Assembly: GCF_000143415.4 (NCBI RefSeq)
Contig: NW_003314338.1
Coordinates: 186,001-250,000 of the forward strand
Direction of reading: 5' to 3'
DNA length: 64,000 nt
Source of the DNA: Selaginella moellendorffii
Taxonomy: Eukaryota; Plantae; Lycopodiophyta
Part shown: positions 1-64,000 of the stretch, in pieces
How positions within the stretch are numbered: the stretch's first letter is position 1
Layout of the letters: each line of letters starts with the position of its first letter
Notes under the pieces: model-generated
What the model was told of the DNA's origin: nothing
Database searches by the model: none
The model's input: the letters and a program-made list of their open reading frames with translations, nothing else
Made by a program: the position numbers and the translations under genes

Positions 1-36
1 TCATGTGTCAAGTCGGATTGGCATGCCCCAAACCAG

Positions 37-3000
37 GCCGGCCTCAAGCTGCTCAAGGAGTATGTCAACATGCGGGATTTCTCGAGGCTGCTGGACGAGC
101 AGACGGAAAGGCTCCAGCGCCAGGGCCAGATTCCGCGTAACAAAGCTTTTGCTCGCTCGCTTTCTTTTCTCATCTCGCCCTGTCCTGTTTTTGTGCTGCA
201 GCATCGACATGGCCGGGTGTGGTGCATGCCTTGTGCGAGGGCACTTCGTCATACCTGAAAACGCCCAAGAAGAAGGCGCCCAGTTTCGAGTATGCCAAGG
301 TACTCAGGAGTCTGGTGAGGAGGGCTTGTGCCTCCGGTAAGCTGCGCGCAATCTTGCTCAAAAGCACGACGTGTTGTCAACTGAATATCCTTTGATCGCA
401 GACAAGAGAGGGGTCCTGGTGCGCAAGCTCAGTCACCTGTACCAGCATTTGGTGGATACCGTCGTCACTGTTCCCAGCTTCCAAGCTGATTACTGCGCTA
501 TTGTGTCCGATCTTCTTAGCGAGCACGAATACCGCTTGCGCATGAAGGAGGAAACATATGCAGGTAACTCTCGCGTTATAAACGACCTCACACAGTCTTG
601 GTTGCCTGCTCTAGAACTTGTCCAGTTCCTTCTGCAAACTCAGACGCAGCCGCACGACGATGCCTTTCTGTCCATCGTCAAAAATCCACCAGGGGGTATC
701 CCTCCGTCTTTAAGGCCGGACGTCGCGGCCAAGCTCTCCAACATCTTTCTGCACATCAGGTGTGTTCGTAATTCTGGGAGTTTACGGACATGACACGCGG
801 GTTCTTAAACCAGTGATATCAAAGCGGGTCTGAAAAAGGCTCTAGAGGCAGTCACCAGCTTGTTGAGGCATGATGGACCAAATCTAGGCAGTCACCTACT
901 TGAAATTCATTGCGGTGCTAAGAAATGCCTTTTCCGGTCATGGGCTACAATTACCGACACTGCTACCAAGGTTAGATGCTACCCTGCGGTCTTTATATGC
1001 TCATTTCCTTTACTGTTACAGGACTTGTTTGTTCTGTATCTGAGGATGCAACTGAAACTAAGCAGCATTGTGAGGGACGACGAAACCGATCACCTCGAGG
1101 AGTTGTTTGACTTCGTGGTTAAGGAACTGGACGGGAAGTGTTGGTAAGCCGAACCTTTCGTAATGCCAAGAAGCTTACAGCGCATTATTCTTTTTACCCA
1201 GGGACACCAAGGCTGTACCACTTGCGAGCTCGACACACTCGTTTCTAATGCTTGCTGCCCAAGTCATTTTTGAGGTGCATTCAGCGTTTGCTATACTCTC
1301 CCGTTCTGACTTCTCTCTTTCAGTTCCTCGGCAGGGACAGAGGTCATGCTACCAACAGCTCTAAACGTAGAAAAAAGGAGAGCGTCACTGCGCTCATCAC
1401 AGACAGAATACGTGATTTGAAACCGTTGTGGTAAGAGTCATGTTGGTGTGCGACATCGTCACATTCCTGCAATAATCAGGGCTGGCGCCATTTGCCTTCT
1501 GCTGAGGCACTATGGTTCTAAGCTTCCGCAGCAGTTCTTATCTGATGTCTTTCAAGCTTTGGTGCAGAGGTACGTCTCGACTACAATGCTGTATGATAAA
1601 CATATGTATGTGCTTTTTGAAGGTTGCCTATTGAAGCGATCAACGTCATGTCCTTTGAAGTACCTTTATGGCTTATAAGGTTTGTCTTCCACTGCTCTTA
1701 TATCTGACATTATTCAGAACAATCCAGATGCGTCAACGAGATTTGTGATATTGGGGACCATGGAACCTGGCAGGTGTGGTAGATTGTAATTTTTCCACTC
1801 TTCTGCACTCTTCTGTTATTTACGTCCGCTAGTCTTGCAGAACGCAAGCCTTTGGCAGTGTGTGTGGGAGGCGACAATCAAATGGATATTGTTGATGAGC
1901 ACTGTGCTGGTTCTTGTATGGGTGATGTCGTACTCCTCCCCATTGTCTTCTCATGATGCTTGCAGGTGGACGAGGCTTTGAAGCTACTGAGCAACATATT
2001 GCTTATGGTAGCTTTTCCGGGTATTATGAGACTTTGACCTCTGACTTTGTTGTTTCTGCGATGCAGAATAACTCGCCTGCTTTTGTTGCTCCGAACGAAA
2101 TTTGGGAGCTCCACGTATTCAGAGATCAACCAACAAGGTATCGTCATCTCCTTGAGCTCTTCCGCAGGTTTTGCTAACAGTTATCGCACCCGCAGAAGTG
2201 CTCTCTTTTTTGTTTCTGTGTTGTTTTCGACTGCTCCCTGTCAGGTAATTAATAGGTTGATCAGATACCTGGAATGACATTCGATTTGCTCTTCCAGGAC
2301 TTTGTTCTTCGAAAATCTCTTCTTGTTTGGGCTCTGAAGGCATTGAAGTTTCAGGTGTCCAACCTTCTCGTTCTTTTTCTTTTGTTCTTTTTCTGTTGTA
2401 ACTTCTCGTCTTTTAGGCCGGATCTTCGGAATGTCAGGTACCCCTCAAGCTTATAAGCTGGACGCTCCTTTCTCTCTCGGTTGGTGCGCTGGAATTTCAA
2501 GTAAAGGATGCCGCTACTTTCTTACAGAGCTGGTCGGAGGTAATTAGATTCTTAACTATTTGTGATAAAATCTCCGTGCCGAGTTACTCGCCTAAATTTC
2601 TCAGCAAACGGAACAAGGCAAGGTTCTAGAAGCGGAGTTGCGTGAACTTGACCTTGCAGACGAAGTTTTAGCCAACTGTGGAGTTGAAGGATTGTCCGCA
2701 ATCAACGTAAGCACATTTGCATTCGTGGATATTCTTTTAGAAGCTGGTTTCTTCAGGTTGAATTCCAACGAAACAGTTTAGTGAGTCTTTCTCAAAGCGA
2801 CGATTTACTTCAAATCCTTGGTGAAGGTATTTTGCAACTTATTCAAGAAGTAAAATGCCAGCGACTGGAATCTCTCCTTCGGGTGGCCGTACTTGTGTCC
2901 TACTGTTTTGTGGGAGTCGAGGTTTCAAGGAAAACGAGGTAAGCCTATTGCTAAATGAAATGATTCTGAGATTTTTTTTTCCAGAGGTCACACAGTCCTT

Positions 3001-6000
3001 CTTTGGAGTCGCGATGGAGAAATCTTTACCTCACCTGCAGTTCTTATGGGGTGCTGCATTTTGCGACTGGAAAGTGTTGGAGAAACTGGGGAGGCATCTA
3101 GACAACTCACTGTGAAATCACTTCTTGCATTAGATGAGCTTGTTTCTGCAGAAAGCGCCGGCCAGACAAAGCTTGTTTCCCGGTGCTCCTTTGAAGGATT
3201 ATTGAAAGTCTTGCGGAGTTTATTAGAGGACGGCAGAGTATGTGAATCCACAACTTCTAATTCTGTACTGAACGATGCGGAGCTGGATGCACCTAAACGA
3301 GAAAACTGGAAAGTCATATGCATATCCATGATTTGCAGCCTCGGCCGGCAAATTCCAGAGGCTGCGTTTCATATTTTGCGAGATCTACTGCTTGCTTCAG
3401 AGGACTTTAAGGTAGTTGTTTTCACTTTAATGAATGTTTGGATGGCATTTGACCATAAAGGTTTTCGCAGGTTCGTGAAAAGCTCATATTTTCTATGTGC
3501 AGTATTTTTACGATTCCTGAGATGCTACCGAGACTTGAGGAACTGGTAAGCTGCGTTAGTTTTGCCAGTGCTTTGACGCGTAAGGACAGGTCGAAGAATT
3601 GATGAATTCCCTACAAAAAGGTCAAGTTTGTGACTCTACCTGTTTCAATACTCTGGCTTCTTCCCAACTGCTGCTGTCAAAGTTGAAAGCCGAGAAAGAT
3701 AAAGCCAAACTGGCACAGGTCCGTCGTCCCCAGATTTCCTTGTTTATAGCTTTGAGCTTTCTTTCAGGTACTTCCAAGGTTTCAAAAGATTATAGAATAC
3801 GTTTCGAAGGTGAATGCTCTACAATATACAACGCGTTTGAAAATTGGCGAAGCTGTTGCAGACTTGATGATACTGGATGCGACCCTTGCCCAGGTATCCC
3901 GTAGCTTGTTACGTAATCAATCCCTTTGACAACGGCTTCTGATTGTAGGATTTAATGTTTTTGGAACTTCTGCAAGATCCTGACTTTCGTGTCAGGGCCG
4001 GTCATGCTAGCCGAATACATATCTTGTTTGAGACGTGGAGCGGACATCCCCAACTTCTACAGGATGTCCAGTAAGTTTGTTTTTGCGATGATGATAAGAT
4101 CTCTGACAAGTTAGTGCATGTGCTAGAGCTAGTCTTGGAGTGAAACTATCAACTTCCCACCTAGGTGATACAACGGAAGCTCTTCTGTATAAAACGGCAA
4201 TAATAGCTATCGGTGAAGTAGCAGCTGCAAGCGAACAAGTGGAAGCTGATGTACGACCACTGCTATTTATATTCTCATTGTCATGCTCATTTTACCTTTT
4301 CAGGCTGTGTGCATTATTCTTGCCCAAGCTGCTCTACAGCCCATGCATAGGTAATGTTAGCATGTTTCTAATAACACAATTGAGATTTGATTGTTGCAGG
4401 AGTTTAGTCGTTGCAGTGCTTAATAAAATTGCCAAACAACTGGGCTATACAGACAGATTTAAGGTTGTGATAGCTGTAATATGCGCTGTTTACTAGTTCG
4501 TGTATATTTGTTTTGAAGTTCTTCAAGCAGCTGCTCAGATCGATATTGGACTGCTGGGTTGCCGCTTCATTTCATATAAGTGAACTCCTGAAGGTATGCA
4601 AATCTTGAAGTTCTAACTTTATTTGATTGTTTATATGTAACCAGGTGAGCGACATACTTATCCAACCTTCAAATGCATACGGGTTCCTTGAGTATTGTCT
4701 TCCGTTCATACTACCTTCTTCGTTCCTACATGGACAACATGCCGAAATTCAGCAGATAGCACAGGTATGCATAGCAGGTATTTGCCCATTTGAGTCTTAC
4801 TTTTGTTTAGGAGAGAACAATGTCTGTCAGTTCATTGGTCGAGGAGAACTTTGCCTCTATTTTTGCCTTCCTTGCCGCTCTGGATTGGGGTGGATATGAT
4901 AAAGCCTCGTTGGTTCTTCAAAGCCCTCTATTTGAAACTCAAATTCAGCGGGAGAAGCTTATAAAACAACACGTGGTAGGTGCTGAGTTTCTTTTCTTGT
5001 GCGGCTGAAGTGCTTACATACAGCACGACAGTTTTCTATTGCAAAAAATATCATTCTGCTAGTGAAGGCGGACGCTGTGTTGCCATCAGTTTCGAAGGAT
5101 GCGGCCATGGCTGCCGTAAGGGCAGTTGCGAAGGGGTTATTTGAAGAGTATGTATCGTACATTCAAATATTTCTAACTGATAACACTGGAATTTACTCAG
5201 TAGTAGACGCCAAGAAGTGAAGGAGCTCGTATTCCAGGTTAGTGCATGCGCCTGGGATGTTGATTCTCACTTGACGTGAAGAACAGATTTTGCTAGAAAT
5301 TCACAAGGAGGCTTCCAGTTCTTCTCACTGGCGCCACACACGGCACTCTCTGGAAAAACTGGACGCATTCTTGAACGTTATCGAGGACGGAATTGTGATT
5401 CCGAGCACATTCCGGTAACTTTTTGTCTACTAAGGTCATACAGCTTACAATGGCATGGCAGGTACATGATGCACATAATTTTGCAATCAATTGAAATGGT
5501 TGACTTGCAACCGAAGTGCTGTTTATTGATAAATGCAATGATTGATAAACTGGAGCGCAAACCGCAGTCGTCTATGTGGATTCTGGGAGAGCATCTACAG
5601 GTTATATTTGTTATTGTGAAGTTAATGGTGGCATCTCAAATATCTTTGGTATTACAGGCTCTTGTTTCTGGACTGGTGTCATGTACTTTTAACGGTGATC
5701 TATTGTGCTCATCTGTGCTTCAGCTACTTCATCGTGTGACTCTGAAAGGCGAATCATCTTTATCCCCCTATGTGAAGGTACTGCATACTGGCTTGATAAG
5801 CTTTTCAGTTTGAACCTGTTCTTTTCAGGAACTTAACCAACTTCCGGACTTTCCTTGCTTCAACACGATAAGAGAATTCCAAGCTCAATTGCGTTCTGCC
5901 GATGCATTTTCAAAAGAGTTTGTAAAGGTAAGAACGGAGTATGCAACATATAACACTCATGAGTGCCTTCAGTTTGTGCAGAAGGCTCCTTCTCTTCCCT

Positions 6001-9000
6001 CTCAATTACGACTATGGAGGTTTACTTCTTATTTCTATCTTTTTTTCAATCTTTTTGCTTTCTTTTTTCAGTCTTCGAAGCTTTTGCAACCAATTGCGAG
6101 ATGCACCGGAATCTCGGAGTCTCTTCACTTCTGATGAATTAGTGATTGCCGTTTGGGAACTTGTTCTCTCATGCAATGACGATCATGATTATGACATCAA
6201 GAATCTGACTGCGGAACTTCTAGCTGCGGTAAGACAGTTTTGTTTGTAAAGCTATGTGTCATCCACTTACCATTGCAGGTTGGAATTGGAAATTGTGAAG
6301 CGGTGGTTTTCCATTTGCCAGACGCTAACAGAAATTTCTTGCGTCCCTCATATCGTTCAAAAACTATCGACGTGGCTGGGCCGTCTGAGGATATTTTGGA
6401 AGTAGTACTGACTCAGCTGTGCAGCTATTTACTAGATAAAGATGTTTTTATAATTGATCTGGCGTATCAAACAGCAAAGGTCTGAATCTACTTTGGTAAT
6501 CTGTAAAACAAGTCACGGATTTGTGCAGGGCTTGTTGGCAACCAAAAATGGTTATGACGTTTTAAATAGACTCAATGAACAAGAGCGAGCGTACTTGGAG
6601 GTAAAACATGCAAAGCAGGCAATGTGTATTGACACATGCTACTGTTTTCAGACGCATACCGATGGTCCTAACAAAATGTTGGTGAACCTAGTTCTTGGGT
6701 GTAATGCTCGTAAGTGAGCTTGGAAATAGACATCTTTTCATCGTTTTCATGCAGCAAAATCTGGGAAGCTTGAAGATTCATCAGTTTGGAGCACTAGCGA
6801 CAAAAGTTACGAGACTTGGATTTGTTCGTTGGTTCATGCCTTGATAAGCTACACCGAAGATACTCTTTTAAGGTGACTTTATTCTTTGTTATATTTTGGA
6901 CTTAGGATGAAAATGCTTGCAGGCTTTGTCAGAGTCTGGTTGAGGTTAAGGCTGCACTAGCTGAGTTTCTGCTCCCTTATGCGCTTGGGTCGTTGGCTAA
7001 AGTGATCCCAATTCATTCTGCTCTGTACACTACTATTGTTACACATGCAAGTGCTGGTCTGTTTATTTCATCAGAAAGCTTACAGCTTCACATGTAGGTT
7101 CAAGACCATATCTTTTCCGATGTCAACAAAAATACAAGGTCGATGCAAGTTTTTCTCGAAGCTTTTAATAGTCTACGAGCTTGTCACGTAAAGGCAGCAG
7201 CCAAAGGCTTGTCGCAAGGAACAAATACGCTGGAGCCTCTAAAGTGGCCTAAGGTAGTTGAATTTCATTATAATCTTTCAGGTTTCTTCTTCCTCAGGTT
7301 TATTGGCTGGATGTGGATTACCTTCTTACGGCCAAGACAGCACAGGTCGGCTTATTTTGTGTTTGATTTGGGTTCTATGACATTTAACTTGGAAACTGTT
7401 CAGAAATGTGCGGCGTACTTCACTTCTGTTCTCTATGTTGAACATTGGTGTGAAGAAAATTTCGGAAAGGCTGTGCTGGGAGAACGAGAACTTTCGGGAG
7501 ATGAGGACGAGGTAAAATCTTGCATCATTCTTGACTGTAATCGTGTCTTAACGTGATTGCCAGCTACCCGAACATCTGGAACGTCTTCTGTCTGTGTATA
7601 CGAAGGTGAATGAACCAGACAGCATCTATGGCATAATTTACACTCACAATGTAAGATCAATTACTTGAACGTTGTCTATCTGATGCCAAGAATATGTTTC
7701 TCAGCCCATATCACAAGTCAGGCTGTACGAGCATGAAGGCAACTGGGGAAAGGCTTTGGAAACATATGATTTGCTGCTAAGTAGCTCAAATAACACTGAC
7801 GTCCTAAAGGGTTACTACAAAGGTGTTGTACGGGCGCTGCAACACTCAGGATGCTCTCAGGTGAGGGACGTTTACAGCACAGGTCTTAGAAACATCAAGA
7901 TGGAACTATTAAACGACAAGGAGTTCAAAGAATTACAGGTACATCCAGCCTTTGAGATCATCACATGATCTTTCTTGTGTGCAGTACGAAGGTGCCTGGA
8001 AGTCTGGAAAGTGGGACCTGAGTTTCGATATGAACCCCACCGGTGATGATTCTCTTAAGCTGGGCTTTCATGGAAATTTACTCAGGTAATGTTATTGTTG
8101 TTTATGTAGTATAAGTTTTGCTATCTTCATTAGCAGCTCCTTTCAATGTCTCGTTGAAGGAGATTTCAGCAGATTTGACACTTCTGTCAAACGGATGAAA
8201 GAGGTAAGGTTCTTATGTATCGTTTTCTCTCAAGTCTAACAAGTTTATCAGGACACTGTTTCTCATGTTGCGCACACCAGCCTTGAAAGCACTCAAAATG
8301 TTTATCCATCTATCGTCAAACTCCAGGCTCGTTACACCTTTTACGTTTGTGATCCTGATACTGTCTCTCTTCAGATTGTTGATTGTCTCCCGTTCGCTTG
8401 GAGTCTCCGCTGGCCATCATTGGGATCTAGTGGACCTAGCACCCCTCCCGACAGCGAGGTATGTAAGGGATTTACGTGTTATATTTTATATGTTTCTAAT
8501 TTTTCCCTGGAAAAAAAATCTTTCATTCGGTTCTGCAGATACAAATGCTATTTACGAGGTGGAAAGGCATTACGAAACAAACGACGGGAAACTACAACCT
8601 CTTGGAACCATTTGGGAGCTTTATGAAAGTACTTCTTCGGGTTCTTCAGCGGGAGGACTGTCTTCCTTGTTATCTTGTTGAATACGCAGCACTTGCCAGA
8701 AAGGTTCCAAACTCTTTCTCATTTGACGCTTACCAATAAGTTTTTAGGCTGGAAGACTCAATCAAGCAGCAGGTGCAATTCAAGAGCTCAAAGGCCTTTG
8801 CCAAGGAGACAATAAGCGCAGCGAGATTTTAAGAGCCGGACGGGTCTGTTTTATCTCTAATTCATGTCGACTAAGTATACTAATGTATATGGTCTTTCAG
8901 ATTGAAGAAGCTAAAGTCCTATGGGCGCAAGGTCAGCGTGAATTGGCAGTAAGTCTTGTGAAGTACTTGTTAACGTATATTGGTTCGACGGACTCCATGG

Positions 9001-12000
9001 CTTTGTATTGTCTTGCTGGAAAGTGGCTTGCACAAACAAGATCCGCAAGGTACCAACGTGCCCGAAATTATTTTGTCCATAACAAATTTTCGTTGCAGCT
9101 CTCATGTAATCCTTGAGTCTTATCTTGAGAAAGCTGTCATCATTGCTGAGACTAGATCTACGAGTTCTGGTAGTAGCGATTTCATGAAACGGAGAAGTAA
9201 AACACATTTCCACCTGGCCCATTTTGCTAATGCTCTTCATCGAAGTTATGAAGATCGACTTGGCTCTACCGAGTGGCAAACTGAATTACAGCTGAGAAAT
9301 ATGAAGGTATGATGAACTTGCAAAGACTTTTTGTCACATCATCTGTGTTCTTTAGATGAAGGAGTATGAGGCACTGGTGAGAAAAGCCAAAGAATCAAAA
9401 GTAAGCACTCTTTTATTTGGCTGTAATAACTTTTTGGTTTTTGAAAGGATGATACGCATGGTTACTCTCTTAAGGCGCTGGAAGTTCAGAAGGAGCTTAA
9501 ACTGGAAAGTGTAGAGTGGACCAAGATGCATGTGAGTTATAGCTCAATACACTTGCTCCTGCCTGACAATGATGTCTGCAGGGCGACATGGCACGTGTGC
9601 TTAGAACTTGCCTCAAGTCCTACAGGAGTTGCTTACTCTCAAGTGACAAGTATGATATGAGAGTGGTAAGCTAAACTCGTAATATTGGCCTAGTTTTAAT
9701 CTACTTCGATAGGTCTTTCGGTTGGTTTCTCTTTGGTTTGGGAACGTCGAGAACAAAACTGTTATAAATGACATGATCGAGACTGTGCATAAGGTAAGTT
9801 CAGTTGTGCTGCAAATTAGGGGGACTTCTAGTTGGCACACATCACATTGGCAGGTACCGTCGTTTAAGTTCCTTCCGCTGGTTTATCAAATAGCATCCAG
9901 AATGGGTGCCATAAAAACGGCAAACGATTTTCAGGTATGTTTTTCAGTCCTGAATCTTGAGACTGTGACTTGTCGTTTCGCAGTTTGCTGTGGCCTCACT
10001 TGTGAAGAAGATGGCGATTGAGCATCCGTACCACTCACTCTACCAGGTACTGTGCTTCTACCAAGCTATGTGCCTTCTAATGTGGATTTACAACTTTAGT
10101 TACTGGCGCTGGCCAATGGGGATCGAATCAAGGAAAACCAGAAGAGGAAAAACGCTTTCGTTATTGACCTAGAGAAAAAACGTGCAGCAGAGGAGCTACT
10201 GAAGGAGCTAACTAATCGCCATTCTAATTTGATCATGCAGGTAATTAATTATTACATCACAATTCAGGACGTGGTTCCTTTGTTATTTAGGTGCGAGATA
10301 TGGTTGAGGTGTATATCAAACTGGCCGAGCTGGAGGTCTCACAGCAAGTAATTGCCGTGTGCAGCGTTGGCCTACTTTGTAGCTAATTTTTCTTTACTTT
10401 GTTTTTTTGCAGGACTGCCTTAAGCCAGTACCCTATCCAAGGGATATTCGTAGTGTGCGACGACTTAATCTGGTAAATACTAGAAGTTATCCTTCAATAT
10501 TTCCTTCAATTGAAATTTATACAGGTCCCCGTTTTGACTGCGAACATTCCAGTAGATCGCAATTGTGACTACTCTGGTAAAAATCTCCCATATTTCGATG
10601 GATTCGAGGGAAGCATTACGTAAGATTAACTTGGTCTTGCTTTCATACTAACTAAAAGCGCAAAACATTTCAGTGTAATGAGAGGCGTTAATGTTCCAAA
10701 AGTTGTGCTGTGCCGCGGATCGGACGGCCAAAAGTATCGCCAGTTAGCCAAATCTGGGGGTGATGATCTCCGTCAAGATGCGGTCTGTAGTCTCTAAGAC
10801 CTTGGAGAGATAATAACATCGATTTTCAGGTGATGGAGCAACTTTTTGGTCTTGTCAACACACTCTTAAAGGATCATTCAGAAACTCGTATCAGATGTCT
10901 TCAAATACGAACATACAAGGTACAACTAGCAGTTTTCATATGATCCCGTTTCTTACTTTCGAAAACTCAGGTTGTTCCGTTCACTCCGAGTGCTGGTGCT
11001 CTGGAATGGGTGAATGGGACCATTCCACTCGGACAGTATTTGCTGGGAAGGTAAGAATTAGTATGAGATCTTCTGGTTTGCTCAGAGAAGGAAAATTGTT
11101 TAGTTCTAAAGTACCAGGAGCACACACTCGCTACAGCGTTGCAGATTGGACGTTTGCGGAGTGCCGAGAGCATATAGTCAAGGTATGTGTGACGCCCGGC
11201 GAGCTATCCATTGTTCACCGTTTGTTGGTTAGGAATCCAACAAAAGCGCGGCCTTCCAGACCGTGTGCAAAAACTTTAGGTGAGACTATGAGATTTATTC
11301 TGCCAGGTGGTTGTAAGTTGTGTCTGCTAGGCCTGTTTTCCGCTACTTCTTCCGAGAGAACTTCTCTCGAGCTGCAGACTGGTTTGAAAAGCGGCTGAAC
11401 TATACGCGAAGTGTGGCAGCTTCTTCAATGGTGAGAAATTTCTCATTTGTTGTGCTTGTTCTCTGCTGATCACGTCTTTAATTTCAGGTTGGCTACGTTG
11501 TGGGACTGGGAGACCGCCATTCGATGAACATTTTGATTGATCAGGCTAATGCTGATGTCGTCCATATCGATCTAGGGGTGGCGTTTGACCAAGGATTGAT
11601 GCTTAAGACACCAGAAACGGTAGCTGATTGCTTGCTGTGCCGTAGCTGACTTGGGATACCTCCAGATTCCGTTTAGACTCACACGGGACGTTATCGATGG
11701 TATGGGTGTCACGGGTGTGGAGGGAGTGTTCAGGAGATGTTGTGAAGCGACGCTTTCCGTCTTGCGAGCGAACAAGGAAGCGTTGCTCACCATTATCGAG
11801 GTAAGTGCTACGAAGTAAGGCGGAAGAAAGTTTGCTAAGGTTGCTATGCAGGTGTTCATACACGATCCTTTGTACAGATGGGCCTTGTCACCCCTCAAGG
11901 CGCTGCAGAGACAAGAGGTATACATCATCTTTATAATGCTTCTCTAATTTCCATTCAGGGAGCCGAGTATGCGGATGTGGAGGACCCTGATAAAGTGGAG

Positions 12001-12225
12001 GGAAACAAAGATGCGACACGGGCACTAATGCGCGTTAAACAAAAGCTTGATGGCTATCGTGATGGCGAGAACCGTACAGTCGAGGGTCAGGTAATAAAGG
12101 ATTGGCATTGCTCTCTTTTTCTTTCTTTAAGAACTGTCCCATTACAGGTCCAGCAGCTGGTCCAAGATGCACAAGATCCAGAGAACCTGTGCCTTTTGTT
12201 TCCTGGTTGGGCCGCTTGGCTGTGA
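37..12225 (+). CDS. ATM: ATM serine/threonine kinase (PIKK family), many short exons, 5'-partial (first exon upstream of window)
   Basis: TAN-like N-terminus ([31 protein letters not shown], ~202-336); FAT motifs ([17 protein letters not shown] 7408; [11 protein letters not shown] 8901); kinase motifs [11 protein letters not shown] (~10750) and [17 protein letters not shown] (~11503-11577); FATC end [24 protein letters not shown] at 12225; GT-AG introns of ~50 bp. Confidence 0.96.
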
Positions 12226-12297
12226 TGCTGCAAGCTTCTTTCACAGATGCAAGGTGCTGTGTTTTGAAGCTATACGAGGTTCAGCTGTTTGAGGAAA

Positions 12298-14311
12298 CTA
12301 GACAGGCAGCTTGGCGATGTATTCTGGCAGTCCCATTTGCTCCAGAGGAACGCCGAACTCGGCCAGCTTGGATTGAAAAGCTTTGACAACGCTGTTGTGG
12401 GCCTGAAGGCACAGATATGTACGACGAAAATGATCAGAGAGCGCCAGTCTGAACTGCGAATCTTTACTTTGGTGACCCTCCCGAGCTCGTAATAAAGCCG
12501 CTTGATCTTCTGGTTCTTGGTGTCTATAACCTTGTCAATTCCAAACTTGGCTCCACTGGTGGCGTCCAGGAGTTTGGATGCGCCCATGGCCTCGCCCAGC
12601 TGAGTGTCCTGCAACCACCAGGTGATGAATCAAACACAAAACTCTGCCCCGCCGCACGCGCACCTTCTTCTCCAGCTGCTCCAACAAGACTTGCACGCGC
12701 TTCTCCAGCAGCAAGCTCTTGACCCCGCATTTCTGCTGCACGTCAAAAATGCACGACTCAAACCGAGCGTACAAGTCATCGCGCTCCGCTTGGACCTGGA
12801 GACACACAGCCTTGTACTACGTGATATCGCGTCCCCAGGGATGCATGCGCATGCATGCAATACCTTTTCGAGCTTCTCCTGGAGCAGCCTGTACTCCCAT
12901 TCCAGGTTCTGGACGTGCTTGAGAGCGTCCACGTGTTGCAAACGCAACTGCTGAAGGGAGTGCTTATCCTGTATTGGTTTTACTTTGATCAGCAGGCAGT
13001 TCTGAAAGAGGAATTCGTTACCTTGTCATACTGAGCCATCTGTTTCCTCAGGTTCTCCACTTCCTTTAGAGCCCGTGTCAGTGGCTCGGTCAGCCTTCTG
13101 TTCTCCTGCGCAATCTCGTACATGAGCTTCTCGTTTGCAGCCTCCCTCTTTTTCATGTCAGTCACGTCCTCCTAAAAAGGTTACACTGGCGGCAGTGTCA
13201 GTCTGCTGCCCTACTCCAATGGAACTTGTTTGTGTCACCTTGAGCGTCTTGATAAGGTCGAGATTGTTCTGGGTGATGTCGTTGTAATAGCACTTGATCT
13301 CCGAGAATGCCTTCTCGTGCTTCTTCATGAGGTCCGTGATGTGCATGTTTTTACGCTCCTCAATCTCGTGTATCTCCTGCTTCCGCTGGAACTCGTCATT
13401 GTCTCTGGTTTGTTTGATCTGTGCGTGTCACGCCATTGGAGAAAGCAGCAAAGTTTGAGCCATTGAGCAACTAAACCTTCTTGTCAGTCTTGGCAATCAG
13501 ATCTTGGGCATCCAGGTCAAACTGTTGCCTCATCTTTGTTATCTCCTTGGCATGGTCCTGCCAGAAACGATATCATGAGCCAGGGATACAGACATGGCAT
13601 ACGAGCTTCATCTGCTTGATCGTGTCCTCATAGTTGAGCTCCATTTCTTTCTTGTTGTCCTTGAGTGTACGCAGATCATTCCTGCAGCGCACAGCTGCAT
13701 CAGCAGGAGGGACAAGGTGTTTATCAGTACATATCATGACATGATCCAAGCAGAGCCACGTACAAGAGTTGAGATTCACGCTGGGCTGCCTGCTGGCGCT
13801 GCAGCTTGAGAGCCACCTCGTTCTCGGCCTTGACGCTGCCCACAATGTTCTGCTGCTCATATAAGAGGTGCTTCATCCGCTGGTTGTACACCTGCATGCA
13901 CGCGCACGAGTTTGCAGTCGACTAAAGGCAAATGCTCACCTTGATCTCCGCCTGCTGCCTCTCCTGGAGCTGCTCCCGCTCGACGTCTTTGTTCCGCACC
14001 AGTGCCAGAGCATGCTCGTGCTCCTTCTTCTTGATGTCCCAGAAGGACGCCACCTTGTCCTGCGCGGCCAGGCCACGAGCACGTTGAACGTTTCAAATGA
14101 GCTGCTCGGGGCCAGGAACACTCACCCGATCAATCTGCATGCGGTTGCGCTCATTTTCTTCCTTGGCCTTGTCCGCAGTAAGCGTTGCCACCTGCGCCTT
14201 GAGCTGCTCGGGTGTTGGCCCCGACGGCCCAGCGCCATCCTTGGACTTCTTCCCTCCCTTGCCTTTGCCACCCTTCTTCTTCTTGCCATCCCCCTTCTTC
14301 TTGGGTCCCAT
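12298..14311 (-). CDS. GAS8: GAS8/DRC4 (trypanin), nexin-dynein regulatory complex subunit, multi-exon
   Basis: [16 protein letters not shown] start; [30 protein letters not shown]; [26 protein letters not shown]; last exon [24 protein letters not shown] with TAG at 12298-12300. Confidence 0.92.
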
Positions 14312-14401
14312 TTCCACTCACTCTCTCTGCCACAAACTACTAACCGTGAACCGGTTTTAATATTCCCTTCAAGTGTTATAGAGCGAGTTATAATAGAATC
14401 T

Positions 14402-16122
14402 TTACATGCGCGTGTCTGCTCGGAAGTTGAACCATCTCTTCTTGCTCGACTTGTCGTGCCCATCCTCCGCCGCCGCTGCTGCCGCTGCTTGCTCCTCGTC
14501 CTCTGCCTTCTTGGCTGTGCCAAAAGAATCTTGGATCGACTCCCTCAGCTTCAATAGCTCGTCAACCTTGATCAATCAGCCGCGTCAGTCAAGCCCACAC
14601 AGCCCAGTAAAAATATGCCAACTTACAGCCACTTTCTCCTCGGAATACTTCTTCGTCACTGCAGCAAAACGGGCAAGCACCTGGGGAGAGAGTGAGAGAG
14701 CGAGAGGAGAAACCGGATTAATTACCTCGCGGTACTCGGTTTCAAACTGCTTCAGTTCCGCACGCTTGGCTAGTATTTGTCCCTCGACGTCTCTCAGCCT
14801 CTCGGCACTCTTTTGGCAGGCGTCCACGCAGCACGCCTCAATGGTATATGACGCGGCCTTGAAAAAATTGTCACCTAGATCGAGAGAGCATTGCCGTCAC
14901 CCACAAGAGCAAAGCTAAAGGCATACCATAGACGGCAAAAATGTGTGTTCCAGGTTTCAGCTCCGACATCTCACAAGGCTGGAGTCCCTCGAGCTTTTTA
15001 AAGAACGCAGCATCCGGATCTTTTGCCATAGCTAGCTGCGAGGAGGAAGAGGGACGAGTTTAGTGCAATGCCAAAACCGTGCCTGCTTAACACACCGCGT
15101 TGACTGCCGGATCAAGGCGATACACTTGGAAGTGGAGGAAGTAAAGCCCTGCGGATGTCACCTTTCCAGTTTTGATGCTGTCCTCCTACAACCGAACAGG
15201 CACGCAACTGCAGTCAATGCTTATGCTGGAGGGCCACGCCGTCAGGCTCACCTGGATTGCCAGACCCAAGCCTCCATTCTCCTCCTGCTCAAAGTAGAGT
15301 AGCTGGCCAGAACAAGAACGAGAGCCGGGTGGTGGAGACTAGAGATGGAATTAAGCTTGCCTTGAATTTGCTCTGGGCAACAGACGTAGCCCGCACCACG
15401 ACCCCAGCGGCTGCTTGGTCCGGCGAGATTGTTACGCCGTAGAAATGCGCCCCTTGCTTCTCCACCTGCTTTCACGGTACAAGCCCGGGATGAGGCACAG
15501 GCGGTCGAACAGCGAGACAAACCTTGTCGTTGAAAGGCCGGCCGAGAGGCAAAGGCCTGATCGTCACGGTCCCATTCAACGCGTCCTCTAAAACTTGAGC
15601 GGAGATGGTAGTCTTGATCGGCACGCCCAGCTTGCTGAAGAAACCAGATGCATAAAAGAGGGAACGGGTGTCTTGCTTGCTATCCTCACCTGAACAATGC
15701 AACGAACATGGTGTTGACTGTCCCCAGGTTGGAGAGGTCCAGCTCCATATCCAGGCCATCGAGATCAACTGCCTACGAGGGAGACGAGATCAAAACGGCA
15801 GACGAGCGTAGCGCGTTACGGACCTGGAACCCTCCGATGTCGTAGCTCCTCCGCTTCTCGGGATCGCCCAGAATTCCATACGCATACGCAACCTCCTTGA
15901 ACAAATCGGGTGCCTGGGGATTGTTGGCATTCTTGTCGGGATGGTATCTGCGTTGGGGGGGATCTCGCTCGATCTCGAAGAAGTAGACCAGAAAGGAGAG
16001 TACCTGAGGGCCAGCTTCCGGTACGCACTCTTGATCTGCTGCGCCGTTGCATCGCGGGGGACGCCCAGCACCTCGTACGGGTCCCTGTGCACCGGGGAAG
16101 CCACCGGCCTGACGTCGCCCAT
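14402..16122 (-). CDS. DnaJ protein, ARG1/ARL (chaperone dnaJ 15/16-type), multi-exon
   Basis: J-domain RDPYEVLGV..IKSAYRKLAL|YHPDKN; MFVALFSKLGVPIKTTISAQVLEDALNG; AKDPDAAFFKKLEGLQPCEM; ILAKRAELKQFETEYRE; C-terminus KKRWFNFRADTRM*. Confidence 0.9.
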
Positions 16123-16210
16123 GGCTTTCTACGAGGAGGCGGAGGAGGTCATCCTGTTACCTAAGAAAGGGGGGAGGGGGGCATATGCCAAATAAAATCG
16201 GGGCGTGGTG

Positions 16211-16219
16211 TTAGGGTTT
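16211..16219 (-). promoter_or_regulatory. telo-box (AAACCCTAA) in the 108-bp divergent DnaJ/DTC spacer
   Basis: ttagggttt on + equals AAACCCTAA on -, 11 bp before the DTC ATG; a known plant promoter/5'UTR element. Confidence 0.55.
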
Positions 16220-16230
16220 AGGGGCGAACA

Positions 16231-17444
16231 ATGGCAGCGGCGGTGGACATGGCGGTGCAGAAGAAGCCCCAGTCGGCGGTGTGGACGACCGTGAAGCCGT
16301 TTGTGAATGGGGGCCTGGCCGGCATGGGTGCCACTTGCGTTATCCAGCCCATTGACATGATCAAGGTAGCCCGGATCTGGATGGATCCATGGATCAACCC
16401 GCGTCTTTGTCCTTGTCGCAGGTCAGAATTCAGCTGGGCGACGGCAGTGCGATGCAGGTTGCCAAGAGCTTGTATGCCCGGGAGGGGCTGGGTGCGTTTT
16501 ACAAGGTATGGAGTCTTGGCCATGCAGCAAACAATGCAAACGATGGTCTTTTCCTTTTTGCCTTTTATCTTGCAGGGCCTGTCGGCGGGCTTGCTGCGGC
16601 AGGCGACATACACGACGGCGCGGCTGGGATCCTTCAGGTGAGGCTCAGTTCGTTGCTGCACTTGGTGTCTCATGCGTGATCGATCCCGCAGAGTGCTGAC
16701 GAACAAGGCCACCGCCGCCAACGACGGCAAGCCCCTGCCGCTCTACCAAAAGGCCTTTTGCGGGTTGACGGCGGGCGCCATTGGTGCGTGCGTCGGGAGC
16801 CCCGCAGACTTGGCCCTCATACGGATGCAGGCGGACTCCACCCTGCCGGAAGCGCAGCGGCGCCACTACAAGAACGCGTTCCACGCGCTGACGCGGATTG
16901 GCAAAGACGAGGGCGTGCTGGCGCTGTGGAAGGGAGCCGGACCCACGGTTGTGAGGGCCATGGCGCTCAACATGGGAATGCTGGCATCTTACGACCAGAG
17001 CGTCGAAGTGTTCAAGGCGTTCCACTTCTCCGAGATTCCCACAGTGATAGGTTGGTGCTCCAGCCAGCCACCACCACCACCACCACCTTTTTTCTAACAC
17101 CTGCTTTTGCTTCCGCAGGCGCGAGTGCAGTGTCGGGTTTCTTTGCTTCTGCATGCAGCCTACCCTTCGACTACGTTAAGACGCAAATACAAAAGATGCA
17201 GCCGGGGCCTGATGGCAAGTACCCCTTCTCGGGCTCTTTGGATTGCGCCGTCCAGACGTTCAAAAAGCACGGGCCTCTCAAGTTTTACACGGGCTTTGGA
17301 ACGTATTGCGTGAGGATCGCGCCCCATGTCATGGTAGGCATATGCTATTTATTCTCCCTCTCACTCATTCACTGGCGACCATTGCAGATGACATGGATAT
17401 TCCTCAACCAGATACAAAAGTTAGAGACTCGCGTGGGCCTGTGA
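16231..17444 (+). CDS. DTC: mitochondrial dicarboxylate/tricarboxylate carrier (SLC25 family)
   Basis: VWTTVKPFVNGGLAGMGATCVIQPIDMIKV; GLLRQATYTTARLGSF; PADLALIRMQAD; PFDYVKTQIQKM; RIAPHVMMTWIFLNQIQK. Confidence 0.95.
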
Positions 17445-17684
17445 TTCTTTTCTTTCGTTTTTTGGTACAAGTTCGCAATTCCTGACAACGAATGCAAGGC
17501 AACACCGCGGGTGCAGAGGGGATTTACCATAAGTCTGTAGTTGTTCCCAGGACGAATTTTATCTTGATTTTAGAAGGAATAAGACTTCGATTAATATGAC
17601 ATGACATGGCAGCTTGCTTGTCCACGCGCCAAGCTGGCGATGTGGGGAAACGCGCTATGCGTCGATTGACTCCGGGCGGGAGGA

Positions 17685-19936
17685 ATGGTGCTTGTAGCGG
17701 TGGAGGAGATGGGCGACGACTGCAACACGCTCGTATCAAGCCCAAGCCCGAGTCGAGACGTGGCACCCGCGCTCGAGCTTAACTTCCCTTCCTGCCACCC
17801 GCTCGTGGCGGCACACTACCACCTGCACATACCTGCAGTGCCACTGTTTGAGCACGGTAATCTTGTCCACGGCATGATTGCAATTTGCAATACCTGTGCA
17901 TGCAGCCGAGCAAGTCATCGCCACACGATACCGGTTGGCGACGCAACAGCAGCACCGTAGCAGCATGGACGTGGGCACGCAGATTGCATCCTACGCGGAT
18001 CAAGTCAAGGAGATGAAAGGGAGGATCAACTGGCTGCAGGAAAGCTTGCGGCGGTCGTCGGGAGCGGCTGCCCAGGAGCACGCGGAAGACCTGGGTAAAT
18101 TCTTTGCCGTCCAGTCCGTCAAGGTTGAAGAGCTAGGCCAGCAGATAGATGTCTTTTCTGAGGAGTTGCGGCAGTGGGAGGAGGCCGAAAATCCCACCGA
18201 TGACAATCGCTTGTCCTCGTTGGCTCGCACAGTGATCCAGGAGGCTACCAGGGACAGGGCTGCCGGCCAAACGGTGAGGATCCAGCTGTCGGATCTAGTC
18301 CAGCAGCGGGAGCAGCGACGGGATCAGAGCCCGTGCCTGAGCATTAGCAGGAATGACTTGGAGATGAAGCGCAAGGCAATGGGGGCGAGGGTGGCCAGGG
18401 CTGCCAAGCACGAGGCCAAGCGCAGGAAGGTGCAAGAGGTGAAGCTCCCTTTCAAGGTTGGTATTCCCGCCGCCACGAGGCCTCAGGGTGGCCTTCGCAC
18501 GGGTCAGCTGAGGAAGAGCAACAAGAGCATCCTGAATGGCACGGCGGCTGGCGTGCAGGGCTGCATCAACAGCCTGCAAAGGGAGGTTCTGCGGCTCAAG
18601 GAAATTGTCGAGGACAGGGACCAGCAACTGTGTGCAGAGCAGCGCTGGAGATACGACTTGGAGAAGAGGCATGCTGTCGAGGTAAGGGCGTTTCTCATGG
18701 AAGCCGAGGATAGGACACGGCAGTTCAAGTTTGAACAGGCCCTTGCGGAGAACAAGATCTCCAACCTGTTAGCTAAGCTAGAGCGGCCAAGGGTGGTGGA
18801 GGTGGAACATGCACAAGAGCAGCACAAAGCCGCTCTTGATGCTGATAACAACATTGAGGTTGTGGTGGAACAGCCCGATGATGCCAAGGGCGTTGACGAT
18901 CCTGATGCAGTGGTGGAGGCTGTCCAAGAGGATGACGAGGTCCCCGTTGCTAGTACGCAAGACCAGACGGATACGGATAATGTCAACCGCCAGGTCCCGG
19001 TAAATAGCGGGCCTGTCGCGTGTAGCAGCCGATTCTACGGAAGGGAGATCGCCATCAACGGCACCCAGCTCAGGCAAGCACTCAAGCTCAAGAGCATTGC
19101 CGAGGCCAAGGCTGAGAACCTCAAGAGGCAAGTTAATGCTCTCAAGAAGCTCGCCGGGGAGCTGCAACACGAACAGCAGCAGCACAGCCGACACAGGAGA
19201 GAGAGCGGGAGCAGCGACGTGGACAGATTGCAGGCCCAGCTGCTGCAGTTGAAGAAGCAGCTGGCTGACAAGACGAGGGAGCTCGAGGCTGAGCAAAGTA
19301 AGCGAAGCGATGAAGCTGGAGAGAGGGCGGCGGCAGTGGCGAGGCTGGAAATCGAGGTTGGTAGTTGCCTTCCCCCAATGTCACAATGCACTTACAAGTG
19401 TACGTTGTAGGTTGTGTTGCACAAGAACCTGGCCATGGAGAGAGCTTCCGAGTTGAAGGCTGAAAAAAAGCAGCGGTGCAAAGTTGAGAGCCAGTTAAAG
19501 GATATCCGGTGTCAAATGGAAGATCACGCTAAACAGGATCATCGCCGGCAGCAGAGCTACGATGCCATCTCGCACAAGCAAAACCGACGGCTTCAGCTCA
19601 GCCTCAAGAAGTCAAGGCACAAGTATGAGCAGCTGCATGACTTCTGGAGAAAGGAGCAAGGGTGTAGGCTGTCGTCGGACAGTCAGTGCCACAGGCTCCA
19701 CGTCTTGTGCTCCACTACGGCCGAGAGGCTGGAAGAGCTAAAAGATTTATTGGCGGAGCTCGAGGCTCAACAGCGTCCGAGAGAACAAGCCAAGTGGCAC
19801 GCATGTAGTCACCACGACATGCCCGACTTACGTTTCAGCCGACTGGACGGCCCAGGCACCATGGGAGAGGATTCCAAGCTTGAGACGTCAGAGAAGCTGC
19901 TCTTTTTGCTGGACAAGCTTGCAAAAGGACTGGATG

Positions 19937-19971
<35 letters not shown>

Positions 19972-21192
19972 GGCGGCGGCGAGAGCGCTGGCGAGCGCGA
20001 AGCGTTGGTGTCTGGAATGAGGAAGAAAGTGAGCGACTTGGCGAGGTTGCTGAGGGACGAATTGCAGGACAGGGATAGCGGTGACGAAGCGGAGCAGCGG
20101 GAGCAGCAGCAAGGCCCGACGGCGGAGCAGCAGGTGGCGCAGCTGGGGCGGGTGTGTGAGTTGCAGGGCAAGAAGTTGCGAGCGGCGGAGGGGAGGGTGG
20201 CGGTGCTCAAGAAGCACGTGTCACGGCTCAGGCGAGTGGCGGACGAGACTAGCAAAGAGCTGGAGCACGAGAGGTCGTGGAATCAGCCGCAGCAACAGAG
20301 CAGCAGGAACAACAGCAGCAGCAGCCTCGCCCGGATCAAGCTGCTAGAGATACAGCTGCTCGAGTACAAGCGGCAGGCAGAGGACAAGGCCAAGGATCTC
20401 AAGCACGAGCGCAGCCTGAGGTTCGACCTCGAGAGCCGCAGCGCCACCCACATCCAGCACCTCGTGCAACAACTCGACGAGCATGATGTCGAGCGCCAGG
20501 ACGTGTGCGTCCAGGTGCAAGAAGAAGATCCGGTTGAGGCCATGCACGTCTTTGTGCTGGAGCTGCTGGTCGGGGAGAAGTCCGAGGCTCTGGCGCACGA
20601 GAGGCGGGAGAGAGGCGAGGCCGAGGCCAGGAACAGGGAGCTGGCTACGCTGCTGAGCTACGCGCAGGTGGAGATTGCAAATGCCAACCAACGGGACGAT
20701 GAGCTGTGTCAGGTGTCGGCCTGCCAGGGGCACAAGGTGGTGGAGCTGACGGCGTTACTGGAGCGCTTTGCCAAGAGGCTGGACGAGTGTGAGGACGATA
20801 AGGGCGTGTCTTGTGTGCCGAGTGTGAGACAGAGCGACCCGGATGATGCCGGTATGTCAACGTCAACCTGGAATAGTGGTGCTAGTGATGAATGTGTCAA
20901 GTTGACGGCATCCATGTTGACACTGGAGGAGGCCAAGGGGGGGATGCTGGTAATGGAACAGGAGCAACACCCACATGCTGCAGCCACCAAGCTTAGGAGC
21001 TGTGAAGATTTCATTGCCAATCTTAAGAAACAGGTCAAAGACCTCGAGCTGTCGGAGGAGGTGCTGCGCTACCGTGACAAGGTTTGGCGGCGAGGCTTGC
21101 TGGCCTTCGATCAAGTCCTCTTGCTCTGTTTCGGCGCTCTGTTTGCATTCAACAGGATCACCATTTTGTTGAGAGACAAAGTTCCCACATAG
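17685..21192 (+). CDS. ~1,134-aa coiled-coil protein with C-terminal hydrophobic segment and -VPT end (candidate plant KASH protein); 3 exons
   Basis: Exons 17685-17856, 17906-19356 and 19411-21192 join in frame across 49- and 54-bp GT-AG introns; heptad-rich E/Q/K/L composition; ends ..VLLLCFGALFAFNRITILLRDKVPT*. Start could alternatively be the ATG at 17965. Confidence 0.8.
19942..19968 (+). repeat. (CAG)9 polyglutamine microsatellite in CDS
   Basis: cagcagcag.. encoding DDEQQQQQQQQQH. Confidence 0.95.
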
Positions 21193-21271
21193 AAAACAAA
21201 AGACATTGTTTCTTGCAAAGCCTTGTCGTTGACAAAAACTTAACTCATTCCAAAACTTGGCACACCTAGAG

Positions 21272-22270
21272 TCACAGCTCTCCACAATCGACAATGACGC
21301 ATGCCTTTTTGGGGCGGTCGTCGCGGTCCGTGGGCTGGGTTTCGATCATCTTGACCACGTCCATGCCTTCGAGAACATGACCAAAAACGACGTGCTTCTT
21401 GTCCAGCCAGTCCGTCTGCGCAGCTCGCTTTTCAGTCAAATACAGATGGAACAAGAGCACCAGATAGTCACCTTGACAGTGCAGAGGAAGAACTGGCTCC
21501 CGTTGGTATTGGGCCCGGCGTTAGCCATGCTCAGAACTCCTGGCCCAGTGTGTGTCACTGTAAGCAAAAGAGCAAGCGTGAGTCGAGAGGTACACAGCTT
21601 CAGTACTTACGCTTGAAATTCTCGTCTTCAAACTTCCCACCATAGATGCTCCGTCCACCAGTCCCCTGCAAACAAACAAGCTCTTGCCTTAACAACCAGC
21701 AACGTAGATCTCCTCCTTACATCACATCTATCGAAATCTCCGCCTTGGATCATAAAGTTCTTAATCACCCTGTGGAAAGCAGAGCCCTTGTAGCCATACC
21801 CCTTGTCACCTGAAACAAAGAGAGCGGTCAAGAACAGAAGAGAAGCCGCCTCGATCTCTTGTCACCTGCGCACAAGGCTCGGAAGTTCTCCACGGTCCTG
21901 GGGACGTCGTCCCCGTACAAACCAATCACGATGCGACCCACCGGCTCGTTGCCGATCTTCATGTCAAAGTAGCACTTCCTGGTGACTTTAGCTTGTAGCG
22001 TCGACGGCTCCACGCTCTGCCAAGACACAAATCGTTACACAAGCTCTCCATGGCCGGCATTCTAAGACTTACAACAGCGGCCTGGGTTGCAAAAGAGCGG
22101 CTCCGGCTCATCACGGCAGCTGGCGAGGGTGAAGCTCTCATCGCCTTGGGCAGCAGCTGGTGCGACGGCGACACAAAGGAGGAGGAGCGCAGCCATGCCA
22201 AGGTGGGCCGAGAGGCGGCCGCGGCCATACCGGGCATGGATGCACACAATTTGCCCCTCGCCGCCGCCAT
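21272..22270 (-). CDS. CYP20-2: plastid cyclophilin-type peptidyl-prolyl isomerase (CYP20-2-like)
   Basis: Ala/Ser/Arg-rich transit peptide; [34 protein letters not shown]; [15 protein letters not shown]; [15 protein letters not shown]; [29 protein letters not shown]. Confidence 0.88.
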
Positions 22271-22386
22271 GCTCGACTGTTTGGCCGCTTGATTGATAAA
22301 CCTAGGTAGGCACACAAAATATCTCAGGGTCCGCAAGTATTATTAATGCCCAAGATATTATTTTCACGGCGCCAACCCTTTGCGTT

Positions 22387-25300
22387 TTACACGACAAGCG
22401 CTCGTTCGCTACGCGGGTACAGCCCGATCTACACACACATTTACAGTAAGTCACACAGACAAGCCGGACGAAGAAACCTTGACCTGGCTCACAAGCATAT
22501 CAATCTGTTCTCTGTACATTTGCTTCACGTCCGCAAGATCCGCTCGAAGCTCCTCCACCTGCGACCACGGCATATTCAAGACAGCGAGGAGATCAAACCG
22601 GTGGACACCAACCTGCTCGTCCCTTTCCCCCATGAGCTCCAAGGCAGAAGCATGCCTCCGCCGTAACGCCTCCAACTCGGCACGCAGACCACGCAAAGTT
22701 GACGCTTCACTCCGTAGCTTCTCGCACTGTCAGAGCACAACGTTGACTGGGAAATGCCAAGACCGAGCTTGTGCCTACCTCACTCGTGCTTCTCACAAGC
22801 TCTTCGGCCAGCGCAGCTCGAGTTGATTCCAGCTCCGCCTGTAACATTAGATAGCAAACAGATTGATGCCTCGCTGCTTACCAGGCGAGTCGCGTACGAC
22901 GACAACTCCCCCTCCTTGTGCCGCATCACCGACTCAAACTGCTCCGCCGATACATTGCCTTTGCTCACAGGAGGTGGCGAAGGAGGCGGCGGCTCCACCA
23001 CCATGGCCTTGTAAGAGTCTAGCGACGCCTGCAAGAAGTGACCCTCCTCCATGCCATTGACGCTCGTCAAGCTAGGCAAGCGCCACTGTTGTGTACCTGA
23101 AGCTGCCGCCCGACTGTTTATCTTGTCGTCGGCAACCCGCTGCACCCGCTCCTCCGCCTCTCCGCGCATTTCTCGCTCTCTGCTGAGCTCCTGCACTCAC
23201 AGAGCGGATGTCAAAAGGACGAGATACGCCAACTACGTGCCTGCTCCAGTGCTAGCCTTCGGGACCTCTCCTGGCCAAGGACTTGTGCATACTTCTCCTT
23301 GACATCACTCAATTCCTCATGCAAAACTTTGGCTCGCCCTTCGTGTGATGCAGCCGACTCCAGTGCAGCTAACAACTCCTGCCGGGTCTCAGATGCTCTT
23401 GCCCGCTCCGCTTCAAGCGAGCGCGTCACTTGAGACAGCTCGGCCTTGACACACGACACCTGCGTTGCCTCAAGGTACTTGAGTTGCCGCAACTACACCA
23501 AAGGAGATTAACACTACCTGAGCTTCCATGACCGCCAGCCGTGACAGCGTCTGTGACAAGCGCTCGTTTGTAGCTCTCTCCCGTTCCGTTGCAGCTGCTG
23601 CCTTTGCGTCAGCCTCCTGCATGTATTGTGAGTGAACAACTTCATCATCAGGCACACACACACGCGCCACACCTGCAAGCGAGAGTTGAGAGCTCGTTCT
23701 GCACCACTCCAAGCTTCCGCCCTCATAGCCGATGACTCCTGTTGAGCAGAGAGCAGGCAGTTTGAGAACATGGACAGCGGCTATATATATGGAGAGAGAC
23801 GGCTCACTCACCTGCATTGCCTCTATTTGACGGAGCAAAGGCCTCGTGGACTCGGGAACCCGGGCAACAAGATCATCATACCGCGTTTCTGCATCCTGTA
23901 CATACACCCCTGACGCACGTATGCAAGTGCTCCCTCGCCAAAGCTTTCAGACAAACCTGGCAGCGCCTCTCGAGGCTTTCAATGTCTTTCCTCAGCACAT
24001 CCTCCCGGTACGCTGCCTATACAATGAGCCAGCTATAAGTTGTAACGTAGATGGAGCACATCATGTCCCGGAGCCTCACCACTTGTTCTGCTCGACTTAG
24101 GCCCTGACGGAGCTCCTCGAGCGATTGCACAAGAGCGCTCTCCCTCTGAGCAGCCTGATGCAGCCGCTGGTCCAGGTCCGCTTTTGCCTGGCTGCTCGCA
24201 CGAGATTCCGCGCGTGCCTCACTTTCCCTTGCTTCGTTCACCATCTTGGTATAGAATTCCCTCTGGGCTGCGAGATCCGCATGCCCCTTGTCAAGCGTCT
24301 CCTGCAGGGCTTTCTCCGTGGCGGCTTTATCTTTCCTCATGCTCTCTACTTTGGCTTCTTCAACCTGTCCAGTAGCAGGGTGAGAAACGAAAAGAGAGAA
24401 CAACAGGCGTACCTGTAGCTTGGAATGGAGCCGCTGCTTCTCTTCTTCCAGCTCCCGAACCTGTAAAGCCCGCCATCACCATCTCAAACGTTTAACACAC
24501 CAGCACACTCTGATGTTTCACCTGGGACCGTAACTTCCGGATTGCAGCCTCCTGAGAAGCTTGCTTCTTTGAGAGCTCTTCACCTGACAAACAGCAGCGG
24601 GTGTTAGGAGAGGAGAGGGGGGGCACTGGTTACCTTCGGCCATGACCTGTTTAATGATATCGTCCTTCTCCTTGAGCAGGGCCGTGGAGTCGGACTTTCG
24701 ATTCACTTCTCTACGCAGCATGTCACGTTCCTTGGTCAGGGCGTACACCTGCTCGCGCATTGCCAAATGAGTGAAGAGAGCGTCTAAATCTAAACGAGAG
24801 AGAGAGAGAGAGAGGGTGTGCTGACTTTGCGCTCGGCAGCGCCTAGCTCCTGCTTGAGCGCCTCCAGTTCCACTTGGCTGCTTCGTTTCTGTGACAAAGG
24901 AGCGGCGTGAGTGCAAGGACGAAGCAGTGAGATACTCTCACCTTGCTGGCCTCCTCCAGGGAGCGCCTGAGCTGCTCCTTCTCCTCAATGAGCCGTGAGA
25001 TCTGGTGGGCCTCGTCGAGCACCTACACACAGCCGAGTATAACTGGTGCACCACACACACCGAGTCCGCATACCTCCTCCTCATGAGTTAACTGGGCCTC
25101 ACTGCTGGGTTGCTTGTCGTCCTCCTCCACCGCCGCCGTCGCCGCCACCGCCGCCGCTGCATCCTGCGTCTGGACGATCTCACTCTCACCTGGGTCCAGC
25201 GCGTCATTGGTCCGTGGCGATCTGGGCAGCTCCGGATCTGGGGCTGGAGCAGGCAGCGTCACCTCCTCTGCTTTGTTGCTGCCAGCGCTACCTTCCAATC

Positions 25301-25397
25301 CCAGTGCCGAGTCGAAATTCCTTTCGATGGTCTTGACGCCCTCGCTGATTTTGGTGACTGCCCCAGCAATGTCGCTGCTCAGGTTCCACCACGCCAT
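22387..25397 (-). CDS. GC5: golgin candidate 5 / TMF1 (TATA modulatory factor) homologue, multi-exon
   Basis: DIAGAVTKISEGVKTIERNFDSALG; LKEKDDIIKQVMAEG; VPESTRPLLRQIEAMQ; TMF C-terminus ALELMGERDEQVEELRADLADVKQMYREQIDMLVSQ. Stop at 22451 (unspliced) or 22387 (after one more intron). Confidence 0.92.
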
Positions 25398-25499
25398 GCC
25401 CTAAAACGTTTGAGCGCGGCATTTTATCTGGTTGCAGATCACTGCGGCTGATCGAGCCCTAACATATTTGGGCAAGAAGACGCCACAGCAAGAAGCCCA

Positions 25500-27098
25500 A
25501 TGCCCGCGCAAGATCCTCACAGGGACGATGCTGATCCGCTCACCAAGCTCATCCTTCGGGCTCAAGCTTTCCGTGACAAGCTCGCCGAGTCCTCCAGCCG
25601 GCATCGCGAGTCCGTTAAGTCGATCGAGAGGTCTTCCCAGAAGGATGCAAGCTTGGAGGTGGACCTTATTCTTGCTGGCGCTGGTGCGGGCGATGATAAT
25701 TCTCGACTACTCGGTCTCGGGAATGACGACGAAAAAGAAGCTGAGGAGGAGGCAGCTCTTTTGCAGGAGCTCTTCTTTTCTAGAGAATCAACAACAACGA
25801 CAGCAACAACAAGGTCGACGACGGGGACGACTGAGATAGATCCCCGAAACGATGGACTGTGCTTGCTCGTGACAATTGGAAAGGTGGTGCTCTTGGACGA
25901 GACAGTGGAAGACCTGACCAAGATCAAGCCAAGCATCCTGTGCCACTTTGGCAGCACAATTTCAATGCTATCATCTTGTACGTGCCTCCTGACGCTCTTC
26001 TTCCCTGCTGTGTTTGACGCCCAGGGTCTCAAGCTTTGCCCAGAGCAGCGAATTTCAGTCACCCCGGTCACAGTCCAAAAGAGAATGCTACTCTTTGACT
26101 ACAGGTCGCAGCTGTTTTGGAAACTGGCATCCACGAGAGTTCAACAGGAGTGGTGTGCTCAACCCGTCAAGACAACTCTTTACCTCAGGTGGCAATCCGG
26201 TGAAGCATTAGAGTGTTACGGCTATGTGTCCTTGAACAACGCCATACAAGTGGGAGGTTTGCAGACTAGCTTGGTACTAGCTGCTGGCAAAAGCATAAAA
26301 GATGATGTGCATCCTGCTGTAATCAAGCCAACGCGGTACAAGACCAAAGCTAGTTCCGTCGAGCCTGTGACGAGCCTTAGAAGTTCCAAGAGCAACATCG
26401 ACTTGGAAGGAAGAGCCATTGCAACTGTCGACATTGGGATGGTGCTCGTCGGTGAATCAAGCGTAGGTGCTGCTCCGAAGAAGACGAGTTGCTACATCCA
26501 CGCAGGGGATGAACAGGTCAGCCATCTCAGGTCTGGTTTGGGTGAGCTCATTTCCTTTTGCTTTGCTCAGGAACCTTGGATTTATCTTAACTTGCACAAC
26601 TTGGGGGCGGAGTTTACCAGAGTGCAATCCGCAAGATCCCAAACCATGCTCTTGGTTGTCAAGTCAGGTTGTAGAGTTGCTTTCGCGAGTATCAGGTTGT
26701 CACGGAAGAACAGGTACCGCCAGAAGTTTTTGGATGCTGTATTGCAACCGAGCCCAAGCGAGGAATGCCTGATATTCTTGGAAGCATGGGACAGCTTGCG
26801 AGCGTATGAGGGGCTGGGAGAGGGTGGACTGGAGGGCTTGCTCGGAATGCTCAAGGTCCCATACTCTTTGGGCTCATGGACGGAACGAACTTCAAGACAC
26901 GGGATTGTCAAGTTTTCAGGCTGCTTCAGAGTTTGGCATCCGAGCAAGAAGTCAGTGTCTGGCAAGGTCACAGTGATTGTTGTGCTTGGCTTGAGATACC
27001 AAGTCTTGAAGATCCAGAAAGAGAACCAGGCAGCGGCTGTGATCCAGTCTTGTTTTCGAAAGTTCCTATTTGAAAAGTCACAGCTCAAAGAAAATTGA
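25500..27098 (+). CDS. C2-domain/IQ-motif protein resembling centriolar C2CD3
   Basis: 532-codon ORF (probable in-frame 54-bp intron 26517-26570); beta-strand-rich C2-like blocks; IQ motif AAAVIQSCFRKFL; motifs LIFLEAWD..LLGMLKVP and GKVTVIVVLGLRYQVLKIQK recall C2CD3. Confidence 0.65.
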   Translation: MPAQDPHRDDADPLTKLILRAQAFRDKLAESSSRHRESVKSIERSSQKDASLEVDLILAGAGAGDDNSRLLGLGNDDEKEAEEEAALLQELFFSRESTTTTATTRSTTGTTEIDPRNDGLCLLVTIGKVVLLDETVEDLTKIKPSILCHFGSTISMLSSCTCLLTLFFPAVFDAQGLKLCPEQRISVTPVTVQKRMLLFDYRSQLFWKLASTRVQQEWCAQPVKTTLYLRWQSGEALECYGYVSLNNAIQVGGLQTSLVLAAGKSIKDDVHPAVIKPTRYKTKASSVEPVTSLRSSKSNIDLEGRAIATVDIGMVLVGESSVGAAPKKTSCYIHAGDEQVSHLRSGLGELISFCFAQEPWIYLNLHNLGAEFTRVQSARSQTMLLVVKSGCRVAFASIRLSRKNRYRQKFLDAVLQPSPSEECLIFLEAWDSLRAYEGLGEGGLEGLLGMLKVPYSLGSWTERTSRHGIVKFSGCFRVWHPSKKSVSGKVTVIVVLGLRYQVLKIQKENQAAAVIQSCFRKFLFEKSQLKEN

Positions 27099-28736
27099 GT
27101 AATTTCTGCATGACTAATGAGCTCTCGAGTTTTCTATCCAACGGTTGGCTTAATTGACAGCCTAATATCCCATGTATTATTGAATACGGCATTGTGTGGT
27201 GAGAATGATGAAATGGACTTCTCTCACCAAAAGAATGCAGCCTAGCTGGTCTCGCGGGTATTCTAGCTGTTCTTATTCTTTCCTGCTGTTGCTTTTGCAT
27301 AGTATCTATGAGGCAAGCACAAGTTAAGCGAGCTCTCAAACAGGTGCTACTCTTGTGTTATTTATGCAGAGTTTTTGTAAGAAATGGTGTTTCCAGTGGA
27401 TAAAGAACTATCTAGGTCTTGTTCTTCTAAAGATTTCGAGAGTTTACAGTTTTACTATGTTTTTGTTTGCCTAAGTTCATTCTTAAGGTCCTTCAGGTAC
27501 TGGGGCTGAAATGGTTGAGGTACTTGGTCTGTTGGGATTGTCAAGAGCCTGAAATCGGAGAACCTGGTCGGAGTCAGATTGGGGAGGAACATTAGTCCCT
27601 ATGGTGGGCCTTGGGTGTTCAAGTGGTATGGGAGGCACACAATAAGAATCACTTTGAAGATAAGCCAAAAAGTATGATCATTTTGACTTAGTGGAGATTG
27701 TCATTGGCCTTGGTTCAACTGCAATACTTGTTCTTGGCACATCAAGGGAGACCAGACTGGGCCACAATGTGGCTACAACTGTGGCTCCCTCACTTTGGAA
27801 GACCACAAGGACCATGATAGCAATGGCAACCTTGGATGTAATGCATTTGAATTTAGAGCTAAACTTTAAGTCTATTGTGTTAATGACCCTAGGAGTACCA
27901 ACTTCCTATATATTTAACCTATATATGCAAATAGTGTAAGATGAAATTTAACACAATTTCAACATACCTAAAGAAGTGGGTATTCTGCCAATTAGTATAG
28001 CATAGAACTTGGGGTAGACCCAAGTTAGATGCAGAACAATATTAAATATAAAAGCTAGTAGATTGAAGATTAAACACAAAAATAGCATTATTATATTCAG
28101 AATAATCTTTATATATTTCACTAATAAATTTAGATACTTTCCATAAATAGTCAATAAGACTATAGAGTGTCTAGTAGACTATTGTAAATATGACTATGGG
28201 TATTGAAATTTACTTATTAGTAAGTCCTTTTGAATGTTTTATTTTATTTAGTATATTAGTATTATTGGGTCTTTTGATCAGTCTTTCCTAAACTAGTTAA
28301 GAAACTAGTCTTTATATATGCACTTGACTATAAGACTATAAGGATAGAATTCCTAAGCAGTATTAATTAAGCATACTTGATCTAATTAGAAAAATTCGTT
28401 TGTTAGTTTGCATTTCCTAGTGTTAAGAACCCATGACATTGAGCCTAATCCCTCAATATTCATTACCTAAACACTTTTGTATCATGCATTATATGTTATT
28501 CCCATTTTTTTCTATTTAGCTATTTATAGAAAGTATTTAGATATATTAGTTATGAATATTTATAGAATGTATAGATTTTTTTAACCCAATAATATTATTT
28601 CCACTTTTAAATTTGCCATCTAGTACCATTCCATATTTAATAAATTTTCAAATTTTTCCTAAAATTCTTAAATGGAAGGGACAGGCCGGGGGGGGGGGGG
28701 GGGGGGTCAAAATGTATAATAGGGATAATAGGTAGG

Positions 28737-29790
28737 TGTAACACACAAATCCTTAAGCCCCAAAGTGGGGCCGAAAGGGTATTATTTGGTAGTGGCCAAA
28801 TTGGAAGTCTAACAAGTATAACACATTTGAACTAAAAGCTTTGATTTAGAAAGTTGAGAGTGGGAGTGAAAATCCCAACGAAGTGCTTGAAGAATGCACA
28901 CAAAATGGTTAACAATCAAGTCTTTAGAAAGGGATACACAAGGGATTGACACATGGCAAGTGTTATGACACATGGAAATGTCAAGATAGAATTTGAGATG
29001 GAGTCTGAGATAAAGTCCAAGATAGAGTCTAAGATGGAGTTCAAGACCATATCCAAGACTAAGACCAAGACCGTGTCTGATATTGAGACTGAGACTAGGT
29101 CTAAGACCAAGATTGGGGCCAAGACCAAGTCCAAGTCTGAGTCTAAGCCTAAGGATGAAAATTTAAAGCAATTGTCTCCCAAGGTGATTTGGTGAGTCCT
29201 TATGAGATAATAAGGGGGTAGACTCCAATAGAACCAATTTAGCTAAGAAAGGTTAGTGTGCCCAAGGAAGGTTACACCTATGTGGTGGATAATGATATAA
29301 CTATGAAGGAGTCCAAGGATAGAGTGAATATGGATAGAGAAGTGGGGTAATTTGGTGTGAAGTGTTCAAAAGTTAACTCTAGCTCCCTCGAGAGATTGAA
29401 TGATTAATGTTCCCAATTCAAATGTGGTGGCACTATCTACTTGAATACCTTATGTAGCTCATTAGAACTTCACTCTAGCTATATGGGTAGGGCATCCTAG
29501 TGGCAAAAGGTGGGGGAGTACCTATGAGGTTTGTATTGGGTTATAGTGTTTTGAAATGTCATCCTAAAATCCTAAACCATAGAAAAAAAGAGTGGTCCTT
29601 TTGCTTGGTGACCAAAGGTATGGTTACATAGTGAGGAAGTCCCAAAGGTTAATAGAACTTAGTGGGATGGGCTTTTACACCCTAGATTAATTGTGGTGTT
29701 AGTGAGCACTGCCATAGACGGAGGGGGATTTGGTGGGGATCGAAGAAGGGATATTAGGGGATGTGTAAGGAATTAACTCCCTAAGGTGTT
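28737..29790 (+). mobile_element. highly diverged, 3'-truncated LTR related to the non-autonomous family
   Basis: Starts tgtaacacacaaatccttaagccccaaagtgg (cf. tgtgagacacaaaatccctaggccccaaagtgg at 49978 and 58667) and follows the same block order, including a decayed minisatellite. Confidence 0.8.
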
Positions 29791-32552
29791 CTAGGCTAAA
29801 GGATCCCTAAAATCATGATTGGAAAGATCGGATAAGACCAAGTTTGAGATTGATTTCGAGACTAAGTTTGAGATCAAGTCGGACACTAAGTTCTAAACCA
29901 ATTTTGAGATCCGAGATCAGGTCTAAGACCAAGTCCAAGAGCTAGTCTGAGACCAAGTTTGAGGTCAAGTCTAAGATCAAGTCTAAGATCGAGCTCCTAC
30001 TCCTAAAAGGGAAACCAAACCTGGCGTGACTACACATTGCTTTCTATGGCACAATTTCTTTCTGTTTCTTTTGGTAGCAAATTTTGAGGACTGATTTTTT
30101 GTTCATCTTGCAGCGTTTTATTTGATATTACATGTGTTAGATAGGTTTGAGCTCCTCTTTCCAGCAAGGTATAGCACTCATCAAGCCATGTAGTATTTGA
30201 GGAGATACAATGTTTCTTGGCTCGGTTTGATGTGGGTTTTTACTTTCTCGCTTAGATTCTTGGCCTAATTTCTCAAAGTAGTGTATTTAGGTTTGTAAAT
30301 CTGGCCTAGATATACAAGTAGTGGTGATTTTTGGTGCTATATTTTGGTGAATTCGTGGCATGCAAAAGAATTTTCTTTTCCTACTAGATAGGGGCATGTT
30401 TGTAGTAGGAGTTTATGCTTTTCTGGGTTTTGTTTTGGATGCTATTTGTTTTTGGAGGTGCTCCTAGTCCTAGGCTTTCCAAGAATACCAATAGCACTTT
30501 GGTATCAATCTAGATTGGTGACATATAAATGTTTTTCCAGGATATTAGTATATTGGGCTATTTTTTCTTGGATCTTGCGGGATATTGAGGCATTTTCTTC
30601 ATAAATTCTTGCAATAGAGGGTACAAAAGGCTGAGCTCTTTCCAATGAACCTATTTACAAGCAAAATGGTGAAGGATCAAGACTAGAATACTTATTTTTT
30701 TCTTTTGGGCTAAACTTGGGTAAGGGTTTCTTAAGAAAGAAGCAATCTTCAAAGGAGTAGGAGATGGCGCTAGAGTAGGCACTAGAGTAGGAGTTGGTGC
30801 TGGACTAGGCTCTAGAGTAGGAGTGAGAGTAGAGAGGTTATTGGTTACCGGTTGTTGGTTACTGGTTATTAATTACTTGCTACCGCAAGAGGTTGGTGGT
30901 TACTCTAACCTTGAGAGTCAGTTGTTATATGTGCTTTAAAGTGTATTCTGGGATGTTGAAGGAGCTGCACTAAAGTATGTATACCAACTGGCCTATATCT
31001 CCTTCCATTTCCAAGCTTGTTTATATTTGTCATGAGTATTTTGGGCAACTTTAAGCAATTTGTGGACAAGGTAAAAGGTTCTAAGCCATTTATTTTGGCC
31101 AAAAACTCTTCTTTCTATGCTTTAGAGAAGTCTACAGTCTTATTACTTCTGTCAACCCAGTTGCCTTGACTGGGCATTTGCAGTGTTCAAGGTATTTGAT
31201 GCTAGTACAGACTAGATGTGTGACAAATTGGCACTATTTTACCATACCTCAAGGCCATAAGATATGGAGTGAACTTTTAGAATCTAGAATTTAGAGGCAG
31301 CCTAGGTACAACATTGCACCATCTTGAGCCGAGTCTTCTTCATCCTCAGTAAATTCCAGTGAGTTAGATTTATGAGCTATGGTGCAGCCACCTTTAGCTC
31401 AACCCCAGCTCCATATTTTGCAGAAGGGGAGTGATTTGCTAACTTTCTTAGGTGTTGGAACAATCAAAGAGCAAGGGACAAATGCCTTGAGTTCAAAAGC
31501 AACATTCTCTCCTTCACTACCTTTGAAGTTTTCTCCTCGCTGGACTGGCCTTTACTTTGTTCAGCAACACATTGGAGGTGGAGGACATGTGCTAGTCATA
31601 ATGCTGGTGGACGTGAGCTCACGTCGAGTTCACCATTTGTTGGGGAAAGGAGGGGCACTTCCCCAAATGCTTGCTCAAACACGAAAAATGCTCTAATGCT
31701 GTTCACAAATGCCCCCCGCTTTTGCCTTTATGAGGTAAGAGTTTATACAAGGAAGATAAAGAATATTCTAAGAATAAAAATATTCCCTCTTTCACTCTTA
31801 CACTTTCTAAGTGGCCATGCCCTAACAGTGGGGGAGTAAAGGTATCCATACTTGGCTGTTAGACCATGGTGTTTCTTATGGGGTCTGTATCCAAGACTTG
31901 GGATTTAGAGGGTCTTATGATCTAGTCTTATTGTACCTAGGTAAGGCTTGGTGTGAGGATGGTGTTCAAGAATTGAAGATTGGAGTTAATGACTATAGGA
32001 TGAGGAGTTGAGGGTGTACTTAGAGGATGAATTATCATTTTCATAATATAGAAGGATAGTTTTAAATGGCAAAGGTAACCCACATGGAACAAAGGATAAT
32101 TAAGTGTTTGTATAACACTTGCAAAGACGGTCCTAATGATTAGAAATTGCATATGAGAGGTATTTAATTGTGGTGGCATCTCAAAAGTATTCATAAGGCT
32201 AGGACTTTATGGGTCATTGGACTTGCAAAGTCCAAAAGTTAGACGAGTTAGTCGAGTAAAGAGATCATCCCAAAAGCTTGGATGAAATGTATTTGGAGTG
32301 AAGTGTGTTATGCTCAGTCATGCACTAAGAGGATCATGAGATCCAAGTATAAGAATAATTAATATCTCACTAAGGATGAGGTGCTATATTAAAGACAACT
32401 TTTAAGAAGAGTTGGGTGTGAACACGATGGTGAAATATTAACCAATAGTTAGCATAAAAAATGACAAATATGGTTTTGGTAGAAGATATAAACACAAATG
32501 GAATGTGTTGTGAGGATAGGCTCCTAAAACTGATGGTGTTGAGACACTAAGT

Positions 32553-33695
32553 TGTAAGTAAATAAATTTTCCATTCTACTTTAATCACTTAACCACACCT
32601 CCAACCACTTGGAAGAGTCTCATTCATAACCTCCATAAGTCCAATTCAAGATTTGAGGTTTGCTAGCCCCGAGAATAGCATCCATACCACTCAACCTTTG
32701 CACTTCATCCAAGTGCTCCACGTGTTTGGTCCCATGACCAAGACCCAAAGGTACCACTGACATATTAGCTTGTTATATTAGGGCCGTGTCTATTCACCTT
32801 TGTTAAACTGGTGATCCAACACCACCTACATCACAGTCCTATCTCTCAAAGACTGGGTCATCCGTCCATAAGTGGTCATCCCAGATCCACTCCTTAGCTT
32901 CCTTAGGATGCCTGTAAACATGGAGAATAGCCTTCCCCAATATCCCTTTTTTGGTCCCCACTAAGTCCCTTTCTACCCATGGCCGAGTTTGTCAACACTG
33001 CCACTAGATCAAGGCCTATAGGCCCAACCACTAAGTCCCCTTGTTCTTTGGGACTTCCTTGTCATGTGATTGCATTTACACTAAAGGACTGCTCCTCTTC
33101 CTTTCCACCATTTGGGACTCTGGGACAACATTTCAAAACACTATGGCCCTACGTGAGCCTCGTGGGCACTCTCCCCGCTTTTTGCCTATGGGTGCTTTAG
33201 CTATGAGCTTAGAGCGAGGTTCCGTTGAGCCATGCTAGGTATCCAAGTAGGTAGTGCCATCCACACTTGGACTAGGAGCATCAACCATTCCATCTCCCAA
33301 GGGAACTAGAGCTGGCTCTTGAACACTTCCCCAAGCCACTCCACTTGTCGGTCTATATTCACTTTAACCTTGGACTTCCTAGTGGTTATCTTATCACCCA
33401 ACACTTGGGTACAGCCTTCTTGGGCCAAATTGGCTCCATTGGGGTTCAACCCCTACACTCTCCCTATTATACTTTTGGAACCCCCTACAGCTCCCCCCCC
33501 TATAGGACGATCGCTTTGGGCTTTCACCCAACAGCATATATTAGTATTCAGACTCGGACTTGGATTGGGTCTAAGACCGAGTCCAAGGTCAAATTCGAGG
33601 TCAAGTTTGAGATCAAATCTGAGGTCAAGTCCAAGATCGAGTCCGAGACCGAGTCCGAGGTTGGGTCTGAGATTAAATCCAAGACCAAGTCAAGT
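32553..33695 (-). mobile_element. diverged truncated LTR, minus orientation
   Basis: Begins tgtaag..ttttccattctacttt like 35898 and 41489; colinear through to the minisatellite. Confidence 0.8.
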
Positions 33696-34504
33696 ACTAA
33701 TATAGGTCGAGGGGTGAAAGCCCAAAGTGTGTGTCTCCTAGGGGGGCGGGGGGGCGGGGGGGGTGGGCTGTAGGGGGTTCCAAAAGTATAATAGGGATGG
33801 TGAGGTCTAGGAACCAATCTTGAAGGAACTCTCTAGTGGTGCTTCCAAACTGACTTGAGGTTGAGACTGGGATTTAGGGGCCTTGGGTGGGAGTGAGCGT
33901 GGACTTGGGTGATGCCGAAAGGGCCACCTAAGGAAGTGCTCAAAAGCAGCTCCCACTCCCGGAAGAGAAATCGATTGTGGTGCTCTTGACTCATGTGGAG
34001 TGGTGCCCCATTTGAGTACCTTGCGGCTCATTGGTCCTCGCCCTTCCTAGGGGCTTGGGCCTTCCCATTAGTATGGAAGTGGTGGGGTAGAGGTACCTAT
34101 ACCGGGCCGTTAGGCCACGGTGTTTCCCTTGGCGTCCTGAAGCAAGTGTTGCACCCAAGACTTGGGATTTAGAGAGTCCCATGATCAAGCTTTGTTGTAC
34201 CAAGGGATGTTAGGAACTTGGAGGCTTGGTGTGCTTAGCTGCTTGTGCCTGCAGGGAGTGTAGACGAACCTTAAGTCCAGTCTAACTTGGGGAGGGGAAT
34301 TAGGAGACATTTAGGAATCTGTGGATGGATGGCTAACGCTCTGTTGCTCGTGCAGTGAGTAGTTGAAACTAAGTGGGACCAAGTAGGAGCTAGTATAATA
34401 GGCAGGAACCTTGGCAAGGGAACTTAGAAAAGGCCAAAGCGGTGTTGGTTAGATAGACGAGGGAAGTTGGCAAATTGGAAAAGAAAAATTCGTGGTTTAC
34501 AATT

Positions 34505-34516
34505 TGGTATCAGAGC
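34505..34516 (+). other. primer-binding site (tRNA-iMet) of the host gypsy element
   Basis: tggtatcagagc 3 nt after the LTR-terminal CA. Confidence 0.9.
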
Positions 34517-34560
34517 CTTTTCCTCAGTTCTAGCGAAGGATAGAGGCAGATTGCTAGGAG

Positions 34561-35897
34561 ATGCCAAAGGTAGGGCATAAACGAACCAAGGCAGAGACAA
34601 AACCTCCTCTGGAGCTGGAGCCTCCGGTCGAACAATGAGGAATCCTTGCATGAGGAGGACTCTAGTGAGGAAACGTCCAAACAAGAGTTTGGTAGTGAGG
34701 TTCAGTCGTCCAAAGCTTGATTGGATGTTCTAGAAGGACAATTGGTACAGACTAATGCCTTGCTAGAGACTCTTGTACGCAAGTTAAAGCGTGATGAAAA
34801 GCGGGAGAAAAAGCAAAAGACTGTGGATGCTGGCAGTGCAGAAGGTGTGGACCCTTTGGTAGGGATTGAGCCAGAACCAAACAAGGTCGAATAGACTGAA
34901 CTGGAATCAACCCCTCAAGAAGTTCCCAAGTACAAACCAAAGCCCCCACTGGTCTTCAAGGGAGTGAATGACTATAAGATGGTGGAGAATTGGTTTTACG
35001 ATGTGGAAGACTATTTCCGAGTGTTGCAATTACCGAGCTTGGAGACGGTCCCATGTGCAAAACCATACTTGGCAAAGTCTTGGTGGAGAACGACAGAGGC
35101 CAACGAAGGACTAGTGGCCACTTGAGAAATGATGAAGGCGAGGATTCATGCAACTTATGTTCCCCCAAATGCTACTCTGCACCTAAGGGATGAGCTGAGT
35201 AGGCTAAAGTAGACTGGAACCATTCAAGTGTATGTGAATGGGTTTATGGCAAAGAGGATACTTGTCACGGATATGGGTGATATGGATGCATTCCATGCCT
35301 TCATATCGGGCTTGCAAACCTGGGCTCGCGGCGAGGTAAAACATTGGAACCCAACCAAGGAAACATTGGATGCAGCTATCAAGGTGCATTTCAATGATAA
35401 CTTACAAAAGGGGAACATGACGAGGTCAGGGTTCACATTTAGTAAAGGGGCCAAACCAAGGGGAACATATGGCAAAGGGAAATTTAAGAAGAGTTTCTCT
35501 AAGAATGAGTCCTCAGGGTTCTGGAAAGGTAGATTTGGTGGCTAGCGAGTAAGTATGTGGGAGAGTCAAGCAAAAAGAGACAAACTCACAAATAAGAAGG
35601 TCAAGTTTGCTAGCAGCATGGGAAACAACATATACTACAATTCTGGTGAAGTGGGACACTTTTCAAGGGAATGTCCCTACCTGAAGAAGGCAAGAGCCAA
35701 TATAGCCATTAAGTTGGGTGAAATCCAAATTGAGGTACATGATTCAATCCTTAACTCAAAGTTACTCATTACATGAGCAACTTTGGTAAAGAGTCATTTG
35801 CGACATCTACTAGCCCTCCGAGGGAGCTTGGAGGTAACTTTATTAAGATCCTTATTGACACGGGTGCTTCGGATAATTTTGTGGCTGCAGAGTTTGG
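34561..35897 (+). pseudogene. gag: gag and N-terminal aspartic protease, with stops and frameshifts
   Basis: Retrotrans_gag-like blocks; YYNSGEVGHFSRECP (CCHC with first two Cys lost); ILIDTGASDNFV. Confidence 0.85.
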
Positions 35898-36895
35898 TGT
35901 AAGCGATTAATTTTTTCCATTCTACTTTAGTCACTTAACCACACCTCTGACCACTTGGAGGAGTCTCATTCACAACCTCCATAAGTCCAATTTAGGACTT
36001 GGGACTTGCTATCCCCAAGAATGGCATCCATGTCACTCAACAGTTGCACTGGGTCCAAGTGCTCCACGTGTCCGGTCCCAGGACTGACACCCAAAGGTAC
36101 CACTAACATATCAGCCTGTTACGCTAAGGCCATGCCCATTCACCTTTGCCGCACTAGTGGTCCAATACCACTTGCATCACAATCCCGTCTCTCCAAGATT
36201 GGGCCATCCATCCACGAGTGGTCATCCTAGATCCACTCCTTAGCATCCTTAGGATGCCCACAGACCTAGGGAAAAGCCTTCCCCAAAGTCCCTTTGTCAG
36301 TTCCTACCAAGTCCCTTTTCTGCCCATGGCCATGTTCGCCAACACTGCCACTCGATCCAAGCCCACAGGCCCGACCACTAAGTCCTATGGTCCTCTAGGA
36401 CTTCTTCACCATGTGATTATATCCATAGTCACTACGCTAGAGGACTACTCTTCCTCCCTTCCCCCATTTGGGACTCTAGGACAACATTTCGGAACACCGT
36501 GGGCTTACGTGAGCCCCGTGGGTACTCTCCCCGCCTTCCGCCTTTAGGTGCTCTAGTCATAGGCTTAGAGCGAGGTTCCGTTGAGCCACGCCAGGTATCC
36601 AAGTAGGTAGTGCCACCCACACTTGGATTGGGAGCATCGGCCAGTCGATCTCCCGGGGGAACTAGAGCTGGCTCTTGAACACTTCACCAAGCTACCCCAC
36701 TTGTCGGTCTGTATTCACTCTAGTCTTGGACTTCCCAGTGGTCAGTTCATCACCCAACACTGGGTCTGGCCTTCCTGGGCCAAACTGGCCTTTCTTGGCG
36801 AAACTGGCTCCACTGCAATCCTCCCCCTCACTATACTTTTGGAGCTCACCAAACCCCCCAGGGTCTGGGAGACGAACGCTTTGGGCTTTCACCCT

Positions 36896-37245
36896 CTCAG
36901 ACTCGGACTCAAACTCAGACTCGGACTCGGACTCGGACTCGGTCTCGGCCTCGGCCTCGGCCTCGGCCTCGGTCTCGGTCTCGGTCCAGGTCTCGTCCCG
37001 GTCTCGGTCCCGGTCTCAGTCTCAACCTTGGACTCCATCTCGGGTCCATCTCGGACTCCATCTCGGTCCATCTCGGACTCCATCTCGGACTCCATCTCGG
37101 ACTCTATCTCAGGCTCCGTCTCGGTCCATCTCGGACTCCACTTCGGACTCCAATTGGGACTCCATCTCGGACTCCATCTCGGGCTCCACCTCGGACTCCA
37201 CCTCGAACTCCATCTCGGACTCCAACTCGGGTCCATCTCGGACTC
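36896..37245. repeat. LTR-internal 6-bp (CTCGGA/CTCGGT) and 12-bp (ATCTCGGACTCC) tandem array
   Basis: Directly visible periodic repeats. Confidence 0.95.
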
Positions 37246-40200
37246 CTCGCTTATTGCTCACTTCGTGGTTGTTCCTCGAGCACTTTGTTGGGAGTTCCAC
37301 TCCCGCTCTCAACCTTTCAAGTCAGAGCTTTTAGTCCAAACGTGTTACGCTCGTTTGGCTTTCACTTTGGCCACTACCACGTGGCACCCTTTCCAGCTCC
37401 ACTTTGGGGCCTAGGGATTTTGTGTCTCACAACTCCACCACCCATATACGAAGTTCGATGTCCTCATCGAACAGTAAACCCTTTTATAAAGTAACACCCG
37501 CAGATATTACCATTCCCATCCTTGGCACCCGGCCAATATGTGTCTATGGTTTGACCCCGAAGGCTCACCATGCCTTGTCCATCCTCTAAAGAGGATAGTC
37601 TCTCTAACTTAGAGACTGATTGGACCACTTGTGGTGGTTCTTTCCATTTATTGGTTTAGTTCTCGCTAAACTTGTTAGAGACACCGTCTCTATCTCAATC
37701 CCACTACTCCATCTTGAGTAGTCTCAATTTTCATCGATATAACCTTTGCACTTTGGAACGTTTACTTTTGACTTCTTGAAGTCAATTTTCCTAGGTGTCT
37801 CCAACACCTTGCATTGCACATATTGTGCAATTCCACTTCCCATCCTAGGAAGTTCTTTAGTTGAGGGCACCATCATCCTCTCTTCTATTTCGTGCGACCT
37901 TGGGCACTAAGTTCCATTTATCATACTTTGTGCTAGGGCTGTCCATGGCCCTATCATTTGGCTACCTTACTGCTCCCTCCCATGGAGCTTCCACTTTCGC
38001 CAAATCGGAGCAATTCGGAATCCATCCTTGGAAACACACTTCCTTTCCCGCAATTTGTTAGCGTCCAACACATTATTGTTTCTCGCCTAACTTTGTCACT
38101 TGGATTCCTTCCAAGGGATTCCACGGCCCTATCTTGGACACTCATCTTTTGCTCCTATCTGTTGATTGTTGCACTAAGCAACACGGAATCTCTGCCTCCC
38201 TCCTTGAGGTATTCTTTTAATTCCATAGCAAAGGCTCTGCTTTGCCAAGACTAGGGTGTTCACCCCTAGTAAGTCTCTTTAGCATCTTCTGCTGTGGGCT
38301 CTATCCACGACTCAACTTTGTGACCCTCCCATAGGTCTCTTTAGACACTACTTTCCTTGGACACACTATGCCATCACAATGACATAGCTCATTTCCCTAA
38401 TGTGCTTTTCCCACTTGGTCACCTTGACCAAGCCACACCATCATCAATAGTTCAAATCAACACTTTGAACTAGGAACCTTATTCCTTAGCCCAAACAAGG
38501 ACCTTGTCCTTATTTAGCCACAAGATCACCTAGTGATCTCACTTCGGCACCTTAACAGGTTTGCCAATAGGTACTAGGTCTTCCAGACCTTTAACTTGTT
38601 AACTACGACCCCGGGGGCATCCCCCACACTTGGCGTGCGCCCAAGCCAGCCCTTCCAGCCAAGGGTCGATAGCAACTTAGACTGGGTGTCCCCATCTCAT
38701 TCACCACGTCTTTGGTGCCACTGGCACCAAAGTGTTCAAGTTAGATATGCTGAGCCACACTAAGCAATCTAACCGTGCATCACGACTCCGAGGCATCCCT
38801 CGCTTGGCGGTGTGCCCAAACCAGTCTCCACACTGAGAGTCCATGGCCACCGAAATATGAGTGTCCTCATATTCCAAACCATCACCACGCCCTAGTGATT
38901 TGGGACTCGAACCCAAGCACTAGAGGGTCGGGACTCGAACCCAACCTCTGTATATGCATCTACGGACGGTATCACCCTAGATGCCTGGCGTGACTCCCCA
39001 CACCGGTACACCAACTTATACTTAAAGTGCGCTACAGATCACAGCTTAGGAACCTAGTTCCTCCACACTACCAAGTCCTCTCACTTGACAAATCCATGAT
39101 CATGCATGGACTCCTCCATGCTTGGCCCCATGGCCCACCCTTTTTGAAGTAATCACCTTCAACTAGGGTATTCGTTCCCCTGACTTGCCAATCTCGTTTG
39201 GCAAGTCCTCCGACCGCTGTAACATGGTTCCTGCATAAGCGTGAAAGTCCTTGACCATCGACTTTCGTTCAAAGCCCTCTCTTTGAACACTCGGGAACTA
39301 CTTCCCTAACCTTGATAGCATTGCCTCATGGCAAGCTTCAAGACCACACTTCTGCTGCGCCACTCTGATTTCGCGCATTCCATGAACCATTTACACTTGG
39401 CCTTTCTAGGTACTAAGTTACCTAGAATCATCTTTGGGAACCTCGAAGGAACTCTATCCCTTAGCTTGCTAAGGCCTCCCTCTTCTCAAGCTTTATAGTT
39501 GCCATATAATCTAACATGGACAATTCCATATTTTAGTCTCTCCATGGCCTCACGGTTGCTAGCAACAACATCCTCGAGCACCCTCTTGATTCTCCACTCC
39601 CAACTTGCATAACCACTGTTGGATATGCCCTTCAATTTCTATGGTTTAGTTCCATCCCAATACTATTTACCTTTTGGCCCCATATGTTTCCTTTGGTTAT
39701 TCTTCTCCAAACTAGGAGGATAGCTTTGCACATTTTACTATGCCTTAGCAAGTGTGCTTAGTTATAAACCTACCCAATAGCCTAGGGAGTGGTTCCTTAA
39801 TCTTGGGCATGCTCACCTTGTAATCCCACATACCGGGGTTAACGTTGCTGCTTATGGGCCTTTACATGCCCATCACTAGCCTTGCCAAAATTCCATTTTT
39901 GGCTTTGTCCAATTCGGGTAAACAGTCTTCTCTTGTCTCCACAATATTGGACATTTGGATAGCACCTTCTATCCATCATTCGTTAGGGACTTAGACCCTT
40001 GGGCCTTATCTATTGCCCTTGCGACACAAAACACCACCTCCTGGTGTTCTAGAGTGTTTGGGTGTCCCAATGATGGCCTCTGGACAATGAGCATTGCTGT
40101 TTATGACATTGACTTACTATATCGCATCATAAGCAATTTATCCCCCGTAAGGGTATATCTAACTTCTTTATACCATTAAGAAGTCTTGGGTAGCTACCTT

Positions 40201-42486
40201 CTACCCGTTTAACCAATTATCTTGCACCTCTTGCTTAGTTGCCCCATAGCTGTTAAGTCCTACAACTCATTGCTTGGTGCTTCCACACCTCCATCATTAT
40301 CTGGGTCACCACACTCCAACCGCATGCCTTCCAGCTTAGGCCATGCCTTTCCCGCTTCCGTTGGGATTCCCTTGGCAAGGGGTTCTTATGAACCCACCAT
40401 CATAACCTCAAGATATCACACCTTGGCACATTTGGTGTCTCCACACCATCAGCTCCACGAGCCTACCTCTATGACACTTCTTCTTTGTGTCTAAGTCTTT
40501 GCCAAGACCAATATAGTTGTTCCTCATGCTAACTATCCGTTAGCACCACACCATAGAGTTTGCACCCAAATCTAGGCCAAAGTTGCTTTCTTCTAGGAAT
40601 ATCTTCCCCACAACTTTAGTATGGCACATTCTGCCATCAATGAGATACCTATTGTTCTCATACTTGGATCTTATGATCCTCCCCATACCTCATGGGGCAC
40701 CATACACCTCAGTCCAAATGCCTCAACCAATCCCTTAAGACCATTCCCTGACTCCACTTGAGTCATCTAGCATTTTGGACTTTGTTAATCCAACGGCCCA
40801 TAAAGTTCTATTTTTGAGGTGCTAGCTCACTGGAATACAACTTCTTGTATTCAGGTCCTACTCACAAGTACCATCTTTGCAAGTCTTACTCCGACACTTG
40901 ATTTGTTCTCTTGGGGCAACCTTTTGCCCCTTAGGACCACTTGTCCATGTGACGAGAATACCAACTCATCCTCTAAGTACACCCCCACCTCCTTGGGTTG
41001 TTCTAGCATTTATTAGAGGTAGCTCCAGCTACCATTTCAAGGACTTGTGTCCTTTTCCGTATTTGACCTCCTACGGTCATTACTTTTGGTCTCACATTCA
41101 TGAGCACCCACCTCAACTATATGAGGATAATCTTGTGATTCCTTTATTGCTTTGGAGTCATTATCTTTCCCGTGATCCCAACTATAGTTGTTTATCACAA
41201 CTATATTAGCCCGTTTGTTGCGTCAAACACTCATTTGGATCACATCCTCAGCTCTCTAAGGAAACCTTATACTGTTCCCAAGATCCCAAAGTCTTTCCAT
41301 TATTGGCCCTTTTCTATCCACCACATTGTGCCGAAGTTCACGCATGAACTTGAGTGGAGAGCCATGTCCTCTCGACATGCTACTCCTCAAGGATAAGCCC
41401 ACTCCTAGGACCTTCCGATGCCAACATCAATGGTGATATACTTGAGCACCAATAAAAGTCGGACTAAGGAACAGCTCTGATACCAAGTTGTAAGCGACTA
41501 ATTTTTTCCATTTTACTTTAGTCACTTAACCACACCTCTGACCACTTGGAGGAGTCTCATTCACAACCTCCATAAGTCCAATTCAGGACTTGGGACTTGC
41601 TATCCCCAAGAATGGCATCCATGCCACTCAACAGTTGCACCTGGTCCAAGTGCTCCACGTGTCCAGTCCCAGGACCGACACCCAAATGTACCACTGACAT
41701 ATCGGCCTGTTACACTAAAGCCATGCCCATTCACCTTTGCCGCACTAGTGGTCCAATACCACTTGCATCACAATCCCGTCTCTCCAAGATTGGGCCATCC
41801 ATCCACGAGTGGTCATCCTAGATCCACTCCTTAGCATCCTTAGGATGCCCACAGACCTAGGGAAAAGCCTTCCCCAAAGTCCCTTTGTCAATTCCTACCA
41901 AGTCCCTTTTCTGCCCATGGCCATGTTCGCCAACACTGACACTCAATCTAGGCCCACAGGCCCGACCACTAAGTCCCATGGTCCTCCAGGACTTCTTCAC
42001 CATGTGACTGTATCCATAGTCACTACGCTAGAGGACTACTCTTCCTCCCTTCCCCCATTTGGGACTCTAGGACAACATTTCGGAACACCGTGGGCTTACG
42101 CGAGCCCCGTGGGTACTCTCCCCGCCTTCTGCCTTTAGGTGCTCTAGCCATAGGCTTAGAGCGAGGTTCCGTTGAGCCACGCCAGGTATCCAAGTAGGTA
42201 GTGCCACCCACACTTGGATTGGGAGCATCGGCCAGTCGATCTCCCGGGGGAACTAGAGCTGGCTCTTGAACACTTCACCAAGCTACCCCACTTGTCGGTC
42301 TGTATTTACTCTAGTCTTGGACTTCCCAGTGGGCAGCTCATCACCCAACATTGGGTACAGCTTTTCTGGGCCAAACTGGCCTTTCCTGGCGAAACTGGCT
42401 CCACTGCAGTCCTCCCCCTCACTATACTTTTGGAGCTCACCAAACCCCCCAGGGTCTGGGAGACGAACGCTTTGGGCTTTCACCCT

Positions 42487-43012
42487 CTCAGACTCGGACT
42501 CGGACTCAGACTCGGACTCGGTCTCGGCCTCGGCCTCAGTCTCGGTCTCGGTCCAGGTCTCGTCCCGGTCTCGGTCTCAACCTTGGACTCCATCTCGGGT
42601 CCTTCTCGGACTCCATCTCGGATTCCATCTTGGGTCCATCTCGGACTCCATCTCGGTCCATCTCCGACTCCATCTCGGACTCCGTCTCGGACTCCATCTC
42701 GGACTCCATCTTGGGCTCCGTCTCGGTCCATCTCGGACTCCATCTCGGACTCCACTTTGGACTCCATCTCGGACTCCACTTCAGACTCCACTTGGGACTC
42801 CATCTCGGACTCCATCTCGGACTCCACCTCGGACTCCACCTCGGACTCCACCTCGGACTCCGTCTCGGTCCATCTCGGACTCCATCTCGGACTCCACCTC
42901 GGACTCCACCTCGGACTCCATCTCGGACTCCGTCTCGGTCCATCTCGGACTCCATCTTGGACTCCACCTCGGACTCCACCTCAGACTCCACCTCGGACTC
43001 CATCTCGGACTC
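42487..43012. repeat. LTR-internal 6/12-bp tandem array (longer allele)
   Basis: Same units as 36896-37245 with more copies. Confidence 0.95.
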
Positions 43013-43198
43013 CTCGCTCATTGCTCGCTTCGTGCTTGTTCCTCGAGCACTTTGTTGGGAGTTCCACTCCCGCTCTCAACCTTTCAAGTCAGAGCTTTTA
43101 GTCCAAATGTGTTACGCTCGTTTGGCTTTCACTTCGGCCACTACCACGTGGCACCCTTTCCAGCTCCACTTTGGGGCCTAGGGATTTTGTGTCTCACA

Positions 43199-44671
43199 TT
43201 TGGCAAGCCAGACTAACGGTGTAACGGTTGGGTGAACCAAGGACTATAGAGTTTGTTCAAGGTAGCCAAAGCACCGATAAGGTACTTCGATAAGCACTAG
43301 TTGAAATAGGGACATGGAAAGTAGACATGGATTTCACCGTGTTGGACATAGTGGGATTTGACGTAATCTTCAGGATGGATTGGTTCAATCGGTTCATAGT
43401 AGCCCAGCATGGACAAGGTAGGAACCTTGTGGTATTGGCGAATGCCTAGGGAGAACGATCTAGGGTGGAGGCCCAGGATTTGAATGTAGGGCAAAGTAAA
43501 GCCAAAGACTCTTGCTTAAACCTGGTGTGCACAAGAGGACAACTCACTAAAGGAACCAAGGTAGCACTTTTATGCTTACTCTTGGTGAAGAGTGACAAAA
43601 AGACAAGAATAGAAGAAATACCTTTAGTGATCTAGCAGGTGTTGGACCAATTCCAAGATACCATGCCGGAGGAGCTACCGGCAGGGTTGCCCCTGCACGA
43701 CCGATAGAATATAAGATTGAGCTGATTAAGGGTGCTAAGGTGGTGGTTCGCCCACCCTATCATTTGAATGAAAAGGAACTCGAGGAGCTCAAGCGCCAAC
43801 TAGAAGAGTTGGTGGACAAAGGGTATGTTAGGTTAAGCAAGTCGCCATATGGGTGTTGGTGTTATTTGTGAAAAAGAAAGATGGATCTCTGCGCATATGT
43901 ATAGACTACTGATTGCTCAACAAGTATACAAAGAAGAACAAGTACTCTTTGCCAAGGATAGAGGACCTGCTCGATAAGTTGGGAAAGGAAAAATACTTCT
44001 TGAGGATTAACCTAAGGTCAGAATACTATCAGATCAGGGTAGCAGAGGAAGATGTCGAGAAGACAACGTGTCGGACAAGGTATGGGAGCTTTGAGTTTCT
44101 AGTGATGCCCTTTGGGCTATGCAATGCGCTAGCAATGTTTTTGGTGTTGATGAAGTACATTTTTGTACCCTATCTGGATCACTTTGTGGTCATCTATATT
44201 GACGACATTTTGATCTATAGCGAGACACAAGAGTAGCATGCTGAACATTTGACGAAAGTCTATATGCTAAAAAGAGCAAATGTGACTTTGCTCAACAAGA
44301 GGTAAATTTTCTCGGGCATGTGGTGGGCAAGGACGGGCTTAAGGTGGACCTTGAGAAGGTCCAAGTGATCCAGAAATGGGAATGACCATCAAACGTACAT
44401 GAGTTGAGGGCATTCTTGGGGCTATACAACTACAATTGAAAGTTTATCAAACATTATTCAAGAGTAACTCTGCCCTTAACAGACTAAATGGGTAAAAGGA
44501 AGATGGTATAGACAGTGGAATGCGAGGTAGCATTTATCCACCTCAAAGGGAAGTTGAGGAAGACCCTATGTTGGCATTACCCAACTTTAGTAAGCACTTT
44601 TAGATAGAAACGGGTGCTTTAGACTTTGCATTAGGTGCAGTTTTGAAGCAAGACAACCATCTAGTGGCATT
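43199..44671 (+). pseudogene. pol: pol remainder: protease C-terminal half, reverse transcriptase, start of RNase H
   Basis: FDVIFRMDW; FVKKKDGSLRICIDY*LLNK; [11 protein letters not shown]; [19 protein letters not shown]; [12 protein letters not shown]; ETGALDFALGAVLKQ; in-frame stops. Confidence 0.93.
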
Positions 44672-47600
44672 TATGAGTGACTAATTTTTCCATTCTACTT
44701 TAGTCACTTAACCGCACCTCAGACCACTTGGATGAGTCTCACTCACAACCTCCATAAGCCCTATTCTGGACTTGGGTATGCTAGTCTTTTGCTCCTATCT
44801 TTGCCAAGTCTTTTCACTTGACAAGTCTGTGATCATGCATGAACTCTTCTATGCTTGGCCCCATGGGCCACCCTTTTTGAAGTTAGCACCTTCAACTAGG
44901 GGATTTATTCCCTTGACTCGCCAATCTTGCTTATCAAGTGTGACATGGTTTATGCATAAGCGTGAAAGTCCTTAACCATTGACTTTTGTTCAAAGCCCTC
45001 TCTTTGAACACTTGGGAACTACTTCCCCAACCTTGATAGCCTCACCTTATAGGTAGCTTTAAGACCACACTTCTGTTGTGCCACTCTGATTTTGTGCACT
45101 CTAGGAACCATTTACACTTGGCTTTCTAGGTACTTATCTACCCAGAATTGTCTTCGGGAACCTTCAAGGAACTTTGTTCTTTAGTTTGCTAAGGCTTCTC
45201 CTTCGCAAGCTCTCTACTCACCATATGGTCTAACATGGATAATTCCACATTTTAGACTCTTCATGGCATTGTGGTTGCTAGTAGCAATATCCTTGAGCAC
45301 CCTCTTGATTCTCCACTCCCAACTTGCATAACCACCGTTGGTTATGCCCTTCGATTTCTATGGTTCAGTTCCATCCCAATACTATTTGCCTTTTGGCCTC
45401 TTGTGTTTCCTTTAGTTATTCTCCTCCAGACTAGGAACATAGCTTTGCACCTTCTACCATGCCTTAACAAGTATTTATAGGGATGAACCTACCCAATAGC
45501 TTAGGGAGTGGTTCCTCAATCTGGGCATGCTCACTTTATAATCCCACACACCAGAATTAATATTGCTACTTATGGGCCTCTATATGCCTATCACTAGCTT
45601 TGCTAAAATCCCATTTTTGGCTTTGTCCAAATTGGGTAGACAGATTTCTCCCGTCTCCAGAGCCTTGGACATTTGAATAACACCTTCTATCTGTCATTTG
45701 CTAGGGACTTAATCCCTTGGGCTTTATCTAATGCCCTCGTGACACCAAACACCACTTCCTGGTGTTCTAAAGTGTTTGGGTGTCCCGATGATGGCCTTCT
45801 TTGGCAATGAGCATTCCCTTTACGACATTGACTTACTATTTCGCAACATAAACAGTTTCTCCCCCATAAGGGTATATCTAACTTCCTTATCCCTATAAGA
45901 AGTCTTAGGTAGTTACCAATTTAACTAATTATTTTGCACCTTTTGCTTAGTTGCCTCATAGTTGTCAAGTCCTACAACTCTTTGCTGGTGCTTCCACACC
46001 TCCATCATTATTTGGGTCATCACACTCTAATCACATGCCTTCTAGCTTAGGCTATGCCATTCCCATTTCCATTGGGATTCCCTTGGTAAGGGGTTCTCAT
46101 GAACCCACCAACATAACCTCAAGGTATCACACTTTGGCACATTTGGGGTTTCCACACCATCGGCTCCATGAGCCTATCTTTATGACACATTTACTTGTGT
46201 CTAGGTCTTTTGCCAAAACCAATACGGTTGTCTCTCATACCAACTATCTATTAGGATTGCACCATAGAGTTCATGCACAACTTTGTGTCAAAGTTGTCTT
46301 CTTCTGGGAAACTCTTTCCCATGACTTTAGCATGGCACCTTTTGCCATCGATGAGATACACACTATTCTCATGCTTGGATCTTAAGATCCTCCCCATCCT
46401 TCGTGCGGCAGCACACACCTCAGTTCAAATGCTCCCATCAATCCCTTAGGATTATTTTTTAACTCTATTGGAGTCATCTAGCTCTTTGGACTTTGCTAAT
46501 CCGACAACCTATGAGGTCCTACTTTTGAGGTACCAGCTCACTAGAATACAACTTCTTGTATTCGCATCTTACTCACAAAGACCATATTTGCAAGTGTCAC
46601 TCCAACACTTGATGTTGTTCCCTAGGGCAACCTTTTGCCCCTTAGGACTACTTGTCCATATAATGAGAATACCAACTCATCCTCTAAGTACATCCCCAAC
46701 TCCTTGGGGTTTTCTAGCATTTATCAAGGGTAGCCTTGAGTACCATTTTGAGGACTTGTGCCCTTTTCGGTATTTGACCCTCCACGGTCATTAATTCTGG
46801 TCTCAAATTCATGAGCATTAGCTTCAATTTCAAAAGGGTATTCTTGTGACTCCTTTATTGTTTTGGAGTCTGCATCTTTCCCCTGATCCCAACTATAGTT
46901 GTTTACCACAACTATATTAGCCCGTTTGCTACATCAAACGCTCATCTGGATCACATCCTCAACTCTCTGAGGAAACCCTTATACTATTCCCAAGATCCTA
47001 AAGTCATTCCATTATTAGCCCTTTTCCATCCACCACATTGCGCACAAGTTCACACATGAACTTGAGTGGAGAGCCATGTTTTCCTGACTTGCTACTCCTA
47101 AAGGAAACACCCACTTCTAGGACCTTCCGATGCCAACACAAGTGGTGATATACTTGACCACCAATAAAAGTCAAACTAAGGAACACCTCTGATACCAAGT
47201 TATGAGTGACTAATTTTTCCATTCTACATTAGTCACTCAACCGCACCTCCAACCACTAGGAGGAGTCTTACTCACAACCTCCATAAGCCCTATCCTGGAC
47301 TTGGGCATGCTAGCCTTGAGAATGGCATCCCCGCCACTCAACCTTTACACTTGGCCCAAGTGCTCCACATGTCTGATCCCATGACTGACACCCCAATGTA
47401 CCATTGACATATCAACCCGTTACGCTAAGGCTATGCCCATTCACCTTGGTCACATCGGTGGTCCGACACCACCTATATTACAATCCCATCTCTCAAAGAC
47501 TAGGTTATCCATTCGTGAATGATCACCCCAGATCCACTCCTTAGCATCCTTAGGATGCTCACAAACATGGGGAATAGCCTTCCCCAACATCCCTTTTACA

Positions 47601-48012
47601 GTCTCCACCAAGTCCCTTTTTGCCCATGGCCGTGTTCCCCAACACTGCCACTGGATCAAGGCCCATAGGCCTGACCACTAAGTCCCACGGTCCTCTAGGA
47701 CTTCCTCACCACCCAATTGTATCCTTGGTCACTACCCCAGAGGACTACTCTTCTTCCTTTCCACAGTATGGGCCTTTGGGACAACATTTCGGAACACCGT
47801 GGCCCTACACAGGCCTCATGGGTACTCTCCCCACCTTCCACCTATGGGTGCTCTACCCATAGGTGTAGAGCGAGGTTTTGTTGAGCCACACTTGGTATCC
47901 AAGTAGGTAGTGCCACCCACACTTGGACTGGGAGCATCGGCCAGTCAATCTCTCCGGGGACCTAGAGCTGGCCCTTGAACACTTCACCAAGCTACCCCAC
48001 TTGTCGGTCTGT
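44672..48012 (-). mobile_element. internally deleted copy of the non-autonomous family (110-bp LTR stub, partial interior, PBS, partial 5' LTR)
   Basis: LTR end 44672-~44785 jumps to interior equivalent to ~39070; PBS cctctgatacca 47186-47197; LTR 47201-48012. Confidence 0.88.
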
Positions 48013-48019
48013 CTCCCAA

Positions 48020-49977
48020 GAGACTGGGAACGGGACCGGGACCGAAACCGAGCCCGAGGCCGAGACCAAGCCCGAGCACGAGTCCAAGTTCGATTCCGAG
48101 TCCGAGTCCGAGTTCGAGTCTGAGAGGGTGAAAGCCCAAAGCGTTTGTCTCCCAGACCCTGGGGGGTTTCGTGAGCTCCAAAAGTATAGTGAGGGGGAGG
48201 ACTGCAGTGGAGCCAGTTTGGCCAGGAAGGGCCAGTTTGGCCTAGGAAGGCTGTGCTCAGTGTTGGGTGATGAGCTGCCCACTGGGAAGTCCAAGACTAG
48301 AGTGAACATAGACCGACAAGCGGGGTAGCTTGGTGAAGTGTTCAAGAGCCGGCTCTAGTTCCCCCGGGAGATTGACTGGCCGATGCTCCCAGTCCAAGTG
48401 TGGGTGGCACTACCTACTTGGATACTAGGCGTGGCTCAACGGAACCTCGCTCTAAGCCCATGGCTAGAGCACCCAAAGGCAGAAGGCGGGGAGAGTACCC
48501 AGGTGGCTCGCATAAGGCCACAGTGTTCCAAAGTGTTGTCCCAAAGTCCCAGACTGTGGAAAGGAAAAGGAGCAATTCTTTGGTGTGGTGGCAAAGGATA
48601 CGGTCACATGGTGAGGAAGTCCCAGAGGACCATGGGACTTAGTGGTCAGGCCTGTGGGCCTCGATTCGGTGGCAGTGTTGGCAAACTCGGCCAAGGGCAG
48701 AAAGGGACTTAGTGGGGACAGACAGAGGGATTTTGGGGAAGGCTGTTCCCCTTGTTGGTGGGCATCCTAAGGATGCTAAGGAGTGGATCTGGGATGACCA
48801 CTCACGGATGGTTGCCCCAGTCTTTGAGAGACAAGACTGTGTTGCAAGTGGTATAGGACTACCAGTGCGGCAAAGGTGATTGGGCATGGCCTTAGCATAA
48901 CAGGCTGCTATGTCGGTGGTACCTTTGAGTGTCGGTCATGGGATCGGACACGTGGAGCACTTGGACCAGGTGCAAGGGTGGAGTGGCATGGATGCCATTC
49001 TTGGGGCTAGCAAATTCCAAGTCCTTAATTGGACTTAAGGAGGTTGTGAATGAGACTCCTCCAAGTGGTCGGAGGTGTGGTTAAGTGACTAAAGTAGAAT
49101 GGAAAATTTAGTCGCTTACAACTTGGTATCGGAGCTGTTCCTTAGTTTGACTCTTATTGGTGGCCAAGTATATCACCACTTGTATTGGGATTGGAAGGTC
49201 CTAGATATGGACCTATCCTCGAGGAGTAGCATGTTGAGAGGACATGGCTCTCCACTCAAGTTCATCCGTGAACTTGTGCACGATATGGTGGATGGAAAAA
49301 GGGCCAGTAAGGGAACGACTTTGGGATCTTGGGAACAGTATAAAGGTTTCCTTAGAGAGCTGAGGATGTGATCCAGATGAGCGTTTGACACAGCAAACGA
49401 GCTAATGTAGTTGTGGTAAATAACTACAGTTGGGATCACGGGGAAGATGCAGACTCCAAAACAAAAAAGGAGTCACAAAATTACCCTCGTATAGTTGAGG
49501 TTGGTGCTCATAACTTTGAGACCGGAATTGATGACCATGGGAGGTCAAATACAGAAAAGGACGCTTGAAATGGTAGCCGGGGCTACCTCTAATAAATGTT
49601 GGAACAACCCAAGGAATTGGGGGTGTACTCAAAGGATGAGTTGGTGTTCTTATCACATGGACAAGTGGTCCTTAGGGGCAAAAGGCTGCCCAAGAGAACA
49701 AATCAAGTGTCAGAGTAACACTTGAAAAGATGGTCCTTGTGAACAGGACTTGAATACAAGAAAGTTATATTCAAATGAGCTGGCACCTCAAAAGTAAGAC
49801 CTTATAGGTCGGGGGATTAGCAAAGTCCAAAATGCTGGATGACTCAAGTGGAGTCAGGGAATGGTTCTAAAGGATTACTAGAAGCATTTGGACTGAGGTG
49901 TATGCTACCCCATGAGGTATGGGGAGAATCATAAGAATCAAGTATGAGAACAGAGGGTATCTCATTGATGGCAGAAT
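48020..49977 (+). mobile_element. truncated copy of the same family in the opposite orientation (partial LTR, PBS, 0.85 kb interior)
   Basis: LTR ends gtcgcttaca at 49120; PBS tggtatcggagc 49124-49135; interrupted by a new LTR at 49978. Confidence 0.88.
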
Positions 49978-50207
49978 TGTGAGACACAAAATCCCTAGGC
50001 CCCAAAGTGGAGCCGGAAGGGTGCCACGTGGTAGTGGCCGAAGCGAAAGCCAAACGAGCGTAATATGTTTGGACTAAAAGCTCTGACTTGGAACTTTAAA
50101 AGCGGGAGTGGAACTCCCAACAAAGTGCTCTCAAGGAACAAGCACAAAGCGAGCAAAAAGTGAGGCTCCAAAATGGGACCCAAAAGGACCAACACATGAC
50201 ACATGGA

Positions 50208-50795
50208 AGTGTCCGACATGGAGTCCGAAGTGGAGTCCGAGATGGAGTCTGAGGTGGAGTCCGAGATGGACCGAGACAAAGTCCGAGATGGAGTCCGAGA
50301 TGGACCGAGACGGAGTCCGAGATGGAGTCCGAGATGGACCGAGACGGAGTCCGAGATGGAGTCCGAGGTAGAGTCCGAGATGGAGTCCAAGGTAGAGTCC
50401 GAGATGGAGTCCGAGATGGAGTCCGAAGTGGAGTCTGAGATGGAGTCCGAGGCGGAGTCCGAGATGGACCAAGATGGAGTCCGAGATGGACCGAGACGGA
50501 GTCCAAGATGGAGTCCGAGATGGACCGAGACGGATTCCGAGATGGAGTCCGAGATGGACCGAGACGGATTCCGAGATGGAGTCCGAGATGGACCCGAGAT
50601 TGAATCCGAGATGGAGTCCGAGAAGGACCCAAGATGGAGTCCGAGGTCAAGACCGAGACTGGGACCGAGACCGGGACTGAGACCGAGACCGAGATCGGGA
50701 CCGAGACCGAGCTTGAGGCGGAGGCCGAGACTGAGCCCGAGCCCGAGTCCGAGTCTGAGTCCAAGTCCGAGTCTGAGTCCGAGTTCAAGTCTGAG
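50208..50795. repeat. LTR-internal 12/6-bp tandem array
   Basis: GGAGTCCGAGAT units followed by CCGAGA/CCGAGT units. Confidence 0.95.
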
Positions 50796-53700
50796 AGGGT
50801 GAAAGCCCAAAGCATTCGTCTCCCAGACCCTGGGGGTTTGGTGAGCTCCAAAAGTATAGTGAGGGGGAGGATTGCAGTGGAGCCAGTTTCGCCAAGAAAG
50901 GCCAGTTTGGCCCAGGAAGGCCAGACCCAGTGTTGGGTGATGAACTGACCACTGGGAAGTCCAAGACTAGAGTGAATACAGACCAACAAATGGGGTAGCT
51001 TGGTGAAGTGTTCAAGAGCCGGCTCTAGTTCCCCTGGGAGATCAATTGGCCGATGCTCCTAGTCCAAGTGTGGGTGGCACTACCTACTTGGATACTAGGC
51101 ATGGCTCAATGGAACCTTGCTCTAAGCCCATGGCTAGAGCACCTAAAGGCGAAAGGCGGGGAGAGTACCCACAGGGCTCACATAGGCCAATGGTGTTCTG
51201 AAATGTTGTTCCGGAGTCCCAAATGGGGGAAAGGAGGAAGAGTAGTCCTCTAGTGTAGTGACTAGGATATAGTCACATGGTGAAGAAGTCCCGAAGGACC
51301 ATGGGACTTAGTGGTCGGGCCTGTAGGCCTTGATCAAGTGGCAGTGTTGGCGAACATGGCCATGGACAGAAAAGGGACTTGGTAGGAACTAGCGAAGGGA
51401 TATTGGGGAAGGCTATTCCCCAGGTCTGTGGGCATCCTAAGGATGCTGAGGAGTGGATCTGGGATGACCACTCGTGGTCGGATGGCCCAATCTTGGAGAG
51501 ACGGGTTTGTGATGCAAGTGGTATTGGACCACTAGTGTGGCAAAGGTGAATAGGCATGGCCTTAGCGTAACGAGCCAATATGTCAGTAGTACCTTTGGGT
51601 GTCGCTCTTGGGACTGGACACGTGGAGCACTTGGATTAAGTGCAAGGGATGAGTGGCATGGGTGCCATTCTCGGGGCTAGCAAGTGCCAAGTTCTTTATT
51701 GGACTTAAGGAGGTTGTGAATGAGACTCCTCCAAGTGGTTGAAGGTGTGGTTAAGTGACTAAAGTAGAATGGAAAAATTAGTCGCTTACAACTTGGTATC
51801 GGAGCTGTACCTTAGTCCGACTCTTATTGGTGGCCAAGTATATCACCGCTTGTATTGGAATCGGAGGGTCCTAGATATGGACCTGTCCTCGAGGAGTAGC
51901 ATGTCGAAAAGGCATGGCTCTCCACTCAAGTTCATGCATGAACTTGCGCACGATGTGGTGGATGGAAAAAGGGCCAGTAAGGGAACGACTTCGGGATCTT
52001 GGGAACAGTATAAAGGTTTCCTCATAGAGTTGAGGATGTGATCTAGATGAGCGTTTGACTTTGCAAACTGGCTAATATAGTTGTGGTAAACAACTATAGT
52101 TAGGATCACGGGAAAGATAAAGACTCCAAAACAATAAAGGAGTCACAAGATTATTCTCATATAGTTAAGGTGCGTGCTCATGAATGTGAGATCAGAAGTA
52201 ATGACCGCGGGAGGTCAAATACGGAAAAGGACACAAGTCCTTGAAATAGTAGCCAGAGCTACCTCTAATAATGCTAGAACAACCCAAGGAGGTGGGGGTG
52301 TACTTAGAGGATGAGTTGGTATTCTCATCACATGGACAAGTGGTCCTAAGGGGCAAAGGTTAGCCCGAAGAAAATCATCAAGTGTCAAAGTAACACTTGC
52401 AAAGATTGTCCTTGTGAGTAGGACATGAATACAAGAAGTTGTATTTTAGTGAGTTGGCACCTCTAAGACTGAGACCTCGGAGGTTGTTGGATTAGCAAAG
52501 TCTAAAATTCTGGATGACTCAAGCGGAGTCAGGGAATGGTCCTAAGGGATTGGTTGAAGCATTTGGACTGAGGTGTATAGTGCCCCATGAGGTATGGGGA
52601 GGATCATAAGATCCAAGTATGAGAACAGTAGGTATCTCATTAACGGCAAAATGTGCCATACTAAAGTTGTGGGAAAGATGTTCCTAGAAAAAAACAACTT
52701 TGGCCCAGAGTTGGGTGCAAGCACTATGGTGCGGTGCTAATAGATAGTTAGCATGAGGAACAACTATATTGGTCTTGGCAAAGATCTAGACACTAATAAG
52801 TAGTGTCATAAGGGTAGGCTCGTGGGGCCAATGGTGTGGAGACACCAAATGTGCCAAGGTGTGATACCTTGAAGTTATCATGGTGGGTTCATAAGAACCC
52901 CTTACCAAGGGAATTCCAAGGGAAGCGGGAAAGGCATGGCCTAAGCTGGAAGGCATGCGGTTGGAGTGTGGTGACCCAGATAATGATGGAGGTGTGGAAG
53001 CACCAAGCAATGAGTTGTAGGACTTGACAGCTATGGGGCAACTAAGCAAGAGGTGCAAGATAATTGGTTAAACGGGTAGAAGGTAGCTACCCAAGACTTC
53101 TTAATGGCATAAGGAAGTTAAATATACTCTTACGGGGGATAAATTGCTTATGTTGCGATATAGTAAGTCAATGTCGTAAAGGAGAATGCTCATTGTCAGG
53201 AGGCCATCATCGGGACACCCAAACACTCTAGAACACCAGAAGGTGGTGTTTCATGTCGCAAGGGCAATAGATAAGGCCCAAGGGACTAAGTCCCTAGCGA
53301 ATGATGGATAGAAGGTGCTATCCAAATGTCCAAAATTGTGGAGATAGGAGAAGACTATCTACCCAAATTAGACAAAGCCAAAAATGAAATTTTGGCAAGG
53401 CTAGTGATGGGCATGTAAAGGCCCATAAGCAGCAACGTTAACCCCGGTGTGTGGGATTATAAGGTGAGCATGCCCAAGATTGAGGAACCACTCCCTAGGC
53501 TATCGGGTAGGTTCATCTTGAACAATACTTGCTAAGGCATAGTAAAATGTGCAAAGCTATCCTCCTAGTTTGGAGGAGAATAACCAAAGGAAACATATGA
53601 GGCCAAAAGGCAAGTAGTATTGGGATGGAACTGAACCATAAAAATCGAAAGACATATCCAACGATGATTATGCAAGTTGGGAGTGGAGAATCAAGAGGGT

Positions 53701-56700
53701 GCTCGAGGATGTTGTTGCTAGCAACCGTGATGCCATGGAGAGTCTAAAATATGGAATTGTCCATGTTAGACTATATGGCAACTATAAAGCTTCCGAAAAG
53801 CGGGGACCGACAAGCGGGGTAGCTTGGTGAAGTGTTCAGGAGCCGGCTCTAGTTCCCCCGGGAGATCGACTGGCCGATGCTCCCAGTCCAAGTGTGGGTG
53901 GCACTACCTACTTGGATACCTGGTGTGGCTCAACGGAACCCGCTCTAAGCCCATGGCTAGAGCACCCAAGGGCAGAAGGCGAGGAGAGTACCCAGGTGGC
54001 TCGCGTAAGGCCACGGTGTTCCGAAATGTTGTCCCAAAGGCCTAGACTGTGGAAAGGAAGAGGAGCAGTCCTCTGGGGTAGTGACCAAGGACACAGTCGT
54101 GTGGTGAGGAAGTCCCAGAGGACCATGGGACTTAGTGGTCGGGCCTGTGGGCCTCGATCCAGTGGCAGTGTTGGCAAACACGGCCAGGGGCAAAAAGGGA
54201 CTTGGTAGGAATTGACAAAGGGACTTTGGGGAAGGCGATTCCCCAGGTCTGTGGGCATCCTAAGGATGCTAAGGAGTGGATCTAGGATGACCACTCGTGG
54301 ACCGATGGCCCAGTCTTGGAGAGACGGGATGGTGATGCAAGTGGTATTGGACCACTAGTGCAGCAAAGGTGAATGGGCATGGCCTTAGCGTAACGGGCCG
54401 AGATGTCAGTGGTACCTTTGGGTGTCGGTCTTGGGACCGGACACGTGGAGCACTTGGACCAGGTGCAAGTGTTGAGTGGCATGGATGCCATTCTTGGGGC
54501 TAGTAAGTCCAAGTCCTGAATTGGACTTAAGGAGGTTGTGAGTGAGACTCCTCCAAGTGGTCGAAGGTGTGGTTAAGTGACTAAAGTAGAATGGAAAAAT
54601 TAGTCGCTTACAATTTGGTATCGGAGCTGTTCCTTAGTCCGACTTTTATTGGTGCTCAAGTATATCACCACTGGTGTTGGCAATGGAAGGTCCAAGAAGT
54701 GGGCCTATCCTTGAGGAGTAGCAGGTCGGGAAGACATGGCTCTCCATTACAGTTCATGTGTGAACTTGTAGACAAGGTGGTGGATAGAAAAGGGGCCAAT
54801 AATGGAACGACTTTGGGATCTTGGGAACAGTGCAAGGTTTTCCTCATTGAGTTGAGGAGGTGATCCAGATGAGCATTTGACTCAGCAAACGGGCTAATGT
54901 AGTTGGGGTAAACAACTATAGTTGGGATCACGGGGAAGATAGAGACTCCAAAAACAATAAAGGAGTCACGAGTTTATCCTCACATGGTTGAGGCTGGTGC
55001 TCATGAAGGTGAGACCGGAATGGATGACCGTGAGAGGTCAAGTATGGATGAGGACACGAGTCCTGGAAATGGTAGCCGGGGCTACCTCTCATAAATGCTG
55101 GAACAACCCAAGGAGTTGGGGGTGTATTAAGTGGATGAGTTGGTATTCTCATCACATGGACAAGTAGTCCTAAGGGGTAAAGGTTGCCCCCAGGGAACAA
55201 AATCAAGTGACAGAGTAACACTTGTGAAAATAGTCCCTTTGAGTAGGACAGGAATGCAAGAAGTGTATTCCAGTGAGCTAGTGCCTCACAAGTAGGACCT
55301 TACGGGTCAATGGATTAACCAAGTCCAAAACTGCTAGACGACTCAAGTAGAGTCAAGGGATGGTCCTAGAGGGACTGATAGAAGCATTTGGATTGAGGTG
55401 CGTTGTACCCCACAAAGGATGGGGGGGGATCATAGGATCCAAGGATGAGAACAGAGAGTATCTCATCGATGGCAAAATGTGCCATGCTAAAGTTATGGGA
55501 AAGGTGTTCCCAAAAGAAAACAACTTTGACATAAAGTTGTGTGTGACCTCTATGGGGCAGTGCTAACGGATGGTTGGCATGAGAAAGAGCGGTGTTGGTC
55601 TTGGCAAAGACTTAGACACGAAAGGGAAATGTCATAGAGGTAGGCTCGTGGAGCCAATGGTGTGGAGACACCAAATGTGCCAAGGTGTGATACCTTGAGG
55701 CTATGATGGTGGGTTCATGAGAACCCCTTGCTAAAGGAATCCCAATGGAAATGGGAATGGCATAGCCTAAGCTGCAGAGCATGTAGTTGGAGTGTGGTGA
55801 CCCAGATAATGATGGAGGTGTGAAAGCACCAAGCAATGAGTTGTAGGACTTGACAACTATGAGGCAACTAAGCAAGAGGTGCAAAATAACTGGTTAAACG
55901 GGTAGAAGGTAGCTACCCAAGACTTCTTAATAGCATAAGGAAGTTAGATATACCCTTACGGGGGATAAGTTGCTTGTGTTGCGATATAGTAAGTCAATGT
56001 CATAAAAGGAAATACTCATTGTCAAGAGAGCCATCATTGGGACACCCGGACACTCTAGAACACCAGAAGGTGGTGTTTGATGTCGCGAGGGCAATGGATA
56101 AAGCCCAAGGGACTAAGTCCCTAGCGAATGATGGATAGAAGATGCTATCCAAATGTCCAAGGTTGCCGAGACAGGAGAGACTGTCTACCCGAGTTGGACA
56201 AAGCCAAAAATGGAATTTTGGCAAGGCTAGTGATGGGCATGTAAAGGCCCATAAGCAACAATGTAATCCCAGTGTGTGGGATTATAAGGTGAGCATACCC
56301 GGATTGAGGAACCACTCCCTAGGCTATTGGGTAGGTTCATCCCTAAAAATACTTGCTAAAGCGTGATAGAAAGTGCAAAGCTATCCTCCTGGTCTGGAGG
56401 AGAATGACCAAAGGAAAGGTGTGAAGCCAAAAAGCAAGTAGTAAGGGGATAGAACCAAACCATAGGAATCGAAGGGCATAACCAAGGTTGGTTATGCTAG
56501 CTGGGAGTGGAGAATCAAGTGGGGGCTCGAGGGTGTTGCCGCTAGCAACCGTGATGCCATGGAAAGTCTAAAATATGGAATTGTCCATGTTAGACTATGT
56601 GGCATTTTGAAGGCTTGCAAAAAGGGAGGCCTTAGCAAGCTGAGGGACAAAGTTCCTTCAAGGTTCCCAAAGACGATTCTAGGTAGCTTAGTACCTAGAA

Positions 56701-57099
56701 AGGCCAAATGTAAATGGTTCATGCAACGCGCGAAATCAGAGTGGCGCAGCAGAAGCGTGGTCTTGAAGCTTGCCATGAGGCAAGGCTATCAAGGTTAGGG
56801 AAGTAGTTCCCGAGTGTTCAAAGAGAGGGCTTTGAACGAAAGTCGATGGTCAAGGACTTTCACGCCTATGCAGGAACCATGTTACAGTGGTCGGAGGACT
56901 TGCCAAGCGAGATTGGCACGTCGGGGGAACAAATACCCTAGTTGAAGGTGATAACTTCAAAAAGGGTGGGCCATAGGGCCGAGCATGGAGGAGTCCATGC
57001 ATGATCACAGACATGTCAAGTGAGAGGACTTGGCAGTGTGGAGGAACTAGGTTCCTAAGCTGTGATCTGTAGCGCGCTTTAAAAATAGGTTGGTGCACC

Positions 57100-57212
57100 G
57101 GCGTGGGGAGTCACACCAGGCATCTTGTGTGATGCCATCCGTAGATGCATATACGGAGGTTGGGTTCGAGTCCCGACCCTCTAGTGCTTGGGTTCGAGTC
57201 CCAAATCACTAG
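57100..57212 (+). other. run of five abutting hairpins with two GGTTCGAGTCC (B-box/T-arm) motifs
   Basis: Stems read directly from the sequence; repeated at 62857-62970 (+) and ~38891-39004 (-). Confidence 0.6.
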
Positions 57213-58894
57213 GGCGTGGTGATGGTTTGGAATATGAGGACACTCATATTTCGGTGGTCATGGACTTTCAGTGGGGAGACTGGTTTGGGCACACCGCCAA
57301 GCGAGGGATGCCTCGGAGTCGTGATGCACGGTTAGATTGCCTAGTGTGAAAGCTCGGCATATCTAACTTGAACGCTTTGGTGCAAGTGGCACCAAGGTCG
57401 TGGTGAGTGAGATGGGGACACCTAATCTCAGTTGCTATGAACCCTTGGCCGTAAGGGCTAGCTTGGGTGCACCGCCAAGTGTGGGGGATGCCCCCGGGGT
57501 TATAGTCAACAACTTGGAGGTCTAGAAAACCAAGTACCTCTTGGCAAATCTGTTAAGGTGCCAAGGTGAGATCACTAGGTGATCTTATGGCCAGATAAGG
57601 ACAAGGTCCTTGGTTGGCTAAGGAATGAAGTTCCTGGTTCAAAATGTTGAAATTGAACTGTTTAAGGTGGTGTGGCTTGGTCGTGATAACCAAGTGGGAA
57701 GAGCACCTAAAGGAAATAAACTATGTCCGTGCGATGGCATAGTGAGTCCGAGGAAAGTAGTCTCTATAAAAGACCCATGGGAGGGTCACGAAGTTGGGCC
57801 GTGGATAGAGCCCATAGCAGAAGATGCTAAAGAGACGTACTAGGGGTGAACATCCTCCGGACTTGGCAAAGAAGAGTCTTTGCGATGGAACCGAAACAAT
57901 ACCTCAAGGAGGGAGGTAGAGATTCGATGTTGCTTGGTGCAACAATCAACGGATAGGAGCAAAAGATGAGTGGCCAAGATAGGGCCGTAGAATCCCTTGG
58001 AAGGAATCCAAGTGACGAAGTTAGGCGAGGAACACTAATGTGTTGGACGCTAACAAGTTGCGGGAAAGGAAGTGTGTTTCCGAGGAGGGATTCCGAAATT
58101 CTCCGATTTGGCGAAAGTGGAAGCTCCAAGGGAGGGAGCGGTAAGGTAGCCAAATGATAGGGCCATGAACAGCCCTAGCACAAAGTATGATAACTGGAAC
58201 TTTGGCACGAAATAGAAGAGAGGATGATGGTGCTCTCGAGTAGAGAACTTCCTAGGATGGGAAGTGGAGTTGCACAAAAGGTGCAAGGCAAGGTGTCGGA
58301 GACACCTAGGAAAGTGACTCTAAGAAATCAAAATTCAAAGTTCCAAAGTGCAAAGGTTATATCGATGGAAATTGAGACTACTCGAGAAGGAGTAGTGGGA
58401 TTGACTTAGAGAAGGGTCTCTAAGAGGTTTAGCAAGAACTAAACCAATAAAAGGAGAGAACCATTACATGTGGTCCAATCAGTCTCTAAGTTGGAGAGAC
58501 TACGCTCCTTAAAGGATGGACAAGGCATGGTGAGCCTTTGATGTCAAACCATAGACAAAGATTGGCTAGGTGCCAAGGATGGAAATGGTAACACGTGTGG
58601 GTGTTACTTTATGAAAGGGTTTACCGTTCGATGAGGACATCGAACTTCGTCTATGGGTGGTGGAGTTGTGAGACACAAAATCCCTAGGCCCCAAAGTGGA
58701 GCCGGAAGGGCGCCACATGGTAGTGGCCGAAGCGAGAGCCAAACGAGCGTAACACGTTTGGACCAAAAGCTCCGACTTGAAAAGTCAAGAGCGGGAGTGG
58801 AACTCCCAACGAAGTGCTCGAGGAACGAGCACGAAGCGAGCAAAAGGCAAGGCTCCAAAAAGGGACCCAAAAGGACCAACACATGACACGTGGG

Positions 58895-59505
58895 AGTGTC
58901 CGAGATGGACTCGAGATGGAGTCCGAAGTGGAGTCCGAGATGGACCCGAGTTGGAGTCCAAGATGGAGTCCGAGATGGAGTCCGAGGTGGACCCGAGATG
59001 GACCCGAGTTGGAGTCCGAAGTGGAGTCCGAGATGGACCCGAGATGGAGTCCGAGATGGAGTCCGAGATGGAGTCTGAGGTGGACCCGAGATGGACCCGA
59101 AATGGAGTCCGAGATGGAGTCCGAGATGGACCCGAGATGGAGTCCGAGATGGAGTCCGAGGTGGACCCGAGATGGACCCGAAATGGAGTCCGAGATGGAG
59201 TCCGAGATGGACCCGAGATGGAGTCTGAGATGGAGTCCGAGATGGACCCGAGATGGACCCGAGATGGAGTCCGAGATGGAGTCCGAGATGGAGTCCGAGA
59301 TAGAGTCCGAGATGGAGTCCGAAGTCAAGACTGAGACTAGAACCGAGACCGGGACCAAGACCGAGACCGAGACCGAGATCGGGACCGAGACCGAGACCGA
59401 GGCCGAGGCCAAGACCGAGCCCGAGCCCGAGTCCGAGTCCGAATCCGAGTCCGAGTCCGAGTCCGAGTCCGAGTCCGAGTCCGAGTCCGAGTCCGAGTCC
59501 GGAGC
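58895..59505. repeat. LTR-internal 12/10/6-bp tandem array
   Basis: GGAGTCCGAGAT and GGACCCGAGAT units, then a (GAGTCC)n run. Confidence 0.95.
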
Positions 59506-59551
59506 CTGAGAGGGTGAAAGCCCAAAGCGTTCGTCTCCCAGACCCTGGGGG

Positions 59552-59764
59552 NNNNNNNNNNNNNNNNNNNNNNNNNNNNNNNNNNNNNNNNNNNNNNNNN
59601 NNNNNNNNNNNNNNNNNNNNNNNNNNNNNNNNNNNNNNNNNNNNNNNNNNNNNNNNNNNNNNNNNNNNNNNNNNNNNNNNNNNNNNNNNNNNNNNNNNNN
59701 NNNNNNNNNNNNNNNNNNNNNNNNNNNNNNNNNNNNNNNNNNNNNNNNNNNNNNNNNNNNNNNN
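59552..59764. other. assembly gap (213 N) inside an LTR
   Basis: N run; the size matches the ~215 bp expected between the flanks in other LTR copies. Confidence 0.99.
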
Positions 59765-62700
59765 CCGATGCTCCCAATCCAAGTGTGGGTGGCACTACCT
59801 ACTTGGATACCTGGTGTGGCTCAATGGAACCCGCTCTAAGCCCATGGCTAGAGCACCCAAGGGCAGAAGGCGAGGAGAGTACCCAGGTGGCTCGCGTAAG
59901 GCCACTGTGTTCCGAAATGTTGTCCCAAAGGCCCAGACTGTGGAAAGGAAGAGGAGCAGTCCTCTGGGGTAGTGACCAAGGACACAGTCGTGTGGTGAGG
60001 AAGTCCCAAAGGACTGTGGGACTTAGTGGTCAGGCCTGTGGGTCTCGATCCAGTGGCAGTGTTGGCAAACACGACCAGGGGCAGAAAGGGACTTAGTGGG
60101 GACTGACAGAGGGATATTGGGGAAGGCTATCTCCTTGTCGGTGGGCATCCTAAGGATGCTAAGGAGTGGATCTGAGATGACCACTCATGGATGGTTTGCC
60201 TAGTCTTGGAGAGCCAAGACTGTGATGCAAGTGGTATTGGACTACCAGTGTGGCAAAGGTGATTGGGCATGGCCTTAGCGTAACGGGCTGCTATGTCGGT
60301 GGTACCTTTGAGTGTCGGTCATGGGATCGGACACGTGGAGCACTTGGACCAAGTGCAAATGTTGAGTGGTATAGATGCCATTTTCGAGGCTAGCAAGTCC
60401 CAAGTCCTGGATTGGACTTATGGAGGTTGTGAATGAGACTCCTCCAAGTGGTCAGAAGTGTGGTTAAGTGACTAAAGTAGAATGGAAATTTTAGTCGCTT
60501 ACAATTTGGTATTAGAGCTGTTCCTTAGTCCGACTTTTATTGGTGCTCAAGTATATCACCACTAGTGTTGGCATCGGAAGGTCCGAGGAGTGGGCCTATC
60601 CTTGAGGAGTAGCAAGTCGGGAAGACATGGCTCTCCATTACAGTTCATGGGTGAACTTGTAGACGAGGTGGTGGATAGAAAAGGGCCAATAATGGAACGA
60701 CTTTGGGATTTTGGGAACAGTGCAAGGTTTTCCTCATATAGTTGAGGTTGGTGCTCATGAATGTGAGACCAAAGGTAATGACCGTGGAAGGTCAAATACG
60801 AAAGAGGACTCAAGTCCTTGAAATGGTAGCCGGGGCTACCTTTAATAAATGCTGGAACAACCCAAGGAGTTGGGGGGTGTACTTAGAGATGAGTGGTATT
60901 CCCATCGCATGGACAAGTAGTCCTAAGGGGCAAAAGTTGCCCCCAGAGAACAAAATCAAGTGTCGGAGTAACACTTGTGAAAATAGTCCTTTTGAGTAGG
61001 ACATGAATGCAAGAAGTGTATTCCAGTGAGCTAGTGCCTCACAAGTAGGACCTTACGGGTCTGTGGATTAACCAAGTCCAAAACTGCTGGATGACTCAAG
61101 TAGAGTCAAGGGATGGTCCTAAAAGGACTGATGGAAGCATTTGGACTGAGGTGTGTTGTACCCCACAAAGGATGGGGGGGGGGGGGATCATAAGATCCAA
61201 GGATGAGAACATAGAGTATCTCATCGATGGCAAAATGTGCCATGCTAAAGTTATGGGAAAGGTGTTCCCAGAAGAAAACAACTTTGACACAAAGTTGTGT
61301 GTGACCTCTATGGTGTAGTGCTAACGGATGGTTGGCATGAGAAAGAGCGGTGTTGGTCTTGGCAAAGACTTAAACACGAAGGGGAAGTGTCATAGAGGTA
61401 GGCTCGTGGAGCTGATGGTGTGGAGACACCAAATGTGCCAAGGTGTGATACCTTGAGGCTATGTTGGTGGGTTCATGAGAACCCCTTGCCAAAGGAATCC
61501 CAATGGAAATGGGAATGGCATAGCCTAAGTGGCAGAGCATGCAGTTGGAGTGCGGTGACCCAGATAATGATGGAGGTGTGCAAGCACCAAGCAATGAGTT
61601 GTAGGACTTGACAACCATGAGGCAACTAAGCAAGAGATGCAAAATAACTGGTTAAACGGGTAGAAGGTAGCTACCCAAGACTTCTAGTATAGGGAAGTCG
61701 GATATACCCTTACGGGGGATAAGTTGCTTATGTTGCGATATAGTAAGTCAATGTCATAAAAGGAAATACTCATTGTCAAGAAAGCCATCATTGGGACACC
61801 CGAACACTCTAGAACACCAGAAGGTGGTGTTTGATGTTGCGAGGGCAATAGATAAAGCCCAAGGGACTAAGTCCCTAGTGAATGATGGATAGAAGGTGCT
61901 ATCCAAATGTCCAAGGTTGCGGAGACGGGTGAAGACTGTCTACCCAAATTGGACAAAGCCAAAAATGAAATTTTGGCAAGGCTAGTGATGGGCATGTAAA
62001 GGCCCATAAGCAACAATGTTAACCCCAGTGTGTGGGATTATAAGGTGAGCATGCCCAAAATTGAGGAACCACTCCCTAGGCTATCGGGTAGGTTCATCCC
62101 TAAAAATACTTGCTAAGGCATAGTAAAATGTACAAAGCTATCCTCCTAGTCTGGAGGAGAATAACCAAAGGAAACATATGGGGCCAAAAGGCAAGTAGTA
62201 TTGGGATGGAACTGAACTATAGAAATCGAAAGGCATATCCAACGGTGGTTATACAAGTTGGGAGTGGATAATCAAGCGAGGGCTCAAGGGTGTTTTTGCT
62301 AGCAACCGTGATGCCATGAGGAGTCTAAAATATGGAATTGTCCATGTTAGACTATGTAGCAATTGGAAAGCTTGCAAAAAGGAAGGCCTTAGCAAGCTAA
62401 GGGACAGAGTTCCTTCAAGGTTCCCAAAGACGATTCTAGATAGCTTAGTACCTAGAAAAGCCAAATGTAAATGGTTCATGGAACGCGCAAAATCAGAGTG
62501 GCGTAGCAGAAGCGTGGTCTTGAAGCTTGCCATGAGGCAATGCTATCAAGGTTAGGGAAGTAGTTCCCGAGTGTTCAAAGAGAGGGCTTTGAACAAAAGT
62601 CGATGGTCAAAGACTTTCACGCTTATGCAAGAACCATGTTCCAATGGTCGGAGGACTTGCCAAGCGAGATTGGCAAGTCTAGGGAACAAATACCCTAGTT

Positions 62701-64000
62701 GAAGGTAATAACTTCAAAAAGGGTGGGCCATGGGGCCAAGCATGGAGGAGTCCATGCATGATCACGGACTTGTCAAGTGGGAGGACTTGGCAGTGTGGAG
62801 GAATTAGGTTCCTAAGCTGTGATCTATAGCACGTTTTGAGTATATGTTGGTGCACTGGCATGAGGAGTCACGCCAGGCATCTAGGGTGATGCCGTCCGTA
62901 GATGCATATACGGAGGTTGGGTTCGAGTCCCGACCCTCTAGTGCTTGGGTTTGAGTCCCAAATCACTAGGGCGTGGTGATGGTTTGGAATATGAGGACAC
63001 TCATATTTTGGTGGTCATGGACTCTCAGTGAGGAGACTGGTTTGGGCACACCGCCAAGCGAGGGATGCCTCGGAGTCGTGATGCACGGTTAGATTGCTTA
63101 GAGTTAAAACTCGGCATATCTAACTTGAACACTTTGGTGCAAAGGGCACCAAGGACGCGGTGAATGAGATGGGGACACCCAGTCTCAGTTGCTATGGACC
63201 CTTGGCTAGAAGGGCTGGCTTGGGCGCACCGCCAAGTGTGGAGGATGCCCCCGGGGTCGTAGTCAACAAATTAAAGGTCTGGAAGACCTAGTACCTATTG
63301 GCAAACCTGTTAAGGTGTCAAGATTAGATCACTAGGTGATCATATGGCTAAACAAGGACGAGGTCCTTGTGAGGTTAAGGAACAAGGTTCCTAATTCAAA
63401 GCATTGATTTAAACTATTGATAATGGTGTGGCTTGGTCAAGTTGACCAAGTGGGAAGGACGCTTAAGGGAAATGAACTACGACGATACAATGGTATTGTG
63501 AGTTCAAGAAAATAGTCTCTAGAAAGGACCTATGGGAGGGTCACAATGTTGGGCCGTGGAAGGGGCCCATAGCAGAAGTTGCTAAAGAGACCTATTAGGG
63601 GTGAGCACCCTCTGGACTTGGTGAAGTGGAGCTTTGCTATGGAACCAAAAAATACCTCAAGGAGGGAGGTAGTGATCCTGTGTTGCTTGATGCAATAATT
63701 AATGCATAGGAGCAAAAGACTAGTGGCTAAGTTTGGGCCATGGAATTTAATGGGAGGAATCTAAATGGCAAGGTTAGCCGAGGAACACTAATGTGTTTGA
63801 TGCTAATGGATTGCGGGAAAGGAAGTGGACTTCCAAGGTTAGATTCCCAAGTGCTCCAATTTGGCAAAGTAAAAGCTCCAAGTGAGGAACGGCAAAGTAG
63901 CCAAAGGATAGGGCTGTGGATAGCCCTGGCACAAATGATGATAATGGGAACGTAATGCCAAGGGTGGCACAAAATAGAAAAGAGGATGATGGTGCCCTCA

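What the first reader, a model, noticed from the sequence alone, without database searches (positions are those of the whole stretch)
17685..21192. Candidate giant, nesprin-like plant KASH protein (long coiled coil + TM + terminal VPT)
Seen: three exons splice in frame to ~1,134 aa of mostly coiled coil, ending in a hydrophobic stretch (GLLAFDQVLLLCFGALFAF), a 13-aa tail and C-terminal KVPT*. Established: plant KASH proteins (WIP, SINE) are defined by a C-terminal TM, a short luminal tail and a terminal x-VPT that binds SUN proteins. I do not recognise WIP or SINE/ARM homology, and the protein is much longer than those families. Inference: a lineage-specific LINC outer-membrane tether, possibly linking the nucleus to the spermatid cytoskeleton. 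Caveat: Lys at -4 is outside the usual consensus, and the TM contains D and Q.
Basis: partly seen in the sequence, partly recalled or inferred. Interest (0 to 1): 0.85.

Follow-up and report, generated by a model that had tools for sequence, protein, structure and literature searches.

The report
Candidate Selaginella tail-anchored KASH-like protein
This is a real Selaginella moellendorffii gene for a long, mostly helical protein with no detectable relatives, whose membrane-anchor-plus-VPT end looks like the tag plant cells use to tie the nucleus to the cytoskeleton, but that role is untested.

Summary
The window is Selaginella moellendorffii scaffold GL377642.1 (not human). Exons 17685-17856, 17906-19356 and 19411-21192 splice in frame to 1,134 aa. 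The protein ends in one hydrophobic segment, a short tail and KVPT-stop. RefSeq's model on the second haplotype (XP_024519601.1, auto-named "caldesmon") has the same three-exon structure. The two haplotypes differ by 60 substitutions and three in-frame indels, with dN/dS 0.30, so the gene is constrained. The last 78 residues are identical.

No Pfam domain, no solved-structure match and no homologue outside this species were found. This includes an exhaustive HMMER search of exon 3 against 1.84 billion representative proteins.

The C-terminus meets the published working definition of a plant KASH domain in three respects: a transmembrane segment, a short tail and a terminal (V/I)PT. Three points count against it:
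- Lys at -4 lies outside the refined pattern [DTVAMPLIFY][VAPIL]PT.
- The transmembrane boundaries are ambiguous, so the tail is either 13 or 6 aa.
- Conservation in orthologues could not be tested.

"Giant, nesprin-like" and "spermatid" have no support. "Mostly coiled coil" is only partly supported.

Verdict: a plausible, previously unflagged, lineage-restricted KASH candidate (about 45%). The main rival is a tail-anchored coiled-coil protein on another membrane. Interest is moderate.

The parts
17685..17856 (+). Exon 1 (CDS start MVLVAVEE..., 57 codons plus 1 nt)
   Evidence: This is the first ATG after a stop in its frame. The donor is ACG|GTAATC. GenBank EFJ11954.1 and RefSeq XP_024519601.1 use the same start. 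All 3 haplotype differences are synonymous in this frame.
17857..17905 (+). Intron 1 (49 nt, GT..AG)
   Evidence: This is the only donor/acceptor pair with a strong GTAA donor that keeps the frame. It has 3 substitutions in 49 nt between haplotypes, against 1.6% in exons.
17906..19356 (+). Exon 2 (residues 58-541): helical or coiled-coil segments and acidic linkers predicted non-helical
   Evidence: Translation. No Pfam family reached its curated cutoff. AF2 helices at 78-152, 271-348 and 436-541. Heptad segments at 74-111, 261-306 and 483-526.
18418..18429 (+). Basic patch KRRK (residues 229-232), resembling a nuclear localisation signal
   Evidence: Motif scan. AtWIP1 also combines an NLS, a coiled coil, a TMD and a VPT tail (PMC3265956). 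The function here is not tested.
19357..19410 (+). Intron 2 (54 nt, GTTGGT...TTGTAG, contains an in-frame TAG)
   Evidence: It has 3 substitutions in 54 nt between haplotypes, and all three would be nonsynonymous if read through. GenBank models use the same donor with acceptors at 19536 or 19551. RefSeq P0005 reads through it.
19411..21192 (+). Exon 3 (residues 542-1134 plus the TAG stop at 21190-21192)
   Evidence: Translation. All public models (P0001-P0004) end identically in KVPT. The convergent cyclophilin gene ends at 21272, so there is no room for a further exon.
19942..19968 (+). Q9 tract (residues 719-727); Q5 in the other haplotype
   Evidence: GenBank model P0001 removes this region as a 159-nt 'intron', but P0002 and P0004 keep it.
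21094..21150 (+). Hydrophobic segment, reading A (residues 1103-1121, GLLAFDQVLLLCFGALFAF); leaves a 13-aa tail
   Evidence: KD 2.02. Eisenberg <H> 0.71 and muH 0.15. The Hessa-type sum for the near-identical window 1104-1121 is +1.9.
21115..21171 (+). Hydrophobic segment, reading B (residues 1110-1128, VLLLCFGALFAFNRITILL); leaves a 6-aa tail
   Evidence: This is the highest KD window (2.18) and the lowest Hessa-type sum (+0.2). The AF2 C-terminal helix runs to residue 1127 in my numbering, leaving LRDKVPT as coil.
21151..21189 (+). C-terminal tail NRITILLRDKVPT (residues 1122-1134); K at -4 is 21178-21180 and VPT is 21181-21189
   Evidence: The tail is identical in both haplotypes. The last 78 codons have 0 nonsynonymous and 2 synonymous differences.
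17606..17759 (+). Alternative first exon used by RefSeq model P0005 (ATG at 17606, donor GAC|GTGGCA, same acceptor at 17905)
   Evidence: The reconstruction reproduces P0005 exactly. Both haplotype differences inside it are nonsynonymous in that frame, so it is the less likely coding exon.

Best explanation
The locus is a genuine, selectively maintained protein-coding gene of Selaginella moellendorffii. Its GenBank entry is SELMODRAFT_425751, and the allele on the second haplotype is SELMODRAFT_428564 / XP_024519601.1. It encodes a protein of about 1,134 aa with no signal peptide and a long cytoplasmic region of helices predicted at low confidence, some of them coiled-coil-prone, joined by non-helical linkers. 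A single moderately hydrophobic segment lies 6-13 residues from the C-terminus. This is the layout of a tail-anchored membrane protein with its N-terminus in the cytosol.

The tail ends in the (V/I)PT 'SUN-interacting tail' motif. The most likely mechanism (inferred, not shown) runs as follows:
1. The protein is inserted post-translationally into the ER and outer nuclear membrane.
2. Its short luminal tail is captured by the SUN-domain trimer of the inner-membrane SUN proteins, which concentrates it at the nuclear envelope.
3. The coiled-coil rod dimerises and reaches into the cytoplasm as an adaptor for cytoskeletal or motor partners.

On this reading it is a lineage-restricted plant KASH protein, closest in architecture to WIP (NLS-like patch, coiled coil, TMD, x-VPT) but unrelated in sequence.

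Shown here: the gene structure, the constraint, the single C-terminal hydrophobic segment, the KVPT end, and the lack of detectable homologues. Inferred: membrane insertion, topology, nuclear-envelope targeting, SUN binding and any cytoskeletal role.
For: Gene and constraint:
- The 3-exon model gives an intact 1,134-aa ORF.
- RefSeq uses the identical structure on haplotype 2.
- dN 0.011, dS 0.037 and dN/dS 0.30, with p = 1.2e-5. All three indels are in frame.

Tail-anchor layout:
- There is a unique C-terminal hydrophobic segment (KD 2.0-2.2, low hydrophobic moment) and no other candidate TMD.

KASH signature:
- The terminal VPT matches the (V/I)PT motif shared by the plant KASH domains aligned from three species. 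A 13-aa tail equals the SINE-type length (PMC13200780).
- The working definition is TMD + 9-40 aa + XXPT. In the Arabidopsis proteome it returned five protein models, four of which were accepted as KASH candidates (PMC4050730).
- The terminal VPT makes the modelled pocket contacts with SUN.
- The -4 position is already very variable in the known pattern (D, T, V, A, M, P, L, I, F, Y).
- The C-terminal 78 residues are identical between haplotypes.

Context:
- Lineage-restricted KASH families are the rule (SINE3-5, the grass-specific MLKG genes, Kms1/2).
- Only SINE1/2 are known from Selaginella, and moss KASH partners of SUN2 are still unidentified.
- The refined DORY pattern excludes K at -4, which would explain why earlier searches of the NCBI nr database did not report this protein.
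Against: There are no localisation, interaction or expression data.
- Lys at -4 is outside [DTVAMPLIFY][VAPIL]PT.
- The TMD is only marginally hydrophobic. It must contain either D/Q or N/R.
- The most hydrophobic register leaves a 6-aa tail, shorter than the 9-aa minimum of known plant KASH domains.
- The tail is basic (net +2). It lacks both the acidic patch plus aromatic residue of SINE tails and the leading prolines of WIP tails.
- The published extra criterion, conservation of TMD + KASH across a family, cannot be applied. No orthologue was found, and two haplotypes 1.7% apart carry little information.
- RefSeq splits this haplotype's gene in two.
Confidence: 0.45

Rival explanations
1. 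This is a tail-anchored coiled-coil protein of another membrane: ER, Golgi, or the mitochondrial, plastid or peroxisomal outer membrane. It would act like a golgin or an organelle tether or division factor. The terminal VPT is a coincidence and does not bind SUN.
For: The TMD is only moderately hydrophobic and is flanked by basic residues on both sides (KVWRR before it; N-R...R-D-K after it, net +2). From general knowledge of tail-anchored protein sorting, these features are common in organelle outer-membrane tail-anchored proteins. The best hydrophobic register leaves only 6 luminal residues. K at -4 is outside the KASH pattern. Long coiled-coil tail-anchored proteins are a common class.
Against: A C-terminal VPT is rare by chance. 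My estimate from amino-acid frequencies is about 1.6e-4 per protein, so well under one tail-anchored protein per proteome (inference). In Arabidopsis nearly all proteins with this signature were accepted as KASH candidates. No golgin, CASP, TMF, NET or FPP family matched at Pfam. The tail is fully conserved between haplotypes, although that test is weak.
Confidence: 0.35
2. This is a soluble or peripheral coiled-coil protein. The C-terminal hydrophobic helix would be a protein-protein interface or an in-plane membrane anchor rather than a membrane-spanning segment.
For: The crude insertion energy is around or above zero (+0.2 to +1.9), with D, Q, N and R inside any 19-residue window. The AF2 model simply continues a helix through the region, at low confidence.
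Against: KD is above 2.0 over 19 residues, above the classical 1.6 threshold. The hydrophobic moment is low (0.15-0.24), so the segment is not amphipathic. The 12-residue core VLLLCFGALFAF is purely apolar. The segment sits at the extreme C-terminus, as in tail-anchored proteins.
Confidence: 0.1
3. This is a nuclear-envelope coiled-coil protein that is not a KASH protein. It could be a WIT-like outer-membrane or NEAP-like inner-membrane tail-anchored protein that associates with the LINC complex through its cytoplasmic or nucleoplasmic part.
For: WIT and NEAP proteins are coiled-coil proteins with a C-terminal TMD at the plant nuclear envelope. The protein has an NLS-like KRRK patch.
Against: No sequence similarity to any WIT or NEAP was detected. 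According to the literature those families are not found in Selaginella. WITs lack the VPT motif. From general knowledge, an extraluminal domain of about 125 kDa is too large for inner-membrane access through the pore.
Confidence: 0.05
4. On this haplotype the locus is two separate genes, or a decaying gene. The 1,134-aa protein is then an annotation construct, and any C-terminal product is the 585-aa exon-3 protein.
For: RefSeq annotates 552-aa and 585-aa models here. The four public models disagree on internal introns.
Against: Intron 2 has canonical GT..AG ends and a length typical of this gene and its neighbours. It evolves about 3.5 times faster than the exons, and all its changes would be nonsynonymous if read through. 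Both halves are under the same constraint (dN/dS 0.22-0.33). The other haplotype carries a single model. Even the 585-aa product would keep the coiled coil, TMD and KVPT.
Confidence: 0.05

Closest known systems
WIP (WPP domain-interacting proteins; AtWIP1-3, maize MLKP), plant KASH proteins
   Same: Both share the same order of parts: an N-terminal region of unknown function, a basic NLS-like patch, a coiled coil, a single C-terminal TMD and a short perinuclear tail ending in x-VPT (PMC3265956).
   Different: No detectable sequence similarity. This protein is about 2.3 times longer (1,134 aa against 489 aa for AtWIP1). The WIP tail is 9 aa, usually starts with Pro and has a hydrophobic residue at -4 (PEPDTVVPT). 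Here the tail is 6-13 aa, basic, with K at -4. WIPs are reported only from flowering plants.
SINE1/SINE2 (maize MLKS), the only plant KASH family known in Selaginella and moss
   Same: Both have a C-terminal TMD and a tail of about 13 aa ending in VPT (TVPT in AtSINE1).
   Different: There are no ARM repeats (Pfam negative). The tail lacks the acidic patch and the aromatic residue before VPT. No sequence similarity was found.
Lineage-restricted plant KASH proteins (SINE3, SINE4, SINE5, grass MLKG)
   Same: These are defined only by TMD + short tail + x-[VAPIL]PT. They have no known cytoplasmic domains and a very narrow taxonomic range.
   Different: Those proteins are described as having short cytoplasmic domains and were validated by SUN binding or family conservation. 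This one has a long coiled-coil cytoplasmic region and no validation.
Animal coiled-coil KASH proteins (KASH5/CCDC155, LRMP/Jaw1) and nesprins
   Same: As an analogy of function, these are coiled-coil or rod-like cytoplasmic adaptors anchored by a C-terminal TMD and a SUN-binding tail.
   Different: The animal tail ends in PPPX and is 8-32 aa long. Pfam finds no domain of any kind here, so none of the repeats or domains that mark nesprins (my knowledge), and no homology was found. At 1,134 aa it is small next to nesprin-1, whose last residue is L8797.
Caldesmon (the automatic RefSeq name of the allele XP_024519601.1)
   Same: Only the E/K/R/Q-rich helical composition is shared.
   Different: The Pfam Caldesmon family does not match, even at E <= 1. 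There is no PDB or library hit to caldesmon. The name should be disregarded.

Membership tests
Plant KASH protein (working definition of Zhou et al. 2014, 'DORY') | A transmembrane domain immediately N-terminal of the C-terminal tail | tested here: met
   There is a single hydrophobic segment at residues 1103-1128: KD 2.0-2.2, Eisenberg <H> 0.65-0.71 over 19 residues, and muH 0.15-0.24. No other window comes close. It was not run through Phobius or DeepTMHMM, which are not available. Hydrophobicity is marginal on the Hessa-type sum.
Plant KASH protein (working definition of Zhou et al. 2014, 'DORY') | A luminal tail of 9-40 aa (plant KASH domains are 9-16 aa) | tested here: inconclusive
   The tail is 13 aa if the TMD is 1103-1121. 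It is 6 aa if the TMD is the most hydrophobic window, 1110-1128. AF2 leaves 7 residues as coil.
Plant KASH protein (working definition of Zhou et al. 2014, 'DORY') | The protein ends in XXPT; SUN-interacting tail = (V/I)PT | tested here: met
   The end is ...RDKVPT followed by TAG at 21190-21192, identical in both haplotypes and in all four public models that include exon 3 (P0001-P0004).
Plant KASH protein (working definition of Zhou et al. 2014, 'DORY') | The last four residues fit [DTVAMPLIFY][VAPIL]PT | tested here: not met
   Position -4 is Lys (pattern). The pattern is empirical. No test of a basic residue at -4 was found in the papers read.
Plant KASH protein (working definition of Zhou et al. 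2014, 'DORY') | TMD + KASH tail conserved in most members of the protein's family | tested here: inconclusive
   The only relatives found are the alleles on the second haplotype, with identical C-termini. No orthologue appeared among 1.84 billion representatives or in the word-indexed searches. It is unknown whether other lycophyte proteomes are in those libraries.
Plant KASH protein (functional definition) | SUN-dependent and tail-dependent nuclear-envelope localisation, and binding to the SUN domain | not testable with these tools
   This needs microscopy, co-IP or FRAP, or at least multimer structure prediction. The structure tool here folds single chains only.
WIP family | Sequence homology to WIP1-3, and a 9-aa tail usually starting with Pro and ending in hydrophobic-VPT | tested here: not met
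   No hits other than the protein itself. The tail has no leading Pro, and -4 is K.
SINE1/2 family | N-terminal ARM repeats; tail with an acidic patch and an aromatic residue before (V/I)PT | tested here: not met
   Pfam finds no ARM repeat. The tail NRITILLRDKVPT is basic and has no aromatic residue.
Nesprin / animal KASH | Spectrin repeats and/or CH domains (my knowledge); tail ending in PPPX | tested here: not met
   Pfam negative. PDB sequence search negative. The terminus is KVPT (the PPPX definition is).
Caldesmon (RefSeq automatic name) | A match to the caldesmon family profile | tested here: not met
   No Pfam match at E <= 1 in any exon. No library hit.

The most novel reading that the evidence does not exclude
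Selaginella has its own long coiled-coil KASH protein, unrelated to WIP or SINE. It binds SUN through a KVPT tail, which would widen the plant SUN-interacting motif to a basic residue at -4. It would give a lycophyte a rod-like link between nucleus and cytoskeleton, of the kind still unidentified in non-seed plants.
Probability: 0.4. Interest if true: 0.55.

Novelty: new member of a known kind. Interest (0 to 1): 0.4.

Why it matters
Outside seed plants, the only known outer-membrane partners of SUN proteins are the SINE1/2 homologues. In moss, the KASH protein that links SUN2 to microtubule-organising centres is explicitly unidentified.

A validated lycophyte-specific coiled-coil KASH protein would matter in three ways:
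- It would add a new family to the plant LINC inventory.
- It would show that the search pattern used for a decade ([DTVAMPLIFY] at -4) is too narrow, prompting a re-scan of plant proteomes.
- It would offer a handle on nuclear positioning in a lineage with flagellated sperm.

If it proves to be an ordinary tail-anchored tether on another membrane, the finding is a useful false-positive example for motif-based KASH prediction. In either case the public annotation can be corrected. At present it has four to five conflicting models, one named 'caldesmon'.

Tried and rejected
- **Pfam on all three exons:** no family reached its curated cutoff. The only weak hits (MGH1-like_GH at E 0.029 and Tho2 at E 0.26) are far below cutoff and fall in the acidic linker.
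- **The search for homologous proteins, exon 3** (candidates of 326-1,038 aa): nothing.
- **Exhaustive phmmer of exon 3** against 1.84 billion representatives, any length: only the gene's own GenBank model.
- **N-terminal half searched two ways:** within the full-length context (571-1,818 aa) and alone (266-845 aa). Both returned only S. moellendorffii models of the same locus or its allele.
- **PDB sequence search with the 1,091-aa allele:** nothing at E <= 1.
- **AF2 single-sequence fold of P0001:** mean pLDDT 48 and pTM 0.28. I used it only for secondary structure and ran no Foldseek search, because matches to a low-confidence model are meaningless.
- **tblastn of the protein against the window:** no paralogue.
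- **Exact-match look-ups** for the neighbouring 532-aa ORF, P0002 and P0003: not on record.
- **Literature:** no paper in the library cites either locus tag, the UniProt ids or the RefSeq id. Poulet et al. 2017 and the Zhou 2014 supplements are not held, so the native tail of the Selaginella SINE homologue could not be compared.
- **Readings rejected:**
  - 'caldesmon' as a meaningful name;
  - the GenBank internal 'introns' at 19357-19536 and 19887-20045 as necessary, since both are in frame, free of stops after 19410, and kept by other models;
  - RefSeq's alternative ATG at 17606, because the substitution pattern argues against it.


Full report
**Source and scope.** The window is not human. 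It is Selaginella moellendorffii, scaffold GL377642.1. Locus L001 covers positions 200606-210192 of that scaffold and matches window 14606-24192 exactly.

**Checking the observation.** The sequence at 17685-21192 reads as the first-stage reader said.
- The ATG at 17685 is the first start codon after a stop in its frame.
- The only frame-preserving splice with a strong donor is ACG|GTAATC at 17856/17857 to the acceptor TGCATGCAG| at 17905, a 49-nt intron.
- A second intron, 19357-19410 (54 nt, GTTGGT...TTGTAG), removes an in-frame TAG.
- The spliced CDS is 3,405 nt, giving 1,134 aa and one terminal stop.
- The protein ends ...KVWRR GLLAFDQVLLLCFGALFAF NRITILLRDKVPT*.
- The convergent cyclophilin gene ends 79 nt downstream at 21272, which leaves no room for a further exon.

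**Public models of the locus.** Five public protein models exist for this locus and its allele, and they disagree.

| Model | Source | Length | Structure |
|---|---|---|---|
| P0001 (EFJ11954.1, SELMODRAFT_425751) | GenBank, this haplotype | 1,039 aa | Same start and end, but removes two further in-frame stretches: residues 542-583 and 701-753, the latter including the poly-Q tract |
| P0002 (EFJ08877.1, SELMODRAFT_428564) | GenBank, other haplotype | 1,091 aa | Keeps the poly-Q region and uses yet another acceptor for intron 2 |
| P0005 (LOC9642440) | RefSeq, this haplotype | 552 aa | 17606-17759 + 17906-19410: an alternative ATG, and read-through of intron 2 |
| P0003 | RefSeq, this haplotype | 585 aa | From M550 to the same KVPT end |

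Comparison with the second haplotype favours the three-exon model. That copy is L002 (GL377668.1), which has the same flanking genes: DnaJ, mitochondrial carrier, cyclophilin and TMF.
- All three differences in exon 1 are synonymous in the 17685 frame.
- The two differences inside RefSeq's alternative exon are nonsynonymous in its frame.
- All three differences in intron 2 would change the protein if it were read through.
- The introns differ at 6 of 103 positions, against 1.6% in the exons.

**Is the gene real and constrained?** The two haplotype copies differ by 60 substitutions and three indels of 24, 12 and 12 nt, all in frame. Nei-Gojobori estimates are dN 0.0109, dS 0.0365 and dN/dS 0.30. 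The excess of synonymous change is significant (Fisher p = 1.2e-5). Constraint is similar along the protein (0.22-0.43). The last 78 codons carry two synonymous and no nonsynonymous changes, a pattern consistent with constraint but too small a sample to prove it. This is a functional protein-coding gene that evolves somewhat faster than its neighbours.

**What the protein looks like.**
- *Composition.* It is rich in L, E, A, R and Q.
- *Domains.* Pfam finds nothing at its curated cutoffs, and a PDB sequence search finds nothing.
- *Secondary structure.* A single-sequence AlphaFold2 model is of low confidence (mean pLDDT 48). It predicts 62% helix in long helices of up to 87 residues, separated by stretches it leaves non-helical.
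- *Coiled coil.* A simple heptad score flags seven segments: residues 74-111, 261-306, 483-526, 550-583, 740-768, 803-830 and 1064-1098. They cover 22% of residues, against 4% in shuffles. 'Mostly coiled coil' is therefore better put as 'largely helical with several coiled-coil-prone segments'.
- *Hydrophobic segment.* There is only one, at the extreme C-terminus:
  - Kyte-Doolittle 2.18 (1110-1128) and 2.02 (1103-1121).
  - A crude Hessa-scale sum of +0.2 to +1.9 kcal/mol, against at least +11 anywhere else.
  - A low hydrophobic moment.
- *Topology.* With no N-terminal signal sequence, this is the layout of a tail-anchored protein.
- *Weak points.* The apolar core is only 12 residues (VLLLCFGALFAF), so a full span must include D/Q or N/R. 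The register is also ambiguous: the luminal tail is 13 aa (NRITILLRDKVPT) in one reading and 6 aa (RDKVPT) in the other.

**Relatives.** I searched the parts separately, as the operators advised.
- Exon 3 against the word-indexed 5.8-billion-protein collection found nothing.
- Exon 3 against 1.84 billion representatives with exhaustive HMMER, with no length limit, found only the gene's own model.
- The N-terminal half, searched in full-length context and alone, found only models of this locus and its allele.
- There is no paralogue in the window.

As far as these libraries reach, the protein is restricted to S. moellendorffii. I could not establish whether other lycophyte proteomes are in the libraries. 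Over about 400 million years a coiled-coil protein with dN/dS 0.3 would probably be unrecognisable anyway (inference).

**Comparison with the definition of plant KASH proteins.** Zhou et al. 2014 (PMC4050730) define a putative KASH domain by three criteria:
- (a) it lies immediately C-terminal of a TMD;
- (b) it is 9-40 aa long;
- (c) it ends the protein with a four-residue pattern, first XXPT and later refined to [DTVAMPLIFY][VAPIL]PT.

They add the requirement that most members of the protein's family share the feature. Schumacher et al. 2026 (PMC13200780) describe plant KASH domains as 9-13 aa ending in (V/I)PT. In their AlphaFold 3 models the VPT residues sit in the SUN pocket. SINE-type tails are about 13 aa, with an acidic patch and an aromatic residue. 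WIP-type tails are 9 aa and usually start with proline (AtWIP1: PEPDTVVPT).

Measured against this, the Selaginella protein:
- meets (a);
- meets the XXPT and (V/I)PT forms of (c);
- fails the refined pattern at -4 (Lys);
- meets (b) in only one of the two TMD registers;
- cannot be tested for family conservation;
- has a basic tail unlike either SINE or WIP tails.

In overall architecture it most resembles WIP: an NLS-like KRRK patch at 229-232, coiled coil, TMD and x-VPT. There is no sequence similarity, and it is more than twice as long.

**How specific is the signature?** In the Arabidopsis proteome the search 'TMD + 9-40 aa + XXPT' returned five protein models. Four were accepted as KASH candidates and one was set aside on the conservation criterion. 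From amino-acid frequencies I estimate about 1.6e-4 for a chance C-terminal VPT. That implies well under one tail-anchored protein per proteome ending this way by chance. This estimate is my own inference and was not measured here. The signature is therefore informative. On the other side stand the marginal TMD, the ambiguous tail length, the unprecedented Lys at -4, and the complete lack of experimental or comparative support.

**Best explanation and rivals.**

| Reading | Probability |
|---|---|
| Genuine SUN-binding outer-nuclear-membrane KASH protein | 0.45 |
| Tail-anchored coiled-coil protein of another membrane, VPT fortuitous | 0.35 |
| C-terminal helix is not membrane-spanning | 0.10 |
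| Nuclear-envelope protein that is not KASH (WIT-like or NEAP-like) | 0.05 |
| Two genes, or no single 1,134-aa product, on this haplotype | 0.05 |

- 'Giant, nesprin-like' is not justified. The protein is 1,134 aa and Pfam finds no domain in it, so none of the repeats or domains that mark nesprins. The likeness is at most a functional analogy.
- The proposed link to the spermatid cytoskeleton rests on nothing in this gene. A GAS8/DRC4-like flagellar gene lies about 3.4 kb upstream, but neighbourhood carries no such meaning in a eukaryotic genome.
- The RefSeq name 'caldesmon' is unsupported.

**Novelty and interest.** No paper in the searchable library mentions either locus tag or accession. 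The refined DORY pattern used in earlier searches excludes Lys at -4, which would explain why the protein was not reported. Lineage-restricted KASH families are the rule rather than the exception. If validated, this would be a new member of a known kind. It would also carry a useful lesson about the search pattern, and it bears on the open question of which KASH proteins serve non-seed plants. Interest is moderate (0.4).

Noticed in passing
window 17606-19410 and 19435-21192: RefSeq splits this haplotype's gene into two models. P0005 (552 aa) uses an alternative ATG at 17606 and reads through intron 2. P0003 (585 aa) runs from M550. The other haplotype carries a single 1,134-aa model auto-named 'caldesmon'. 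The two GenBank models differ again. The haplotype substitution pattern favours the three-exon model.
   Followed up: yes
window 18166-18204 (residues 145-157): LRQWEEAENPTDD is a tryptophan followed by an acidic run. It loosely resembles the W-acidic motifs that bind kinesin light chain in some animal KASH and cargo proteins (my recollection). It occurs once, and I did not check whether it differs between the haplotypes.
   Followed up: no
window 19942-19968; 18924; 19435-19446: There are three in-frame length polymorphisms between haplotypes: Q9 against Q5; a 24-nt insertion encoding QKRRQQQQ in the other haplotype after residue 397; and a 12-nt deletion (AMER) in the other haplotype. The rod tolerates indels.
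   Followed up: partly
window about 12312-14314 (-), by synteny with L002:628-2630: A GAS8/DRC4-like gene (PF13851, a component of motile flagella) lies upstream. The C-terminal end of an ATM-type kinase gene (L002:1-556, about window 11685-12240) lies to its left.
   Followed up: no
window 25500-27098 (+): A single-exon 532-aa ORF has no Pfam domain apart from a sub-threshold IQ-motif hit at its C-terminus. A 518-aa gene is called at the matching place on the other haplotype. It has no exact-match record in the gene-position index.
   Followed up: partly
window 22384-25390 (-) and 21272-22270 (-): The downstream neighbours are a TMF-type golgin (TMF_DNA_bd and TMF_TATA_bd domains) and a cyclophilin. 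They are convergent with the candidate gene, with only 79 nt between the stop codons.
   Followed up: partly
window 28001-30000 and 48001-64000: There is an AT-rich stretch (GC 0.36) at 28-30 kb. GC skew is sustained and positive (+0.22 to +0.30) from 48 kb to the end of the window. Neither was examined.
   Followed up: no

What the first reader, a model, noticed from the sequence alone, without database searches (positions are those of the whole stretch)
25500..27098. Probable land-plant homologue of centriole distal-end protein C2CD3, in reduced form with an IQ motif
Ordered motifs match my recollection of animal C2CD3: LTKLILRAQAFRDKL (cf. LLEQGNKLRNAM); LFDYRSQLFW..QEWCAQPVKTTLY..YVSLNNAIQ (cf. 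FQQRFVFP..EHWWNSNLTFQIY..SLRAVIQ); LIFLEAWD..LLGMLKVP (cf. MIIETWN..LLGLVKLP); GKVTVIVVLGLRYQVLKIQK (cf. [20 protein letters not shown]). The ORF is only ~515 aa and lacks the N-terminal and later C2 domains. It would inform how de novo plant basal bodies build their distal end.
Basis: partly seen in the sequence, partly recalled or inferred. Interest (0 to 1): 0.75.

Follow-up and report, generated by a model that had tools for sequence, protein, structure and literature searches.

The report
Truncated plant C2CD3 relative in Selaginella
This spikemoss gene encodes a cut-down relative (two C2 domains plus a calmodulin-type IQ helix) of a plant protein family whose full-length liverwort members carry the signature N-terminal domain of the animal centriole protein C2CD3, so it is a testable candidate part of the machinery that builds sperm basal bodies in plants with swimming sperm.

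Summary
The ORF is real. It runs from 25500 to 27098 on the + strand (532 aa unspliced) and matches Selaginella moellendorffii LOC9642876 (514 aa once a 54-nt GT..AG intron is removed). An RNA-derived contig shows that splice.

No Pfam family or solved structure matches by sequence. A 29-sequence alignment gives an AlphaFold model with two complete C2 domains (Z 13.5 and 10.9) followed by an IQ helix.

An exhaustive profile search of 1.84 billion representative proteins found only 25 relatives. Every named one comes from a land plant with flagellated sperm: lycophytes, ferns, Ginkgo and liverworts. None is an angiosperm.

Full-length liverwort members align along both C2 domains and the IQ helix (Calypogeia, BLASTP E 6e-28). 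They carry Pfam C2_C2CD3_N at the N-terminus (73.9 bits, cutoff 27) and two further C2 domains. Riccia and two unnamed contigs show the same N-terminal linkage.

I could not check the recalled human motifs because no animal or algal C2CD3 sequence was obtainable.

The Selaginella protein lacks the family-defining N-terminal C2, so it is a truncated derivative. Its role at the basal body is inferred, not shown.

The parts
25500..26516 (+). Coding exon 1 (aa 1-339), starting at the ATG about 100 bp from a divergently transcribed neighbour gene
   Evidence: ORF list. Identity to P0001. Splice donor read directly in the sequence. Spliced contig in run X1.
26517..26570 (+). 54-nt in-frame GT..AG intron. 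If retained it adds 18 aa (VSHLRSGLGELISFCFAQ).
   Evidence: The 18-aa gap against P0001, the sequence itself, and the X1 contig joint 'skips 54, GT..AG'. The X2 contig retains it with a 5-nt deletion.
26571..27098 (+). Coding exon 2 (spliced aa 340-514) with stop codon at 27096-27098
25536..25667 (+). N-terminal helix (aa 13-56) holding the family motif L-I-x-R-x-x-A-F-R-x-x-L. Fern proteins begin at the same motif. In liverworts it lies about 540-760 aa into the protein.
   Evidence: Alignments A1 and A2. AF2 model helix 13-56.
25725..25775 (+). Short conserved helix with the motif EEALLQELFF (aa 76-92), flanked by acidic, low-confidence linkers
   Evidence: Invariant among Selaginella and ferns and conserved in liverworts, Diphasiastrum and unnamed contigs. 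Model helix 76-92.
25851..26456 (+). First C2 domain (aa 118-319), with a disordered insert at aa 268-299
   Evidence: AF2 model pLDDT is mostly 84-94 here. VIA-align gives Z 13.5, rmsd 2.9 A, 123 of 126 residues of dysferlin C2A, and Z about 12 to CEP120 C2 domains. No Pfam hit.
26562..27017 (+). Second C2 domain (spliced aa 337-488). It spans the intron, and its coding part from 26571 holds the family's best-conserved motif L-x-G-L-x-K-V-P.
   Evidence: AF2 model. Z 10.9 over 122 of 131 residues of a Trichomonas C2 domain, and tandem alignment to E-Syt2 C2A-C2B. Alignment A2.
26994..27092 (+). C-terminal helix (spliced aa 481-513) carrying an IQ-type motif (VIQSCFRKF, core at 27033-27065)
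   Evidence: Pfam IQ_SCN5A_C E 0.005, below cutoff. The IQxxxR(x4)R pattern sits at the same column in ferns, Calypogeia, Ginkgo and L002 (IQRFFRGSAARR). Pfam IQ E 0.028 in P0018. Model helix.
27099..27394 (+). Probable 3' untranslated region
   Evidence: The second X1 contig covers 27071-27394 without a joint. No further family exons were found downstream by tblastn.

Best explanation
The gene encodes a 514-aa truncated descendant of the land-plant C2CD3-like protein. Full-length liverwort members have this order: C2CD3N-type C2, about 500 aa of disordered sequence, a helix, the EEALLQELFF motif, a C2, a C2, an IQ helix, a C2 and a C2. The available fern gene models and the Psilotum transcript ORF start at the helix and so lack the N-terminal C2. 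Selaginella keeps only the stretch from the helix to the IQ helix.

Shown here: the gene is intact, spliced and transcribed at a low level. It folds (predicted) as two tandem C2 domains followed by an IQ helix. Its family occurs, among named hits, only in plants that make flagellated sperm. Its full-length members carry the diagnostic N-terminal domain of C2CD3.

Inferred: like animal C2CD3, the protein acts at the distal end or lumen of the basal bodies that form de novo in spermatogenous cells. The two C2 domains would act as protein- or membrane-docking modules. The IQ helix would recruit a calmodulin-family protein such as centrin. The retained two-C2 plus IQ core, the only part present in every family member, would be the functional core.
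For: The ORF and its gene model are established, and the splice and transcription.

Homology:
- The exhaustive search with the Selaginella-plus-fern profile gave Riccia P0008 at E 8.3e-41.
- BLASTP of P0001 against Calypogeia P0030 gave E 6e-28, collinear over 119-504 against 933-1324.

C2CD3 link:
- PF25339 C2_C2CD3_N matches P0030 residues 15-159 at 68.4 bits, and residues 1-175 at 73.9 bits, with no other family at E<=1.
- Marchantia polymorpha has a partial hit of 25.6 bits.
- A missed upstream exon in Riccia (L001 9437-9643) matches the first half of that domain.
- In contig L003, two exons just upstream of the module together cover profile positions 13-142 (25.9 and 19 bits). In contig L004, one ORF matches only the second half of the profile (positions 97-143, 17.7 bits), and the first half is seen there only by tblastn to Calypogeia.
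- L003 is collinear with the whole Calypogeia protein.
- The published architecture of C2CD3 is C2CD3N-C2 followed by five PKC-type C2 domains (PMC3495828).

Fold: pLDDT 71.9, with C2 matches at Z 13.5 and 10.9.

Phyletic pattern: 25 representative hits among 1.84 billion. The named ones are Selaginella, Diphasiastrum, Adiantum x2, Ceratopteris, Psilotum, Ginkgo, Riccia x2, Marchantia x2 and Calypogeia, with no angiosperm.

Selection: 5 synonymous against 3 non-synonymous differences between haplotypes or strains, plus a frame-preserving 12-nt insertion.
Against: - I obtained no animal or algal C2CD3 sequence, so the central module was never aligned to a non-plant C2CD3. Orthology of the plant family rests on one Pfam domain, the architecture and the distribution.
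- The Selaginella protein lacks that domain and the two C-terminal C2s.
- The module's C2 domains match no Pfam C2 model.
- Language-model look-alikes rank RPGRIP1-type clusters slightly above the C2CD3 cluster, all at about 0.8, which is chance level.
- No named moss, hornwort, charophyte or Chlamydomonas hit appeared.
- Two stranded RNA-seq runs of unknown tissue show about 1x depth, against about 100x for the neighbouring gene. This fits tissue-restricted expression but equally fits a barely used gene.
- Localisation, partners and Ca2+ or calmodulin binding are untested.
Confidence: 0.68

Rival explanations
1. The plant family is not the orthologue of C2CD3. It would be a plant-specific multi-C2 protein that merely shares, or acquired, a C2CD3N-type C2 domain. 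The Selaginella two-C2 plus IQ protein would then work in some other flagellar or non-centriolar process.
For: The module has no detectable sequence similarity to any Pfam C2 family or to the C2CD3_N domain. Atlas look-alikes are a mix of ciliary C2 families at chance-level scores. The central part was never aligned to a non-plant C2CD3.
Against: PF25339 is the only family hit for the liverwort N-terminus, and it lies well above its cutoff. The architecture, an N-terminal C2CD3N-C2 followed by several C2s, is that published for C2CD3 (PMC3495828). The distribution follows flagellated sperm.
Confidence: 0.15
2. The Selaginella locus is a decaying remnant. After losing both ends of the ancestral gene it would be a barely expressed relic without function.
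For: It lacks the N-terminal C2, the long linker and both C-terminal C2 domains. RNA-seq depth is about 1x in two runs. One contig (X2) retains the intron with a 5-nt deletion.
Against: The 514-aa frame is intact and has a correctly spliced transcript contig at depth 17.5. All family motifs are kept. The predicted domains fold with confidence. Among 8 substitutions, 5 are synonymous, and the one coding indel preserves the frame.
Confidence: 0.1
3. The family is a relative of the transition-zone C2 proteins RPGRIP1/RPGRIP1L rather than of C2CD3.
For: Weak PF11618 (C2-C2_1) hits to the last C2 of fern and Riccia proteins, E 0.03-0.05. RPGRIP1-type clusters top the atlas feature lists at 0.80-0.84.
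Against: All these scores are below threshold and tie with generic C2 and C2CD3_N hits on the same stretch. No RPGRIP1 coiled coil or RPGR1_C domain was detected by Pfam. The N-terminal domain is specifically C2_C2CD3_N.
Confidence: 0.05

Closest known systems
C2CD3 (animal centriole distal-end protein, OFD14 gene; orthologues reported in Micromonas and Chlamydomonas eustigma)
   Same: Full-length liverwort members of this plant family start with the Pfam C2_C2CD3_N domain followed by several C2 domains. That matches the published C2CD3 layout of C2CD3N-C2 plus PKC-C2 x5 (PMC3495828). The distribution follows cilia and flagella (PMC8983040).
   Different: The Selaginella protein is 514 aa against more than 2000 in animals (the animal length is from my own knowledge). 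It lacks the N-terminal C2 and has two, not five, further C2 domains. These are too divergent for Pfam. An IQ helix follows the second C2, and I do not know whether animal C2CD3 has one. Liverwort proteins have four, not five, downstream C2s.
CEP120 (centriole-elongation protein with three C2 domains)
   Same: Its C2 domains are among the best structural matches to the first C2 domain, with the highest sequence identity in the list (Z 11.4-12.2, 13-15% identity). It is also a multi-C2 centriolar protein.
   Different: No sequence-level homology was detected. CEP120 has its own Pfam family (DUF3668) and a C-terminal coiled coil. The resemblance is fold-level only.
RPGRIP1 / RPGRIP1L (ciliary transition-zone C2 proteins)
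   Same: Divergent ciliary C2 domains. There are weak sub-threshold PF11618 hits to the last C2 of fern and liverwort members.
   Different: That C2 is absent from the Selaginella protein. No coiled coil or RPGR-interacting domain is present, and the scores are not significant.
Tandem-C2 membrane proteins (extended synaptotagmin 2 C2A-C2B, ferlins)
   Same: The two domains together align to tandem C2 pairs (Foldseek E 2.4e-08 to E-Syt2, Z about 11-13 to ferlins).
   Different: There is no SMP, transmembrane or ferlin-specific region. Conservation of the Ca2+-binding aspartates was not tested.

Membership tests
C2CD3 | N-terminal C2CD3N-type C2 domain (Pfam PF25339) | tested here: not met
   It is absent from the Selaginella ORF (Pfam) and from the whole 64-kb window (tblastn with P0030, P0029, P0028 and P0008). 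It is met in the full-length liverwort homologues, in Riccia and in contig L003. Contig L004 shows a weak half-domain Pfam hit plus tblastn support.
C2CD3 | Array of further C2 domains after the N-terminal one (five PKC-type in animals, PMC3495828) | tested here: inconclusive
   Selaginella has two complete C2 folds in the model (Z 13.5 and 10.9), but neither matches Pfam C2. Liverworts have four. Only the last gives a weak PF00168 hit (E 0.02).
C2CD3 | Orthology to animal or algal C2CD3 shown by reciprocal search or phylogeny | not testable with these tools
   No animal or algal C2CD3 sequence was returned by the exhaustive profile search, the three word searches, the PDB search or the metagenome scan. 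The link rests on the Pfam model only.
C2CD3 | Presence only in organisms that build centrioles or cilia | tested here: met
   All named members are from land plants with flagellated sperm. No annotated angiosperm or conifer protein was among the 25 hits at E<=1e-3 in 1.84 billion representatives.
C2CD3 | Localisation at the distal end or lumen of centrioles, and a requirement for distal appendages or elongation | not testable with these tools
   This needs microscopy and genetics. Only bulk RNA evidence of low expression is available.
Land-plant C2CD3-like family (defined here) | Collinear module: helix LIxRxxAFRxxL, EEALLQELFF, C2, C2, IQ helix | tested here: met
   Alignments A1 and A2. hmmsearch of the family profile. 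BLASTP to Calypogeia at E 6e-28.
IQ calmodulin-binding motif | IQxxxRGxxxR-type helix scoring above the Pfam threshold | tested here: inconclusive
   PF24609 E 0.005, 16.8 bits, cutoff 27.7. The motif is positionally conserved across the family, and canonical in L002 and ferns. It sits on a long predicted helix. Binding is untested.

The most novel reading that the evidence does not exclude
Vascular plants have pared C2CD3 down step by step: ferns apparently lose the diagnostic N-terminal C2, and Selaginella also loses both C-terminal C2s. A 514-aa core of two C2 domains plus an IQ helix would then be enough for the distal-centriole function in de novo basal-body assembly, with the IQ helix tethering centrin or calmodulin. 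That would define the minimal functional unit of a human ciliopathy protein.
Probability: 0.3. Interest if true: 0.65.

Novelty: new variant of a known kind. Interest (0 to 1): 0.5.

Why it matters
Plants with swimming sperm build basal bodies from nothing in cells that otherwise lack centrioles, and few of the proteins involved are known. I found no paper in the searchable library that links C2CD3 to land-plant spermatogenesis.

The liverwort proteins are flagged only by an automatic Pfam hit. The lycophyte, fern and Ginkgo proteins carry no annotation at all, because they have lost the domain that databases recognise.

Linking them gives a concrete, genetically testable candidate in Marchantia and Ceratopteris for the distal end of plant basal bodies. 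It also gives a natural deletion series (liverwort full length, fern without the N-terminal C2, Selaginella core only). That series suggests which part of a human ciliopathy protein family is indispensable.

Tried and rejected
- **Sequence scans of the ORF.** Pfam gave only a weak IQ hit. The PDB sequence search gave nothing, either for the ORF or for the full-length Calypogeia protein.
- **First AlphaFold run.** With a 4-sequence alignment it was unusable (pLDDT 33.5). I replaced it with the 29-sequence run.
- **ESM-atlas searches.** The feature searches and shape search returned only a mix of ciliary and generic C2 clusters at chance-level scores. I did not use them as evidence.
- **Profile-profile comparison.** hhalign of the module against the plant C2CD3_N alignment gave no similarity (probability 0.2). 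I therefore rejected the idea that the first C2 of the ORF is a copy of the N-terminal C2.
- **C-terminal exons.** tblastn for fern or liverwort C-terminal C2 exons downstream in the window found none.
- **Fern genomic loci.** These could not be fetched, because the genes span 47-122 kb or the files are too large. Loss of the N-terminal C2 in ferns therefore rests on gene models and one Psilotum transcript ORF.
- **Metagenome scan.** The first attempt with the C2CD3_N alignment had no usable pattern. The second gave one short, uninformative contig.
- **Zhang & Aravind supplement.** It is not held, so I could not see whether they already listed a Selaginella or Physcomitrella C2CD3.
- **Earlier scan notes.** None mentions C2CD3.
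- **Exon handling.** Exons of unannotated loci (L001, L003, L004) were searched one by one by reference.

Full report
**Observation**

The window holds one uninterrupted ORF from 25500 to 27098 on the + strand, 532 aa long.

A word search returned the identical database protein. It is Selaginella moellendorffii LOC9642876 (P0001, 514 aa), which differs from the ORF only by 18 missing residues. Those residues correspond to a 54-nt in-frame intron at 26517-26570 with GT..AG ends.

An assembled contig of public run X1 (1898 nt, depth 17.5) joins 26516 to 26571 exactly. The spliced mRNA therefore exists. A second X1 contig continues to 27394 without a joint, so the stop at 27096 is the real end of the protein.

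Raw stranded RNA-seq from two runs of unknown tissue gives about 1x depth in the orientation expected for a + strand RNA. The divergent neighbour gene, whose start lies about 100 bp away, gives about 100x.

A second haplotype or strain (X2 contig) differs by 8 substitutions, of which 5 are synonymous, plus a frame-preserving 12-nt insertion.

**What the protein is made of**

Sequence tools alone say almost nothing. Pfam gives only a sub-threshold IQ hit (E 0.005), and the PDB gives no sequence match.

The first structure prediction used four sequences and was useless. With a 29-sequence alignment of the family (A2) the model reaches mean pLDDT 71.9. The model shows these parts, in spliced-protein numbering:
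- a long N-terminal helix (13-56);
- a short helix carrying the invariant EEALLQELFF motif (76-92);
- a beta-sandwich at 118-319 with a disordered insert;
- a second beta-sandwich at 337-488;
- a terminal helix at 481-513.

The first sandwich superposes on 123 of 126 residues of dysferlin C2A (Z 13.5, rmsd 2.9 A). It also matches the C2 domains of the centriolar protein CEP120 at Z about 12. The second matches a complete C2 domain at Z 10.9. The pair together aligns to tandem C2 proteins such as E-Syt2.

The terminal helix carries VIQSCFRKF. At the same alignment column, ferns, Calypogeia, Ginkgo and a metagenomic member have IQxxxRxxxxR or the canonical IQRFFRGSAARR.

The protein is therefore helix, helix, C2, C2, IQ.

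**Relatives**

A profile of Selaginella plus three fern proteins was scored against all 1.84 billion cluster representatives. It found only 25 proteins at E<=1e-3.

Those with names come from these species:
- lycophytes: Selaginella and Diphasiastrum;
- ferns: Adiantum (two species), Ceratopteris and Psilotum;
- Ginkgo;
- liverworts: Riccia (two species), Marchantia (two species) and Calypogeia.

All of these plants make flagellated sperm. No named hit is an angiosperm or a conifer, although the library includes their annotated proteomes. No named moss, hornwort, charophyte or chlorophyte hit appeared either. I cannot explain that gap. Several unnamed contigs (L002-L005 and the P0011/15/16/17 clade) may fill it. 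A tree of the first C2 domain resolves liverwort, fern and one unnamed clade, but not the backbone.

**The link to C2CD3**

The liverwort proteins are much longer (1377-1758 aa). Calypogeia P0030 aligns collinearly with the Selaginella protein across both C2 domains and the IQ helix (BLASTP E 6e-28).

Evidence that the C2CD3 signature domain sits upstream of this module:
- The first 160 residues of P0030 match Pfam PF25339, 'N-terminal C2 domain of C2CD3 protein', over positions 3-143 of 145. The score is 68.4 bits for the whole protein, and 73.9 bits (positions 2-143) for residues 1-175, against a cutoff of 27. No other family hits at E<=1.
- Marchantia polymorpha P0029 keeps the second half of the domain in its model (25.6 bits).
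- In Riccia the annotated model is truncated. I found the missing first half as an exon at L001 9437-9643.
- In contig L003, two exons directly upstream of the module on the same strand together cover profile positions 13-142. The whole L003 locus is collinear with Calypogeia.
- In contig L004, one ORF matches only the second half of the profile (positions 97-143, 17.7 bits). tblastn with Calypogeia finds both halves of the N-terminal domain there.

After the IQ helix, liverworts and ferns have two more C2 domains. The last gives weak hits to PF00168, PF25339 and PF11618.

This layout, a C2CD3N-type C2 followed by a series of C2 domains, is the one published for C2CD3 (PMC3495828). C2CD3 orthologues are reported from green algae (PMC8983040).

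The plant family is therefore most simply read as the land-plant C2CD3. The Selaginella gene is a derivative that keeps only the central module.

**Limits**

I never obtained an animal or algal C2CD3 sequence. It did not come from the exhaustive search, the three word searches, the PDB or the metagenome scan. This has three consequences:
- The central C2 pair has not been aligned to any non-plant C2CD3.
- Orthology rests on one well-scoring Pfam domain, the architecture and the phyletic pattern.

The module shows no profile-profile similarity to the plant C2CD3_N domain, so the ORF's first C2 is not that domain.

The Selaginella protein lacks the defining N-terminal C2. tblastn finds no trace of it or of the C-terminal C2s anywhere in the 64-kb window, while the same queries find those exons easily in Riccia, L003 and L004. 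Whether they survive elsewhere in the genome as a separate gene could not be tested.

For ferns, absence of the N-terminal C2 rests on gene models and one Psilotum transcript ORF. The loci were too large to fetch.

Language-model look-alike searches gave a mixture of ciliary C2 families at chance-level scores. They are not used as evidence.

Exons of unannotated loci were searched one at a time by reference.

**How it probably works**

Shown: an intact, spliced, weakly transcribed gene; two predicted C2 domains plus an IQ helix; membership of a family restricted to flagellate-sperm plants whose full-length members bear the C2CD3 signature.

Inferred from what is published on animal C2CD3: it lies in the distal centriole lumen and is needed for elongation, distal-appendage assembly and vesicle docking (PMC5839779, PMC8983040). 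By analogy, the plant protein would act at the distal end of basal bodies that arise de novo during spermatogenesis.

The central two-C2 plus IQ module is the only part present in every member. It is therefore the likely functional core, with the IQ helix a plausible dock for centrin or calmodulin. Rivals, each less likely, are:
- a plant-specific multi-C2 protein that only shares a domain with C2CD3;
- a decaying relic;
- an RPGRIP1L-like protein.

**Novelty and verdict**

Databases already place the Pfam C2CD3_N tag on the Marchantia and Calypogeia proteins. I found no paper connecting C2CD3 with land-plant sperm. The lycophyte, fern and Ginkgo members are unannotated, because they lack the recognisable domain.

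I rate this as a new, truncated variant of a known kind, of moderate interest. It turns a vague 'hypothetical protein' into a testable basal-body candidate, and it offers a natural deletion series of a ciliopathy protein family.

Its motif-level argument is unverified, and the strict family membership test fails for the Selaginella protein itself.

Noticed in passing
window 24017-25397 (- strand): A head-to-head neighbour gene starts about 100 bp from the ORF's ATG. It encodes a coiled-coil protein with a weak TMF_DNA_bd hit (E 8e-4). From memory, its N-terminus resembles plant golgin candidate 5/TMF. It is about 100 times more abundant than the C2 gene in two RNA-seq runs.
   Followed up: partly
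L001 9437-9643 (Riccia fluitans CM092407.1): The annotated Riccia protein R1flu_011326 (P0008) starts in the middle of the C2CD3_N domain. An unannotated upstream exon encodes the missing first half (tblastn E 3e-15 to Calypogeia).
   Followed up: yes
P0014 (Marchantia paleacea Mapa_006569) and P0029 (M. polymorpha AXG93_4080s1090): Both gene models look incomplete. P0014 stops within the central module. P0029 covers only 53% of the Riccia query region and seems to skip part of the third C2.
   Followed up: no
window 25708 and 26519 (run X2 contig): A second haplotype or strain carries a frame-preserving 12-nt insertion in the acidic linker and a 5-nt deletion inside the intron. Three substitutions (25531, 26605, 26948) are shared by contigs X1 and X2 against the window.
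   Followed up: partly
L002 10001-18253 (JGI metagenome 3300060284): A very divergent family member on a long branch, with a 3.5-kb single exon. It has a canonical IQ motif (IQRFFRGSAARRQF) and C-terminal C2 exons. The source organism is unknown.
   Followed up: partly
exhaustive search result: No named moss, hornwort, charophyte or chlorophyte protein reached E<=1e-3, although these lineages have flagellated cells. Either they are too divergent or they are among the unnamed Logan/ENA contigs (L003, L004, clade P0011/15/16/17).
   Followed up: no
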